A model generated the notes under the pieces. The model had not been told where the DNA came from, ran no database searches, and was given only the letters and a program-made list of their open reading frames with translations. Made by a program: the position numbers and the translations under genes. DNA of 36,211 nt from a virus: IMG/VR virus record IMGVR_UViG_3300009177_000024; one strand, 5' to 3'. Shown here piece by piece: positions 1 to 36,211 of the stretch. Within the stretch, counting starts at the first letter, position 1. The number at the start of each line of letters is the position of its first letter.

Positions 1-123
1 AAGAAAGACCGCCAGGAGCGCCAGAAAGGGCTACAGGCGCTTAAAACGAAGCGAGACTATATCGCTGATGCCCAACGTGAATTTAATCGCGCTGTGCGCC
101 TTCGGGATCAATTAGCAGGCCAT
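1..123. repeat. Terminal direct repeat, identical to 36089..36211 (circular-closure overlap)
   Basis: Base-by-base comparison of the first 123 nt with the last 123 nt shows identity. The repeat lies inside one continuous reading frame. Confidence 0.95.
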
Positions 124-447
124 GTATGCATTTCCAGTGGCCGCGCATTAGATTGGTCGGGGAACGCAGTTGATGCTGGCCACTACCGCTCGATTGGATC
201 GGCGCCGCATCTGCGCTTCAACGAGGACAACTGCCACGCACAGAGCAAGCATGACAACCAGTGGAAGTCCGGGAATGCAGTTGATTATCGGCTTGGGCTG
301 ATTGCCAGGATTGGATTGGAACGAGTCGAAGCGTTGGAGGCAGATAACAGCGTCAAGAAATGGACGGTAGATGAGTTGGTTGCAATCCGCGATCATTACC
401 GTAAGAAAGCCAACGAACTGAAGAAACTAATAGGAGAAAGAGAATGA
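1..447 (+). CDS. ninG: NinG/Rap-family recombination endonuclease, C-terminal part (the N-terminal part is 35936..36211; the gene is cut by linearisation)
   Basis: Frame 1 is open from nt 1. The translation ...AGHYRSIGSAPHLRFNEDNCHAQSKHDNQWKSGN...RIG... matches the remembered lambda NinG core (DAGHYR..LRFNE.N.H.QC..CN..KSGN). The joined protein is 199 aa. Confidence 0.85.
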   Translation, partial: KKDRQERQKGLQALKTKRDYIADAQREFNRAVRLRDQLAGHVCISSGRALDWSGNAVDAGHYRSIGSAPHLRFNEDNCHAQSKHDNQWKSGNAVDYRLGLIARIGLERVEALEADNSVKKWTVDELVAIRDHYRKKANELKKLIGERE

Positions 448-674
448 AAAAGACGCCATGGTTTAAACGAGGAATTAAGCCAATTCATGTTGGTGTTTAT
501 GAGGTGTATGACCCAGAAGACGGGCCGACATTCCAACATTGGAATGGTAAGAAGTGGGGCCCTCGTTCCGCTTCTATAGATGGTTGCTTTAGTGCATCGC
601 ATTTTTATTTTGAATCGTATTTTCAAGAAAATAAGTGGCGTGGCTTATCCGAAAAGCCGAAAGGGAAATCATGA
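444..674 (+). CDS. hypothetical protein, 76 aa
   Basis: The ATG overlaps the ninG stop (ATGA coupling). Same-strand operon context. Confidence 0.6.
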   Translation: MKKTPWFKRGIKPIHVGVYEVYDPEDGPTFQHWNGKKWGPRSASIDGCFSASHFYFESYFQENKWRGLSEKPKGKS

Positions 675-826
675 TGCAGCTAATCTACAACACTCTGCGC
701 GGCTATCTTCCCTACACCAACGACCGCCGCAACCAGGCTAAGCGCATCCTAGGCTGGGCGATAGCGTTCTCTTGCTGGATTCCTTTGGTGTGGGTATGGC
801 TGGCTTGCTGTGAAGGATGGAAATGA
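671..826 (+). CDS. small hydrophobic protein, 51 aa
   Basis: The ATG at 671 overlaps the upstream stop. C-terminal hydrophobic segment ILGWAIAFSCWIPLVWVWLACC. Confidence 0.5.
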   Translation: MMQLIYNTLRGYLPYTNDRRNQAKRILGWAIAFSCWIPLVWVWLACCEGWK

Positions 827-1092
827 TGGACGACAAAGAAATAATCTCGACCGCTATGGAAGCAGGATTTCACTTTGGCTTTGATGAATATCAACTTCCC
901 GTTCTTGCTGCGCAGACAGGCGATATCTTGATGTTCGCAAGGCTCATTGCTGCTGCTGAACGTTCACGCTGCATAAGAGTGTGCGAAGAAGTCCGCCAAG
1001 AGGGCGATGTTCACAAAGAAGGCGAGAACTATGATGATGGACACACGGATGGTTGCAACAACTGCATCTTTGCAATCTACGATTTGGAGTAA
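817..1092 (+). CDS. hypothetical protein, 91 aa
   Basis: ORF in operon context. The start is ambiguous, with ATGs at 817, 823 and 826. Confidence 0.6.
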   Translation: MEMMDDKEIISTAMEAGFHFGFDEYQLPVLAAQTGDILMFARLIAAAERSRCIRVCEEVRQEGDVHKEGENYDDGHTDGCNNCIFAIYDLE

Positions 1093-1215
1093 ACGTTAAG
1101 CAACGCTCAGTAAGATTTCACAACTAAATGCTTGCGGGAATTTGTTGGTTGTGGAAGAATGCTGCTCATCAGTACCGGCAAGTGCTGATGACGAAGAAAG
1201 ATTGGTCAACGTGGT

Positions 1216-1325
1216 AGCCCAGAGTTTTTAGAAGTGCCGACAAAATCGGATTTATGTGTTCGTTGACCCACATGGATACCGAGGCTTGCCGGCCCGGCAC
1301 TTCTAAGCATTCTGGGCTTTTTTTC
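1216..1325 (+). terminator. Very long imperfect hairpin followed by U7 (intrinsic terminator and/or RNase III-type processing site)
   Basis: 1216-1239 pairs with 1295-1318: 8 bp, a short internal loop, then 12 bp. The interior 1246-1282 can extend the rod. TTTTTTT follows immediately at 1319-1325. Confidence 0.6.
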
Positions 1326-1676
1326 GTCTGTACTTGCTGGCTGATTGGACTGGGTAGACGCCGATCGGCACCGTAACCAGATCGAGAGCGCAACGGGGAT
1401 TCGTTCATAGCGCAACTGAAAAGAGTCGGCTGAAAGGCTGTACAGGAACCAGGAACGGGGCGTTGTAAGACGCGTAATCCTGTAAGCCTTCTACTTGCAT
1501 AGGAAGGTCATCAATACCGCGAAGTTGCGATACCGGATTGGTGCTCGGCTAGATGATTTCTTTTTGAGATCATCTAGGCGAGTATTACCCAAAAGGCTCA
1601 GAAGCTCCTCCGTCTTGGTGATGAATAAGACCTCATAACTAAGATATTTACTAAGTAATATAGATAAGGGAAGAAA

Positions 1677-1949
1677 ATGACAATTTTCGAATACCTGCAA
1701 GAAAAGTACCCGAAAGGCCAGATGGTGCTTACTTCCTTGGAAGCAAAAGCTTTCGGCGTTCGTTATCCTCTTCAACCTGGCTGGCTCAAAGATGTCGGTC
1801 ATGTTTACATTGCTCCTCAGACAGCCAAGGATCTGGCTAAAAAGCTGGTGACCAAGGCCATGAAGACACAGAGCGATTCCAAAGCAGAATATTGCGCGCG
1901 AGGTGCGGCGATTCTGATTCGCGCTGCTGCTCAGGAGATAAGCCGATGA
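1677..1949 (+). CDS. hypothetical protein, 90 aa
   Basis: ORF with AAGGGAAG upstream. First gene after the untranslated region. Confidence 0.65.
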   Translation: MTIFEYLQEKYPKGQMVLTSLEAKAFGVRYPLQPGWLKDVGHVYIAPQTAKDLAKKLVTKAMKTQSDSKAEYCARGAAILIRAAAQEISR

Positions 1950-2254
1950 GTTGCGTTCCAGATTGGATTCCAATGGATGCATGGACAGGTTACCAAGACA
2001 TGCGCAAAAAGATCCGTAAGCCAATGACAGATCGGGCCATATCTCTTGCCATACAGACGCTGGATAAGCTTCGTGCTGATGGCAACGATCCTGGCGCCGT
2101 GCTGGACCAGTCCACGTTGAATTCCTGGCAAGGTCTCTTCGCAGTCCGCGTCGAACGTCGCGGCTTACCTAAAGGCGCTCAAGTTTCGTCATTGGGCAAA
2201 TGCGGCCAGATCACGGCCAATAACGCACAGGATTGGTTGGAGGAGCAATGCTAG
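1946..2254 (+). CDS. conserved phage protein, replication-module type (W..Y...R....T...A...L..L...G.D......S....W.GLF motif)
   Basis: ATGA coupling to the upstream ORF. The motif resembles short helical proteins or domains seen next to phage replication genes. This is from memory only. Confidence 0.55.
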   Translation: MSCVPDWIPMDAWTGYQDMRKKIRKPMTDRAISLAIQTLDKLRADGNDPGAVLDQSTLNSWQGLFAVRVERRGLPKGAQVSSLGKCGQITANNAQDWLEEQC

Positions 2255-2883
2255 ACAATCTTGAAGAAAAGCGTCGCTTCGCCTCTCTCATGGTTGCCCT
2301 TGCAGACTACTACAAGCAAGAAATCAGCAAGGGTGTCATGGCTCTGTATTGGGAAGGGCTGAAGCAATACGACTACGCTGCTATCGAGAAAGCAGCATGG
2401 GCGCATACCCAAAGCCCGGACGAGTCGGGCCGCTGGATGCCGAAGATCAGCGATCTGACCAAAGTCCTCCAGGGTTCTACTAAAGACCAGGCTAGTATCG
2501 CGTGGAGCAAGGTTGACCGCGCAATCCGAACTATCGGCACCTACACCGATGTCGCTTTTGATGACGCACTTATCCACAGAGTTATCCAGGATATGGGTGG
2601 ATGGGTTCATATTGGTTCCAAAGATGATGACGCATGGCCCTTTGTCGCTAAGGAATTCGAGAATCGATATCGCGGCTACAAGATGAAAGATGAGAAGCCG
2701 GACTATCCGCGCAAGATGATCGGCATTGCCAGCTCTCAAAACGGCGCGCAGGGCATTCAATTCAACGCAGGAACGGTTTTAATCGGGGATGAGCAGAAAG
2801 CCATAGCCGTGATTAAGGGCGGCTCAGAATCGGCTGCAATCAGTTTTACGCGAATGGAAGTTCCAAAGATCGAAGCACAATAA
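2248..2883 (+). CDS. hypothetical protein, 211 aa (possible replication-associated)
   Basis: ATG at 2248 is preceded by GGAGGAG. It contains a tandem pair of DnaA-box-like 9-mers at 2570-2590. Confidence 0.65.
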   Translation: MLDNLEEKRRFASLMVALADYYKQEISKGVMALYWEGLKQYDYAAIEKAAWAHTQSPDESGRWMPKISDLTKVLQGSTKDQASIAWSKVDRAIRTIGTYTDVAFDDALIHRVIQDMGGWVHIGSKDDDAWPFVAKEFENRYRGYKMKDEKPDYPRKMIGIASSQNGAQGIQFNAGTVLIGDEQKAIAVIKGGSESAAISFTRMEVPKIEAQ

Positions 2884-2899
2884 CCTGAAGGAGAAGAGG

Positions 2900-3076
2900 A
2901 TGTTCATCTTGATCATTTACATTTTTGCTGGTCCATTCGCAAAAGGCGATTCTGTGGCGCTTACATCGGTTCCTGGATTTAGCACTGAGGCCGCATGCAA
3001 ATCGGCAGGATTTAAAGCCTCATCTTTTGTCGTTGGCAGCGCAAAAGAATACCGTTTCGAATGTGTGAAGCAATGA
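2900..3076 (+). CDS. small protein, 58 aa, hydrophobic N-terminus (not in the supplied ORF track)
   Basis: GAAGGAGAAGAGG precedes the ATG at 2900. Translation: MFILIIYIFAGPFAKGDSVALTSVPGFSTEAACKSAGFKASSFVVGSAKEYRFECVKQ. Confidence 0.5.
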   Translation: MFILIIYIFAGPFAKGDSVALTSVPGFSTEAACKSAGFKASSFVVGSAKEYRFECVKQ

Positions 3077-3303
3077 GAGCTTTCCTCGATCACCTAAACG
3101 GCATGCAAGCAGACCAGATTATCGCCTGGACGTTCATTTGCAGCTTGCCACTTATCGGAGCCTTTGCGCTGAAGCAGATCATTACATCGGCATGCGAACT
3201 TTATGCTCGGCTTGAGGATCAGCGAGCAAAACGGGAATTCGGCATGTCTGGATCTGCATTCTTGGGCAATGCAGCCGCTAAAGATAAGGAGAATAAGAAA
3301 TGA
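3073..3303 (+). CDS. small membrane protein, 76 aa
   Basis: The ATG overlaps the upstream stop. Hydrophobic segment IIAWTFICSLPLIGAFALKQII. Confidence 0.5.
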   Translation: MRAFLDHLNGMQADQIIAWTFICSLPLIGAFALKQIITSACELYARLEDQRAKREFGMSGSAFLGNAAAKDKENKK

Positions 3304-3731
3304 ACCATGGCAAATACAAAGGCGCTGGCATCGGTTATGCGCGAATGAATGCGATCATGGCTCATCTCCGGCGCGAAGATCTGACATGTGAGGAAGTAGC
3401 TCAATCAATCCACATGGAGCACAACCAGACGCGGAAGTATATGAAGCATCTATGCGACTGCGGGAAGCTGACCTTCACGCAATTGGATCATCAAACACCC
3501 CGGATCTACAGCATTCTGCCTGACGCGACTGATTTCTATGTTCCTAAGCCGATTAATCCGCCAGAGGCATCGAGGGCAACCGGAAAGAAGATCGGGCGAC
3601 CAGCAAATCAACCTGGCGCTATTGGGAAATATGAGAAGGGTGAACAGCGAAGAATTTCAGTTCTACCGGCACGAAATGAAGGCAAGAAACGTGATCCATT
3701 GGTAGCAGCATTATTTGGGGAGGCAGCATAA
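3300..3731 (+). CDS. hypothetical protein, 143 aa
   Basis: ATGA coupling. Basic C-terminal half. Confidence 0.6.
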   Translation: MNHGKYKGAGIGYARMNAIMAHLRREDLTCEEVAQSIHMEHNQTRKYMKHLCDCGKLTFTQLDHQTPRIYSILPDATDFYVPKPINPPEASRATGKKIGRPANQPGAIGKYEKGEQRRISVLPARNEGKKRDPLVAALFGEAA

Positions 3732-3828
3732 CTTGCATTGCCACTCAACAAGCACTACACTGACATCGGACATTCTTCTCCTCAGTAAGTGCTTAGCCAG
3801 ATACCAGCCCTGGCACCGCAATCAGTTC

Positions 3829-3854
3829 AGCCCTCTCACCGAGGGCTTTTTTTT
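3829..3854 (+). terminator. Rho-independent terminator immediately upstream of the Q-like gene
   Basis: 7-bp stem AGCCCTC/GAGGGCT, 5-nt loop, then T8. Confidence 0.7.
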
Positions 3855-3867
3855 AGCTACGGACAAT

Positions 3868-4275
3868 ATGAACGCAGACATCCACACACGACTTGAGAAC
3901 TGGGCCAGATGGGCGACAGCACGCGGACGCCGCGGCGCTGATTCGATGACCGGCGCCGTCTGTGAGAGGATGCGTAAGGCAGCTCTCGGCAATGTATGGT
4001 CAGGCCACGAGGTTCGTGATGAGATGGACGGCAATGACGCATGGGCCATTCAGCGCGCGATGGGCTGTGTGACGCTTCAGCAACGGATGCTACTGCACTG
4101 GCGCTACATCATGCAGGCTCGGCCTGAGGTCATCTGCCGAATGGCGAAGATCATGCCTCGCCCTATCACCATTTTCGAAGACGCATTACGCTCTGCGCAG
4201 ACTGCAATTGAGCAAGCAGTTGACAACGGCACATATACAGCGCAAAATTCCGCCCAACAACTAATTTCCGTCTAG
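3868..4275 (+). CDS. Q-family (phage 82/QuuD-like) late antiterminator candidate, 135 aa
   Basis: N-terminal LENWARWA resembles the LERWG.WA signature of Q82-type antiterminators. The gene lies directly upstream of a strong promoter plus terminator and the late operon. Confidence 0.55.
   Translation: MNADIHTRLENWARWATARGRRGADSMTGAVCERMRKAALGNVWSGHEVRDEMDGNDAWAIQRAMGCVTLQQRMLLHWRYIMQARPEVICRMAKIMPRPITIFEDALRSAQTAIEQAVDNGTYTAQNSAQQLISV
4220..4248 (+). promoter_or_regulatory. Candidate late promoter (PR'-like)
   Basis: TTGACA (4220-4225), a 17-nt spacer, then CAAAAT (4243-4248). It lies in the 3' end of the Q-like gene, about 85 nt upstream of a terminator. Confidence 0.5.
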
Positions 4276-4330
4276 GCAAGACGCGCTCTGGTTCCCAAAG
4301 GGAGCCCGCGGCGTCCCTGGAAGAAAACGA

Positions 4331-4363
4331 AGCCCTGAGACAGGTGTTCGGGGCTTTTTCTTT
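4331..4363 (+). terminator. Rho-independent terminator between the late promoter and the first late gene (tR'-like)
   Basis: 8-bp stem 4331-4338/4348-4355 including one G.U pair, 9-nt loop, then TTTTTCTTT. Confidence 0.65.
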
Positions 4364-4382
4364 GACCACTGGAAAGCTGAAT

Positions 4383-5192
4383 ATGAGCGCCTATTCCCGC
4401 GAAGATACGGACGGAGATACCACATTTGACCAGAATGTTGCCCTTGGCCTCTATGGCATCGGCGTTCGTCGCGTCATTGGCTTAGGGAATGCCGTCATTG
4501 GAGCTCCAGTAGCAGCACCAGCATTCATTGATGTGTGGCCAGGTGGCGGCACTTTCCCGTTCATCGCGAACGGCGCACCGGTCAATCTGGAAGTGAACTT
4601 CGCCAATGCAGCGGATACCGCAGCTGGGACAGGTGCTCGCTCTGTAAGCCTCAGTTTACTAGATCCTAGTTACAACGAGGTAAGCATCACCATTGTCAGC
4701 AACGGGGGTACTGTAGCGGTTCCCAATGGCCCATATCAAGCCGTGAACCAAGCATTCATCACCGGAGCTGGTAGCGGCCAGGTAAACGCAGGTACGATCA
4801 CCGTTCGCGATGCTGGTGGTGCAGGATCTAACCGCTGCATCATCCCAGCTGGCGCTGGTATCAGCCAGCAATCTCAGTACACTGTCCCTGACGGCCACAT
4901 GCTGCTGGTCAAGTCAGTGGAGATGGAAATCAACTCCAGCGCAGGTGGCGGCGGCGGTACGACGAAGGGCGCCGATTGCTCCTTCTACTTCGGAACTCCC
5001 GGCGCCGCGAATCCTTTCTTCCGCTTGCCGCGTAAGATGAGCTGCACGGACATCACGCCCTATGCGCTCGACGCCACCACAACGATTCCAGTCGGTCCAC
5101 GCACGAACTTCGGCATGCGCTGCACTTACACGAGCGCAGCACTGACGCTTACAGCGGCCTGGGAAGGCCACCTCTTCCGTCGCATCAACTGA
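4383..5192 (+). CDS. hypothetical beta-rich protein, 269 aa (first late gene)
   Basis: ATG at 4383 lies downstream of the terminator. Gly/Ala/Thr/Asn-rich composition typical of virion beta-sandwich proteins. Function unknown. Confidence 0.65.
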   Translation: MSAYSREDTDGDTTFDQNVALGLYGIGVRRVIGLGNAVIGAPVAAPAFIDVWPGGGTFPFIANGAPVNLEVNFANAADTAAGTGARSVSLSLLDPSYNEVSITIVSNGGTVAVPNGPYQAVNQAFITGAGSGQVNAGTITVRDAGGAGSNRCIIPAGAGISQQSQYTVPDGHMLLVKSVEMEINSSAGGGGGTTKGADCSFYFGTPGAANPFFRLPRKMSCTDITPYALDATTTIPVGPRTNFGMRCTYTSAALTLTAAWEGHLFRRIN

Positions 5193-5207
5193 TCCAAGGA
5201 GCATTCC

Positions 5208-5408
5208 ATGGCAACCCTGACCACGAAGCAACGCAAAGCCCTGCCGAAGTCTGAATTCGCAGGCGCAGGCCGCAGCTATCCGATCCCGGACAAATCTCAC
5301 GCTGCGAATGCGAAAGCGCGTGCCACCCAGGCTGTGAAGGCCGGTCGCATGAGCGAGTCGACCAAGCAGAAGATCGTGGCCAAGGCAAACAAGGTCTTGA
5401 AAAAGTAA
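5208..5408 (+). CDS. small basic protein, 66 aa
   Basis: AAGGAG precedes the ATG. Motif LPKSEFAGAGRSYPIPDKSHAANAKARA is recurrent in small phage and bacterial proteins (memory only). Confidence 0.6.
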   Translation: MATLTTKQRKALPKSEFAGAGRSYPIPDKSHAANAKARATQAVKAGRMSESTKQKIVAKANKVLKK

Positions 5409-5457
5409 CACGAAGCAACTACGAGGCGGAATAATCCGAAAGGAACTCCGAAAGAGC

Positions 5458-5802
5458 ATGGCAGAAATTGACAATGATTCCTATGAGAATCAAAAAGTGA
5501 CAGAAATCGCGGGAAAACACCCGGAATCTGTTAAATCTGAGTCGAAAAGTACGACGAAGTTCGGAAAAGGCAATCCTGGCAAGCCGAAAGGTGCGGTCAA
5601 CAAGAACACCCGCGAAATCAAAGAGATGATCCTTGGCGCTCTTTCCAGGGTTGGCGGTGAGGATTACCTGGCCCGGCAGGCAGAACTCAATCCTGTGGCC
5701 TTCATGGGACTTGTTGGGAAAGTGCTGCCGATGCAGGTCCATGGAACCGGCGCGGGTGGCGCGCTGGTTGTGAAGTTCGTCAAGAGCGACGAGGAGCTGT
5801 GA
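5458..5802 (+). CDS. terminase small subunit candidate
   Basis: Lies immediately upstream of the large terminase and overlaps it. Basic KFGKGNPGKPKGAVNK motif typical of this small-terminase class. Confidence 0.6.
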   Translation: MAEIDNDSYENQKVTEIAGKHPESVKSESKSTTKFGKGNPGKPKGAVNKNTREIKEMILGALSRVGGEDYLARQAELNPVAFMGLVGKVLPMQVHGTGAGGALVVKFVKSDEEL

Positions 5803-7172
5803 GTTTCGCGCTGACTGCGCGCCAGACTGCGGCTCAGGAAATCCTGGCTGGCATGGCAGTCTGGGTGATGCTATTCGGCGGCGGCCGCAGCGGGAAGACG
5901 TTTCTGATCATTCGCGCTATCGTGGTTAGGGCGCTGAAGGCTCCAGGCTCACGGCATCTTGTCGTGCGCTACCGCTTCAACCACGTGAAAGCATCGATCA
6001 TCCTGGACACGTTCCCGAAGGTGATGCGTGTTTGCTTCCCGGATCTGAAGAAAGACACGGATTGGAGCCTTAACCTGCATGACGGCTTTGCCACACTGCC
6101 AGGCGGTTCGGAAATCTGGTTTGGTGGTCTGGATGATGGGCCGCGGATGGAAAAGATCCTCGGCATGGAGTTCTGCACGGTCTACCTGAACGAAGCTTCT
6201 CAGGTGCAATGGAATGGCGTGCAGATGCTTCTGACCCGCTTGGCGCAACTGGTGATGCAGAAGATCGACGGCAAGATGAGCAAGCCTCTCAAGCTGCGGT
6301 TCTACTTCGACTGTAATCCGCCGACGAAGGCACACTGGACGTTCAAGGTCTTCAAGCAGAAGATCGATCCAGACACGAAACAGCCGCTGTCGAAGCCTGA
6401 CAACTATCAGTCGTTCCAGATGAATCCGCAGGACAATGCGGCGAATCTGAGTCCGGAATATCTGTCTACGCTGGATGGGCTGAGCGAGCGCATGAAGCGA
6501 CGTTTCCTGCACGGGGAATTCGCTGACGCGACGCAGAACGCGCTGTTCGATGAGGCGATTATCGACCGCTGGCGTAATACCGATGGCGATCTGCCTGACA
6601 TGGTTCGCGTGGTGGTGTCAGTTGACCCTTCCGGCGCCTCGGACGATGACGCGAATGCGGACAACGACGAGATTGGCATCACGGTGGACGGCCTCGGCAC
6701 TGACGGAAACGCATATCTGCTGGAAGACCTGACGGTCAAAGCTGGCCCGGCAACTTGGGGCGCCATTGCTGTTGCAGCTTACCAACGCCACCAAGCAGAT
6801 GTTGTGGTGGGCGAAACGAACTTTGGCGGCGGCATGGTCAAGTTCGTTGTGCAGACCGCAGCTGCGAAAGAGAAAACGAAGGTGAATTTCAAGATGGTGA
6901 CGGCTAGCCGCGGGAAAGCTCAGCGCGCCGAGCCATTTTCTGCGCTGTACGACCAGGGCAAAGTACGACACGCGGGTTTGTTCCCGCTGCTGGAAGACGA
7001 ATTGTGCGCCTTCTCAACGAGTGACTACACCGGAGCGAAATCACCGAACCGCGCCGACGCTCATATCTGGGCACTGGCTGAATTATTCCCGAGTCTGGTC
7101 AAAGTTGTCGCTGAGAAGCGGCCGGATCAGCCTCGCCGACAAGTTGCCGCTACTGGCGGATGGATGGGCTAA
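5799..7172 (+). CDS. terL: terminase large subunit
   Basis: Walker A GGGRSGKT near the N-terminus. 457 aa with an acidic nuclease-like C-terminal half (VSVDPSG...GETNFGG). Position is upstream of the portal. Confidence 0.9.
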   Translation: MSFALTARQTAAQEILAGMAVWVMLFGGGRSGKTFLIIRAIVVRALKAPGSRHLVVRYRFNHVKASIILDTFPKVMRVCFPDLKKDTDWSLNLHDGFATLPGGSEIWFGGLDDGPRMEKILGMEFCTVYLNEASQVQWNGVQMLLTRLAQLVMQKIDGKMSKPLKLRFYFDCNPPTKAHWTFKVFKQKIDPDTKQPLSKPDNYQSFQMNPQDNAANLSPEYLSTLDGLSERMKRRFLHGEFADATQNALFDEAIIDRWRNTDGDLPDMVRVVVSVDPSGASDDDANADNDEIGITVDGLGTDGNAYLLEDLTVKAGPATWGAIAVAAYQRHQADVVVGETNFGGGMVKFVVQTAAAKEKTKVNFKMVTASRGKAQRAEPFSALYDQGKVRHAGLFPLLEDELCAFSTSDYTGAKSPNRADAHIWALAELFPSLVKVVAEKRPDQPRRQVAATGGWMG

Positions 7173-9293
7173 ATGGCATCAAAGACCGACGACGATCTGC
7201 TGGCTGATGCACGCAAAACATTTGCGCGCGCGGAAGAGGTAGAGCGCTGCAACCGTGACAATTGGGTGGATGACGTTCGCTTCGCACGCCTGGGCGAGCA
7301 ATGGCCTGAAGCCATTCGCCTGCAACGCGAGCAGGGAGGGCGCCCATGCCTGACGATCAACCGCCTGCCAGCGTTTATCCGACAGGTCACAAACGATGCG
7401 CGCCAGAACTCCCCGGCGATCAAGTTCCATGCGGTGGGTGACGGCGCTGACCAAGAAACTGCGCTGATTCTCGATGGCATCGTCCGTAACATAGAATACA
7501 CCAGCGATGCCGATGTCGCTTACGATAACGCATTGGACAATGCAGTAACTGGCAGTTTCGGCTATTTCCGCATTAGCACCGATTACGCGAGCGACGACAC
7601 GTTCGATCAGGACATCAAGATCGAGCCGATCAAGAACCCGCTGACGGTCTACGGCGATCCTGACAACATGGATTCAGACTCGGCGAACTGGAACGTTTGC
7701 TTTGTCACTGAACTGTGGGAGAAGGAAGCATTCGAGCGGAAATGGCCCGGCGCCGAGACCGCTAGCTTTGACGCTGACAGCCACGATACAGCCAACTGGT
7801 TCACTGACAGCAAGGTGCGTGTTGCCGAGTGGTGGACGCGCGAGGAGGTTCCAGTCACGCTGCTCCAACTGTCCAATGGTCAGGTAATGCAGCAGGAGGT
7901 CTACCTCAAGCAGAAGGAATATCTCGACTTGGATGGCATCACCATCGCTCAGCAGCGTCCGTCGCGCACCATGAAGGTGATGCAGCGCATCATCACGGGC
8001 GGCGAGATCCTGGAAACGAATGAATGGCCAGGGAAGTACATCCCAATCGTGCCGGTCTACGGTGACGAAGTGGTGGTTGACGGTGAACGTTTCCTGCTAT
8101 CCCTGATCCGCTTCGCCAAAGACCCGCAGCAAATGGTGAATTACTGGCGCACGACGAGCACCGAACTGGTGGCTCTGGCGCCGAAAGCGCCATGGATCGG
8201 TGCGGTCGGCCAATTCGCTACAGATGCGCATAAATGGGCATCGGCGAACACCCAGACGCACCAGTACATCGAATACGACATGGTGATGGATCCGACCGGC
8301 CAAGTTCCGGCGCCACCACCACAGCGCCAAGGATTCGTCGGACCGCCAGCTGGAGCGCTCCAAGAGGCAATCAACGCCAGCGACGACATGAAATCGATCA
8401 TGGGTCTGTATGACGCTTCACTCGGCGCGCAGTCGAATGAAACCAGCGGTCGCGCTATCCTGGCACGACAGCGCGAAGGTGATGTCTCTACGTTCAACTT
8501 CACGGATAACCTGTCGCGCGCGATTCGTCATGCTGGCCGTATCCTCGCTGATCTGATCCCGAAGGTATACAACACGCCACGGATTCTGCGCATCATCCAC
8601 GAAGACGGAACGAATGAAGATGTCCCGGTGAACGGTGCGCAGCTGTCGCCGCAGCAGATCGCACAGAAACAGGCCGAGCAGAAGCAGGAACTGCGCAGCA
8701 TTGGCCGCATCTTCGACCTGACGACCGGTAAGTACGATGTGACCTGCGAAGCTGGTCCGAGTTACACCACGAAGCGCGAAGAAGCCGCCTCGCAGATCAT
8801 GGAATTCATCCGTGTTTATCCGCAGGCTGCTCCGGTTGTTGGCGATATCCTGGCACGCAATATGGATTGGCCGGGCGCGACTGAGATTTCCATGCGTCTG
8901 AAGCAGCTATTGCCGCCTCAGTTGCAAGGCCAAAGCCCAAAAGCGCAGGCCGCGCAGCAGCAGATTGGACAGCTGACCCAGGCGCTTCAGGTCATGCAAG
9001 GCCAATTGGCCGACAATCAGAAACAGGACGCTATCGACGCACGCAAGGCCGATATCGACGCATACAACGCCGAAACGAACCGTCTGAAGGTGGTTGGCAC
9101 GGCAATGAGCCCAGAGCAGGTACAGGCATTGGTCGTGCAAACGCTGGGGCAACTGTTCAATTCGCCTGATGTTTTGGTGGCACAGCAGCCTATGACTCAA
9201 CCAGCGCCTGAGATGCAGCAGCAAGAGATGCAAGAGCAACAACCCGGTGCGGGAGCAGTCCCGCTAGGTGCAGTCTTTCAGCAACCACAGTAA
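7173..9293 (+). CDS. portal protein (P22-type, long Q-rich helical C-terminus)
   Basis: 706 aa, immediately after terL. N-terminal region ...RDNWVDDVRFARLGEQWPEAIRLQREQGGRPCLTINRLP... is typical of P22-like portals. The C-terminal 130 aa are Q/A-rich coiled coil. Confidence 0.9.
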   Translation: MASKTDDDLLADARKTFARAEEVERCNRDNWVDDVRFARLGEQWPEAIRLQREQGGRPCLTINRLPAFIRQVTNDARQNSPAIKFHAVGDGADQETALILDGIVRNIEYTSDADVAYDNALDNAVTGSFGYFRISTDYASDDTFDQDIKIEPIKNPLTVYGDPDNMDSDSANWNVCFVTELWEKEAFERKWPGAETASFDADSHDTANWFTDSKVRVAEWWTREEVPVTLLQLSNGQVMQQEVYLKQKEYLDLDGITIAQQRPSRTMKVMQRIITGGEILETNEWPGKYIPIVPVYGDEVVVDGERFLLSLIRFAKDPQQMVNYWRTTSTELVALAPKAPWIGAVGQFATDAHKWASANTQTHQYIEYDMVMDPTGQVPAPPPQRQGFVGPPAGALQEAINASDDMKSIMGLYDASLGAQSNETSGRAILARQREGDVSTFNFTDNLSRAIRHAGRILADLIPKVYNTPRILRIIHEDGTNEDVPVNGAQLSPQQIAQKQAEQKQELRSIGRIFDLTTGKYDVTCEAGPSYTTKREEAASQIMEFIRVYPQAAPVVGDILARNMDWPGATEISMRLKQLLPPQLQGQSPKAQAAQQQIGQLTQALQVMQGQLADNQKQDAIDARKADIDAYNAETNRLKVVGTAMSPEQVQALVVQTLGQLFNSPDVLVAQQPMTQPAPEMQQQEMQEQQPGAGAVPLGAVFQQPQ

Positions 9294-9302
9294 GGAGTCG
9301 TC

Positions 9303-10151
9303 ATGAAGAAAATCGTCTTAGGTCTTCTGCTTGCTGCTGCTGCTTTCACTGTCCAGGCTCAGGTAGCCAACGCATTACGCCTCGATCAGCGCAATGCCGC
9401 GAATACTGGCTACATGAGTAAGTTCGTGGTTCCGGACAGTTCCATCGACTGCCTGGTCTGGATGGCTCCCGCTTCTTCTGGTGCAACTCCAGCATGCGCA
9501 AAGCTGGGCGACGGTTTCGTCAATGCTGGCGGCACGATCAGCGTATCATCTGGCCCACAAGGCCCAATCGGGCCACAGGGTCCACAAGGCGTGGCTGGTG
9601 CTGATGGTGTGGCTGGTGCGCAAGGCATTCAGGGCATCGAAGGTCCAGTCGGTCCTGCTGGTTCTACGGGTGCGACCGGCGCGCAGGGTCCAGTTGGCCC
9701 TCAAGGCTCTGTCGGTGCCACAGGCTCGCAAGGCCCAAAGGGCGACAAGGGCGACACTGGTGCTACCGGTCCTCAAGGACCAGCAGGAACGCCAGCGCCA
9801 ACATTCAGCTTTGGTCAGCCAGCCGCGCGCACGCTCGCAGTCTCGACCAGCTATCAGGCATCCGATCCAACCAAAGCCGCCGTGCTATATCCGAGCTTCG
9901 CCTGCACGAATGCCACGACCATCCTGGCTGCGAGTGGCTGCACTGTGCAAGTCCGAATCGGGACTTCTGCGCTGACCTGTTCGACCGGAACCGTCTATTT
10001 CACGCAATCACTGACCGTCAACCTCGGCTTGCTAATCACGCAGAACAGCACCAATCCGGTGCCAATTTTCCTGCCGATTGGCGGCTATTTCATCATCTGC
10101 CCTTCGGTTGGCACGTTCACCATCACCGCAGTCGAACAGACAGCAGGGTAA
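9303..10151 (+). CDS. secreted collagen-like protein: signal peptide, 27 uninterrupted G-X-Y triplets, cysteine-containing beta-rich C-terminal domain
   Basis: [20 protein letters not shown] is a Sec-type signal with an AQA cleavage motif. G-X-Y repeats occupy residues 84-164 (nt 9552-9794). Confidence 0.85.
9552..9794 (+). repeat. Collagen triplet (G-X-Y)x27 coding repeat
   Basis: Direct reading of the translation: [19 protein letters not shown]...GPQGPAGTP. Confidence 0.9.
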
Positions 10152-10187
10152 GTTTCGCCGCAGCCGCGGCTTTTACTGGAGCATCAA

Positions 10188-11072
10188 ATGAGCACTATGG
10201 AACAACCTGGCAATGAGCAGGATTCCGACGTAGCAGACCAAACTGCCACCGAGGAACAGGAGGCAGTTGTCAACCAAGACGACGCAGAAACTACCGATCC
10301 GGACTCGCAAGAGCAAACCGGTGACGAAGAAGAAGCGGATATCGAAATCGACGGCAAGACGTTCACGATGCCGAAGAACGCGGCTGAGAAACTGAAGTCC
10401 GAGCGCATGTTTCATGCTGACTACACCCGCAAAACGCAGGAAGTCGCAGAAGAACGTCGCACCCTCGCAGCAGAACGCGAGCAGCATCAAAAAGTCATCG
10501 AAGACACCAAGGCCCTGAACGCTGAACTGGTCAAAGTTGCCGCAATTGACAACCAATTGGCCGAGTACAAAAAGCTGGATTGGCAGAAATTGGCCGAAGA
10601 TGACCCAGTCATGGCGCAGAAGTTGAGTCTGCAACGTCAGCAGCTGGAGGAAGTACGAAACGAAGCACAGCAGGTCGTAGCACAGAAGCAAGAGCAGCGC
10701 GCTCTGGCCGAGCAGCAGGAAACTGCCAAGCAACTCCAGGAAGCCGAGGCGTACTTGCAGCAACACATCAACGGCTGGTCCCAGGAACGCGCCAACCAGA
10801 TCAATGACTATGCCCGTAGTTCCGGCATTGCCATGGACCCGGCGATGGCACGCGCCATTATCAAGAACCCAGCGCTGTTTGTCCTGATGGACAAGGCGCA
10901 GAAGTTCGACCAGCTGGCAGCAAAACAGGGTGGCAAGCCGCAGCCTCAGCCAGCAGCAAAACCCGTCACTCGCATCAGCTCTAGCCGCCCTGCGGCAAAG
11001 GTTGATCCGAGCAAGATGGGTACTGACGATTGGATGAAGCAGCGCAATGCCCAGCTGCGCAAGCAACGATAG
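10188..11072 (+). CDS. scaffolding protein candidate
   Basis: Acidic, Q/E/A-rich, coiled-coil-like 294-aa protein between the portal and capsid genes. Confidence 0.7.
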   Translation: MSTMEQPGNEQDSDVADQTATEEQEAVVNQDDAETTDPDSQEQTGDEEEADIEIDGKTFTMPKNAAEKLKSERMFHADYTRKTQEVAEERRTLAAEREQHQKVIEDTKALNAELVKVAAIDNQLAEYKKLDWQKLAEDDPVMAQKLSLQRQQLEEVRNEAQQVVAQKQEQRALAEQQETAKQLQEAEAYLQQHINGWSQERANQINDYARSSGIAMDPAMARAIIKNPALFVLMDKAQKFDQLAAKQGGKPQPQPAAKPVTRISSSRPAAKVDPSKMGTDDWMKQRNAQLRKQR

Positions 11073-11091
11073 GCACCTTAAACAAAACCTG

Positions 11092-11120
11092 GCCCGCTTC
11101 GGCGGGTTTTCTTTTTTCTG
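11092..11120 (+). terminator. Weak intrinsic terminator or stabiliser hairpin upstream of the capsid gene
   Basis: CCCGC-TTCG-GCGGG stem-loop followed by TTTTCTTTTTT. Confidence 0.5.
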
Positions 11121-11129
11121 GAGATTCAA

Positions 11130-11226
11130 ATGCCAAATACCATCCTCACCCCGAACATCATCACGCGTGAAGCGCTGCGCATTCTGCACCAGAAGTGCAA
11201 CTTCATCGGTTCCATTAACCGTCAGT
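11130..11226 (+). CDS. major capsid protein, exon 1 (32 codons plus 1 nt)
   Basis: GGAG lies 7 nt upstream of the ATG. MPNTILTPNIITREALRILHQKCNFIGSINRQ matches the N-terminus of P22-coat-family proteins. The frame stops right after nt 11226. Confidence 0.8.
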
Positions 11227-11982
11227 AAACACACCGTCTAGCTGACATTAAACTCCGTTAATTGCTGGAAACCCCTTAGAGCCTGGGAAACCACAGCGTG
11301 GCTGGAAACGGCGAGCGCGAAGGTTTGAAAATTCACAGGATTGGGCAATCAGCAGCAAAGCTTCTTGCCTCGATAAATCGTGGTATGATGAATGTTCAAC
11401 GACTAACCGAAAGGCGTACACCCAAGCGGGTGGAAATGCGGAGCCAAACATGCCAAAGAAACGCGATTTAAAGGAACGATTTCACGAAAAAGTAGCTGTC
11501 GCAGAATCTGGTTGCCACGAATGGCAAGGATGCGTAATGAAAAACGGATACGGCCAGATCAACAATGAAGGAAAAGCGGCATATGCGCATCGAGTGGCAT
11601 ATGAACTTGAGAATGGTCTTCTTCCGAAAGGATCATTCGTCCTTCATTCCTGCGATAACAGGAAATGTGTTAATCCCGCGCATCTGTTCGCCGGGACATT
11701 TCAGGACAACATGGACGATATGGTGAGCAAGCTTCGGCAGCCTCACGGTATGAAAAACGGCCATGCGAAGCTAAGCGATGAACAAGTGAAAGAAATCCGG
11801 TCTGCTACTGGTACTCACCGAGAAATAGCAGCAAGATTCAGCGTTTCGCAACCATTGGTAAGCATGATCCGGTCTGGCCGGATCTGGAAGCATGTTTGAG
11901 AAGAGATAGTCTGTTCTGCATCGAAAGATGCAGCTGCTGAAAAGCGGGTATGTGAGTAGCGCCACATGCTGAACACCAAAAG
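11227..11982 (+). mobile_element. Group I-type intron (756 nt) with an internal HNH homing-endonuclease ORF
   Basis: The 5' exon ends in U, which forms a G.U pair in a 6-bp P1 (11221-11226 with 11241-11246). The last intron nucleotide is G. Joining the exons restores one frame and a Tyr codon. GAAA-capped hairpin at 11916-11933. Confidence 0.75.
11450..11899 (+). CDS. HNH homing endonuclease (HNH_3-type with C-terminal HTH-like tail)
   Basis: Motifs CHEWQG..NGYG...AHRVAYEL..G.....VLHSCDNRKCVNPAHLF.GT...N..D. Own GGAG Shine-Dalgarno sequence. Confidence 0.9.
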   Translation: MPKKRDLKERFHEKVAVAESGCHEWQGCVMKNGYGQINNEGKAAYAHRVAYELENGLLPKGSFVLHSCDNRKCVNPAHLFAGTFQDNMDDMVSKLRQPHGMKNGHAKLSDEQVKEIRSATGTHREIAARFSVSQPLVSMIRSGRIWKHV

Positions 11983-13082
11983 ATGACGACCGTTTCGCCA
12001 AGGAAGGCGCGCGCATCGGTACTGACCTGCGTATCCGTCTGCCGAACGAATACACCGTTCGTACCGGCGCCGTGATGTCCCCGCAGGACACGACCGAACT
12101 GAGCACTACCCTGACTGTGGCAACGCAGAAGGGCGTTGACTTGTCCTTCACTGCTGTTGATCTGACCATGTCCTTGGACGACTTCAGCAAGCGCATCATC
12201 GATCCGGCTGTGTCAGTCCTGGCTGCGAACATCGAGGCTGACGCCCTGAGCATGGTCAACGATGTGTACCAGACCGTGAACAACATCGGTTCGGCGATCA
12301 ACATGCGCCAGATGCTGCTGGCCAAGAAGCTGCTGACCGACGCCTTGGCACCGAACTCGCCGCGTACCCTGCTGATGAATACTCAGGATACCGTCGATGC
12401 CGTCGATAGCCTGAAAGGTCTGTTCCAGGACTCTACGCAGATCGCTAAGCAGTACCGCGATGGCGTGATGGGCACCACCGCAGGCTTCGGTGACATCATG
12501 GAGAACACGCTGCTGGGTAACACCACCACTGGCACTTCGGCATCCGTCACCGGCTATACCGTGAATGGCGCCGTGACCGCAAACGGCTCGACCAGCGTCA
12601 CTGTGGCGGCTGGTGCTAACACCTTCAAGAAAGGTGACGTGTTCACTGTGGCTGGTTGCAACCGCGTGCATCCTGAAACCAAGGTCGATACCGGTGTGCT
12701 TCAACAGTTCGTCGTGACCGCTGACTATGCTGGTGGCGCTGGTTCGCTGAGCTTCGCTCCTGCGATCTACACCACTACTGGCCGTCAGAACGTCACCGCA
12801 GGCGGTATGCCGAACGGTGCTGCGATCACCAAGGTAGGCGGTGCTTCGCAGATCTACAAGCCTTCCCTGGCGTACCACGAAGATGCCTTCACCTTCGCAT
12901 CCGCCGACCTTGTCATGCCCGACGGCGTGGACTGGAAAGCGCGTGAAACCTACGATGGCATCAGCATGCGCATGATCCGTCAATACGACATCGTGAACGA
13001 CAAGTTCCTTTGCCGTATCGACGTTCTGTATGGCTACAAGACCATCCGCGCGCAGCTGGCAGCTCGCATCCTGAGCAACTAA
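11983..13082 (+). CDS. major capsid protein, exon 2 (the spliced product is 398 aa)
   Basis: The frame is open from 11973 with no start before an internal GTG at 12072. ...DDRFAKEGARIGTDLRIRLPNEYTVRTG... continues the coat-family alignment. Confidence 0.85.
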
Positions 13083-13092
13083 GGAGGCCATT

Positions 13093-13419
13093 ATGTCCGC
13101 AGGCATCATCATGGGCAATGTGCGGGCGATTGGCGTGGCTTCGGTCACGCTGTCTCCAGCGCAGGTTGCTGCGAATACCACGGCAGAGCAGACATTCACG
13201 GTTCCCGGTCTGAACGCTACCGACGTGGTACACAGCATCTCAAAACCGACCGCGCAAGCTGGTCTGGGCATCGTTGGCTGGCGTGTCACCGCGGCCAATA
13301 CCATCGGCGTTACCTTCGTGAATGCAACAGCGGCACCAATCACGCCGACCGCTTCTGAGGTGTATCAGGTGGCATGGCTGCGTCCTGACGCGGTCTACAC
13401 GGGCGTCGCTGGCGCCTAA
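13093..13419 (+). CDS. hypothetical protein, 108 aa (possible capsid decoration/accessory)
   Basis: AAGGAGG precedes the ATG. Immediately downstream of the capsid gene. Beta-rich composition. Confidence 0.65.
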   Translation: MSAGIIMGNVRAIGVASVTLSPAQVAANTTAEQTFTVPGLNATDVVHSISKPTAQAGLGIVGWRVTAANTIGVTFVNATAAPITPTASEVYQVAWLRPDAVYTGVAGA

Positions 13420-13427
13420 GGCATGAT

Positions 13428-13454
13428 CCCCAGGGCCTAGTGCTCTGGGGCTTT
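13428..13454 (+). terminator. Hairpin after the capsid module (weak or partial terminator)
   Basis: CCCCAGGG/CTCTGGGG stem followed by CTTTC. Confidence 0.35.
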
Positions 13455-13474
13455 CAACGAATCAGGAGAGCAGC

Positions 13475-13711
13475 ATGGAATTTCAGGAATATCCGAAGGC
13501 GCTTTATCGCGATGGCGAATTTGTCGTGGTGGAAGACGAAGCGCAAGAAACCAAACAGGCAGAAGACGGCTACACCGACTGGATAAGCGACCAAGCGCGC
13601 ATGCAAGGCGCTGAATCGGCACCGGCCAAGCGCACCCGCGCAAAGAAAACAGCAGAAGCTGAATCGGCACCGGTCGAGGAAGCTACTGAAACCACCGAAC
13701 AGGCTCAATAA
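13475..13711 (+). CDS. hypothetical acidic protein, 78 aa
   Basis: CAGGAGAG precedes the ATG. Operon context. Confidence 0.6.
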   Translation: MEFQEYPKALYRDGEFVVVEDEAQETKQAEDGYTDWISDQARMQGAESAPAKRTRAKKTAEAESAPVEEATETTEQAQ

Positions 13712-14673
13712 TGCAAAAGTTCTTCGACAGTGTGTTGACTGACGCCGGTCCACCGGCTGTCGGAGCCTCGGTCTTGTTGACGGCTTTCGGCGGCGGGGCG
13801 GTTGTCATTTACTCCGACAATGGCTCGACGCCGAAGCCGAACCCGATTACGACTGATTCCACCGGCTATTTCGAGTTTTATGCGCCTGATGGCCGTTATA
13901 CGCTCACAATCAGCGGCGCCACGATTACTCCGCGCACGGTCACCGATGTGCTTCTGGAAGTTCCTCAGGACGGCAATCCGGTCGTGGCGAGCACGCTGAC
14001 GGTCACCGGACAGACTTCCCTTGGTGGACAAGCCAATGCCGAATCGCTGCGCATTCAAGCGGCGCCGGTCGGTGCTGTGAACCGTTTGCAAGCAATCGGA
14101 ACGATCACGGGCGGCGAACCGCGCCTAGGTGCTGAAGGCGGAGACACCGATATCAACTACGGCATCTATTCCAAGGGGGCTGGCTCGATCCGCTTCCTGA
14201 CTGGTGGCGGCGCACTGGAACAGTTCCGCATCACGCATACCGCGTTGGCAGTGAACTTCCTGAGCGCGACCGGGGCGATTGCAGCAGCTGGACCAGCCTT
14301 CAATGCGCTGGGTGCTGACACAAACATCAGCATCAACTACAACACCAAGGGCACCGGCATCCATGTGTTTAACGCTGGCGTGCAGGCGAACAACGGCAAT
14401 CTGACGGTCAACACCTTAGGCAACGGTCTACGCATCCGCGAGGGCGTCAATAGCAAGCAGGACGTTGCCGTGCTGGTTGGCGGCACCGTAACAATCCCGA
14501 ACACTTCGATTACCGCAAACAGCCGTGTCTTTGCCTTCTGCCAGACTCCAGGCGGTACCCCAGGCTTCCTACGCTGCTCGGCACGCACGCCAGGCACGAA
14601 CTACACGATCTTGAGCAGCAGTGGCACTGACACTTCGACTATCGCAGTCCTGATCACAAAACCAGCACCATGA
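13711..14673 (+). CDS. virion-associated protein with a carboxypeptidase-regulatory-like N-terminal domain
   Basis: ...VIYSDNGSTPKPNPITTDSTGYFEFYAPDGRYTLTIS... resembles the prealbumin-fold CarboxypepD_reg motif. Structural-module position. Confidence 0.6.
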   Translation: MQKFFDSVLTDAGPPAVGASVLLTAFGGGAVVIYSDNGSTPKPNPITTDSTGYFEFYAPDGRYTLTISGATITPRTVTDVLLEVPQDGNPVVASTLTVTGQTSLGGQANAESLRIQAAPVGAVNRLQAIGTITGGEPRLGAEGGDTDINYGIYSKGAGSIRFLTGGGALEQFRITHTALAVNFLSATGAIAAAGPAFNALGADTNISINYNTKGTGIHVFNAGVQANNGNLTVNTLGNGLRIREGVNSKQDVAVLVGGTVTIPNTSITANSRVFAFCQTPGGTPGFLRCSARTPGTNYTILSSSGTDTSTIAVLITKPAP

Positions 14674-15440
14674 CCATCGTCGTGCAAAGCGCTGCGGCGC
14701 CACCAGGCTATACGTGGCTGAAACAGGCCGTGGCCGATCTGATTCACCGATCCGATCTGGATGGGAAAATCCCCGACTTCATCCGGTTTGCGGAATTGAC
14801 CATCAACCGACGCCTCAATCTGTTTCCGAAAGAGGTCGAAGTCCCATTGACCATGACGCAGAGTTCGCGCTATGTGCCTTTGCCGACCGATTACGGTTCG
14901 CCTGTTGCATTGTGGCTGACAACCAATAATCCGCGCGAAGAACTGGTCATGACCGTTGCTGAGCAACTGCCGGTGGATGATGCAGTCTCGGCAAAGCCGC
15001 GATTCTGGGCCATTGACGGCGCGCGGATCGCCTTCGGTAACCCAGCCGATGCAGCTTACACGCTGGCATTCCGCTATGTACAGGAAGTCTTCCTGAGCGA
15101 TCTGGCACCGACGAACGCGGTATTTGAGCGCGCGCGCGACCTATATCTGTATGGTGCTGCGGCCCATTCAGCCCTGTTCACACGCGACGATCCACAGCTG
15201 CCAGTCTGGAAAGCTGAGTTCAACCGCATCCTCGGCGAAGTGGCAGCAGAACTGTCGCGATCGAAGGGCATGGCTAATCTGCGCACTGACATTGTTGAAA
15301 TCCTGCCGTCTTCCTACGGCTATAACCATCGACAGGGGTACTACCGAGCCTTGAAACTGCTAACTACATCGGCAACCTGGTGTCGTCTAATCCGACCGGC
15401 GCCGATCCGAAAAGCCGCGGTGATGACCATCTGCCTCTGA
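14670..15440 (+). CDS. head-tail adaptor/connector candidate (3' end uncertain)
   Basis: Position and N-terminal pattern (L..AVADLIHRSDL...IPDFIRFAELTINRRL). The last 30 or so codons (W/C-rich) overlap the fibre frame and may not be genuine. Confidence 0.5.
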   Translation: MTIVVQSAAAPPGYTWLKQAVADLIHRSDLDGKIPDFIRFAELTINRRLNLFPKEVEVPLTMTQSSRYVPLPTDYGSPVALWLTTNNPREELVMTVAEQLPVDDAVSAKPRFWAIDGARIAFGNPADAAYTLAFRYVQEVFLSDLAPTNAVFERARDLYLYGAAAHSALFTRDDPQLPVWKAEFNRILGEVAAELSRSKGMANLRTDIVEILPSSYGYNHRQGYYRALKLLTTSATWCRLIRPAPIRKAAVMTICL

Positions 15441-16582
15441 TAAAATCCGTCCTCCAGAACTGCTTTGCCGGCTTGACCGGAGCGGTGATGGTGGGTGGCG
15501 TTAATGGCGGCGCGGCGAATGCCTACACGCTGACACCGACGCCGCCTGTGCCATCCCTTGTGGACAACATGCAGATCGTGTTTTCGCCTGTGGTGCCGAA
15601 TACCGGTGCCTGCACGATGAATGTATCGGGATTGGGCATCATCAATCTGCTGTCTGTGTCGGGCCAGCCGCTGGTGTCAAATGACCTGGTTATCGGTCAG
15701 CGATATCGCGCCACATATGACGGAACTGCCTTCCGCCTGAATGCGATCACCAAGAACTATGCCGACCAACTGGCATTCTCCAGCGCGCTTCCGGCCCAAT
15801 CGCTCGGCTTCCTGCGTTCCACGGGAACTGTTGCTTCCTTCGGCGTCGATTTCGCTGGCTTCGCAGCCAATGAGGTCAAAGGCGCTGACATTGCGAGCGC
15901 AGCGACGATCAATCTGACCACAGCTACCGGCAATTTCCTGCACATTACAGGGTCTGTGGGCATCACGGCGATCACAATCCCTGCTGGTGCATCACGTACG
16001 CTTATTACCGATGCCGCTCTTACGATCACCGCAGGCGCATCGCTGCTATTACCAGGGGGGGCCACCAGCATTACGACCGCGCCTGGCGATCGATTGGTAG
16101 TGCGTGGTGATACTGGTGGTGTGGCGAATATCATCGGCCATTTCCCAGGCAATGCATCGGCTAATGACCTGAAAGCCGGGACGAATGCCACGAAACCAGC
16201 AACTGCGGCATCGCTTCTCAGTGCACAAGGCTTCACGGCACTATTCCAGAGCGCGCAGCAGACCATTACCAATGCAGCCGGGCTAACTATTGCGCATGGT
16301 CTAGGTCGTAAGCCAATCTCGCTTCAGGCATTCATCATCAATCTAACTGCTGAACTTGGCTATAGCGTTGGTGATGAAGTTCCGGTAAATCCAGCCGCAG
16401 CAGGTGGTGCAGCAGCAGCACTCAAGGGTGTTTCTTTGCGTGCAGATACCACAAATATTCTGGTTCGGTTTAGTGATGGTGGTGGTTCTGCGAATACCTT
16501 CTTCATTACGAATGCAACAACTGGTTCTACGACAGCTATTACAAACGCGAACTGGGCATTTATTGTAAGGGCATGGGCATGA
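15380..16582 (+). CDS. tail fibre protein (5' end uncertain)
   Basis: NPTGADPKSRGDDHLPLIKSVL is a recurrent tail-fibre N-terminal motif. The remainder is G/A/T-rich and beta-like. The frame is open from 15326 but its first canonical start is the GTG at 15380. Confidence 0.7.
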   Translation: MSSNPTGADPKSRGDDHLPLIKSVLQNCFAGLTGAVMVGGVNGGAANAYTLTPTPPVPSLVDNMQIVFSPVVPNTGACTMNVSGLGIINLLSVSGQPLVSNDLVIGQRYRATYDGTAFRLNAITKNYADQLAFSSALPAQSLGFLRSTGTVASFGVDFAGFAANEVKGADIASAATINLTTATGNFLHITGSVGITAITIPAGASRTLITDAALTITAGASLLLPGGATSITTAPGDRLVVRGDTGGVANIIGHFPGNASANDLKAGTNATKPATAASLLSAQGFTALFQSAQQTITNAAGLTIAHGLGRKPISLQAFIINLTAELGYSVGDEVPVNPAAAGGAAAALKGVSLRADTTNILVRFSDGGGSANTFFITNATTGSTTAITNANWAFIVRAWA

Positions 16583-16866
16583 CGAAATATTACGTTGACG
16601 CTGAGGGCGTCTATGTCGGTGGATTCGATGGTGCTGATCCACCTGAAGGCTCTATCGAGGTTCCTGATGCCCCTCCTCATGGCGCGTGCAAATGGAATAA
16701 CGGATGGTGCCAGCCTCCGGCTTACGTGCTGAACGCGCCAATCCTGGAGCAGTTGGAGCGCATTGATGCCAAGAGTATTCGGGCGCTGCGTGAGAATGAC
16801 CAGACACGCATCACTTACCTCGAAGCTGAAGCTGCCGCGCTCCGCCTGCAACTTGTGAAGGACTGA
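16579..16866 (+). CDS. tail fibre assembly/chaperone-like protein
   Basis: Small ORF directly after the fibre gene, overlapping its stop. N-terminal YYVD..G...G motif and a C-terminal helical segment are typical of Tfa-like proteins. Confidence 0.5.
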   Translation: MTKYYVDAEGVYVGGFDGADPPEGSIEVPDAPPHGACKWNNGWCQPPAYVLNAPILEQLERIDAKSIRALRENDQTRITYLEAEAAALRLQLVKD

Positions 16867-16869
16867 GCG

Positions 16870-17760
16870 ATGCCTTTTGTGCGAGTTCCGAATTGCGGCA
16901 GCGCGGGGGTCATCAAAGACCTGTCGAAGCACGAATTGCCGCTGCCAGCCTGGACGGATGCGAACAACTTCCGCTTCCTGGATGGTTACGCGCAGCAGTT
17001 CCTGGGCCATGGCGCTGCATACGGCGTGCCGCCAATCATTCCCTATCATGTGCTGCCGGTGACCGCGCAGGGACAGCGTTATTGGCTCTATGCTGGCGCG
17101 GCTAAAATCTTCGCCGCATCGATTACTGGTGGCGCCGCGGTGCATACTAACCTGACGCGCCAGACTGCTGGTGTCGATGTCGATTACACAGGCACGCCGA
17201 ATCAGTGGACTTCCACCTTGCTCTCTGGAATCCCGATCTTCAATGCAGGCAACCTGGTCGATCCTCCGCAGCGCTGGGATTTGAACATCGCCAATCGCAT
17301 GCAGAAGCTGGACAATTGGCCGAACAATACGTTCTGCAAGGCACTTCGCACGTTCAAGAACTTCCTGGTAGCGCTGAACGTCACGAAGAGCGGCAACAAC
17401 TTCCCATTCATGGTGAAATGGTCCGCCCCGGCTGATCCTGGCGCGGTGCCGATCACCTGGGATGAAACTGACGCAACTCAGGATGCGGGTGAGCAGGATC
17501 TAGCCGAAAGCAACGGCGCCATCATAGATGGTCTTCAGCTGCGCGACGTCTTCATGATCTACAAGGAAGACAGCGTCTGGCGCATGAGCTATACCGGTGG
17601 TGCGTTCGTCTTCGCTTTCGAGAAGGTACTAGGCGTTTCCGGCGCTCTGAACAAGAACTGCATCGTAGAGGTCGACGGCTTTCATTTCGTGCTGACTGGC
17701 TCCGACGTGATCGTCCATGATGGGCAGAATTCCACGTCGATCCTCGATAAGCAGGCCTGA
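16870..17760 (+). CDS. tail structural protein, N-terminal segment (296 codons, ends at in-frame UGA 17758-17760)
   Basis: ORF in the structural module. The same frame continues after the stop. Confidence 0.75.
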   Translation: MPFVRVPNCGSAGVIKDLSKHELPLPAWTDANNFRFLDGYAQQFLGHGAAYGVPPIIPYHVLPVTAQGQRYWLYAGAAKIFAASITGGAAVHTNLTRQTAGVDVDYTGTPNQWTSTLLSGIPIFNAGNLVDPPQRWDLNIANRMQKLDNWPNNTFCKALRTFKNFLVALNVTKSGNNFPFMVKWSAPADPGAVPITWDETDATQDAGEQDLAESNGAIIDGLQLRDVFMIYKEDSVWRMSYTGGAFVFAFEKVLGVSGALNKNCIVEVDGFHFVLTGSDVIVHDGQNSTSILDKQA

Positions 17761-18438
17761 CGCGCGTTATTCCAAGACTTCGATGTGAGCGCCATCGACC
17801 GCGCGTTCGTGTTCAAAAACCCGTTTCTGAATGAAGTATTCGTCTGCTATCCGCAGGCTGGCAATGCGATCCCGAACAAGGCGCTGGTATGGAATTATCG
17901 TGACCGCACTGTTTCCTACCGCGACATCCCGGCTCTGCACCATGCCAACTTCGGCGCGGTGGACAGTTCCCTTGGTGATGTGTGGGACAGCGATGGCGAT
18001 CCATGGAACTCTGACCTGACGCTGTGGAACGGCCCAGATTTCACGCCGAATACCACGCGCGTGCTGATGGCATCCGATGCACAGCGACTTTATCTGCTCG
18101 ACGTATCGGCCAGCTTCGATGGCATCAAGCCGAATTGTGTCCTGGAGCGTGTCGGCCTGTCCTTTGATGCGCCGGAAAGGATAAAGCTGGTGCGTGGCAT
18201 CCGACTGCGCGTGACTGGAGGCGTTGGAGACAACATCACGGTCAAGATCGGCGCTTCTGATGACCCTTATGTCGATCCTGTGTACTCGGCCACGATGACC
18301 CATACCATCGGCTCGACGATTGCCTGTGATTGCTTCGTATCGGGTCGGTATATCGCGGTGCGCATCGAGAGTGGATCGTCGTATTTCGCGCGCATTGATT
18401 CCTTTGACCTGCATATCGAAGTTGTAGGGGAGTGGTAA
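17761..18438 (+). CDS. tail structural protein, C-terminal segment (same frame as 16870..17760; first canonical start is the GTG at 17785, without a Shine-Dalgarno sequence)
   Basis: Only 8 sense codons separate the UGA from the GTG. No purine-rich Shine-Dalgarno sequence. The protein text reads continuously across the stop. Confidence 0.65.
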   Translation, partial: RALFQDFDVSAIDRAFVFKNPFLNEVFVCYPQAGNAIPNKALVWNYRDRTVSYRDIPALHHANFGAVDSSLGDVWDSDGDPWNSDLTLWNGPDFTPNTTRVLMASDAQRLYLLDVSASFDGIKPNCVLERVGLSFDAPERIKLVRGIRLRVTGGVGDNITVKIGASDDPYVDPVYSATMTHTIGSTIACDCFVSGRYIAVRIESGSSYFARIDSFDLHIEVVGEW

Positions 18439-18716
18439 TGCGTAATCCGAATCTTGGTAGCGTGCAATTCGTACCCGGCGATCCAGGGCAAATTGTCTCT
18501 CTGGAACAACTAACCCGCTATGTACGCGAGATGGAGCAGCGTATGGCGATGGCGTTTCAGGCGTTGGCAGCTGGGCACCTAGACCCGGTCTTTGTCGTGC
18601 CAGAGAAGCCGCGACCAGGCGATATCCGCTATGCCGACGGCGTCAAGTGGAACCCAGGCTCAGGCGAAGGCATCTATTTTTACAATCAGTCCGGTATCTG
18701 GACGCAGCTCGGCTAA
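18438..18716 (+). CDS. small conserved virion-module protein, 92 aa
   Basis: GGGGAG precedes an ATG that overlaps the upstream TAA. Motif KPRPGDIRYADGVKWNPGSGEGIYFY recurs near phage fibre genes (memory only). Confidence 0.65.
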   Translation: MRNPNLGSVQFVPGDPGQIVSLEQLTRYVREMEQRMAMAFQALAAGHLDPVFVVPEKPRPGDIRYADGVKWNPGSGEGIYFYNQSGIWTQLG

Positions 18717-18729
18717 ATAGGAGCGCATT

Positions 18730-19026
18730 ATGGGATTTTTGAGCAATCTTCTGCCACTGGCTGGCTCTGTGGTCGGCAATATCGTTGCTCCTGGCATCGG
18801 CGGCGCGATTGGTGGCGCACTTGGCAGCGCACTAGGAGGAAGTTCCGGTGGTGCGCAGCAATCCGGGACTGCCACATCGACCACCAAACAGGAAATCGAT
18901 CCGCGCATCGCATCCATCTTGTTCGGCTCCAATGGCAATAATGGCGTCCTGAACCAGTTCGCCGGATACCTAAATACACCGCAAAGCGCAGCCTCTCAGA
19001 TCATCGGTGGTCAGTCAGGTGAATAA
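18730..19026 (+). CDS. glycine-rich virion protein, N-terminal segment (98 codons, ends at in-frame UAA 19024-19026)
   Basis: AGGAG precedes the ATG. Gly-rich hydrophobic N-terminus. Confidence 0.7.
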   Translation: MGFLSNLLPLAGSVVGNIVAPGIGGAIGGALGSALGGSSGGAQQSGTATSTTKQEIDPRIASILFGSNGNNGVLNQFAGYLNTPQSAASQIIGGQSGE

Positions 19027-19995
19027 CTGAAGAATGTCGGCCCGGCTGATCTGGATGCGATCCGTCAGGCATCGCTCGGTCTTATCAAGGGCAATGAGGC
19101 GCCGTATATCAGCAATCCTCTGTGGACCAGCAGCGCACAAATCAAGGCGCCGAACCAGAACACACTGGACCTGAAGAACGCCTATCAGAACGTGATTTAC
19201 GGCGATGCAGGGGCGAATCCTTACCTGACCAATGCTCTGCAAAGTGGTATCGATCTGTCGCGCGCGAACTTCAATGCAGCCCAGAATGACGCCACCCGCA
19301 ACCTTCAGGAAAACATCCTGCCGTCCATCCGTAGCGGCGCCATTGCAGCAGGTGGCTATGGCGGTTCACGCCAAGGCATCGCGGAAGGTCGAGCGCTTAG
19401 CGACTTTGGCCGCGCGCAACAACAGGCTCTGACACAGTTCGGCCTCGGTAATACTGCAGCGGTAACCGGTGCGCAGTCCGATGCCTTTAACCAGGGCCAG
19501 AACCGTTCGCTGTCAGCATTGCAGAACCTGAGCGGCCAGCAATATGACACAGCGCGCGCACAGGCAGCGTTGGATCAACAGGCCGCGCTGGCAAACCAGA
19601 ATGTGAACACCGACTACATCAAGAGCAACCAGCAAGCACAGCTCCAGACGAACGCGCAGAACAATGCTTCGAAACTGGCTGGCGCTGGTCAACTTGGTGA
19701 CTTGCTGAGCCGTGCGTATGGCTACAGCAATGCGAACGACAACTATGGCATTAACCGCGCCCAGCAGACCGCAGGCTTGCTGTCCCCATTCCTGAACGTG
19801 AACGGTTCGACCACCAGTTCGCAACCTCTGTATTCCAATCCGAGCGGTAATATCCTGGGTAGCGCTCTGACCGGCGCCGGACTAAGCGGCTTGTTTGGTG
19901 GTGGCAGCAGCAGTGGAAAATCCAGCCTCGGCAACATCTTCGACTTGTTCGGTTCCGGTTCTGGCGGTACGCTCGGCGGCAGCTTGATTTTCTAA
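19027..19995 (+). CDS. Q/N/G-rich virion (ejection-type) protein, same frame as 18730..19026; no canonical start until the GTG at 19192
   Basis: 55 sense codons (LKNVGPADLDAIRQASLGLIKGNEAPYISNPLW...) follow the UAA with no ATG, GTG or TTG. Confidence 0.6.
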   Translation: MKNVGPADLDAIRQASLGLIKGNEAPYISNPLWTSSAQIKAPNQNTLDLKNAYQNVIYGDAGANPYLTNALQSGIDLSRANFNAAQNDATRNLQENILPSIRSGAIAAGGYGGSRQGIAEGRALSDFGRAQQQALTQFGLGNTAAVTGAQSDAFNQGQNRSLSALQNLSGQQYDTARAQAALDQQAALANQNVNTDYIKSNQQAQLQTNAQNNASKLAGAGQLGDLLSRAYGYSNANDNYGINRAQQTAGLLSPFLNVNGSTTSSQPLYSNPSGNILGSALTGAGLSGLFGGGSSSGKSSLGNIFDLFGSGSGGTLGGSLIF

Positions 19996-20004
19996 GAGGA
20001 CACC

Positions 20005-21651
20005 ATGGGAATTCTCGATTCGCTTTTTAACGGTTCGTTATCGCCAGAACAGAGTCAGGCGCTGCTTGGCGCCGCAGCGCAAGTGTTCCAGGCTTCCGGT
20101 CCGTCGCGCACGCCAACCAGCTTCGGCCAGATCCTCGGCGGCGGCTTGCAGGCTTATCAGCAAGGCATCAATGAGGCTGAGCAGCGCAAGCAGCAACTGG
20201 CCTCTCAGGCGCTCAATTCGCGGCTTTTGGGGCTGAAGATTCAGGATGCCGAGAGCGACCTTGCTAACCAGCAAGCGCAGCGTGAACGCGCTTCAAAGCT
20301 GGCCAAATTCTATGAGAAGGACGCGTTATCGTCGGCGCCTTCACCCGATGCTGTGACCTCGCGCGCTGTGTCTTCGTTGATTGACCAGGTCGGCAATGCC
20401 GCGCCAACAATCGACAATGCGTCCGTGCTGTCGAATATCCGTTCCATGCAATCGCCGCAGCAACAAGCTGTTAGCGGAACGCCAAAACAAAGCCTGTTCG
20501 AAAGCCGTTTGGCTCAGGCTGACCGGCTGCGTGCGGCAGGCTTTGGTCCTGAAGCAGACGTTACTGAAAAGAACGCACTCGCCTTCATGCCAAAAGTCAA
20601 AGGCTGGGAGAAGGTACAACAGAACGGTCAAGTGATGTTCGCCCCGTTCTTCGAAGATGGCAGCAGTGGCGCGCCAGTTCCGCTTTCGGTAGCTGAAAAG
20701 CTGGAAAAGGTTGATCTGGGAGGAACTTCTCAGTTAGTGAATCCATTCACTGGTCAAGTAATAACTTCTACCGCTAAAACTGCCACTCCCGGAGAGCAGC
20801 TAACTGCACGTACCGCAGCGAATCGTCTTGCATTCGATAAAGAGCAGATTGGCGACAACGGGACTGGGCCACTGACTCAACAGGCTATCGATAATGCCGC
20901 AAAGCGTTATAACTACGATGGGACACTCCCTCAGATGGGAATGGGGAAAGCTGCTGCCGCAGGGCGATCTGTAATTTTGAACCGTGCTGCGGAGCTTGCT
21001 GGAGAAAGCGGCAGTACAACCGGTGGACGGGAGGAACAGCTTTCCAACAAAGGAAATATTGCATCGCAGAACGCAGCTGTGCGGTCATTCACATCTGGCA
21101 AACAGGGCAATACCGTCAGGTCATTTAATACTTCTATCGCTCACTTAGATACGTTGAACAGTCTTGCTGATGCGCTTAACAATGGAAATATCCAAGCCGT
21201 AAATCGAATCGGTAATTTCTATAACCAACAGACAGGTAATCCTGCTCCTACAAACTTCAATGCGGCTAAAAAAATTGTTGGCGATGAGGTTGTTAAGGCT
21301 ATTGTAGGATCTGGTGGCGGTGTGCATGATCGCGAAGAAGCTGCAAAAACTATCGATGCAGCTAACAGCCCTGCTCAGTTGCAGAATGTGATCAAGACAT
21401 ATCAAGAGTTGATGGTCGGTCAGCTGGCAGGTCTTGAGCAGCAATATAAATCGTCCACCAACCGGAACGATTTTCAAAATCTATTGTCGGATCGATCCAG
21501 AGAGATTTATCAGCAATCGCATGGGGTATCTCAGTCGCCTAAGACAGCAACCTTGGCTGACATTGCTGAAACTGCCAGATCTTCTGGTAAATCAACGGCA
21601 GAAGTCACCGCAAGACTTAAAGCATTGGGTTATAAAATTGGAGGTGAATAA
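20005..21651 (+). CDS. large virion protein, 548 aa (putative internal/ejection protein)
   Basis: AGAGGA precedes the ATG. Q/A/S-rich with coiled-coil stretches. Position matches podovirus internal proteins. Confidence 0.7.
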   Translation: MGILDSLFNGSLSPEQSQALLGAAAQVFQASGPSRTPTSFGQILGGGLQAYQQGINEAEQRKQQLASQALNSRLLGLKIQDAESDLANQQAQRERASKLAKFYEKDALSSAPSPDAVTSRAVSSLIDQVGNAAPTIDNASVLSNIRSMQSPQQQAVSGTPKQSLFESRLAQADRLRAAGFGPEADVTEKNALAFMPKVKGWEKVQQNGQVMFAPFFEDGSSGAPVPLSVAEKLEKVDLGGTSQLVNPFTGQVITSTAKTATPGEQLTARTAANRLAFDKEQIGDNGTGPLTQQAIDNAAKRYNYDGTLPQMGMGKAAAAGRSVILNRAAELAGESGSTTGGREEQLSNKGNIASQNAAVRSFTSGKQGNTVRSFNTSIAHLDTLNSLADALNNGNIQAVNRIGNFYNQQTGNPAPTNFNAAKKIVGDEVVKAIVGSGGGVHDREEAAKTIDAANSPAQLQNVIKTYQELMVGQLAGLEQQYKSSTNRNDFQNLLSDRSREIYQQSHGVSQSPKTATLADIAETARSSGKSTAEVTARLKALGYKIGGE

Positions 21652-23363
21652 TGCCAGGCCGTGATCTTTCTTCGGAACTTTTCGGTTCCACTCCGGCTCC
21701 TACGTCTGGTGGACGCGATCTGTCTGCCGATCTAGGATTAGGCAGCGCAAAACCTTTGAGCCGTGCCGAGAAGTTCGTCAAAGGCTTGCGTGATCCGATT
21801 GATGCTGGCGCGCAGTTGCTGGTAAATCTGCTTCCTAACAGCGTGGTCAATGCTGGCAATCAACTGAATAACTATCTGGCCGAAAAGACCGGCCTTGTGG
21901 CGCCGCTGAAGACCGATGTCACGGCATCGGATCTGGCTTCTGGTGACACTTCAACTGGTGTCGATCGACTGATCAAGCAGGGCGAGAAAGAGTATCAGGC
22001 GCGGCGTAAGGTTGCTGGTGAAGAGGGCATTGACGCCTACCGGCTGGCTGGTAACATCCTGAACCCTGCCAACCTAGCTGTTGCCTCGCGTCTGCCACAA
22101 GCTGCCTCTCTGGCCGGTCGAATCGGTATCGGTGCGTTGGGTGGCGGTCTTTCCGGTGGTCTGACGCCTGTTTCGGAAGGCGATTTCACCAATGAGAAGC
22201 TGAAGCAGATCGGTGCTGGCGCCGCAGCTGGTGGCCTGCTGCCAGTCCTAACAGGTGCAGCTAGCCGTCTTATTAGCCCGAAAGCTTCGACTAATGCCGA
22301 CCTGGCTTTGCTGCGCGGTGAAGGTGTGCAGCCAACGATCGGGCAAGCTTTGGGCGGTGGCGCCGCGCGTGCCGAAGAAAAGCTCCAGAGCCTGCCTCTG
22401 GTTGGCGACATGGTCACGAATGCCAGGAAAGCAGCCAATAGCAGCTTCGAGAGCGCGGCCTATAACCGTGCCCTGGCTCCGATTGGTGATGCTGTGCCAT
22501 CTGGGCTGAAAGGCTGCGATGCACTGAATTACACCGAGAACGCTCTGAGCGGCGCTTATGATGACGTTCTGAGCCGAATCGGTGCCATCACGCCTGATGC
22601 GCAGTTTGGCAACAAGGTTCAGCAGCTGCAATCCATGGTTGGGCGCCTGATGATCCCGGCAGCTGAAAAGCAGAAGTTCGCTGCAGCGCTTAATGACGTG
22701 CAGTCATCGATCGACTCAAATGGTGTCATTACATCGGACATCTACAAGACGCTGGAAAGCTCTCTCGCATCTGATGCACGTAAGCTGGCTGGCTCTCAGA
22801 ACATCTATGAGGGCAAGATCGCTCCAGCTGTACAGCAGCTTCGCGCAGAACTGCAAGACATGCTCCAGCGCCAGGCAGGACCAGCCGCGGACGATCTGAA
22901 GGCGGTCAATTCGGCATGGGCCAACTTCAAACGTGTTCAGCGCGCAGCAGGTAGCACTGGCGCCGAGAATGGCGAGTTCAGCCCAGCTCAGTTCCAGGCA
23001 GCGGTGAAAGCGCTCGACAAGTCGAAGGACAAGGGCGCATTCGCCCGTGGTAGCGCACTGGGCCAAGACCTCGGCGATGCTGGCAAAGCAGTCCTTGGCG
23101 GCAAGGTGCCAGACAGCGGGACCGCTGGGCGATTGCTGCTCAACGGCGCCGCGCTGGGTGGTGGCGCAGCACTCAGCCCGACAGCGCTGCTGACTACTCT
23201 CGGCGTCGGTGCTGCCTATCTGTCACCAGTGCAGCGCGCGCTTGTATCGGCGGTGGCAAATCGCCCAGCATCGGCCCAACAGGTGGCCGAACTCCTCCGG
23301 CAGTCCTCGCCCTACCTTCTGCCTGCGAGCGGCCAGCTTACATTGCCACTGTTGCAGCAATAG
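21651..23363 (+). CDS. large virion protein, 570 aa (putative internal/ejection protein)
   Basis: Start overlaps the upstream stop (ATAATG). Gly/Ala-rich hydrophobic segments (GIGALGGGLSGGL, GAGAAAGGLLPVLTGA). Confidence 0.7.
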   Translation: MPGRDLSSELFGSTPAPTSGGRDLSADLGLGSAKPLSRAEKFVKGLRDPIDAGAQLLVNLLPNSVVNAGNQLNNYLAEKTGLVAPLKTDVTASDLASGDTSTGVDRLIKQGEKEYQARRKVAGEEGIDAYRLAGNILNPANLAVASRLPQAASLAGRIGIGALGGGLSGGLTPVSEGDFTNEKLKQIGAGAAAGGLLPVLTGAASRLISPKASTNADLALLRGEGVQPTIGQALGGGAARAEEKLQSLPLVGDMVTNARKAANSSFESAAYNRALAPIGDAVPSGLKGCDALNYTENALSGAYDDVLSRIGAITPDAQFGNKVQQLQSMVGRLMIPAAEKQKFAAALNDVQSSIDSNGVITSDIYKTLESSLASDARKLAGSQNIYEGKIAPAVQQLRAELQDMLQRQAGPAADDLKAVNSAWANFKRVQRAAGSTGAENGEFSPAQFQAAVKALDKSKDKGAFARGSALGQDLGDAGKAVLGGKVPDSGTAGRLLLNGAALGGGAALSPTALLTTLGVGAAYLSPVQRALVSAVANRPASAQQVAELLRQSSPYLLPASGQLTLPLLQQ

Positions 23364-23510
23364 GGAAATCAGGCTAGTTGTTGCGCCAGAGATGGCGGCG
23401 CGCACGATCTGATCGTCCATTTTCGTTCCTTTGCATGAAATTTTCCGCATGCAAAGTTTACCAGCAGTAAAATTACCGCTAGCATGCGGATTTATTCGAA
23501 AGGAAACAAA

Positions 23511-23603
23511 ATGAAGCAACTGAATATGGGTGTGGGTGCAGGCGGCGCGAAAGATCCTCAGAAGGCGAAACAGCCTGTGACGCCGACTAAGAAGAAAAAA
23601 TGA
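23511..23603 (+). CDS. possible 30-aa basic peptide (not in the ORF track)
   Basis: AAAGGAAAC precedes the ATG. Its stop overlaps the next ATG (ATGA). Very short, so doubtful. Confidence 0.3.
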   Translation: MKQLNMGVGAGGAKDPQKAKQPVTPTKKKK

Positions 23604-24022
23604 ACACTTGGCGCCATCGCCTGTTCATCGGCGTGATCCTCTGGGCTGTCCACCAGGTTCACGCCGAGTTCAATGCCCCGCTGCCTAATACGCAGTTCTG
23701 GGCACTGATTTTCTTCGGTACTGCTGCGACTTTAGAGGCTTTTATCTGTTTCGCGATTCCAGAGTATCTGGAGGGGGATTTATGTGACGACATGATAAAG
23801 CTAGGGTATGTATGCATTGTCTTAGATGCCATTGGATGTGCCGGTTACATGCTGAAGTTCCCCTCGATGTATTACAACAATCTGATGTGGGGGCTTAGCT
23901 TCATCCAGTGGATAAGACTACTTTTTGTGGACAGTGACCATGCTCTATCTGTGTGGAACAATCTGGTTCGGCGCGCTCATTCTTTGGGTGCGAAATTTAC
24001 TTATCAAAAGGCGCATAAATGA
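23600..24022 (+). CDS. integral membrane protein, about 4 TM, 140 aa
   Basis: Four hydrophobic segments. First gene of the lysis-region cluster. Confidence 0.65.
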   Translation: MNTWRHRLFIGVILWAVHQVHAEFNAPLPNTQFWALIFFGTAATLEAFICFAIPEYLEGDLCDDMIKLGYVCIVLDAIGCAGYMLKFPSMYYNNLMWGLSFIQWIRLLFVDSDHALSVWNNLVRRAHSLGAKFTYQKAHK

Positions 24023-24279
24023 GCGATCAAGAAAGCGTAAAAGCGGCGCTTGAGACAGCGCTTCAGACTGCGTTGAGTAACCCAAAAATTTCGACGTTGG
24101 TCGGCGCGCTGACCGGGACATCTGGTCTTGCTGCATTGATGAGCGGCATCAACAGCATTCTCGGTGTCATCTCAATCACGATCAACTGTGTGATCGGCTT
24201 CTATACCATCCGTAATCTGAGGCTCCGCGGGAAAATCCTGGAGCGAATGGACCGCAATGGCGAGAGCCTGAAGGAATGA
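24019..24279 (+). CDS. holin-like 2-TM protein, 86 aa
   Basis: Two hydrophobic helices and a charged C-terminal tail (RLRGKILERMDRNGESLKE). Translationally coupled to the endolysin gene. Confidence 0.55.
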   Translation: MSDQESVKAALETALQTALSNPKISTLVGALTGTSGLAALMSGINSILGVISITINCVIGFYTIRNLRLRGKILERMDRNGESLKE

Positions 24280-24764
24280 CCATGCTGAACTTCGATGATG
24301 CCTTCGCGCGCCTGATGGTGAATGAGGGAGGCTACGCAAACCGCGATGCAGCCTCAGATCCAGGTGGCGAAACCATGTGGGGCGTGACCAAAGCCGTCGC
24401 ACGAGCATGGGGCTACGAAGGCGAGATGAAGGCTCTCCCGCAAGATACAGCCAAGCAGATCGCGCGCGCCAATTACTGGACGCCATATGGCTGTGATCAG
24501 CTTCCTCCTGCCATTGCCTTCCATGTCTTCGATACGGCATATCACGGTGGCATGCCAGTGCGCTGGCTGCAATCCTGCGTAGGCTCGACATCAGATGGCA
24601 TCATCGGCCCCAAAACGATCCAGGCTGTTCGCTCTGCAAATTCGGCTGAGCTGGTGATGCAATTCACCCGCAAGCGCATGGCTTACCTGCGTGGCCTGAA
24701 GAACTGGTCCCAGAATGCTGGCGGCTGGGTTGATCGTCTTATGCGAAATATGGAGGTATTCTGA
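24276..24764 (+). CDS. endolysin, GH108 N-acetylmuramidase with a PG_binding_3-type C-terminal domain
   Basis: Motif L.VNEGGY.N...DPGGETMWGVT and the downstream DGIIGPKTIQAV. Confidence 0.85.
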   Translation: MTMLNFDDAFARLMVNEGGYANRDAASDPGGETMWGVTKAVARAWGYEGEMKALPQDTAKQIARANYWTPYGCDQLPPAIAFHVFDTAYHGGMPVRWLQSCVGSTSDGIIGPKTIQAVRSANSAELVMQFTRKRMAYLRGLKNWSQNAGGWVDRLMRNMEVF

Positions 24765-25192
24765 TGGCTGCCGCTGACCCAATCACTGCCGTTCTCAATA
24801 TCGGCACTACGCTTATTGAGCGTCTGTTCCCCGATCCTGCTCAGAAGGCCCAGGCAAGCCTTGAACTGCTCAAAATGCAGCAATCTGGCGAACTGGCTCA
24901 AATGAACGCCGATACGCAACTTGCAACGGCCCAAACTGATATCAACAAGGTTGAAGCCCAGAGTTCTTCTCTTTTTGTCGCGGGGTGGAGACCATGCTTA
25001 GGATGGGTATGTAGTCTGTCTTTCGGATTCAAGTTCATCGGCGGACCGCTACTGGTCATGGTGGCATCGTATTTCGGCCACAACATTCAGCTGCCACAGT
25101 TCGACTACTCCGAGATGTCCACAATCCTGATGGGTATCCTTGGTCTTGGCACGATGCGTACTTTCGAGAAGATCAAGGGCGCCACCAAATAA
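24764..25192 (+). CDS. 3-TM holin (GTA-type holin family)
   Basis: N-terminal ...LIERLFPDPAQKAQA...L.......N..EA.S...FVAGWRP..GW.C signature followed by TM segments. Confidence 0.7.
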   Translation: MAAADPITAVLNIGTTLIERLFPDPAQKAQASLELLKMQQSGELAQMNADTQLATAQTDINKVEAQSSSLFVAGWRPCLGWVCSLSFGFKFIGGPLLVMVASYFGHNIQLPQFDYSEMSTILMGILGLGTMRTFEKIKGATK

Positions 25193-25216
25193 AAAACCCG
25201 CCGAAGCGGGTTTCAT
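25191..25216. terminator. Terminator hairpin between the convergent late and leftward operons (stronger for the minus strand)
   Basis: AAAAAACCCGC-CGAA-GCGGGTTT. The minus strand reads the stem followed by T6. Confidence 0.7.
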
Positions 25217-25229
25217 GGGCACGGCTTGG

Positions 25230-25661
25230 TTACTTCGCCTGACTTGCGATGAAAGTTCGAGTCGCGCAGCCGTCGCTGGAAGGCGTGTTGAAGTTCTCGG
25301 TATTGCCGATCTTCCAGTAAATTGTGGTCCAACCACCGCCGTTGCAGAACACATCGGCCATCTCGCGGGTATTCAGATAGCGATTGCTGGTCGGCAGTTT
25401 GATGTAATTTTGCAGCACAATGCTGTCAGTCGCCATCTTCGTGAACACGCCGCCGGTATCGGTGCAGGTATTGGTGATGAACACGCCGCCCGATTCCGAC
25501 ACCAGCTTTACTTCACCCACGCCCTGCTCAAACGAGCGCATCGCTTCCAGGTTCACCACGTGCCCATTGGAGCACTGGAACGATTCATTCGTCGCCGCGC
25601 TCGCAAAGTTCATGCACAGCGCCATGACCGCGCCGATTACTGCAAAAATTGCTTTCTTCAT
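25230..25661 (-). CDS. secreted/periplasmic protein, 143 aa, 6 Cys (function unknown)
   Basis: AGGAG lies 8 nt upstream of the ATG at 25661. Signal peptide MKKAIFAVIGAVMALCMNFASA. Confidence 0.7.
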   Translation of the reverse strand: MKKAIFAVIGAVMALCMNFASAATNESFQCSNGHVVNLEAMRSFEQGVGEVKLVSESGGVFITNTCTDTGGVFTKMATDSIVLQNYIKLPTSNRYLNTREMADVFCNGGGWTTIYWKIGNTENFNTPSSDGCATRTFIASQAK

Positions 25662-25728
25662 TTGTGACACTCCTAGTTTTTACCCGGTTCCTCCGGGCCG
25701 GTCCTACATGACTTCTACAGCATAGCAG

Positions 25729-26682
25729 TTATTGTTGCTTTTGGAACAGTTCGAGAACTTCTTCCCGCATCAGCATCCAGCCTTCATCCATGATTCCTGG
25801 CGATTCATAGGGCGGATTGCCATATCGATTAAGTGCTTCGACTTCAGCCCGTATGCTGGCCAGCTTCTCTTCAGCGGCGATGGCTTTGGCTTTCCATTCA
25901 TCGCGTTCAGCTACAGGCACCCATCGGCCACCGTTTCTGGTATCGCGTGCTTGGGCCAGCTTGGCGTCGATGTGGGCGATGAGTGCCGAAGTTTCAGAGT
26001 TCAGCGTCAAAAAACTGTAGCTGGTGCGCCCGTAGACCTTTCCAACCAGTTCCCGGAACTCCGGTGTATCGATGCTTAGCTGTACGTGCTCAGGAGTTAA
26101 TTCAGGCGGAAGAGTGCACTCGAATATCGGCCTACATTTCCCATCGTAGTATTGAGCTGGCAGGCACTTGCAATCCGCGTATCCCTTCAACTTCACCCCT
26201 TGCTTTTCATAGCTGCTCCCCTGGGATTTGTTTGCCTTCGCCTTCCATTCGTCTCGCTCGCGCATCAAGGCATGCGTGACTTCACATGCCTGCTTGTGGG
26301 CGTAGCGTTTTCCTCTTTCAAAGCCAGCGCGCCATTTCTCGTCGTTCTCGATGCTTGGTTGTAAGCGTTCAGGGGAAGCATCAGTCACATAGAGTTCATC
26401 TAGGTTGTCGCCGATGATCTTTGCAACGTCAGGGGCGGACAACACTTCCACGCGCTTGTGGTTGCTGCGCCCATTGATGACCATGGATGTGATGAAGTAG
26501 TAGTTGTTGCGCTTGTTATAGATCACCTCTTCGGCGTCGGTACCAGCGTGAAGGATCTGGCGGGCGGTTTCCGCATAGCCAGTGTCACCAATCCAGAAGC
26601 GCAGCTTGTCGCCCACCTTCACCTGGCCGGCGCGGGTGACTGGCTGCCAATCTCCCGCTGGTTTGTCCGTTTCGTTCATCAT
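25729..26682 (-). CDS. hypothetical protein, 317 aa (contains a duplicated ERDEWKAKA motif)
   Basis: Long ORF with GGAGAGAG upstream. Confidence 0.7.
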   Translation of the reverse strand: MMNETDKPAGDWQPVTRAGQVKVGDKLRFWIGDTGYAETARQILHAGTDAEEVIYNKRNNYYFITSMVINGRSNHKRVEVLSAPDVAKIIGDNLDELYVTDASPERLQPSIENDEKWRAGFERGKRYAHKQACEVTHALMRERDEWKAKANKSQGSSYEKQGVKLKGYADCKCLPAQYYDGKCRPIFECTLPPELTPEHVQLSIDTPEFRELVGKVYGRTSYSFLTLNSETSALIAHIDAKLAQARDTRNGGRWVPVAERDEWKAKAIAAEEKLASIRAEVEALNRYGNPPYESPGIMDEGWMLMREEVLELFQKQQ

Positions 26683-26706
26683 CTCTCTCCGAGTGGGGTG
26701 GGGCGG

Positions 26707-26982
26707 CTATCGGCAGGCCATCAAAAAGGCTTTTCCGGCGTCCGTGAGTTCAAAGTACGTCCATGGGTAGCCGCCTTTCTTCGTGTCGCGCAGGTACCCC
26801 TGCTTAAACAGCAGCGTCATGGTACTGGCGATGGCATCGTTCTCGGTCGCCTCAAATACACTGAAGCGCTTCATGGTCGAGAGCTTGCGCAAGACTGCGA
26901 GCGGATCGGCCTGCTGCTTCCGGCTCAAATCGTCCAGACCGGCGCTGAAGCGGTCAAGGATCACTACGCCGCGATTAAGCAT
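26707..26982 (-). CDS. hypothetical protein, 91 aa
   Basis: GGGGGAG lies 6 nt upstream of the ATG at 26982. It overlaps the upstream stop by 8 nt. Confidence 0.6.
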   Translation of the reverse strand: MLNRGVVILDRFSAGLDDLSRKQQADPLAVLRKLSTMKRFSVFEATENDAIASTMTLLFKQGYLRDTKKGGYPWTYFELTDAGKAFLMACR

Positions 26983-28189
26983 TGCTCGCTCCCCCTTCAG
27001 AGGACATGGCATCGGACTCAGCAGCCGAAATATCCACAGCAGCGATAAACTCTTCAGTGGTGCTCTTAAAGCGCCCTTTAGGCCTTGGGAACATGACGCA
27101 AACGACTTCTATGCCTGCACCTGAATCGGTAACCGATGCGAGATCCGCCACTTCTTTGAACCGTGCTGCATCTTTCTCCGCCTGTACGGCTGCTGTCTGT
27201 GCTGGGGCTTGGGCAGCGGCATAGAGGGCAGTTACGTGTTCAAGGCAGTAGCCATCTTTTACGGGGTCATCGCGACGGAAAATGCATGTGCCGGTGCCGG
27301 GCATTTCAATGTCTGCCTTGTCCTGAATCATCCAGCCTATTGGCTTATGCTCATCCAATTTGGACCGGATCATGCCCAGAACCGAAAATGCACATGCCCA
27401 CAGATCGACGTTCTTTTCTGGGATGGCCGTGCCAAGGCCCAGCTTTTCAGCAATCAGGCGCAGACGCCGAGCAGCATAATCGGAAGTAGTTTCGCCATCT
27501 TCACCAACGCCCACTGGCTGCTGCGCAGTGGTAGGTGCTGGCTGTGCTGCGGCAGCGGAAAGGGCGGAGCGTGCTTGATCGAACGTGGGTTTGTTCCACT
27601 CATCCTCGTCCATGCCCATGTGCGTCAGCATGGCATTCAAGGCAGACACAAGCTGCGTATTCACATCGGGCTCGCTTTGCTGGTTGGCGTATGTGAATGC
27701 GAGCATGGCGCGGAACTGCAGCAACATCGCGTTGAGTGCCATCCACGATCCGAAGCACACCTGCTGCTTGTCGTTTTCCCAGCCGCCAACGTGCTCAACC
27801 CACTGCTGCAATGTCCAGCCTTGGCGCTCTTTCAGTTTCTCTTGCTGCTTATCCATCACCACAGCAGAGCCTGCGGAAGAGGTGCGCTCGGTGGCGTCTT
27901 TGAAAGCATCGTGGATCGCGTTCTTCAGCTTCTTCTGATCGTATTCGTCAGCGAAATATGAGCGAGCGATTTGGTTCAATTGCTCATCGCTCGACTGCGC
28001 TGAAGATGTGCTCTCGGCGATGATGGCGCGTGCATCTTTAATCAGGCCGCGCATGTCGCATTCAAGTCCTCCGTGCGGGCAGGTGCCGTCCTCGTCCGCG
28101 CAATCTCTGCACATCGGGCGCGGACGCTTATCGAGAATTTCGAGGCAGTCGATTGCCCGCGTCAGTTTCTGCAAGTCTTGAGTGTTCAT
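26975..28189 (-). CDS. hypothetical multidomain protein, 404 aa, with an N-terminal CxxC-x6-C-x6-C cluster
   Basis: Long ORF. CRDCADEDGTCPHGGLEC near the N-terminus. Q/A/P-rich linkers. Confidence 0.7.
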   Translation of the reverse strand: MNTQDLQKLTRAIDCLEILDKRPRPMCRDCADEDGTCPHGGLECDMRGLIKDARAIIAESTSSAQSSDEQLNQIARSYFADEYDQKKLKNAIHDAFKDATERTSSAGSAVVMDKQQEKLKERQGWTLQQWVEHVGGWENDKQQVCFGSWMALNAMLLQFRAMLAFTYANQQSEPDVNTQLVSALNAMLTHMGMDEDEWNKPTFDQARSALSAAAAQPAPTTAQQPVGVGEDGETTSDYAARRLRLIAEKLGLGTAIPEKNVDLWACAFSVLGMIRSKLDEHKPIGWMIQDKADIEMPGTGTCIFRRDDPVKDGYCLEHVTALYAAAQAPAQTAAVQAEKDAARFKEVADLASVTDSGAGIEVVCVMFPRPKGRFKSTTEEFIAAVDISAAESDAMSSEGGASNA

Positions 28190-28213
28190 ATTATTCCTGG
28201 TGGGTGTGGGCGG

Positions 28214-28471
28214 TTAGATTTGAACAGCATCGGGCGCGCAAAAGTCTTGTATTTCCACTTGTATTTCCAATGCCGCTTTCTGAAACTTCATCTTCATCGC
28301 CGTCTCGTATTGAATGCGACGTTTGAACTGCTCGAATCCTGCCAGCCGCGCACTGATTTCGTCACCAGCCGCCACCTCTTCATAGTCAAATACCCGCGGC
28401 TTGTGCTTAGGGATGAAGACCCAATCTTTCACTCTTATTTCTACGAGCCAAATAGTTTCATCGTTGCTCAT
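28214..28471 (-). CDS. hypothetical protein, 85 aa
   Basis: ORF in the operon, with AAAGGAAAG upstream. Confidence 0.6.
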   Translation of the reverse strand: MSNDETIWLVEIRVKDWVFIPKHKPRVFDYEEVAAGDEISARLAGFEQFKRRIQYETAMKMKFQKAALEIQVEIQDFCAPDAVQI

Positions 28472-28513
28472 GTGTCTTTCCTTTATCCGCCTCTGTGTGG
28501 GAGGCGGGAGTGA

Positions 28514-29347
28514 TTATAGTTCTTGCAGCTCGCGTTGCACGATGGCTGACTTCTCGCAGCCAACGCACATCGGCATCTGAAATAGTTGATGCTGTTTTGG
28601 GTTATAGCCGCCTTTCGGTGGGCGACCCTCCCATTGCCACGTAAAGCCACGCTCAAGGCATTGCTGTTGTAGGCTATCGATGCGCTCGCCGAAACTCGGA
28701 TCACACTTGCGCCAGCGCTCCAGTTCCCCAGGCTGTGCATATGCGCCACAGCCAGATTCGCCGCTCATGCCGAGTTCTTTGGTTACCGGGTTTTCGGGCA
28801 TGCCGCTGGCCGCGTTATATGAATCGCGTTCATCCTTCGAAAACCAGTACATCGGATTGATCCAGATTTGGGCACCGACCTTGTTGATTTCACGGCCCGC
28901 ATAACCCACGCGGATGATGCTTTCATCGTGGCGGATGCCGGACGCAATCAGAACTTTCGATCGTTTGTGGTGACCTTTCTTCGTGTCACGAACCAACTTG
29001 CGCACACCGCGTTCTTTCAAGCGGGCATACATCATCTGATGCCCATCCGGACCAGGAAAACCGTACAGACGGCAAAGCTCGTCGTAATCTTGGCCGCAGT
29101 CCTCTAGCGCGCGGATTTCAGTTAAGTCCCAGCCGAGAGATTTGCAGGTTTCCCGCACGTAGATGCGCGTCCGCTCGATGCCAATCCCAGTATTGATGTG
29201 AAACGGCTTGCAGCCGGGGACGTTGTTCATCATCCAATGCGCAACCAGACGGCTATCATTACCACCACTGAAGCCAACATAGATAGCTATTGGGTCGTAT
29301 TGCTCGATGGCTCGCTGCACAATTTCCTGAGGCGTGAGCTTATTCAT
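28514..29347 (-). CDS. PAPS-reductase/DndC-like PP-loop ATP pyrophosphatase family protein
   Basis: PP-loop SGGNDS near the N-terminus. Conserved middle region and C-terminal cysteines (SGCG, CVGC). Confidence 0.85.
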   Translation of the reverse strand: MNKLTPQEIVQRAIEQYDPIAIYVGFSGGNDSRLVAHWMMNNVPGCKPFHINTGIGIERTRIYVRETCKSLGWDLTEIRALEDCGQDYDELCRLYGFPGPDGHQMMYARLKERGVRKLVRDTKKGHHKRSKVLIASGIRHDESIIRVGYAGREINKVGAQIWINPMYWFSKDERDSYNAASGMPENPVTKELGMSGESGCGAYAQPGELERWRKCDPSFGERIDSLQQQCLERGFTWQWEGRPPKGGYNPKQHQLFQMPMCVGCEKSAIVQRELQEL

Positions 29348-29894
29348 GGCCCGGCTCCTTCGCTGCACTCATGGCGATAGCGGCGCAATTGTCGTTGTCG
29401 GCTTCTTCTTTGATCGCCAACACGACGCCAAGATTGCTGCGCCTCAGCGCGTAGACGTTCTCTTGCCCATAGGCCACCAAACAAATCGGGGCACCGCTGT
29501 TGAACGATGCACGCTCGCCTGAAACGTGGTGGAAGTGCGGTCGGCCTTTGATGAACAGGACGGCATGCGCCGCGCCCCAAACACACTCGTAGAACATCGC
29601 GGTCTCAGTACGCGCCGGGATCAATGCGATGCCGTTTCCATGCTTTGCCATTCTGCGAAGCCAATTTACGGCTACTTTCCCGAATGGTGGGTTAAGCCAT
29701 ACCCTGCCGCTCCACTGCTGCTGCAGACCGTTCTCTTCTTTGCAGTAGTGTTTCTTCGCGGTTTCCCATGGCCTGATGTTGTGCATAGGCGCGCAAGGGT
29801 CCAGATCGAACTCGCCCAAGTGGGCAAGAATTTCAGGCGGTGTAAGCCATTCGTCTTTGCCCATTACTGGTGATTGGTGTCCCGATAAACTCAC
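29340..29894 (-). CDS. phage Dam-type DNA N6-adenine methyltransferase
   Basis: Motifs EWLTPPEI....G.FDLDPCA and WLNPPFG. Confidence 0.85.
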   Translation of the reverse strand: MSLSGHQSPVMGKDEWLTPPEILAHLGEFDLDPCAPMHNIRPWETAKKHYCKEENGLQQQWSGRVWLNPPFGKVAVNWLRRMAKHGNGIALIPARTETAMFYECVWGAAHAVLFIKGRPHFHHVSGERASFNSGAPICLVAYGQENVYALRRSNLGVVLAIKEEADNDNCAAIAMSAAKEPGHE

Positions 29895-30475
29895 GATATC
29901 TTCCCCTGTTCAATCAGAGAGGTGATAGCAGCGTCGATAGCTTCAATGGTGTCCTCGGCGGCTTTCGTCACGCCGCAGTCGCCGTCCCAGCCGAAGCGCC
30001 ACTGGCTGATCTTTTCCAATCCAGCGCGAGCAATCTTCAGCGCAGCATCCAGCTTGTCCTGCTCGCTCGGCTCTGCCGGTACTGCTTCTTGCTGGGGCTG
30101 GGATGGAGCGGCACCTGGAACTTTTGGCAATGGCATCCAATGCGTCACGTTACAGCCGCGCCAGACATTTTCATTTTCAAAATAGTTCAGTTCGCTAATC
30201 TGAACATTGGGATAGTTGGATTTCATATTGATAACGAGGACGTTTTCACTGAACATCCTTTCCCTCATTGCTGGAGGAAGACGTTCATCAACACTGATCC
30301 ATGCCCGATGATTATTCATCCGGCCCATTTCTTCCGCTGCATCCTGCATTGCGCAGAAAGCTTCCAAAGCTTGTTCAGGATCGCCTTTGAAGAAATCCCA
30401 ATATTCGACTTTCGCAAACTCACGGATCAGTGCGATCGCTTCGGCTGCTTTATCGCTGTATTTGTCGAAGCTCAT
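29891..30475 (-). CDS. DUF551 domain protein
   Basis: WISVDERLP...VLV...W....VTHWMPLPKVP is the DUF551 signature. Confidence 0.75.
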   Translation of the reverse strand: MSFDKYSDKAAEAIALIREFAKVEYWDFFKGDPEQALEAFCAMQDAAEEMGRMNNHRAWISVDERLPPAMRERMFSENVLVINMKSNYPNVQISELNYFENENVWRGCNVTHWMPLPKVPGAAPSQPQQEAVPAEPSEQDKLDAALKIARAGLEKISQWRFGWDGDCGVTKAAEDTIEAIDAAITSLIEQGKIS

Positions 30476-30633
30476 TTCGCCTCCTGAGCCAGACGCTTAC
30501 GAGCTCGGTAAATGGTCGATGGGCTTACTTTGTGCTTCTTTGCGAGTTCAGCATCGCTAGGCTTAGCATCAGCTGGAGCCTTGCTGTATTCGCGCATTGC
30601 CGCCTGAACTGCTGCGGTCGGATTGGATGGCAT
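30472..30633 (-). CDS. small HTH DNA-binding protein, 53 aa (not in the ORF track)
   Basis: Translation MPSNPTAAVQAAMREYSKAPADAKPSDAELAKKHKVSPSTIYRARKRLAQEAK. AAGGA lies upstream and there is ATGA coupling to the next gene. Confidence 0.6.
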   Translation of the reverse strand: MPSNPTAAVQAAMREYSKAPADAKPSDAELAKKHKVSPSTIYRARKRLAQEAK

Positions 30634-30665
30634 ATTTTTCCTTTAAGGGGCCGAAGCCCCATGTG

Positions 30666-30902
30666 TTAATCAGAGCCGTAGCCGTCGCCGGAGCCGTAGC
30701 CGTAGCCGGAGCCGGAGCCGGAGCCGTAGCCGGAGCCGTCGCCGGAGCCGTCGCCGTCGCCGTCGCCGTAGCCGTAGCCGGAGCCGGAGCCGGAGCCGTA
30801 GCCGTAGCCGTAGCCGGAGCCGTAGCCGTAGCCGTAGCCGTAGCCGGAGCCGGAGCCGTCGCCGGAGCCGGAGCCGGAGCGCCAGGTCTTATTGGTAGCC
30901 AT
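30666..30902 (-). CDS. (Gly-X)35 low-complexity protein, 78 aa, X = Ser/Tyr/Asp only
   Basis: The ORF has AAGGA upstream. Its 8-aa N-terminus MATNKTWR is followed by 35 Gly-X dipeptide units. Confidence 0.6.
   Translation of the reverse strand: MATNKTWRSGSGSGDGSGSGYGYGYGYGSGYGYGYGSGSGSGYGYGDGDGDGSGDGSGYGSGSGSGYGYGSGDGYGSD
30669..30878 (-). repeat. 35 tandem hexanucleotides; 34 have the form GGC-KMC on the coding strand (GCC-GKM on the plus strand)
   Basis: Direct reading: only GCCGTA, GCCGTC and GCCGGA units occur, plus one terminal ATCAGA. Confidence 0.95.
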
Positions 30903-31308
30903 GAATGCTGTCCTTTGCAGCGTCAGTAGTCGGGATCAACTCGCAAACGCCAGTCAGGTAAATTTCAGGATTTACCACATCTACCTTTCCGCCATCTTTT
31001 TTCAGGCCATGTTGGGCAACGCCGGAAAGTGCAATTCCTTCCTTAGCTTTCCAACTCCACAGGCGACGCGAATTTTTCAGCGTCACATTTTCACCATCCA
31101 CACTTACAACCTCACCTGCGTGAACGCCTGCCGAGTAACAGCGCGCAATAACGTACTTCCCGATGAAAGGATGTTGTTTCGGTTGAGCTTGAGTACCACC
31201 AATGAATGCTGTGATTTCACGGATTTGGCCGATGGTCAGATCGTTGATGTCCAATTTCTTCTCCTTGGGATATGGCTTAGCGAAGTGCTTTGCCTTGATG
31301 AGAATCAT
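30889..31308 (-). CDS. conserved phage protein, 139 aa (start uncertain)
   Basis: The upstream part of the 155-aa ORF overlaps a terminator hairpin, so the ATG at 31308 is preferred. Motif GKYVIARCYSAGVHAGEVVSVDGENVTLKNSRRLWSW recurs in phage genomes (memory only). Confidence 0.55.
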   Translation of the reverse strand: MILIKAKHFAKPYPKEKKLDINDLTIGQIREITAFIGGTQAQPKQHPFIGKYVIARCYSAGVHAGEVVSVDGENVTLKNSRRLWSWKAKEGIALSGVAQHGLKKDGGKVDVVNPEIYLTGVCELIPTTDAAKDSIHGYQ

Positions 31309-31342
31309 ATCATATGCAATTGCGTTTGCAAGAACTATTTGC

Positions 31343-31369
31343 AATAAAAAAGCCATCCGAAGATGGCTC
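31343..31369 (-). terminator. Intrinsic terminator inside the leftward operon
   Basis: The minus strand reads AGCCATC-TTCG-GATGGCT followed by TTTTTTATT, directly after the Gp157-like stop. Confidence 0.65.
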
Positions 31370-31374
31370 TGTTG

Positions 31375-31878
31375 CTATTTGATTTCTAGTCGCGTTCCTG
31401 TTGAAAGCAATGCGCCAGGTACCTCCTCTCCAGCCTTGATCGCTTCCGCAATCGCCTTTTTGTCTGGAGCTGGTGGAGGTGGTTCTGGCTGACGCATGAA
31501 TGAAGTAGGAATCAATGCTTGTTCGAAGATTTCTACGCTGGCCGGATTATTCTTGATAGTCAGCGCGAAATGTGGACATTCGATTTTCTGTACTTTGGCA
31601 ATCTCCATGCATGTCTTCGTGTATTCGCGCAGATTCGCAGCCCGCTTCTCTATCGCCTTGCGGCGATCTGCCATTTCCTTCTCAGCAGCTTTGATTGCTT
31701 CGGCGGTCGCTTCCAGATTCTTGATGGCATAGGCGACATTCTGTGCCTTCAATTCAAGAGGATAGCTTTCAGCTTCCAAAGTGTCTGCGATTGCTTGTTC
31801 ATCAGTCTGCGTGTCCATCAGATGATCAACCAGCACTCGATGTTCGTGCGCAATAGCGTAAAGGCTCATAGCAGTCAT
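31375..31878 (-). CDS. Siphovirus Gp157-family protein
   Basis: MSLYAI...DTLEA......KA.NVAY.IKNLEA.AEAIKAAEKEMADRRKA.E.RA..L.....P.F.L.I..NP.SV......IP...DKKAI..A.KAGEEVPGA matches the family pattern. Confidence 0.8.
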   Translation of the reverse strand: MTAMSLYAIAHEHRVLVDHLMDTQTDEQAIADTLEAESYPLELKAQNVAYAIKNLEATAEAIKAAEKEMADRRKAIEKRAANLREYTKTCMEIAKVQKIECPHFALTIKNNPASVEIFEQALIPTSFMRQPEPPPPAPDKKAIAEAIKAGEEVPGALLSTGTRLEIK

Positions 31879-31886
31879 GTTGGCTC

Positions 31887-32537
31887 CTAGAAAGGAAGAT
31901 CGGCTAGATCATCATCAGCAAAGCCAGTAGGCGGCATTCCAGTGGATTGACTGCGGCCAGTTGTACCAGATTTCTTCTTCAATGGCTTGTCTGCCAGTAA
32001 AGCAATCACTTTCGACAACTGCTCAGGCTTGGTCTTGCGCGCCATGATTTCAGACGCCATTAGTTCAGTCCCGAACTGGAATACAGCAAAGAAGCCAATT
32101 CGCCAGCCATGTTCACCGGTTGGATAGCCATCTTTCATCTTCTCGTATTCTTCGGAGCGAAGCAGAAGACCGATAGGCTTGTTCATTAATTCAACGAAGC
32201 ATTCAGCAGATTGGATGGTTTCGGCCCCTGCATCATTGTCCCACTTCTTCACCTGGGCCAGCTTAGGCTCCATATTGCGAACTTGAAGACAAGCCATGAT
32301 GGCATTGACTTGATTCATGCCTGGAAGCGGTTCGTTATTGGACTTCATTGTCCAAATATCGAAGCGCGTTTCACGGCCATCTTGGTCGCGGAACGAAAAA
32401 CCAATTCCATGAGTGCCTTTGTTCGTGCTTACCAACTTTTCAGCACGAATGAACGTGCCCTGATATTTGCCGGTGTCGTTAATATAAGCGCCGATATTAT
32501 CCGCTTTAGATGCTGCTGTAGGATCGAGAGAGTACAT
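31887..32537 (-). CDS. phage single-strand DNA-binding-type protein with an SSB-like acidic C-terminal tip
   Basis: Lies between the Sak4-like and Gp157-like genes, the usual position. The C-terminus ...FADDDLADLPF mimics the bacterial SSB DDDIPF tip. Confidence 0.6.
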   Translation of the reverse strand: MYSLDPTAASKADNIGAYINDTGKYQGTFIRAEKLVSTNKGTHGIGFSFRDQDGRETRFDIWTMKSNNEPLPGMNQVNAIMACLQVRNMEPKLAQVKKWDNDAGAETIQSAECFVELMNKPIGLLLRSEEYEKMKDGYPTGEHGWRIGFFAVFQFGTELMASEIMARKTKPEQLSKVIALLADKPLKKKSGTTGRSQSTGMPPTGFADDDLADLPF

Positions 32538-32549
32538 GGTTTTCCTTGG

Positions 32550-33209
32550 TTAAGTTGAGAGTCCGTAGTATTCGACGATCAGTCGATCGACTTCGGCGAG
32601 ATCGTTCTCGACATGCTCAGATTCGAATAAGCCAAGAGGCGATTTGGTTGTGTCGCTACCACTGTTCTGTGTAGCGAAAATGTAGTTGTCATTGATGCGC
32701 TGAGTGCGCAGAACGATAGTGACAAGACCTTCCAAGACGATCTTCTCGTCCAATAGCTTGCCAATGGTCTTGATCTTGGTTTTGCCAAGTTCATCCGTCG
32801 CCGTGTGGCTTAGGATATAGACGCGCTTGTTATCGGGAAGGGCTGATGCTTGAGTGAATATATCCCAGGCATGGCGCGCAATCTCGTTGTACTTTGCGAA
32901 CGCCTGATTGCCTACTTCTTGGTCTGTGACACGGCGCATGAATTCATTAGCCATCACATACTGGAAATCATCAATGATGATGATCGGCTTACTGGTACGG
33001 CGCATTGCTTCAACGATCTTAGCGCTGTTGTCCGTCACAAAGACTGAGCCGGCAGGCTGATCCTTACTGATCGTTTTCCAGTCTTTAGATTTGAATGGAA
33101 GAGGCTTTTTGACTGCCTGCAGAAGCAATACGTCTTCAGGATTGAAGTTGCGCAGGCTAGTGGACTTTCCGGTGCCGGATTCGCCCATGATGAGGGTCGT
33201 TATTGACAT
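32550..33209 (-). CDS. Sak4-like RecA-fold ATPase (AAA_24 type)
   Basis: Walker A GESGTGKS at residues 9-16 and Walker B IIIIDD. The 219-aa size is typical. Confidence 0.85.
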   Translation of the reverse strand: MSITTLIMGESGTGKSTSLRNFNPEDVLLLQAVKKPLPFKSKDWKTISKDQPAGSVFVTDNSAKIVEAMRRTSKPIIIIDDFQYVMANEFMRRVTDQEVGNQAFAKYNEIARHAWDIFTQASALPDNKRVYILSHTATDELGKTKIKTIGKLLDEKIVLEGLVTIVLRTQRINDNYIFATQNSGSDTTKSPLGLFESEHVENDLAEVDRLIVEYYGLST

Positions 33210-33257
33210 GGTTTCCCTTGGTTGTTGATACTGGTTTACTTGGTTTGAACTGCGATA

Positions 33258-33422
33258 CTAAAACTCGATTTCTCCTGCGTCAAGCATTCGTTGATGCTCT
33301 TTCTGCTGTTCTTCAGTCAACTCTGGTCGCCAGATGTTCTTTGGCATGGGGAATAAGCGCTCCAAGTATTCGGCATGAAGCTGGCGCTTACGGGCTTCAT
33401 CGATTGGGAGGATCTGGATCAT
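33258..33422 (-). CDS. small protein, 54 aa (not in the ORF track)
   Basis: AGGTGA precedes the ATG. Translation: MIQILPIDEARKRQLHAEYLERLFPMPKNIWRPELTEEQQKEHQRMLDAGEIEF. Confidence 0.5.
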   Translation of the reverse strand: MIQILPIDEARKRQLHAEYLERLFPMPKNIWRPELTEEQQKEHQRMLDAGEIEF

Positions 33423-33565
33423 TGACTCACCTTTGCGGTGTTTTCCAGTTGCTGAAGTTTGGCAAGTCGTATGGCCTCGTCAAGAACTTTCAGCCAGACT
33501 GTTTTACTCACGATCACATTGTTGTCGATGTCTTTCTTTACTTGTTGTAGTTCAGTGAGTGTCAC
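33419..33565 (-). CDS. small protein, 48 aa, GTG start (not in the ORF track)
   Basis: GGAG lies 6 nt upstream of the GTG. ATGA-type overlap with the next gene. Confidence 0.45.
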   Translation of the reverse strand: MTLTELQQVKKDIDNNVIVSKTVWLKVLDEAIRLAKLQQLENTAKVSQ

Positions 33566-33818
33566 TTTCTTCTCCTATCTTCTTTTAGGGGTTAGCACAT
33601 CGTCTTGGAAGCCTCAGCGGCTGGTTGAGCGGGCTTTTGCATGAGGCTTTGTAGGCGAAAGACGGAAAAGCCTATACAGAGGCACTCTAGACAAACCATC
33701 ATGCTCACACAACCATAAGCAATACAGTTTCCATTTCAAAACAATCTTTGATGAAATCTTGCAATCGTGCAGGATGCAACTTCATAACTTTCACATCTAA
33801 CTTCTTAGGCCATTAAAT

Positions 33819-34034
33819 CTAATATGTATAAAGAAGTCGCTGGGCTTCGCAAAAGATTTCGTGTGAGTTCTGATCGAATCGCAGATTAGTCAGCGAGAAT
33901 GCCATCTGTGCTTCAGGCCCGAACTGCTCTTGATACTCGTTCCATGCGAACCAGCGTGCTAGGCAAAGGGCTTCATACCAATCGGCCTCAGTTTCATCCT
34001 GCACGCGATCCTGGCGCTCTTGAATCACGCCCAT
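33819..34034 (-). CDS. hypothetical acidic protein, 71 aa
   Basis: The ATG at 34034 overlaps the stop of the preceding small ORF. Confidence 0.5.
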   Translation of the reverse strand: MGVIQERQDRVQDETEADWYEALCLARWFAWNEYQEQFGPEAQMAFSLTNLRFDQNSHEIFCEAQRLLYTY

Positions 34035-34135
34035 GCCATCACCGCCCAGCCAAGAGCTGAGCCTCCGAGAATCAGCAGCAACAGCCAAGTCGGGCCATTA
34101 AGAAATGGCTTTGAAGTAGGAATACGCTTGATCAT
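34025..34135 (-). CDS. possible 36-aa single-TM peptide (not in the ORF track)
   Basis: Translation MIKRIPTSKPFLNGPTWLLLLILGGSALGWAVMAWA. Weak Shine-Dalgarno sequence. Confidence 0.35.
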   Translation of the reverse strand: MIKRIPTSKPFLNGPTWLLLLILGGSALGWAVMAWA

Positions 34136-34144
34136 GATCGATTC

Positions 34145-34873
34145 TCAATCGCAAAGGCTCAGGAATTCAACGCCTGGAGATTTCAACTCAATCAAAGCAT
34201 CCAAGCAAATTTTCGCGGCAGATTTCAGCACTTCCAAGCGAGCGGCATAGGCAGCGGCAGCGGCATCGGCAGCGGCAGCGGCATAGGCATAGGCAGCGGC
34301 ATCGGCATAGGCAGCGGCAGCGGCAGCGGCAGCGGCAGCGGCATAGGCAGCGGCATCGGCATAGGCATAGGCAGCGGCATCGGCATAGGCAGCGGTACGA
34401 ACCTTACGTGCCAAATCACGCGCATCTTGTGCTGCCTTTTTAGCTTCTGCCAAGTCTTTAGCCTCTTCACAAAGTACAGACTGAGCTTCAAACTCTTCCG
34501 CGAATTTTGGATTATGCTTTGCTGCGGCTCGCAAAGCGATTGGGATCAATTTCTGTACAGTCCCAAGGCAAACCAAATTCACGAAAGCTTTCTGATCAAT
34601 ACTATTGCTTCCGAGTTGTGCGATCGACAGACGGCGCAAAGTATCAGTGCGATCTTTATCAGTTGGCCATTTCGCATCATTCAGACGAATCATGTAAGCA
34701 CGAACAGCACTTCCAACGCAGGATGGCTGATCGCTATGATTCACGCCCATCGCGTAGCAAACAGCGGCCTCCACACACATGCTGCCAGGCTTTGCTTCAC
34801 CCAAGCCACCGACCAAGCCAGCATTCACAGTGTCCAGAACTTTGCTAGCGAACTCACGAGTAATTTCTTGCAT
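34145..34873 (-). CDS. first leftward gene: Cys-containing N-terminal domain plus a C-terminal (Ala-X)25 tract, X = Ala/Tyr/Asp
   Basis: GGAG lies 6 nt upstream of the ATG at 34873. The N-terminal ..GSMCVEAAVCYAMG...SDQPSCV...V..Y.I.LND..W motif resembles a widespread uncharacterised family that also carries Ala-rich aromatic/Asp repeats (memory only). Confidence 0.7.
   Translation of the reverse strand: MQEITREFASKVLDTVNAGLVGGLGEAKPGSMCVEAAVCYAMGVNHSDQPSCVGSAVRAYMIRLNDAKWPTDKDRTDTLRRLSIAQLGSNSIDQKAFVNLVCLGTVQKLIPIALRAAAKHNPKFAEEFEAQSVLCEEAKDLAEAKKAAQDARDLARKVRTAAYADAAAYAYADAAAYAAAAAAAAAAAYADAAAYAYAAAAADAAAAAYAARLEVLKSAAKICLDALIELKSPGVEFLSLCD
34241..34395 (-). repeat. About 25 tandem hexanucleotides of the form GCC-KMT on the coding strand (GGC-AKM on the plus strand)
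   Basis: Direct reading: the tract is built from GGCATA, GGCATC and GGCAGC units. Confidence 0.9.
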
Positions 34874-34919
34874 CTTCTTCTCCAGTAGTTGCAACGCAGG
34901 ATGCGCTGCTGATGGATGA

Positions 34920-34948
34920 AGAATAATCCAAAGAGATCAACGTGTCAA
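34920..34948 (-). promoter_or_regulatory. Candidate leftward early promoter
   Basis: The minus strand reads TTGACA, a 17-nt spacer, then TATTCT, about 45 nt upstream of the ATG at 34873. Confidence 0.5.
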
Positions 34949-34967
34949 CCGATCGAAGTCAACAAAA

Positions 34968-34985
34968 ATAACTTGCGCAAGTTAT
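34968..34985. promoter_or_regulatory. Perfect 18-bp palindrome ATAACTTGCGCAAGTTAT (operator candidate)
   Basis: Exact inverted repeat overlapping the -35 of the rightward promoter. Confidence 0.6.
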
Positions 34986-35001
34986 CTTCATAGACAATAA
35001 T
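34973..35001 (+). promoter_or_regulatory. Candidate rightward early promoter
   Basis: TTGCGC, a 17-nt spacer, then AATAAT, followed by the TAAGGAGA Shine-Dalgarno sequence and the ATG at 35026. Confidence 0.5.
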
Positions 35002-35025
35002 CTAGCCATCGATAAGGAGAACTAT

Positions 35026-35238
35026 ATGAGCAAACCAGTAGACATCCAAGAGGAAATGCGAGCATTCATCGCACGAAAGTACAAGACCCAGACAGAAGCA
35101 GCCAAGCATTGGGGGTGCTCTAAAGCATTCGTGTCCTATGTGGTCAACGGTGACCGCGAGCCGAACGAAAAGATGCTTGAAGATGCTGGCTTTGAAAAGG
35201 TCGAACGGCGGCCAGTCTACGTGAGGATTCGGAAATGA
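35026..35238 (+). CDS. Cro-like small HTH regulator, 70 aa
   Basis: First rightward gene. HTH-like TQTEAAKHWGCSKAFVSYVVNG. Confidence 0.65.
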   Translation: MSKPVDIQEEMRAFIARKYKTQTEAAKHWGCSKAFVSYVVNGDREPNEKMLEDAGFEKVERRPVYVRIRK

Positions 35239-35696
35239 GGCAACCATTCGAAAAGCGAACATTCATATTGCGATCGGTCGAAGTTCAGGGCCGATTGATT
35301 GAACTGATTCCCGCGCTTCCTTTGGACGATGAGAAGCCTCTGCGCATTGTGATCGATGATCCTCTTCCAAAGAAAAGTCGCGAGCAGGAGGAAAAATATC
35401 ACGCGATGATCGGCGATATTGCCAAGCAGTTTGAGCATTGCGGCAAGACTTGGTCAGCAGAAGACATGAAGCGTTTGCTCGTGGATCAATTCCGTCGAGA
35501 CACGTTCAAAGATCCGGACATTGCACAGCTCTGGCAATCGATGGATCAGGTTGAAATGGCGCCGTCTTTGGATGGCTCAGGAGTTGTTGTATTTGGAGTA
35601 CAGACAAGGAGATTCCCGGTGAAGTTAGCTGGAATCTTCATAGAGTGGCTATATGCCTTCGGAAGCGAACTTAACATTCAATGGAGTCAACCATGA
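35235..35696 (+). CDS. ninB: NinB/Orf-family recombination mediator
   Basis: Pattern ...P.KP..IVI.DP....S.EQ..KYHAMIGDIA.Q....G..W..ED.K......F.............G.G.VV.G.QT...........FIEWLYAFG.E..I.WS parallels lambda NinB. Confidence 0.8.
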   Translation: MRQPFEKRTFILRSVEVQGRLIELIPALPLDDEKPLRIVIDDPLPKKSREQEEKYHAMIGDIAKQFEHCGKTWSAEDMKRLLVDQFRRDTFKDPDIAQLWQSMDQVEMAPSLDGSGVVVFGVQTRRFPVKLAGIFIEWLYAFGSELNIQWSQP

Positions 35697-35932
35697 AACA
35701 CGATGCTCAAATGCTGGCAGCTATCGGCCAATGGAAAGAACGTTCTGAACCACGTCGAGTTGAAGACATTCTTGTATCACTCTTGCGCACAGATCCTGCG
35801 ATCCAGGCAATGGTGGCGAAATATTCGACATTGAATGCTTACGGCAGGCTTTGCGCTGTTCGTTTGGTTCAATCCATTCCTTCTGAAGCCGAATTGGAGA
35901 ATCTGCGAAATGACACTAGGAAGGAACTTTGA
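35693..35932 (+). CDS. hypothetical protein, 79 aa
   Basis: The ATG overlaps the ninB stop. Confidence 0.6.
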   Translation: MKHDAQMLAAIGQWKERSEPRRVEDILVSLLRTDPAIQAMVAKYSTLNAYGRLCAVRLVQSIPSEAELENLRNDTRKEL

Positions 35933-35935
35933 TCG

Positions 35936-36211
35936 ATGCGGCCAAGTGAGTTCAAGCCCATGAAGCCAGCGCCAAAGATCCGATCCAAAAAGTGCAAGGT
36001 CTGCCGGGAATATTTCACTCCGCGCTCCAGCTTTCATAAAGCGTGCGGCCCTGAATGCGCACAGGAATATGTAAAGCAGGAGAAGGCAAAGAAAGACCGC
36101 CAGGAGCGCCAGAAAGGGCTACAGGCGCTTAAAACGAAGCGAGACTATATCGCTGATGCCCAACGTGAATTTAATCGCGCTGTGCGCCTTCGGGATCAAT
36201 TAGCAGGCCAT
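35936..36211 (+). CDS. ninG: NinG/Rap-family endonuclease, N-terminal part (continues at nt 124 of the window after removal of the terminal duplicate)
   Basis: MRPSEFKPMKPAPKIRSKKCKVCREYFTPRSSFHKACGPECAQEY... carries the NinG zinc-ribbon-like N-terminus. The frame is continuous with 1..447 through the repeat. Confidence 0.85.
   Translation, partial: MRPSEFKPMKPAPKIRSKKCKVCREYFTPRSSFHKACGPECAQEYVKQEKAKKDRQERQKGLQALKTKRDYIADAQREFNRAVRLRDQLAGH
36089..36211. repeat. Terminal direct repeat, identical to 1..123
   Basis: Exact identity to the window start. Confidence 0.95.

Follow-up and report, generated by a model that had tools for sequence, protein, structure and literature searches.

The group I introns in the td, nrdB and nrdD (sunY) genes of phage T4 belong to subgroup IA2 and carry P7.1/P7.2 insertions, extra helices which are a hallmark of subgroup IA and reportedly define it. 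In these introns the endonuclease reading frame lies in a peripheral loop and its translation signals are buried in RNA structure. Introns of the DNA polymerase genes of the Bacillus phages SPO1 and SP82 are said to encode the HNH nicking enzymes I-HmuI and I-HmuII, and these enzymes nick one strand. Group I introns have also been documented in capsid genes, namely in mycobacteriophage LittleE and in the lactococcal phage Tuc2009, and the intron described here is this known type of element. Splicing of the LittleE intron was demonstrated by RT-PCR together with N-terminal sequencing (Pope et al. 2013, PMC3706429). Furthermore, gp210 of phage PhiPA3, an intron endonuclease, has been shown to act in co-infection as a weapon that cuts competitors (PMC11620839).

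Here we analysed a stretch of viral DNA of 36,211 nucleotides (IMG/VR record IMGVR_UViG_3300009177_000024, referred to as the window), which is a complete genome with a 123-bp terminal repeat, contains one coat gene and belongs to a virus whose host is probably a proteobacterium. The interruption of its coat gene is, as judged from the sequence, very probably a mobile group I intron capable of self-splicing. This reading of the gene was the core of the original prediction, and it is supported by the Rfam match, by the coat protein profile PF11651, by homologous proteins and by covariation.

Results

The coat gene is divided into two exons (Table 1). Exon 1 starts with the ATG at 11130 and has 32 sense codons through 11225; an in-frame TAA begins with T11226. 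Downstream, the capsid frame opens at 11973, next to a TGA at 11970-11972, has its first start codon at GTG 12072 and ends at 13082. The joining of U11226 to A11983 gives a 398-aa coat protein from exons of 97 + 1100 nt, i.e. 1197 nt or 398 codons and a stop, and places the intron after the first base of codon 33. The G+C content of the intron is 48%, versus 58% in the exons. The original prediction had described a 32-codon reading frame with a Shine-Dalgarno sequence running into a stop, a capsid frame that reopens at 11973 without any start codon before GTG 12072, and a continuous 398-aa product; all of these could be read in the sequence and the sizes were verified.

The spliced protein matched the Pfam profile PF11651 (P22_CoatProtein) with 129.2 bits (cutoff 24) in a single stretch that extends over residues 1-393 of the protein and over positions 1-418 of the 423 in the profile; an unbroken passage through residue 33 was a check which the original prediction had proposed. 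By this full-length match the predicted product of splicing is a P22-type coat protein. The 119 uninterrupted homologues (394-399 aa, 73-85% identity) align gap-free across the junction, Tyr33 at the junction being present in 116 and D34 in all of them, and tblastn against GenBank phages gave single-piece, full-length matches to the coat protein. More than 100 homologues without an interruption align at their N-termini with residues 1-32, the segment encoded by exon 1, and residues 1-63 of the homologues are strongly conserved (no variation in 22 of the first 34 alignment columns). Homologues starting near residue 35 had been named as evidence that would speak against the intron; this is not the case, since the many intron-less relatives possess both the 32 N-terminal residues and the junction Tyr. 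An AlphaFold2 model of one homologue (P0001, with 31 close homologues) had a mean pLDDT of 44 and was too poor for a search for the HK97-like fold.

Table 1. Positions of the coat gene, its intron and the intron-borne gene in the window
Feature	Position	Strand	Basis or remark
Shine-Dalgarno GGAG of the coat gene	11121..11124	+	sequence; 5 nt 5' of ATG 11130
Coat gene exon 1: 32 codons and U of codon 33	11130..11226	+	sequence
P1: GUCAGU 11221-11226 / GCUGAC 11241-11246	11221..11246	+	U11226.G11241 wobble at the 5' splice site
In-frame UAA across the 5' splice site	11226..11228	+	sequence
Group I intron, 756 nt, last base G11982	11227..11982	+	Rfam RF00028; protein collinearity; IMG/VR loci
P10 guide CGUC, partner GACG 11985-11988 of exon 2	11235..11238	+	4 bp in the window
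P3 5' strand CUCCGU, partner 11438-11443	11253..11258	+	two pairs with compensatory C-G to U-A
P4 11263-11268/11349-11354; P5 11273-11275/11343-11345; P5a-c extension 11282-11339	11263..11354	+	
P6/P6a	11355..11395	+	window lineage: compensated C-G to A-U in P6 (11357/11393)
P7 5' strand A(C)GACUA, bulged C11400, partner UAGUCU 11907-11912	11399..11405	+	
Two hairpins in the interval from P7 to P3': P7.1 (11406-11415), P7.2 (11419-11432)	11406..11432	+	
P3 3' strand GCGGAG, includes GGAG (11440-11443) of the HNH reading frame	11438..11443	+	
P8 5' strand CAAACAUGC, includes HNH start AUG 11450-11452; partner GCAUGUUUG 11890-11898	11445..11453	+	
HNH homing endonuclease gene (putative), 149 aa, fills the P8 loop	11450..11899	+	Pfam HNH_3
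P7 3' strand UAGUCU	11907..11912	+	
P9 hairpin, 7 bp, GAAA loop	11916..11933	+	compensatory changes in 6/7 pairs
P9.1 (11935-11946) and P9.2 (11947-11970)	11935..11970	+	P9.2: 8/8 pairs with compensatory changes
Coat gene exon 2: last two bases (AU) of codon 33, then codons 34-398 and the stop	11983..13082	+	

The Rfam group I intron model RF00028 matched positions 11169-11933 over its full length (1-253) with 69.4 bits, against a gathering score of 50 (E 8.5e-16), and the related introns scored 56.7-83.3 bits with the same model. The P1/P2 which the model placed in exon 1 (11169 onward) was mismatched and was dropped for the P1 formed with the guide sequence. A counterpart of the U11226.G11241 wobble occurs in all 22 aligned introns; the invariance of P1 among the relatives is partly due to the retrieval pattern, which required P1, and P1 was found as well in loci fetched via the HNH protein (L003-L009). 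The 3-bp core of P10 is formed in each of the 22 sequences, the one compensatory change, from G-C to A-U, being in L005.

The elements of the splice sites largely agreed with what had been predicted from the window: the 6-bp P1 closed by the U.G wobble after a 5' exon ending in U, the terminal G11982 and the GAAA-capped 7-bp hairpin, which corresponds to P9, are all present. The P10 pairing and its exon 2 partner stood also, while the guide CGUC had been placed at 11236-11239 and is in fact located at 11235-11238.

The fold was examined in an alignment of 22 introns (A1), with slid-partner and shuffle controls. It supports P1, P3-P7, P7.1, P7.2, P9, P9.1, P9.2 and P10. Paired cells amounted to 95.7%, versus 28-43% with slid partners; compensatory changes were found in 43 pairs (233 cells), versus 14-21 pairs (28-45 cells) when the partners were slid, and the observed values were reached in 0 of 500 shuffles, although the structure was partly derived from the alignment that was scored, which tilts the comparison with the slid controls in its favour. 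No covariation signal comes from the invariant helices P1 and P7, and the likewise invariant P4 is uninformative; P3, P5, P6 and P8 show compensatory changes. The foldable P3-P9 core, on which the original prediction depended, is backed by covariation.

The six pairs of P7 are formed and invariant in all 22 sequences and make a pseudoknot with P3; the G11401-C11911 pair beside the P7 bulge is presumably the guanosine-binding site, an assignment taken from general knowledge of group I introns. Many compensatory changes fall in the helices of the P5 extension, and in P7.1/P7.2, the hallmark of subgroup IA, they affect six of the six counted pairs. P8, in nearly all relatives where it could be located, has 6-10 bp, covaries and includes a start codon (AUG or GUG) in the 5' strand. 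No P2 was found between P1 and P3 in the aligned introns, an uncommon feature among phage introns of subgroup IA2. Of the 80 consensus pairs, 77 are canonical in the window and the counted core helices P1, P3-P7 and P9 are all intact, the three non-canonical pairs being in peripheral helices (P5a, P6a and the base of P7.1, where there is an A.C mismatch). An in-frame stop stands 0-5 codons from the splice site in every one of the 22 aligned relatives.

The HNH reading frame with its own Shine-Dalgarno sequence was confirmed at the predicted position; its frame differs from that of exon 1, and its stop UGA (11897-11899) overlaps the 3' strand of P8. The protein matched Pfam PF13392 (HNH_3) with 48.3 bits (cutoff 24.8) over residues 45-88, and HNH endonuclease families of PHROGs down to E 1.9e-33. 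In six intron-borne homologues (60-71% identity) residues H47, H66, C68, D69, N70, C73, N75 and H78 do not vary. Searches against solved structures, with the single sequence and with a 6-sequence profile, gave nothing significant and detected no similarity to I-HmuI; the weak matches were to the His-Me motif of I-PpoI (E 0.7) and to a helix-turn-helix protein (E 0.4), the latter suggesting a layout of a short HNH_3 core with a helix-turn-helix-like tail. This HNH (His-Me finger) protein is a putative homing endonuclease with a predicted cleavage activity and target. With the ribosome-binding site of its gene in P3 and the start and stop codons in P8, translation of the endonuclease and folding of the ribozyme should exclude each other.

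The distribution of the intron was followed in 67 IMG/VR contigs which carried the signature of the 5' splice site and the guide. Both splice sites could be placed directly in 57 of these loci and in 4 more via other loci, all giving ...RQ-Y-D...; since the acceptor script tried G positions only, the 57 loci in which an acceptor G restores the coat frame are consistent with the terminal G and are no independent test of it. Four of the pattern matches (L043, L056, L083 and L101) were chance matches without an intron core. Altogether the intron is present at the identical codon in about 60 viral contigs of IMG/VR, the coat proteins of which are 39-94% identical to that of the window, and is widespread in environmental phages related to this one; among the 80 closest coat loci only 3-4 are interrupted. 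A splice-site pattern scan of representative genomes returned 43 matches, 0 with an intron core, and the intron was not found there in prophages. A second split coat gene (MW202674.1) gave no Rfam match even at E 1. Among GenBank phages the closest ribozyme core is that of Pseudomonas phage PAP02 (MT080102.1), with 80.7% identity over 11250-11362 of the window, and its intron has an Rfam score of 91.4 bits.

A sister phage, 96% identical (contig L108/L068), has flanks 95-98% identical to the window, and its intron matches that of the window at 344 of 347 positions, a 409-nt internal deletion having removed the HNH reading frame. ORF-less forms are represented by L049, L068 and L103. The deletion of the HNH gene in the sister intron and the lack of the intron in most close relatives are hallmarks of a homing element. 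Three relatives have a different intron ORF, placed in P6 rather than in P8; a Pfam search of the alternative ORFs of L071, L084 and L087 gave no match, and a CxxC...DHxxN...CxxC pattern was read in them by eye only. The identity of the intron core correlates positively with that of the coat protein (Spearman 0.58, with ungapped coat identity, which underestimates identity where indels occur), thus much of the distribution could reflect vertical inheritance and loss and not frequent lateral homing, and the comparison is no proof of lateral transfer.

Discussion

We propose that in the late transcript the intron would fold into a ribozyme with P1, P3-P9 and P7.1/P7.2 and without P2. Free guanosine would attack after U11226, held in P1 by the U.G wobble, P10 (CGUC/GACG) would align exon 2, and the terminal G11982 would enter the guanosine site of P7. 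Exon ligation would then create CAG-UAU-GAC, and the spliced mRNA would be translated into the 398-aa coat protein. Unspliced RNA would give a 32-aa peptide only, because the UAA spans the splice site. We infer splicing, as well as its efficiency, from the membership of the intron in its family; as the complete genome has a single coat gene, the production of coat protein would depend on splicing. In co-infection the endonuclease may cut or nick intron-less coat alleles at ...AAC CGN CAG T/AY GAC GA... (N-R-Q-Y-D-D). Among such alleles the L129-L131 type reads AAC CGT CAG TAT GAC GAC, and a variant with CGC CAG TAC is commoner.

A more far-reaching reading is that the intron represents an undescribed, widespread lineage which is specialised to codon 33 (N-R-Q-Y-D-D) of the P22-type coat genes of environmental podophages, and the endonuclease of which would serve as a co-infection weapon against intron-less competitors. 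The same reading includes an ongoing turnover of the endonuclease, with P8 holding an HNH_3 ORF in some introns, P6 an unrelated HNH-like ORF in others, and no ORF in still others. Taken jointly, these proposals are speculative and we regard them as rather improbable.

It is very unlikely that the intron is a decayed, non-splicing remnant, in which case the assembled genome would be defective or non-viable and its coat gene a pseudogene. The three mismatched pairs of the window intron, its variants at 11406 (A for the usual G) and at 11905 (G for U), and the origin of the genome from a metagenome assembly, which leaves its viability unproven, would fit such decay, but the mismatches are peripheral, the core helices are all intact and the 11905 variant recurs in L006, L103 and L104. 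Furthermore the exons, 73-85% identical to intact homologues, have neither frameshift nor stop, the HNH reading frame is full length and keeps all residues invariant among the relatives, and the preservation of the intron at 344 of 347 positions in the sister genome indicates purifying selection.

Public gene calls of the ENA contig, in which exon 1 is missing, comprise a P22_CoatProtein of 335 aa and an HNH_3 protein of 120 aa. They would suit a gene split by a free-standing HNH cassette, with the capsid built from the 335- or 336-aa product starting at GTG 12072, and phage genes split by free-standing endonucleases are established knowledge. This explanation is still less probable than decay: the Rfam match and the covariation show a ribozyme, no start codon occurs in the capsid frame between its opening at 11973 and GTG 12072, residues 1-63 are strongly conserved in the homologues, and exon 1 has its own ribosome-binding site and is kept in the relatives. 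Apart from the bare fact that the gene is interrupted nothing speaks for an intein, a site of programmed frameshifting or an artefact of assembly; the sequence already contradicts these three, and there is hardly any chance that one of them is correct. Frameshifting cannot bypass a 756-nt insert, the recurrence of the same insert in about 60 independent assemblies argues against an artefact, and an intein is excluded by the in-frame UAA at the junction together with the HNH reading frame, which lies in another frame with its own ribosome-binding site.

The group I intron also has consequences for annotation. Automated annotation shortened the coat protein to 335 aa and missed exon 1, and since the coat proteins of this genome and of its relatives are truncated in this manner, capsid phylogenies and protein catalogues of the clade will be wrong unless the intron is modelled. 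The approximately 60 introns at the same site are endonuclease-positive, -deleted or -swapped, and together they cover the stages of the cycle in which an essential late gene gains a homing element and the element decays and is lost. Additionally, the position of the ribosome-binding site of the HNH gene in P3 and of its start in P8 offers a clean case of very high coat expression set against the expression of a selfish gene. It should be emphasized that the current understanding is not overturned by these findings.

Conclusions

Compared with the described systems, the PAP02 intron interrupts a split RNA polymerase gene, is about 260 nt long, has no ORF and stands in another splice-site context than the window intron. 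Like the window intron, the T4 introns have P7.1/P7.2, a peripheral loop that holds an endonuclease ORF, and RNA structure in which the translation signals of this ORF are buried; their ORFs are of the GIY-YIG or His-Cys box type and are located in P6 or P9, whereas that of the window is HNH and located in P8, and the T4 introns contain P2, absent from the window intron, and reside in genes of nucleotide metabolism. The introns of SPO1 and SP82 and that of the window are alike in being phage group I introns with a homing endonuclease of the HNH family, but the host gene is DNA polymerase in the former and coat in the latter. Tuc2009 is reported to have a group I intron in a capsid gene too and, unlike the window, is a siphovirus of a low-G+C Gram-positive host.

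A close parallel in gene context is LittleE: in both cases a tailed phage has the intron in its only gene for the capsid subunit, which is highly expressed (PMC3706429), the 5' exon ends in U and the intron in G, an endonuclease gene is inside and close relatives are intron-less. The host of LittleE, a siphovirus with a capsid of another family, is a high-G+C Gram-positive bacterium, whereas that of the window virus is probably a proteobacterium. The endonuclease of LittleE is LAGLIDADG-like and encoded on the opposite strand, that of the window is an HNH protein encoded on the same strand in P8, and while the LittleE intron was assigned to its type tentatively, the window intron scores above the Rfam gathering score.

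Results

Coat gene and splice junction

The exon frames, sizes, ORFs and splice-site signals listed in the original prediction were all found in the sequence (see table), the sole slip being in P10: its pairing stood, but the CGUC guide lies at 11235-11238 and not at 11236-11239. The intron interval 11227-11982 comprises 756 nt, the exons (97 + 1100 nt) make 1197 nt, that is 398 codons and a stop, and the first start codon in the downstream capsid frame is GTG 12072. Moving both splice sites one base downstream would give an identical mRNA; U11226 and G11982 were chosen because group I rules demand a U before the cut and a G at the intron end.

Positions in the window of head-module genes and of elements of the interrupted coat gene
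Feature	Position	Remark
Large terminase	5799-7172	
Portal	7173-9293	
Collagen-repeat protein	9303-10151	between portal and scaffold, in head module
Scaffold	10188-11072	coat gene next
Coat ribosome-binding site GGAG	11121-11124	upstream of ATG 11130
Coat exon 1	from ATG 11130	32 sense codons, 97 nt; T11226 is first base of in-frame TAA
P1	11221-11226 with 11241-11246	GUCAGU with GCUGAC
HNH ribosome-binding site GGAG	11440-11443	is P3 3' strand
HNH start AUG and stop UGA	11450; 11897	in opposite strands of P8 (11445-11453 with 11890-11898)
Coat exon 2 frame	11973-13082	open after TGA 11970-11972; exon of 1100 nt from 11983

The continuous P22-type coat protein that had been proposed for the joined exons gave a single unbroken match to Pfam P22_CoatProtein (residues 1-393, profile positions 1-418 of 423, 129 bits), and annotated coat proteins of GenBank phages matched it full length and in one piece (tblastn). 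A large protein collection contained over 100 homologues without interruption, 394-399 aa long, with 73-85% identity at 100% coverage. The suggested comparison with intron-less relatives showed an ungapped alignment across the junction (119 homologues), where Gln32 is kept in 97, Asp34 in all 119, and Tyr33, the codon that splicing would rebuild, in 116.

Ribozyme core

The full RF00028 group I model matched at 69.4 bits (gathering score 50, E 8.5e-16), and no other Rfam family reached its gathering score anywhere in the window. The classic P, Q, R and S elements are visible in this alignment (AAUUGCUGGAAAC, AAUCAGCAGC, GUUCAACGACUA, AGAGAUAGUCU), and relative to the model the P8 loop holds a large insertion coincident with the HNH ORF. 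The model's own placement of P1 and P2 was discarded, being mismatched and forced onto exon sequence; P2 is absent from the window intron.

After removal of the ORF, 22 diverse introns were aligned, and the RNAalifold consensus had 78 pairs, compensatory changes occurring in 43. The scored structure included P1, P3, P4, P5 with its extension, P6/P6a, P7 (as pseudoknot), P7.1, P7.2, P9, P9.1, P9.2 and P10. In this structure, which was partly derived from the same alignment used for its scoring, 95.7% of the alignment cells were paired, compared with 28-43% after the 3' partners had been slid by 1-3 columns, and compensatory changes affected 43 pairs (233 cells) against 14-21 pairs (28-45 cells); the observed values were never attained in 500 shuffles. 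P1, P4 and P7 are invariant and thus uninformative on covariation, P1 being set by the retrieval pattern. A 3-bp P10 core occurs in every sequence, with one compensatory change. P8 was misregistered in the alignment and so was examined apart; it is a stem of 6-10 bp which covaries freely. The foldable P3-P9 core expected of a group I intron is accordingly supported by covariation. The window itself has canonical bases at 77 of 80 consensus pairs (the exceptions lie in P5a, in P6a and at the P7.1 base), and the fold of its ORF-trimmed intron has a z-score of -2.6. The presence of P7.1 and P7.2 is suggestive of subgroup IA.

Same-site introns in relatives

With the HNH protein as query, IMG/VR yielded seven loci with a 60-70% identical endonuclease in a coat-gene insert, at the same coat position though the coat homologues are only 39-63% identical; six exceeded the RF00028 gathering score and one (L006) fell below it. 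The DNA pattern of 5' splice site and guide (CGTCAGT, 8-12 nt, TCTAGCTGAC) was matched by 67 contigs. Both splice sites were placed by script in 57 of them and via other loci in 4 more, all reading ...RQ-Y-D...; 2 were cut off at the locus ends, and 4 were rejected as chance matches. Distinct intron sequences number 42; they span 684-764 nt with the ORF and 309-347 nt without it (L049, L068, L103).

In IMGVR_UViG_3300010397_000102 (L068/L108) the flanking genes and exons are 95-98% identical to the window, and the intron agrees at 344 of 347 positions, minus a clean 409-nt deletion that left three codons at the start of the HNH ORF and about twelve at its end. This state is a loss of the endonuclease and not a gain.

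Three IMG/VR contigs (3300015263_000079, 3300009868_000430 and 3300012964_000248; L071, L084 and L087) have the insertion site and guide sequence of the window, an unrelated 131-177-aa ORF in P6, and a short hairpin as P8; in the first two the P3/P4 sequences are also divergent. The P6 ORF had no Pfam match in these three contigs, and a CxxC...DHxxN...CxxC pattern was read by eye. The pattern suggests that endonuclease genes invaded a single intron lineage more than once, independently.

Endonuclease ORF

The 149-aa ORF matched Pfam HNH_3 (48.3 bits, cutoff 24.8), several PHROGs HNH families and, under the cutoff of that model, a His-Me finger. The motif's His, Cys and Asn residues do not vary among six intron-borne homologues; a profile search against solved structures returned only weak matches, to the His-Me motif of I-PpoI and to a helix-turn-helix over residues 106-144. 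The placement of the HNH signals in P3 and P8 (see table), with AUG or GUG as start codon, recurs in nearly all relatives with a located P8. We infer that the folded ribozyme would mask the HNH translation signals, and that a ribosome bound there would break the core.

In most relatives (L003, L048, L062 and many others) the HNH frame is open upstream through the ribozyme core, forming an ORF of 600 nt that starts at an AUG around intron nt 56 and reads the conserved Q element as ...IGQSAAK...; the homologous window frame (11298-11471) is not in frame with the HNH ORF. The extension probably reflects a lack of stop codons and not a longer protein.

Discussion

The first and last 123 bp of the window (1-123 and 36089-36211) are identical direct repeats, which means that the genome is complete, with 36,088 unique bp, circularly assembled or terminally redundant. 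It holds no second coat gene, therefore capsid production would depend on splicing. An identical contig (L231, ENA ERZ27252350 k141_3952409) has public gene calls of a 335-aa coat and a 120-aa HNH protein and omits exon 1, thus the coat of this phage is truncated in protein catalogues. The uninterrupted coat homologues named in Variovorax, Massilia, Cupriavidus and Methylotenera genomes suggest a betaproteobacterial host.

Two features of the neighbourhood should be mentioned. The 282-aa product of 9303-10151 begins with a sequence resembling a signal peptide and contains long collagen repeats (Gly-X-Y), and it matches PHROGs tail-fibre families and, on the identical ENA contig, Pfam Collagen. 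A terminator-like hairpin (11091-11117, GGCCCGC-TTCG-GCGGGTT, 7 pairs, then a T-run) follows the scaffold stop (11072) and precedes the coat ribosome-binding site; a terminator directly before the most highly expressed late gene would be unexpected.

Of the 80 coat loci nearest to that of the window, just three (L108, L137 and L150) are interrupted, with L143, truncated at a contig end, as a possible fourth. Intron-less alleles mostly read AAC CGC CAG T|AC GAC GAC, some matching the joined exons of the window exactly around the insertion site, and the G+C content is 48% in the intron and 58% in the exons. Intron-core identity correlates positively with coat identity, therefore vertical descent with loss explains much of the distribution, and frequent lateral transfer is not claimed.

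Two other interrupted phage genes were met. In Podoviridae sp. ctn9Y15 (MW202674.1; L001 1756-2029) a P22-type coat gene is split elsewhere, at about residues 85/88, by roughly 270 nt containing a 39-aa 'hypothetical protein'; this insert matched no Rfam family even at E 1, and an intron that escaped detection, some other insert and an assembly error are all candidate explanations. Pseudomonas phage PAP02 (MT080102.1, about 71567-71830; L002 2457-2720) has a group I intron (Rfam 91.4 bits) with a CDS fragment annotated 'RNA polymerase large subunit' on either side. Its core is 80.7% identical to that of the window intron over 108 nt, a stretch (71611-71718) with no annotated feature in the record.

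That essential phage genes can carry group I introns is well established. Our literature search, in an incomplete collection, returned no report of this intron family in P22-type coat genes. Capsid-gene group I introns have been described in mycobacteriophage LittleE, where spliced RNA was shown, and in lactococcal phage Tuc2009 (PMC3706429), and gut jumbo phages carry metatranscriptome-confirmed introns in terminase and other core genes (PMC12363816). The window intron joins the already documented class of capsid-gene group I introns.

Follow-up and report, generated by a model that had tools for sequence, protein, structure and literature searches.

At the locus studied, two short genes lie one after the other on the minus strand of the window, the whole 36,211-nt stretch of viral DNA that was analysed (IMG/VR record IMGVR_UViG_3300009177_000024). 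The upstream gene encodes a small DUF6948 protein, and the downstream gene, which overlaps its stop codon, encodes a protein of 78 residues that consists almost entirely of glycine alternating with Ser, Tyr or Asp (the G-X protein). A stem-loop follows directly after the stop codon of the G-X gene. The pair is placed in the leftward early and recombination region, and among its neighbours are genes for SSB, Sak4/AAA_24, RecT/ERF, Gp157, methylases and HTH proteins. The coordinates of the features are collected in Table 1.

Table 1. Features at the DUF6948 and G-X locus; positions are those of the window.
Feature	Position	Strand	Description
G-X protein gene	30666-30902	-	78 codons plus stop, encoding MATNKTWR-(X-Gly)34-SD
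Coding hexanucleotide minisatellite	30675-30878	-	34 units of KMC-GGC (TCCGGC x15, TACGGC x13, GACGGC x6), followed by TCT GAT TAA
Tandem Repeats Finder array	30674-30880		Period 6, 34.5 copies
Non-repeat N-terminal leader	30879-30902	-	MATNKTWR (ATG GCT ACC AAT AAG ACC TGG CGC), basic residues then an aromatic; conserved within clades as MA[TS][NK]xKx[FW]; other clades have MSKLNKP or MPRLN
Overlap of the G-X start with the DUF6948 stop	30889-30902	-	14 nt, ATGGCTACCAATAA; a translational-coupling layout
Shine-Dalgarno-like sequence	30911-30915	-	AAGGA, 8 nt upstream of the ATG and inside the DUF6948 coding sequence
DUF6948 (PF22253) gene	30889-31254	-	121 aa, predicted Sm/LSm-like beta-barrel; true start TTG at 31254 after AAGGAG (31261-31266); the 155-codon ORF reaching 31356 is over-extended
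Stem-loop	30647-30660	-	GGGGC-UUCG-GCCCC, directly after the G-X stop codon, no U-tract
Two-gene unit	30634-31253	-	DUF6948 + G-X gene + hairpin, about 620 bp, precisely absent in relatives L019 and L021
Terminator-like hairpin	31349-31370	-	AGCCATC-TTCG-GATGGC+T6, upstream of the pair
Promoter-like sequence	31304-31331	-	TTGCAA-N16-TATGAT, upstream of the pair
Shadow ORF	30597-30929	+	110 codons, open across the array

The G-X gene had been noticed in a preliminary description made from the sequence alone, and most of what was said there holds. The strand was not given, and the array has 34 perfect units and not 35; read in the Gly-X register it is 33 units plus GGC-TCT plus GAT. All 34 glycine codons are GGC. 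The overlap, the Shine-Dalgarno sequence and the hairpin were also confirmed, as was the suggestion that this is a genuine coding gene with its own start. Chance is excluded, since the longest G-x run in shuffled window sequence was 4 units as compared to the 34 observed, and given the codon usage of the phage itself (GGC 51 %, TCC 16 %, TAC 51 %, GAC 48 %) the probability of the observed synonymous choices is about 10^-27.5. The hairpin alone is not statistically unusual (z = -0.71), and without a U-tract it is more likely an RNA 3'-end or stability element than a strong terminator. However, stem-loops after the G-X stop are enriched in the family as a whole, with different sequences in different lineages (44 % as compared to 23 % of controls, p = 0.013).

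What the preliminary description missed is that the gene belongs to a large family, for which no description was found in the literature searched, and that it is paired with the upstream "GKYVIARCYSAGVH" gene (DUF6948), which is the main clue to its function. A megablast search of positions 28000-36000 against GenBank phages gave no match, and relatives were reached only through proteins. A G-X ORF was present in 18 of 18 IMG/VR loci with a full DUF6948 gene and in 47 of 52 genome loci from at least 8 bacterial phyla, while the remaining five DUF6948 loci lacked it. Overall, 75 of 86 related loci have the ORF, with n about 15-60 units, and in 69 of these 75 its start overlaps the 3' end of the DUF6948 gene by 4-20 nt, never in the same frame. 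The family is also found in cultured phages of Ralstonia (NK-7), Pectobacterium/Dickeya (8 phages), Vibrio, Iodobacter and Chlorobiaceae, where the gene is often unannotated (Iodobacter phage PhiPLPE, Vibrio IKEMa6-1) or labelled as fibroin-like. The linkage is reciprocal, 7 of 7 G-X proteins found by the repeat alone follow a DUF6948 gene. Searches of Pfam, PHROGs, NCBIfam and PADLOC gave no hits for the G-X protein, and for forms in which the tract is attached to other small domains Pfam gave only compositional hits (keratin head, sulphur-globule protein and TrAA12), although these were useful for the reciprocal test. No third conserved neighbour was found among 143 flanking ORFs. In blastn comparisons the alignment of L019 and L021 with the window runs from 31380 to 31254 and resumes at 30633, and the two genes are thus gained and lost as one unit together with the trailing stem-loop. 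The terminator-like and promoter-like signals upstream, which are consensus matches only, are also present in relatives that lack the pair and are not specific to it. About 1400 sequence clusters of DUF6948 exist in public data, and recognising the pair turns a DUF and a repeat that looks like junk into a defined two-gene module. Annotation pipelines need to keep such ORFs.

Selection acts on the protein, that is on the alternating glycine, the restriction of X, the frame, the start and the stop. Among 2350 X positions the residues were S 36.6 %, Y 29.6 %, D 24.3 % and N 4.2 %, with all others below 2 %. Each array uses mainly one glycine codon, but the codon differs between lineages, GGC in 64 arrays, GGT in 10, GGG in 3 and GGA in 2, and TAC or TAT, GAC or GAT, and TCN or AGC are used for the other residues (AGC for Ser in locus L058). 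The suggestion in the preliminary description that a constraint acts on the DNA itself is therefore not supported, whereas the homogenisation of codons within an array, which it also proposed, is.

At the DNA level the array behaves as a coding hexanucleotide minisatellite, in which units are copied and deleted, and the mechanism is inferred to be slipped-strand mispairing or unequal recombination. The window and two near-identical relatives from the source population, L090 and L001, differ by 1 nt in 1978 nt upstream but carry 34, 23 and at least 31 units, respectively. In the Pectobacterium phages the alleles range from 162 to 270 nt and all differences are multiples of 6. Phages Ymer and Amona have 1082 nt of identical flanks, yet their arrays differ by 12 unit edits. 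Every allele seen is in frame with the same start and stop, the change in repeat number without loss of the ORF agrees with the preliminary description, and the locus is a clean example of concerted evolution of a coding minisatellite under protein-level selection.

The partner protein matches DUF6948 in Pfam (E = 4e-28) and the homologues are about 120 aa. The AlphaFold2 model of the protein (pLDDT 89.2) has 5 strands plus helices, in line with the N-terminal helix and strongly bent five-stranded beta-sheet of the Sm fold, and all 50 best PDB matches are Sm/LSm/SmAP chains, among them SmD3/SmB (1d3b) and snRNP Sm chains, with Foldseek E 1e-3 to 7e-3 and target-normalised TM 0.5-0.73. The fold is nevertheless only predicted, and sequence methods do not reach significance. 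The only Pfam hit to an Sm-type profile was LSM14 at E = 0.052, 14 bits against a cut-off of 30, and the best hit in a profile search of PDB sequences was uL24 at E = 0.12. It should also be noted that small beta-barrels such as SH3, Tudor and KOW resemble each other. The G-X protein is predicted to be disordered, with a pLDDT of 37 and no secondary structure, but this is a low-confidence model folded from a single sequence, which cannot distinguish disorder from an unmodelled beta-rich assembly. It is acidic, with a pI of 4.05 and a net charge of -5 (family median -9.5 per 100 aa), and has no signal peptide or hydrophobic segment.

It is somewhat more likely than not that the G-X protein is a partner of the Sm-like protein. 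We infer that the acidic, Tyr-rich and presumably disordered polypeptide is made in fixed proportion with the DUF6948 protein by translational coupling and binds it, although nothing in our analysis shows that the two proteins touch. It would then supply in trans the kind of glycine-rich low-complexity tail that Sm and Hfq proteins elsewhere carry in cis. In that role it is conceivable that it either tunes or occludes the nucleic-acid-binding surface of the barrel, with Asp as phosphate mimic and Tyr as base mimic on alternate residues of an extended chain, or makes the complex multivalent so that it self-associates. The pair would act during the early DNA replication and recombination phase of the infection. 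Charge complementarity between the partners is weak and uninformative, the DUF6948 core has a median pI of 8.0 and a net charge of +1.

A less likely, but still possible, explanation is that the G-X protein has an effector role of its own, as an anti-defence decoy or sponge, an aggregating or amyloid-like (silk-type beta) toxin or scaffold, or a slippery substrate that jams host AAA+ proteases. DUF6948 would then be only a co-expressed helper or a functionally separate gene in the same cassette, and the hypervariability would reflect an arms race with a host sensor. The two genes are never fused in frame among the about 1400 clusters (the tail of one candidate, P0283, is an array read in the wrong frame), which could mean that the G-X protein acts away from DUF6948. 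The tract also occurs attached to other small domains, its variability with identical flanks is extreme, and the pair is dispensable and occurs in both lytic and temperate phages (there is an integrase near locus L095), as is typical of accessory or counter-defence genes. On the other hand, no hits to defence-related models were found, even the domain-fused forms are all adjacent to DUF6948, AlphaFold gives no beta structure, and the variability needs no selection since slippage of a 34-unit array suffices. That the tract is translated but nearly neutral, a self-expanding microsatellite tolerated at the end of the operon with constraints only against stop codons and harmful residues, appears improbable. 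The four-fold variation in length, the almost random unit order between close relatives and the lack of a predicted fold would agree with it. However, the tract is retained across at least 8 phyla and at 36-100 % DUF6948 identity, with the same start-stop overlap, the same three residues despite codon turnover and clade-conserved leaders, and X excludes residues one mutation away, such as P, T, A, C, H and V. A neutral tract would be lost or frame-shifted in many lineages, which is not seen.

The overlap could also suggest programmed ribosomal frameshifting, giving an Sm-like protein with a Gly-X tail in cis as in Acinetobacter Hfq, and the G-X frame is indeed open for 10-25 codons upstream of its ATG in many loci. 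This is improbable, since the overlap lengths and the relative frames vary (+1 in 53 loci, +2 in 21), some loci have gaps of 0-46 nt, no conserved slippery heptamer was seen, and each G-X ORF has its own ATG with AAGGA or AAGGAG at the correct spacing (at the same place in most IMG/VR relatives) and a leader conserved from the Met onward. A function of the repeat as DNA or RNA, for example as a recombination hotspot, a protein-binding array or a structured nucleic acid, is strongly disfavoured. All six frames are open across the array, the periodicity is strict and GGC dominates, but third codon positions change between lineages while Gly-[S/Y/D] is kept, the start codon, Shine-Dalgarno sequence and stop are conserved only in the Gly-X frame, and other frames would give different peptides in GGT or GGG arrays. 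The two arrays in the window use only T/G at codon position 1 and A/C at position 2, but this just reflects the S/Y/D(/A) codons, as other lineages use AAC (Asn), TTC (Phe), GAA (Glu) and AGC (Ser). It is very unlikely that the variation is an assembly artefact. The array of L001 abuts a contig end and degenerates there, many genomes come from 2x150 Illumina data, and array interiors from short-read assemblies, which break or scramble at such repeats, could contain some errors. The key alleles are however supported. The longest exact internal repeat is 40 nt, an independent k141 assembly (ENA ERZ27252350) is identical at 3467 of 3468 nt across the locus, including the array, and Ymer and Abuela, which are independent isolates, have identical arrays. 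A diversity-generating retroelement is equally unlikely, as no reverse transcriptase family appeared among the strong PHROG hits for the window's ORFs, no ORF over 200 aa contains YxDD, and neither array has a second copy or a cross-match to the other, only chance matches of 30 nt or less.

A more speculative and rather unlikely possibility is that the two proteins form a new, widespread two-component phage system, in which an Sm-like ring and the hypervariable polypeptide either build a condensate or scaffold for early phage DNA/RNA transactions, or act as a single-stranded nucleic-acid mimic that captures host RNA/ssDNA-binding or defence proteins. The rapid in-frame reshuffling of the array would then be adaptive, through tuning of valency or escape from host recognition, rather than neutral. 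The family offers a natural bacterial-virus system for asking what a minimal sticker-spacer disordered protein does, with length and composition variants already supplied by evolution.

Hfq of Acinetobacter/Moraxellaceae has an Sm-type core with a long, disordered C-terminal domain of glycine-rich GGFGGQ repeats and an acidic tip, and its repeat number matters for RNA binding and autoregulation (PMC11617691). In the phages the tract is a separate polypeptide in an accessory cassette, the period is a strict dipeptide and not a hexapeptide, X is S/Y/D and not F/Q, and the core matches Sm proteins only by predicted fold. The eukaryotic SmD1/SmD3/SmB proteins, which probably carry Gly-Arg dipeptide tails that are read by the Sm-like Tudor barrel of SMN, offer another parallel, but X is there basic (methylated Arg), the tail is in cis and not hypervariable, and Sm1/Sm2 sequence motifs are lacking in DUF6948. 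The comparisons with silk and FUS made in the preliminary description remain analogies only. The G-X protein has 13 [G/S]Y[G/S] motifs in its 78 residues, with Tyr stickers separated by Gly/Ser spacers as in the FUS low-complexity domains (PMC5641905), but these are nearly uncharged and rich in Gln, while the tract is acidic, lacks Gln and alternates strictly by two residues. Silk fibroin (GAGAGS/GAGAGY) shares the strict alternation, with Ser and Tyr among the X residues, but Ala, which dominates X in silk, is 0.6 % here, Asp is abundant, the protein is tiny and cytoplasmic, and the annotation of the NK-7 homologue XCO36015.1 as a fibroin heavy chain-like protein is a compositional match and not homology. 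As in coding tandem-repeat (VNTR or contingency-type) loci of bacteria and phages, the copy number of a short unit inside a gene changes rapidly and gives population polymorphism, but with a unit of 6 nt there is no on/off switching by frameshift, the variation is in length and unit order only, and the whole protein is essentially the repeat.

The sequence readings show that the G-X ORF begins with MATNKTWR, continues with 34 hexamers of the form KMC-GGC (TCC-GGC x15, TAC-GGC x13, GAC-GGC x6) and ends with TCT GAT TAA. All 34 Gly codons are GGC, and Tandem Repeats Finder reports a period of 6 with 34.5 copies. The preliminary description counted 35 units, but there are 34 perfect units plus a degenerate end. 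The other features it listed are all present: the 14-nt overlap with the upstream gene, the AAGGA located 8 nt before the ATG and the GGGGC-UUCG-GCCCC stem-loop, although the stem-loop has no U-tract and is not unusual by itself (z = -0.71). Chance is excluded, since shuffled sequence gives G-x runs of at most 4 units as compared to the 34 observed, and the synonymous choices have a probability of about 10^-27.5 under the codon usage of the phage itself, in which TCC is only the third-ranked Ser codon at 16 %. An assembly artefact is very unlikely. The array contains no exact internal repeat longer than 40 nt, so reads or k-mers of 41 nt or more resolve it, and the exact 78-aa protein occurs on a second contig from an independent k141 assembly (ENA ERZ27252350), which matches the window at 3467 of 3468 nt, including the whole array.

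The window is a lambdoid-type phage genome. The structural and lysis genes (terminase, portal, major head, tail fibres, holin and endolysin) are on the + strand along with NinB and NinG, and a leftward early operon is on the - strand. The designation of the G-X product as an early protein in the preliminary description is therefore a reasonable inference from position. In the same operon, the gene for a PAPS-reductase-domain protein, with weak hits to PHROG 'PAPS reductase' and PADLOC SspD (E = 1.6e-4), overlaps a Dam-type N6-adenine methyltransferase gene, and together they may form a DNA-modification module.

Coordinates of the features in the window and in related loci
Sequence	Feature	Coordinates	Strand
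Window	249-aa ORF with no family hits	34145-34894	-
Window	Hexamer array in the 249-aa ORF	34241-34395	-
Window	Sak4-like annealase	32550-33209	-
Window	SSB	31887-32537	-
Window	Gp157	31375-31878	-
Window	Terminator-like hairpin	31349-31370	
Window	Promoter-like TTGCAA-N16-TATGAT	31304-31331	
Window	155-codon ORF as called in public gene sets (P0001)	30889-31356	-
Window	DUF6948	30889-31254	-
Window	G-X ORF	30666-30902	-
Window	Hexamer array in the G-X ORF	30675-30878	-
Window	110-codon ORF opposite the G-X ORF	30597-30929	+
Window	GGGGC-UUCG-GCCCC stem-loop	30647-30660	
Window	Small HTH	30472-30633	-
Window	DUF551	29891-30475	-
Window	Dam-type methylase	29340-29894	-
Window	PAPS-reductase-like	28514-29368	-
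Window	PAPS-reductase-like and Dam-type methylase genes together	28514-29894	-
Window	Large structural genes, tail-fibre region	7173-10151	+
Window	Period-9 and period-15/21 tandem repeats	9552-9618 and 9025-9239	+
L001 (IMG/VR 3300010397)	Degenerating G-X array near contig end	4660-4773	
L060	Additional G-X array or ORF	949-1368	
L064	Additional G-X array or ORF	3984-4397	

A search of IMG/VR with the upstream DUF6948 protein gave 21 loci. All 18 loci with a full DUF6948 gene carry a (Gly-[S/Y/D])n ORF immediately downstream on the same strand, even at 57-80 % DUF6948 identity. A scan of one genome per GTDB species gave 55 loci, from Alpha-, Beta- and Gammaproteobacteria (including Moraxella, Neisseria, Pectobacterium and Sphingomonas), Bacteroidota, Firmicutes, Actinobacteria, Saccharibacteria, Planctomycetes, Chlorobi and Poribacteria, and of the 52 with enough downstream sequence 47 have the tract. 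It was also possible to find it in cultured phages: in Ralstonia NK-7, where it is annotated 'fibroin heavy chain-like protein', in eight Pectobacterium/Dickeya phages, where it is 'hypothetical', in Vibrio IKEMa6-1 and Iodobacter PhiPLPE, where it is unannotated, and in Chlorobiaceae phage CV-1-33. Pooled, 75 of 86 loci have the ORF, and in 69 of those 75 its start codon overlaps the DUF6948 3' end by 4-20 nt, never in the same frame. Some genome loci (L060 and L064) carry additional long G-X arrays or ORFs a few hundred bases to a kilobase downstream of the DUF6948-adjacent one, so the tract can be present in more than one gene per element.

The linkage is reciprocal. A search with the repeat protein alone retrieved 23 G-X-tract proteins, some with extra small domains, and all 7 whose contigs we examined sit directly after a PF22253 gene. 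In some lineages (proteins P0121-P0143; loci L093-L099, L048, L054 and L079-L081) the tract is fused to uncharacterised small domains, one being an N-terminal domain of ~65 aa ('...GAC..P.VG...L.WAE...PLW') and the others C-terminal ('GC..H...W..NW' or 'VY.IDGIPT'), and in the loci examined these proteins still sit directly after a DUF6948 gene. Furthermore, the relatives L019 and L021 align to the window up to the DUF6948 start (31254) and resume at the HTH start (30633), which is a precise indel of about 620 bp covering the DUF6948 gene, the G-X gene and the hairpin. No third gene is consistently linked, and the neighbours are generic phage early and DNA-metabolism genes.

A comparison of the X positions (n = 2350) gave S 36.6 %, Y 29.6 %, D 24.3 %, N 4.2 %, F 1.6 % and E 1.4 %, with everything else below 1 %. 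Residues one mutation away from TCC, TAC or GAC (Pro, Thr, Ala, Cys, His, Val) are essentially absent. Each array is nearly mono-codon, 60 of 79 arrays having under 0.3 bit of Gly-codon entropy, but the codon nevertheless differs between lineages. The Gly codon is GGC in 64 arrays, GGT in 10, GGG in 3 and GGA in 2, Tyr is TAC or TAT, Asp is GAC or GAT, and Ser is TCC, TCT, TCA or, throughout the array of locus L058, AGC. The start codon, the Shine-Dalgarno sequence, a clade-conserved leader (MA[TS][NK]xKx[FW]; MSKLNKP; MPRLN) and a stop soon after the array are conserved only in the Gly-X frame. This argues strongly against the alternative raised in the preliminary description, that a constraint acts on the DNA itself. 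The 110-codon ORF on the opposite strand is a shadow of the repeat.

The lack of synonymous variation is explained by the array behaving as a coding minisatellite. Three phage contigs whose upstream 1978 nt differ from each other by one base carry arrays of 34 units (the window), 23 units (contig L090) and at least 31 units (contig L001, which breaks at a contig end). They share the first 6 units and, where complete, the last ~12, and differ inside. The L001 contig ends about 100 nt after a premature TAG inside a degenerating G-X array (GGC GTT GGG TCC GGC GAA ...), which looks like an assembly breaking down inside the repeat and is a warning about array sequences at contig ends. The Pectobacterium phages Ymer and Amona have 682 + 400 nt of identical flanks, but their arrays are 222 and 204 nt long and differ by 12 unit edits, as compared to 17.4 +/- 1.6 for shuffled arrays, while Ymer and Abuela, which are independent isolates, have identical arrays. 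All length differences among the eight isolates are multiples of 6, and some arrays contain higher-order block duplications, of 100 nt in locus L004 and 131 nt in NK-7. There is no reverse transcriptase and no template copy, which speaks against a DGR. Unit gain and loss by slipped-strand mispairing or unequal recombination, with purifying selection on composition, explains the codon uniformity, the polymorphism and the stable ends, although the slippage mechanism itself is inferred and not observed.

The partner, DUF6948 (PF22253), is a family of about 1400 clusters at 50 % identity. Nearly all members are 90-170 aa and single-domain, and none is fused in frame to a G-X tract. One database protein, P0281, fuses a DUF551-like N-terminal region (WISVDERLPEE...VTHWMPIP) to a DUF6948 domain, and the window encodes a separate DUF551 protein two genes downstream of the pair. 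This is a possible functional link between DUF551 and DUF6948. Another protein, P0236, is a tandem double DUF6948. The 155-codon ORF called in public gene sets is over-extended in the window, since homologues are about 120 aa and the likely start is the TTG at 31254, in AAGGAG-N6-TTG. The extra 34 codons cover a terminator-like hairpin and a promoter-like sequence that contains an inverted repeat, TTGCAAACGCAATTGCA. An alignment-based AlphaFold2 model of DUF6948 is confident (pLDDT 89.2, pTM 0.73), and all 50 best PDB matches are Sm/LSm/archaeal SmAP chains, with E 1e-3 to 7e-3 and TM up to 0.73. Sequence methods, however, give only a sub-threshold LSM14 Sm-domain hit at E = 0.052 and nothing significant in the PDB. 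The Sm-like fold is therefore a supported prediction, but membership of the Sm family is not established.

The G-X protein is 7.3 kDa with a pI of 4.05 and a net charge of -5, and has 13 Tyr, all within [G/S]Y[G/S] motifs. AlphaFold2, run on the single sequence, gives pLDDT 37 and no secondary structure, which is consistent with disorder but is weak evidence. Aromatic residues are normally depleted in prokaryotic and phage low-complexity regions (PMC6821194), so a tract with about 15 % Tyr overall is atypical. In the literature searched, no paper mentions DUF6948, PF22253 or 'fibroin heavy chain-like' phage proteins, the paper describing the Ymer-genus phages does not mention the gene, and no Pfam, PHROG, NCBIfam or PADLOC model covers the G-X protein. 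The nearest known things are analogies: Sm/Hfq proteins with Gly-rich tails, FUS-like low-complexity domains, silk (GX)n repeats and coding VNTRs. An Sm-fold protein together with a glycine-rich low-complexity repeat is known already. What is new is that the two, the fold being predicted in this case, are split into two coupled genes, that the repeat is a strict dipeptide and that it is hypervariable.

The inferred translational coupling, the co-occurrence and the co-loss argue that the two products act together, most simply as a complex. By analogy, Acinetobacter Hfq has an Sm core followed by redundant Gly-rich GGFGGQ repeats and an acidic tip, and these affect RNA binding and autoregulation (PMC11617691), and the Gly-Arg dipeptide tails of SmD1 and SmD3 appear to be read by the Sm-like SMN Tudor barrel. 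We therefore propose, without a demonstration of binding, that the G-X polypeptide is a trans-supplied low-complexity 'tail' of the Sm-like protein. It is conceivable that it tunes or occludes a nucleic-acid-binding surface. Side chains on alternate residues of an extended chain are about 6.8 Å apart, which is close to inter-phosphate spacing, and Asp could then mimic phosphate and Tyr a stacked base. Alternatively, it could make the assembly multivalent and self-associating. Charge complementarity is weak, the DUF6948 core having a median pI of 8.0. The genomic company of the pair (SSB, annealases, Gp157, methylases) suggests a role in early DNA/RNA transactions. We are confident that this is a real, protein-selected gene obligately paired with DUF6948, but the specific tail, mimic or scaffold mechanism is tentative, and the two statements combined are only slightly more likely than not.

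Among other explanations, it is possible, though less likely, that the G-X protein is an independent effector, such as an anti-defence decoy, an aggregating or silk-like protein or a slippery peptide that jams proteases. A tolerated, near-neutral expansion is improbable, and a frameshift fusion to DUF6948 even more so. An element acting at the DNA or RNA level is very doubtful given that the codons change between lineages, and least likely of all is that the array reflects an assembly artefact or a DGR.

The same early operon holds a second coding hexamer array. The 249-aa ORF contains 25 x (KMT-GCC), which encodes (X-Ala)25 with X = Ala (GCT), Tyr (TAT) or Asp (GAT), and every fixed Ala is GCC. 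The copy in L001 is 95 % identical and differs mainly in the array, whereas positional counterparts in loci L003, L014 and L021 have a different N-terminal domain followed by AAAW/AAAG/AAAR Ala-rich repeats. It looks like another fast-evolving low-complexity early protein. Period-9 and period-15/21 tandem repeats were also observed inside the large structural genes of the tail-fibre region, and the period-9 arrays (GGCCCACAA, GTGGCTGGT) could encode collagen-like or other triplet-peptide repeats.
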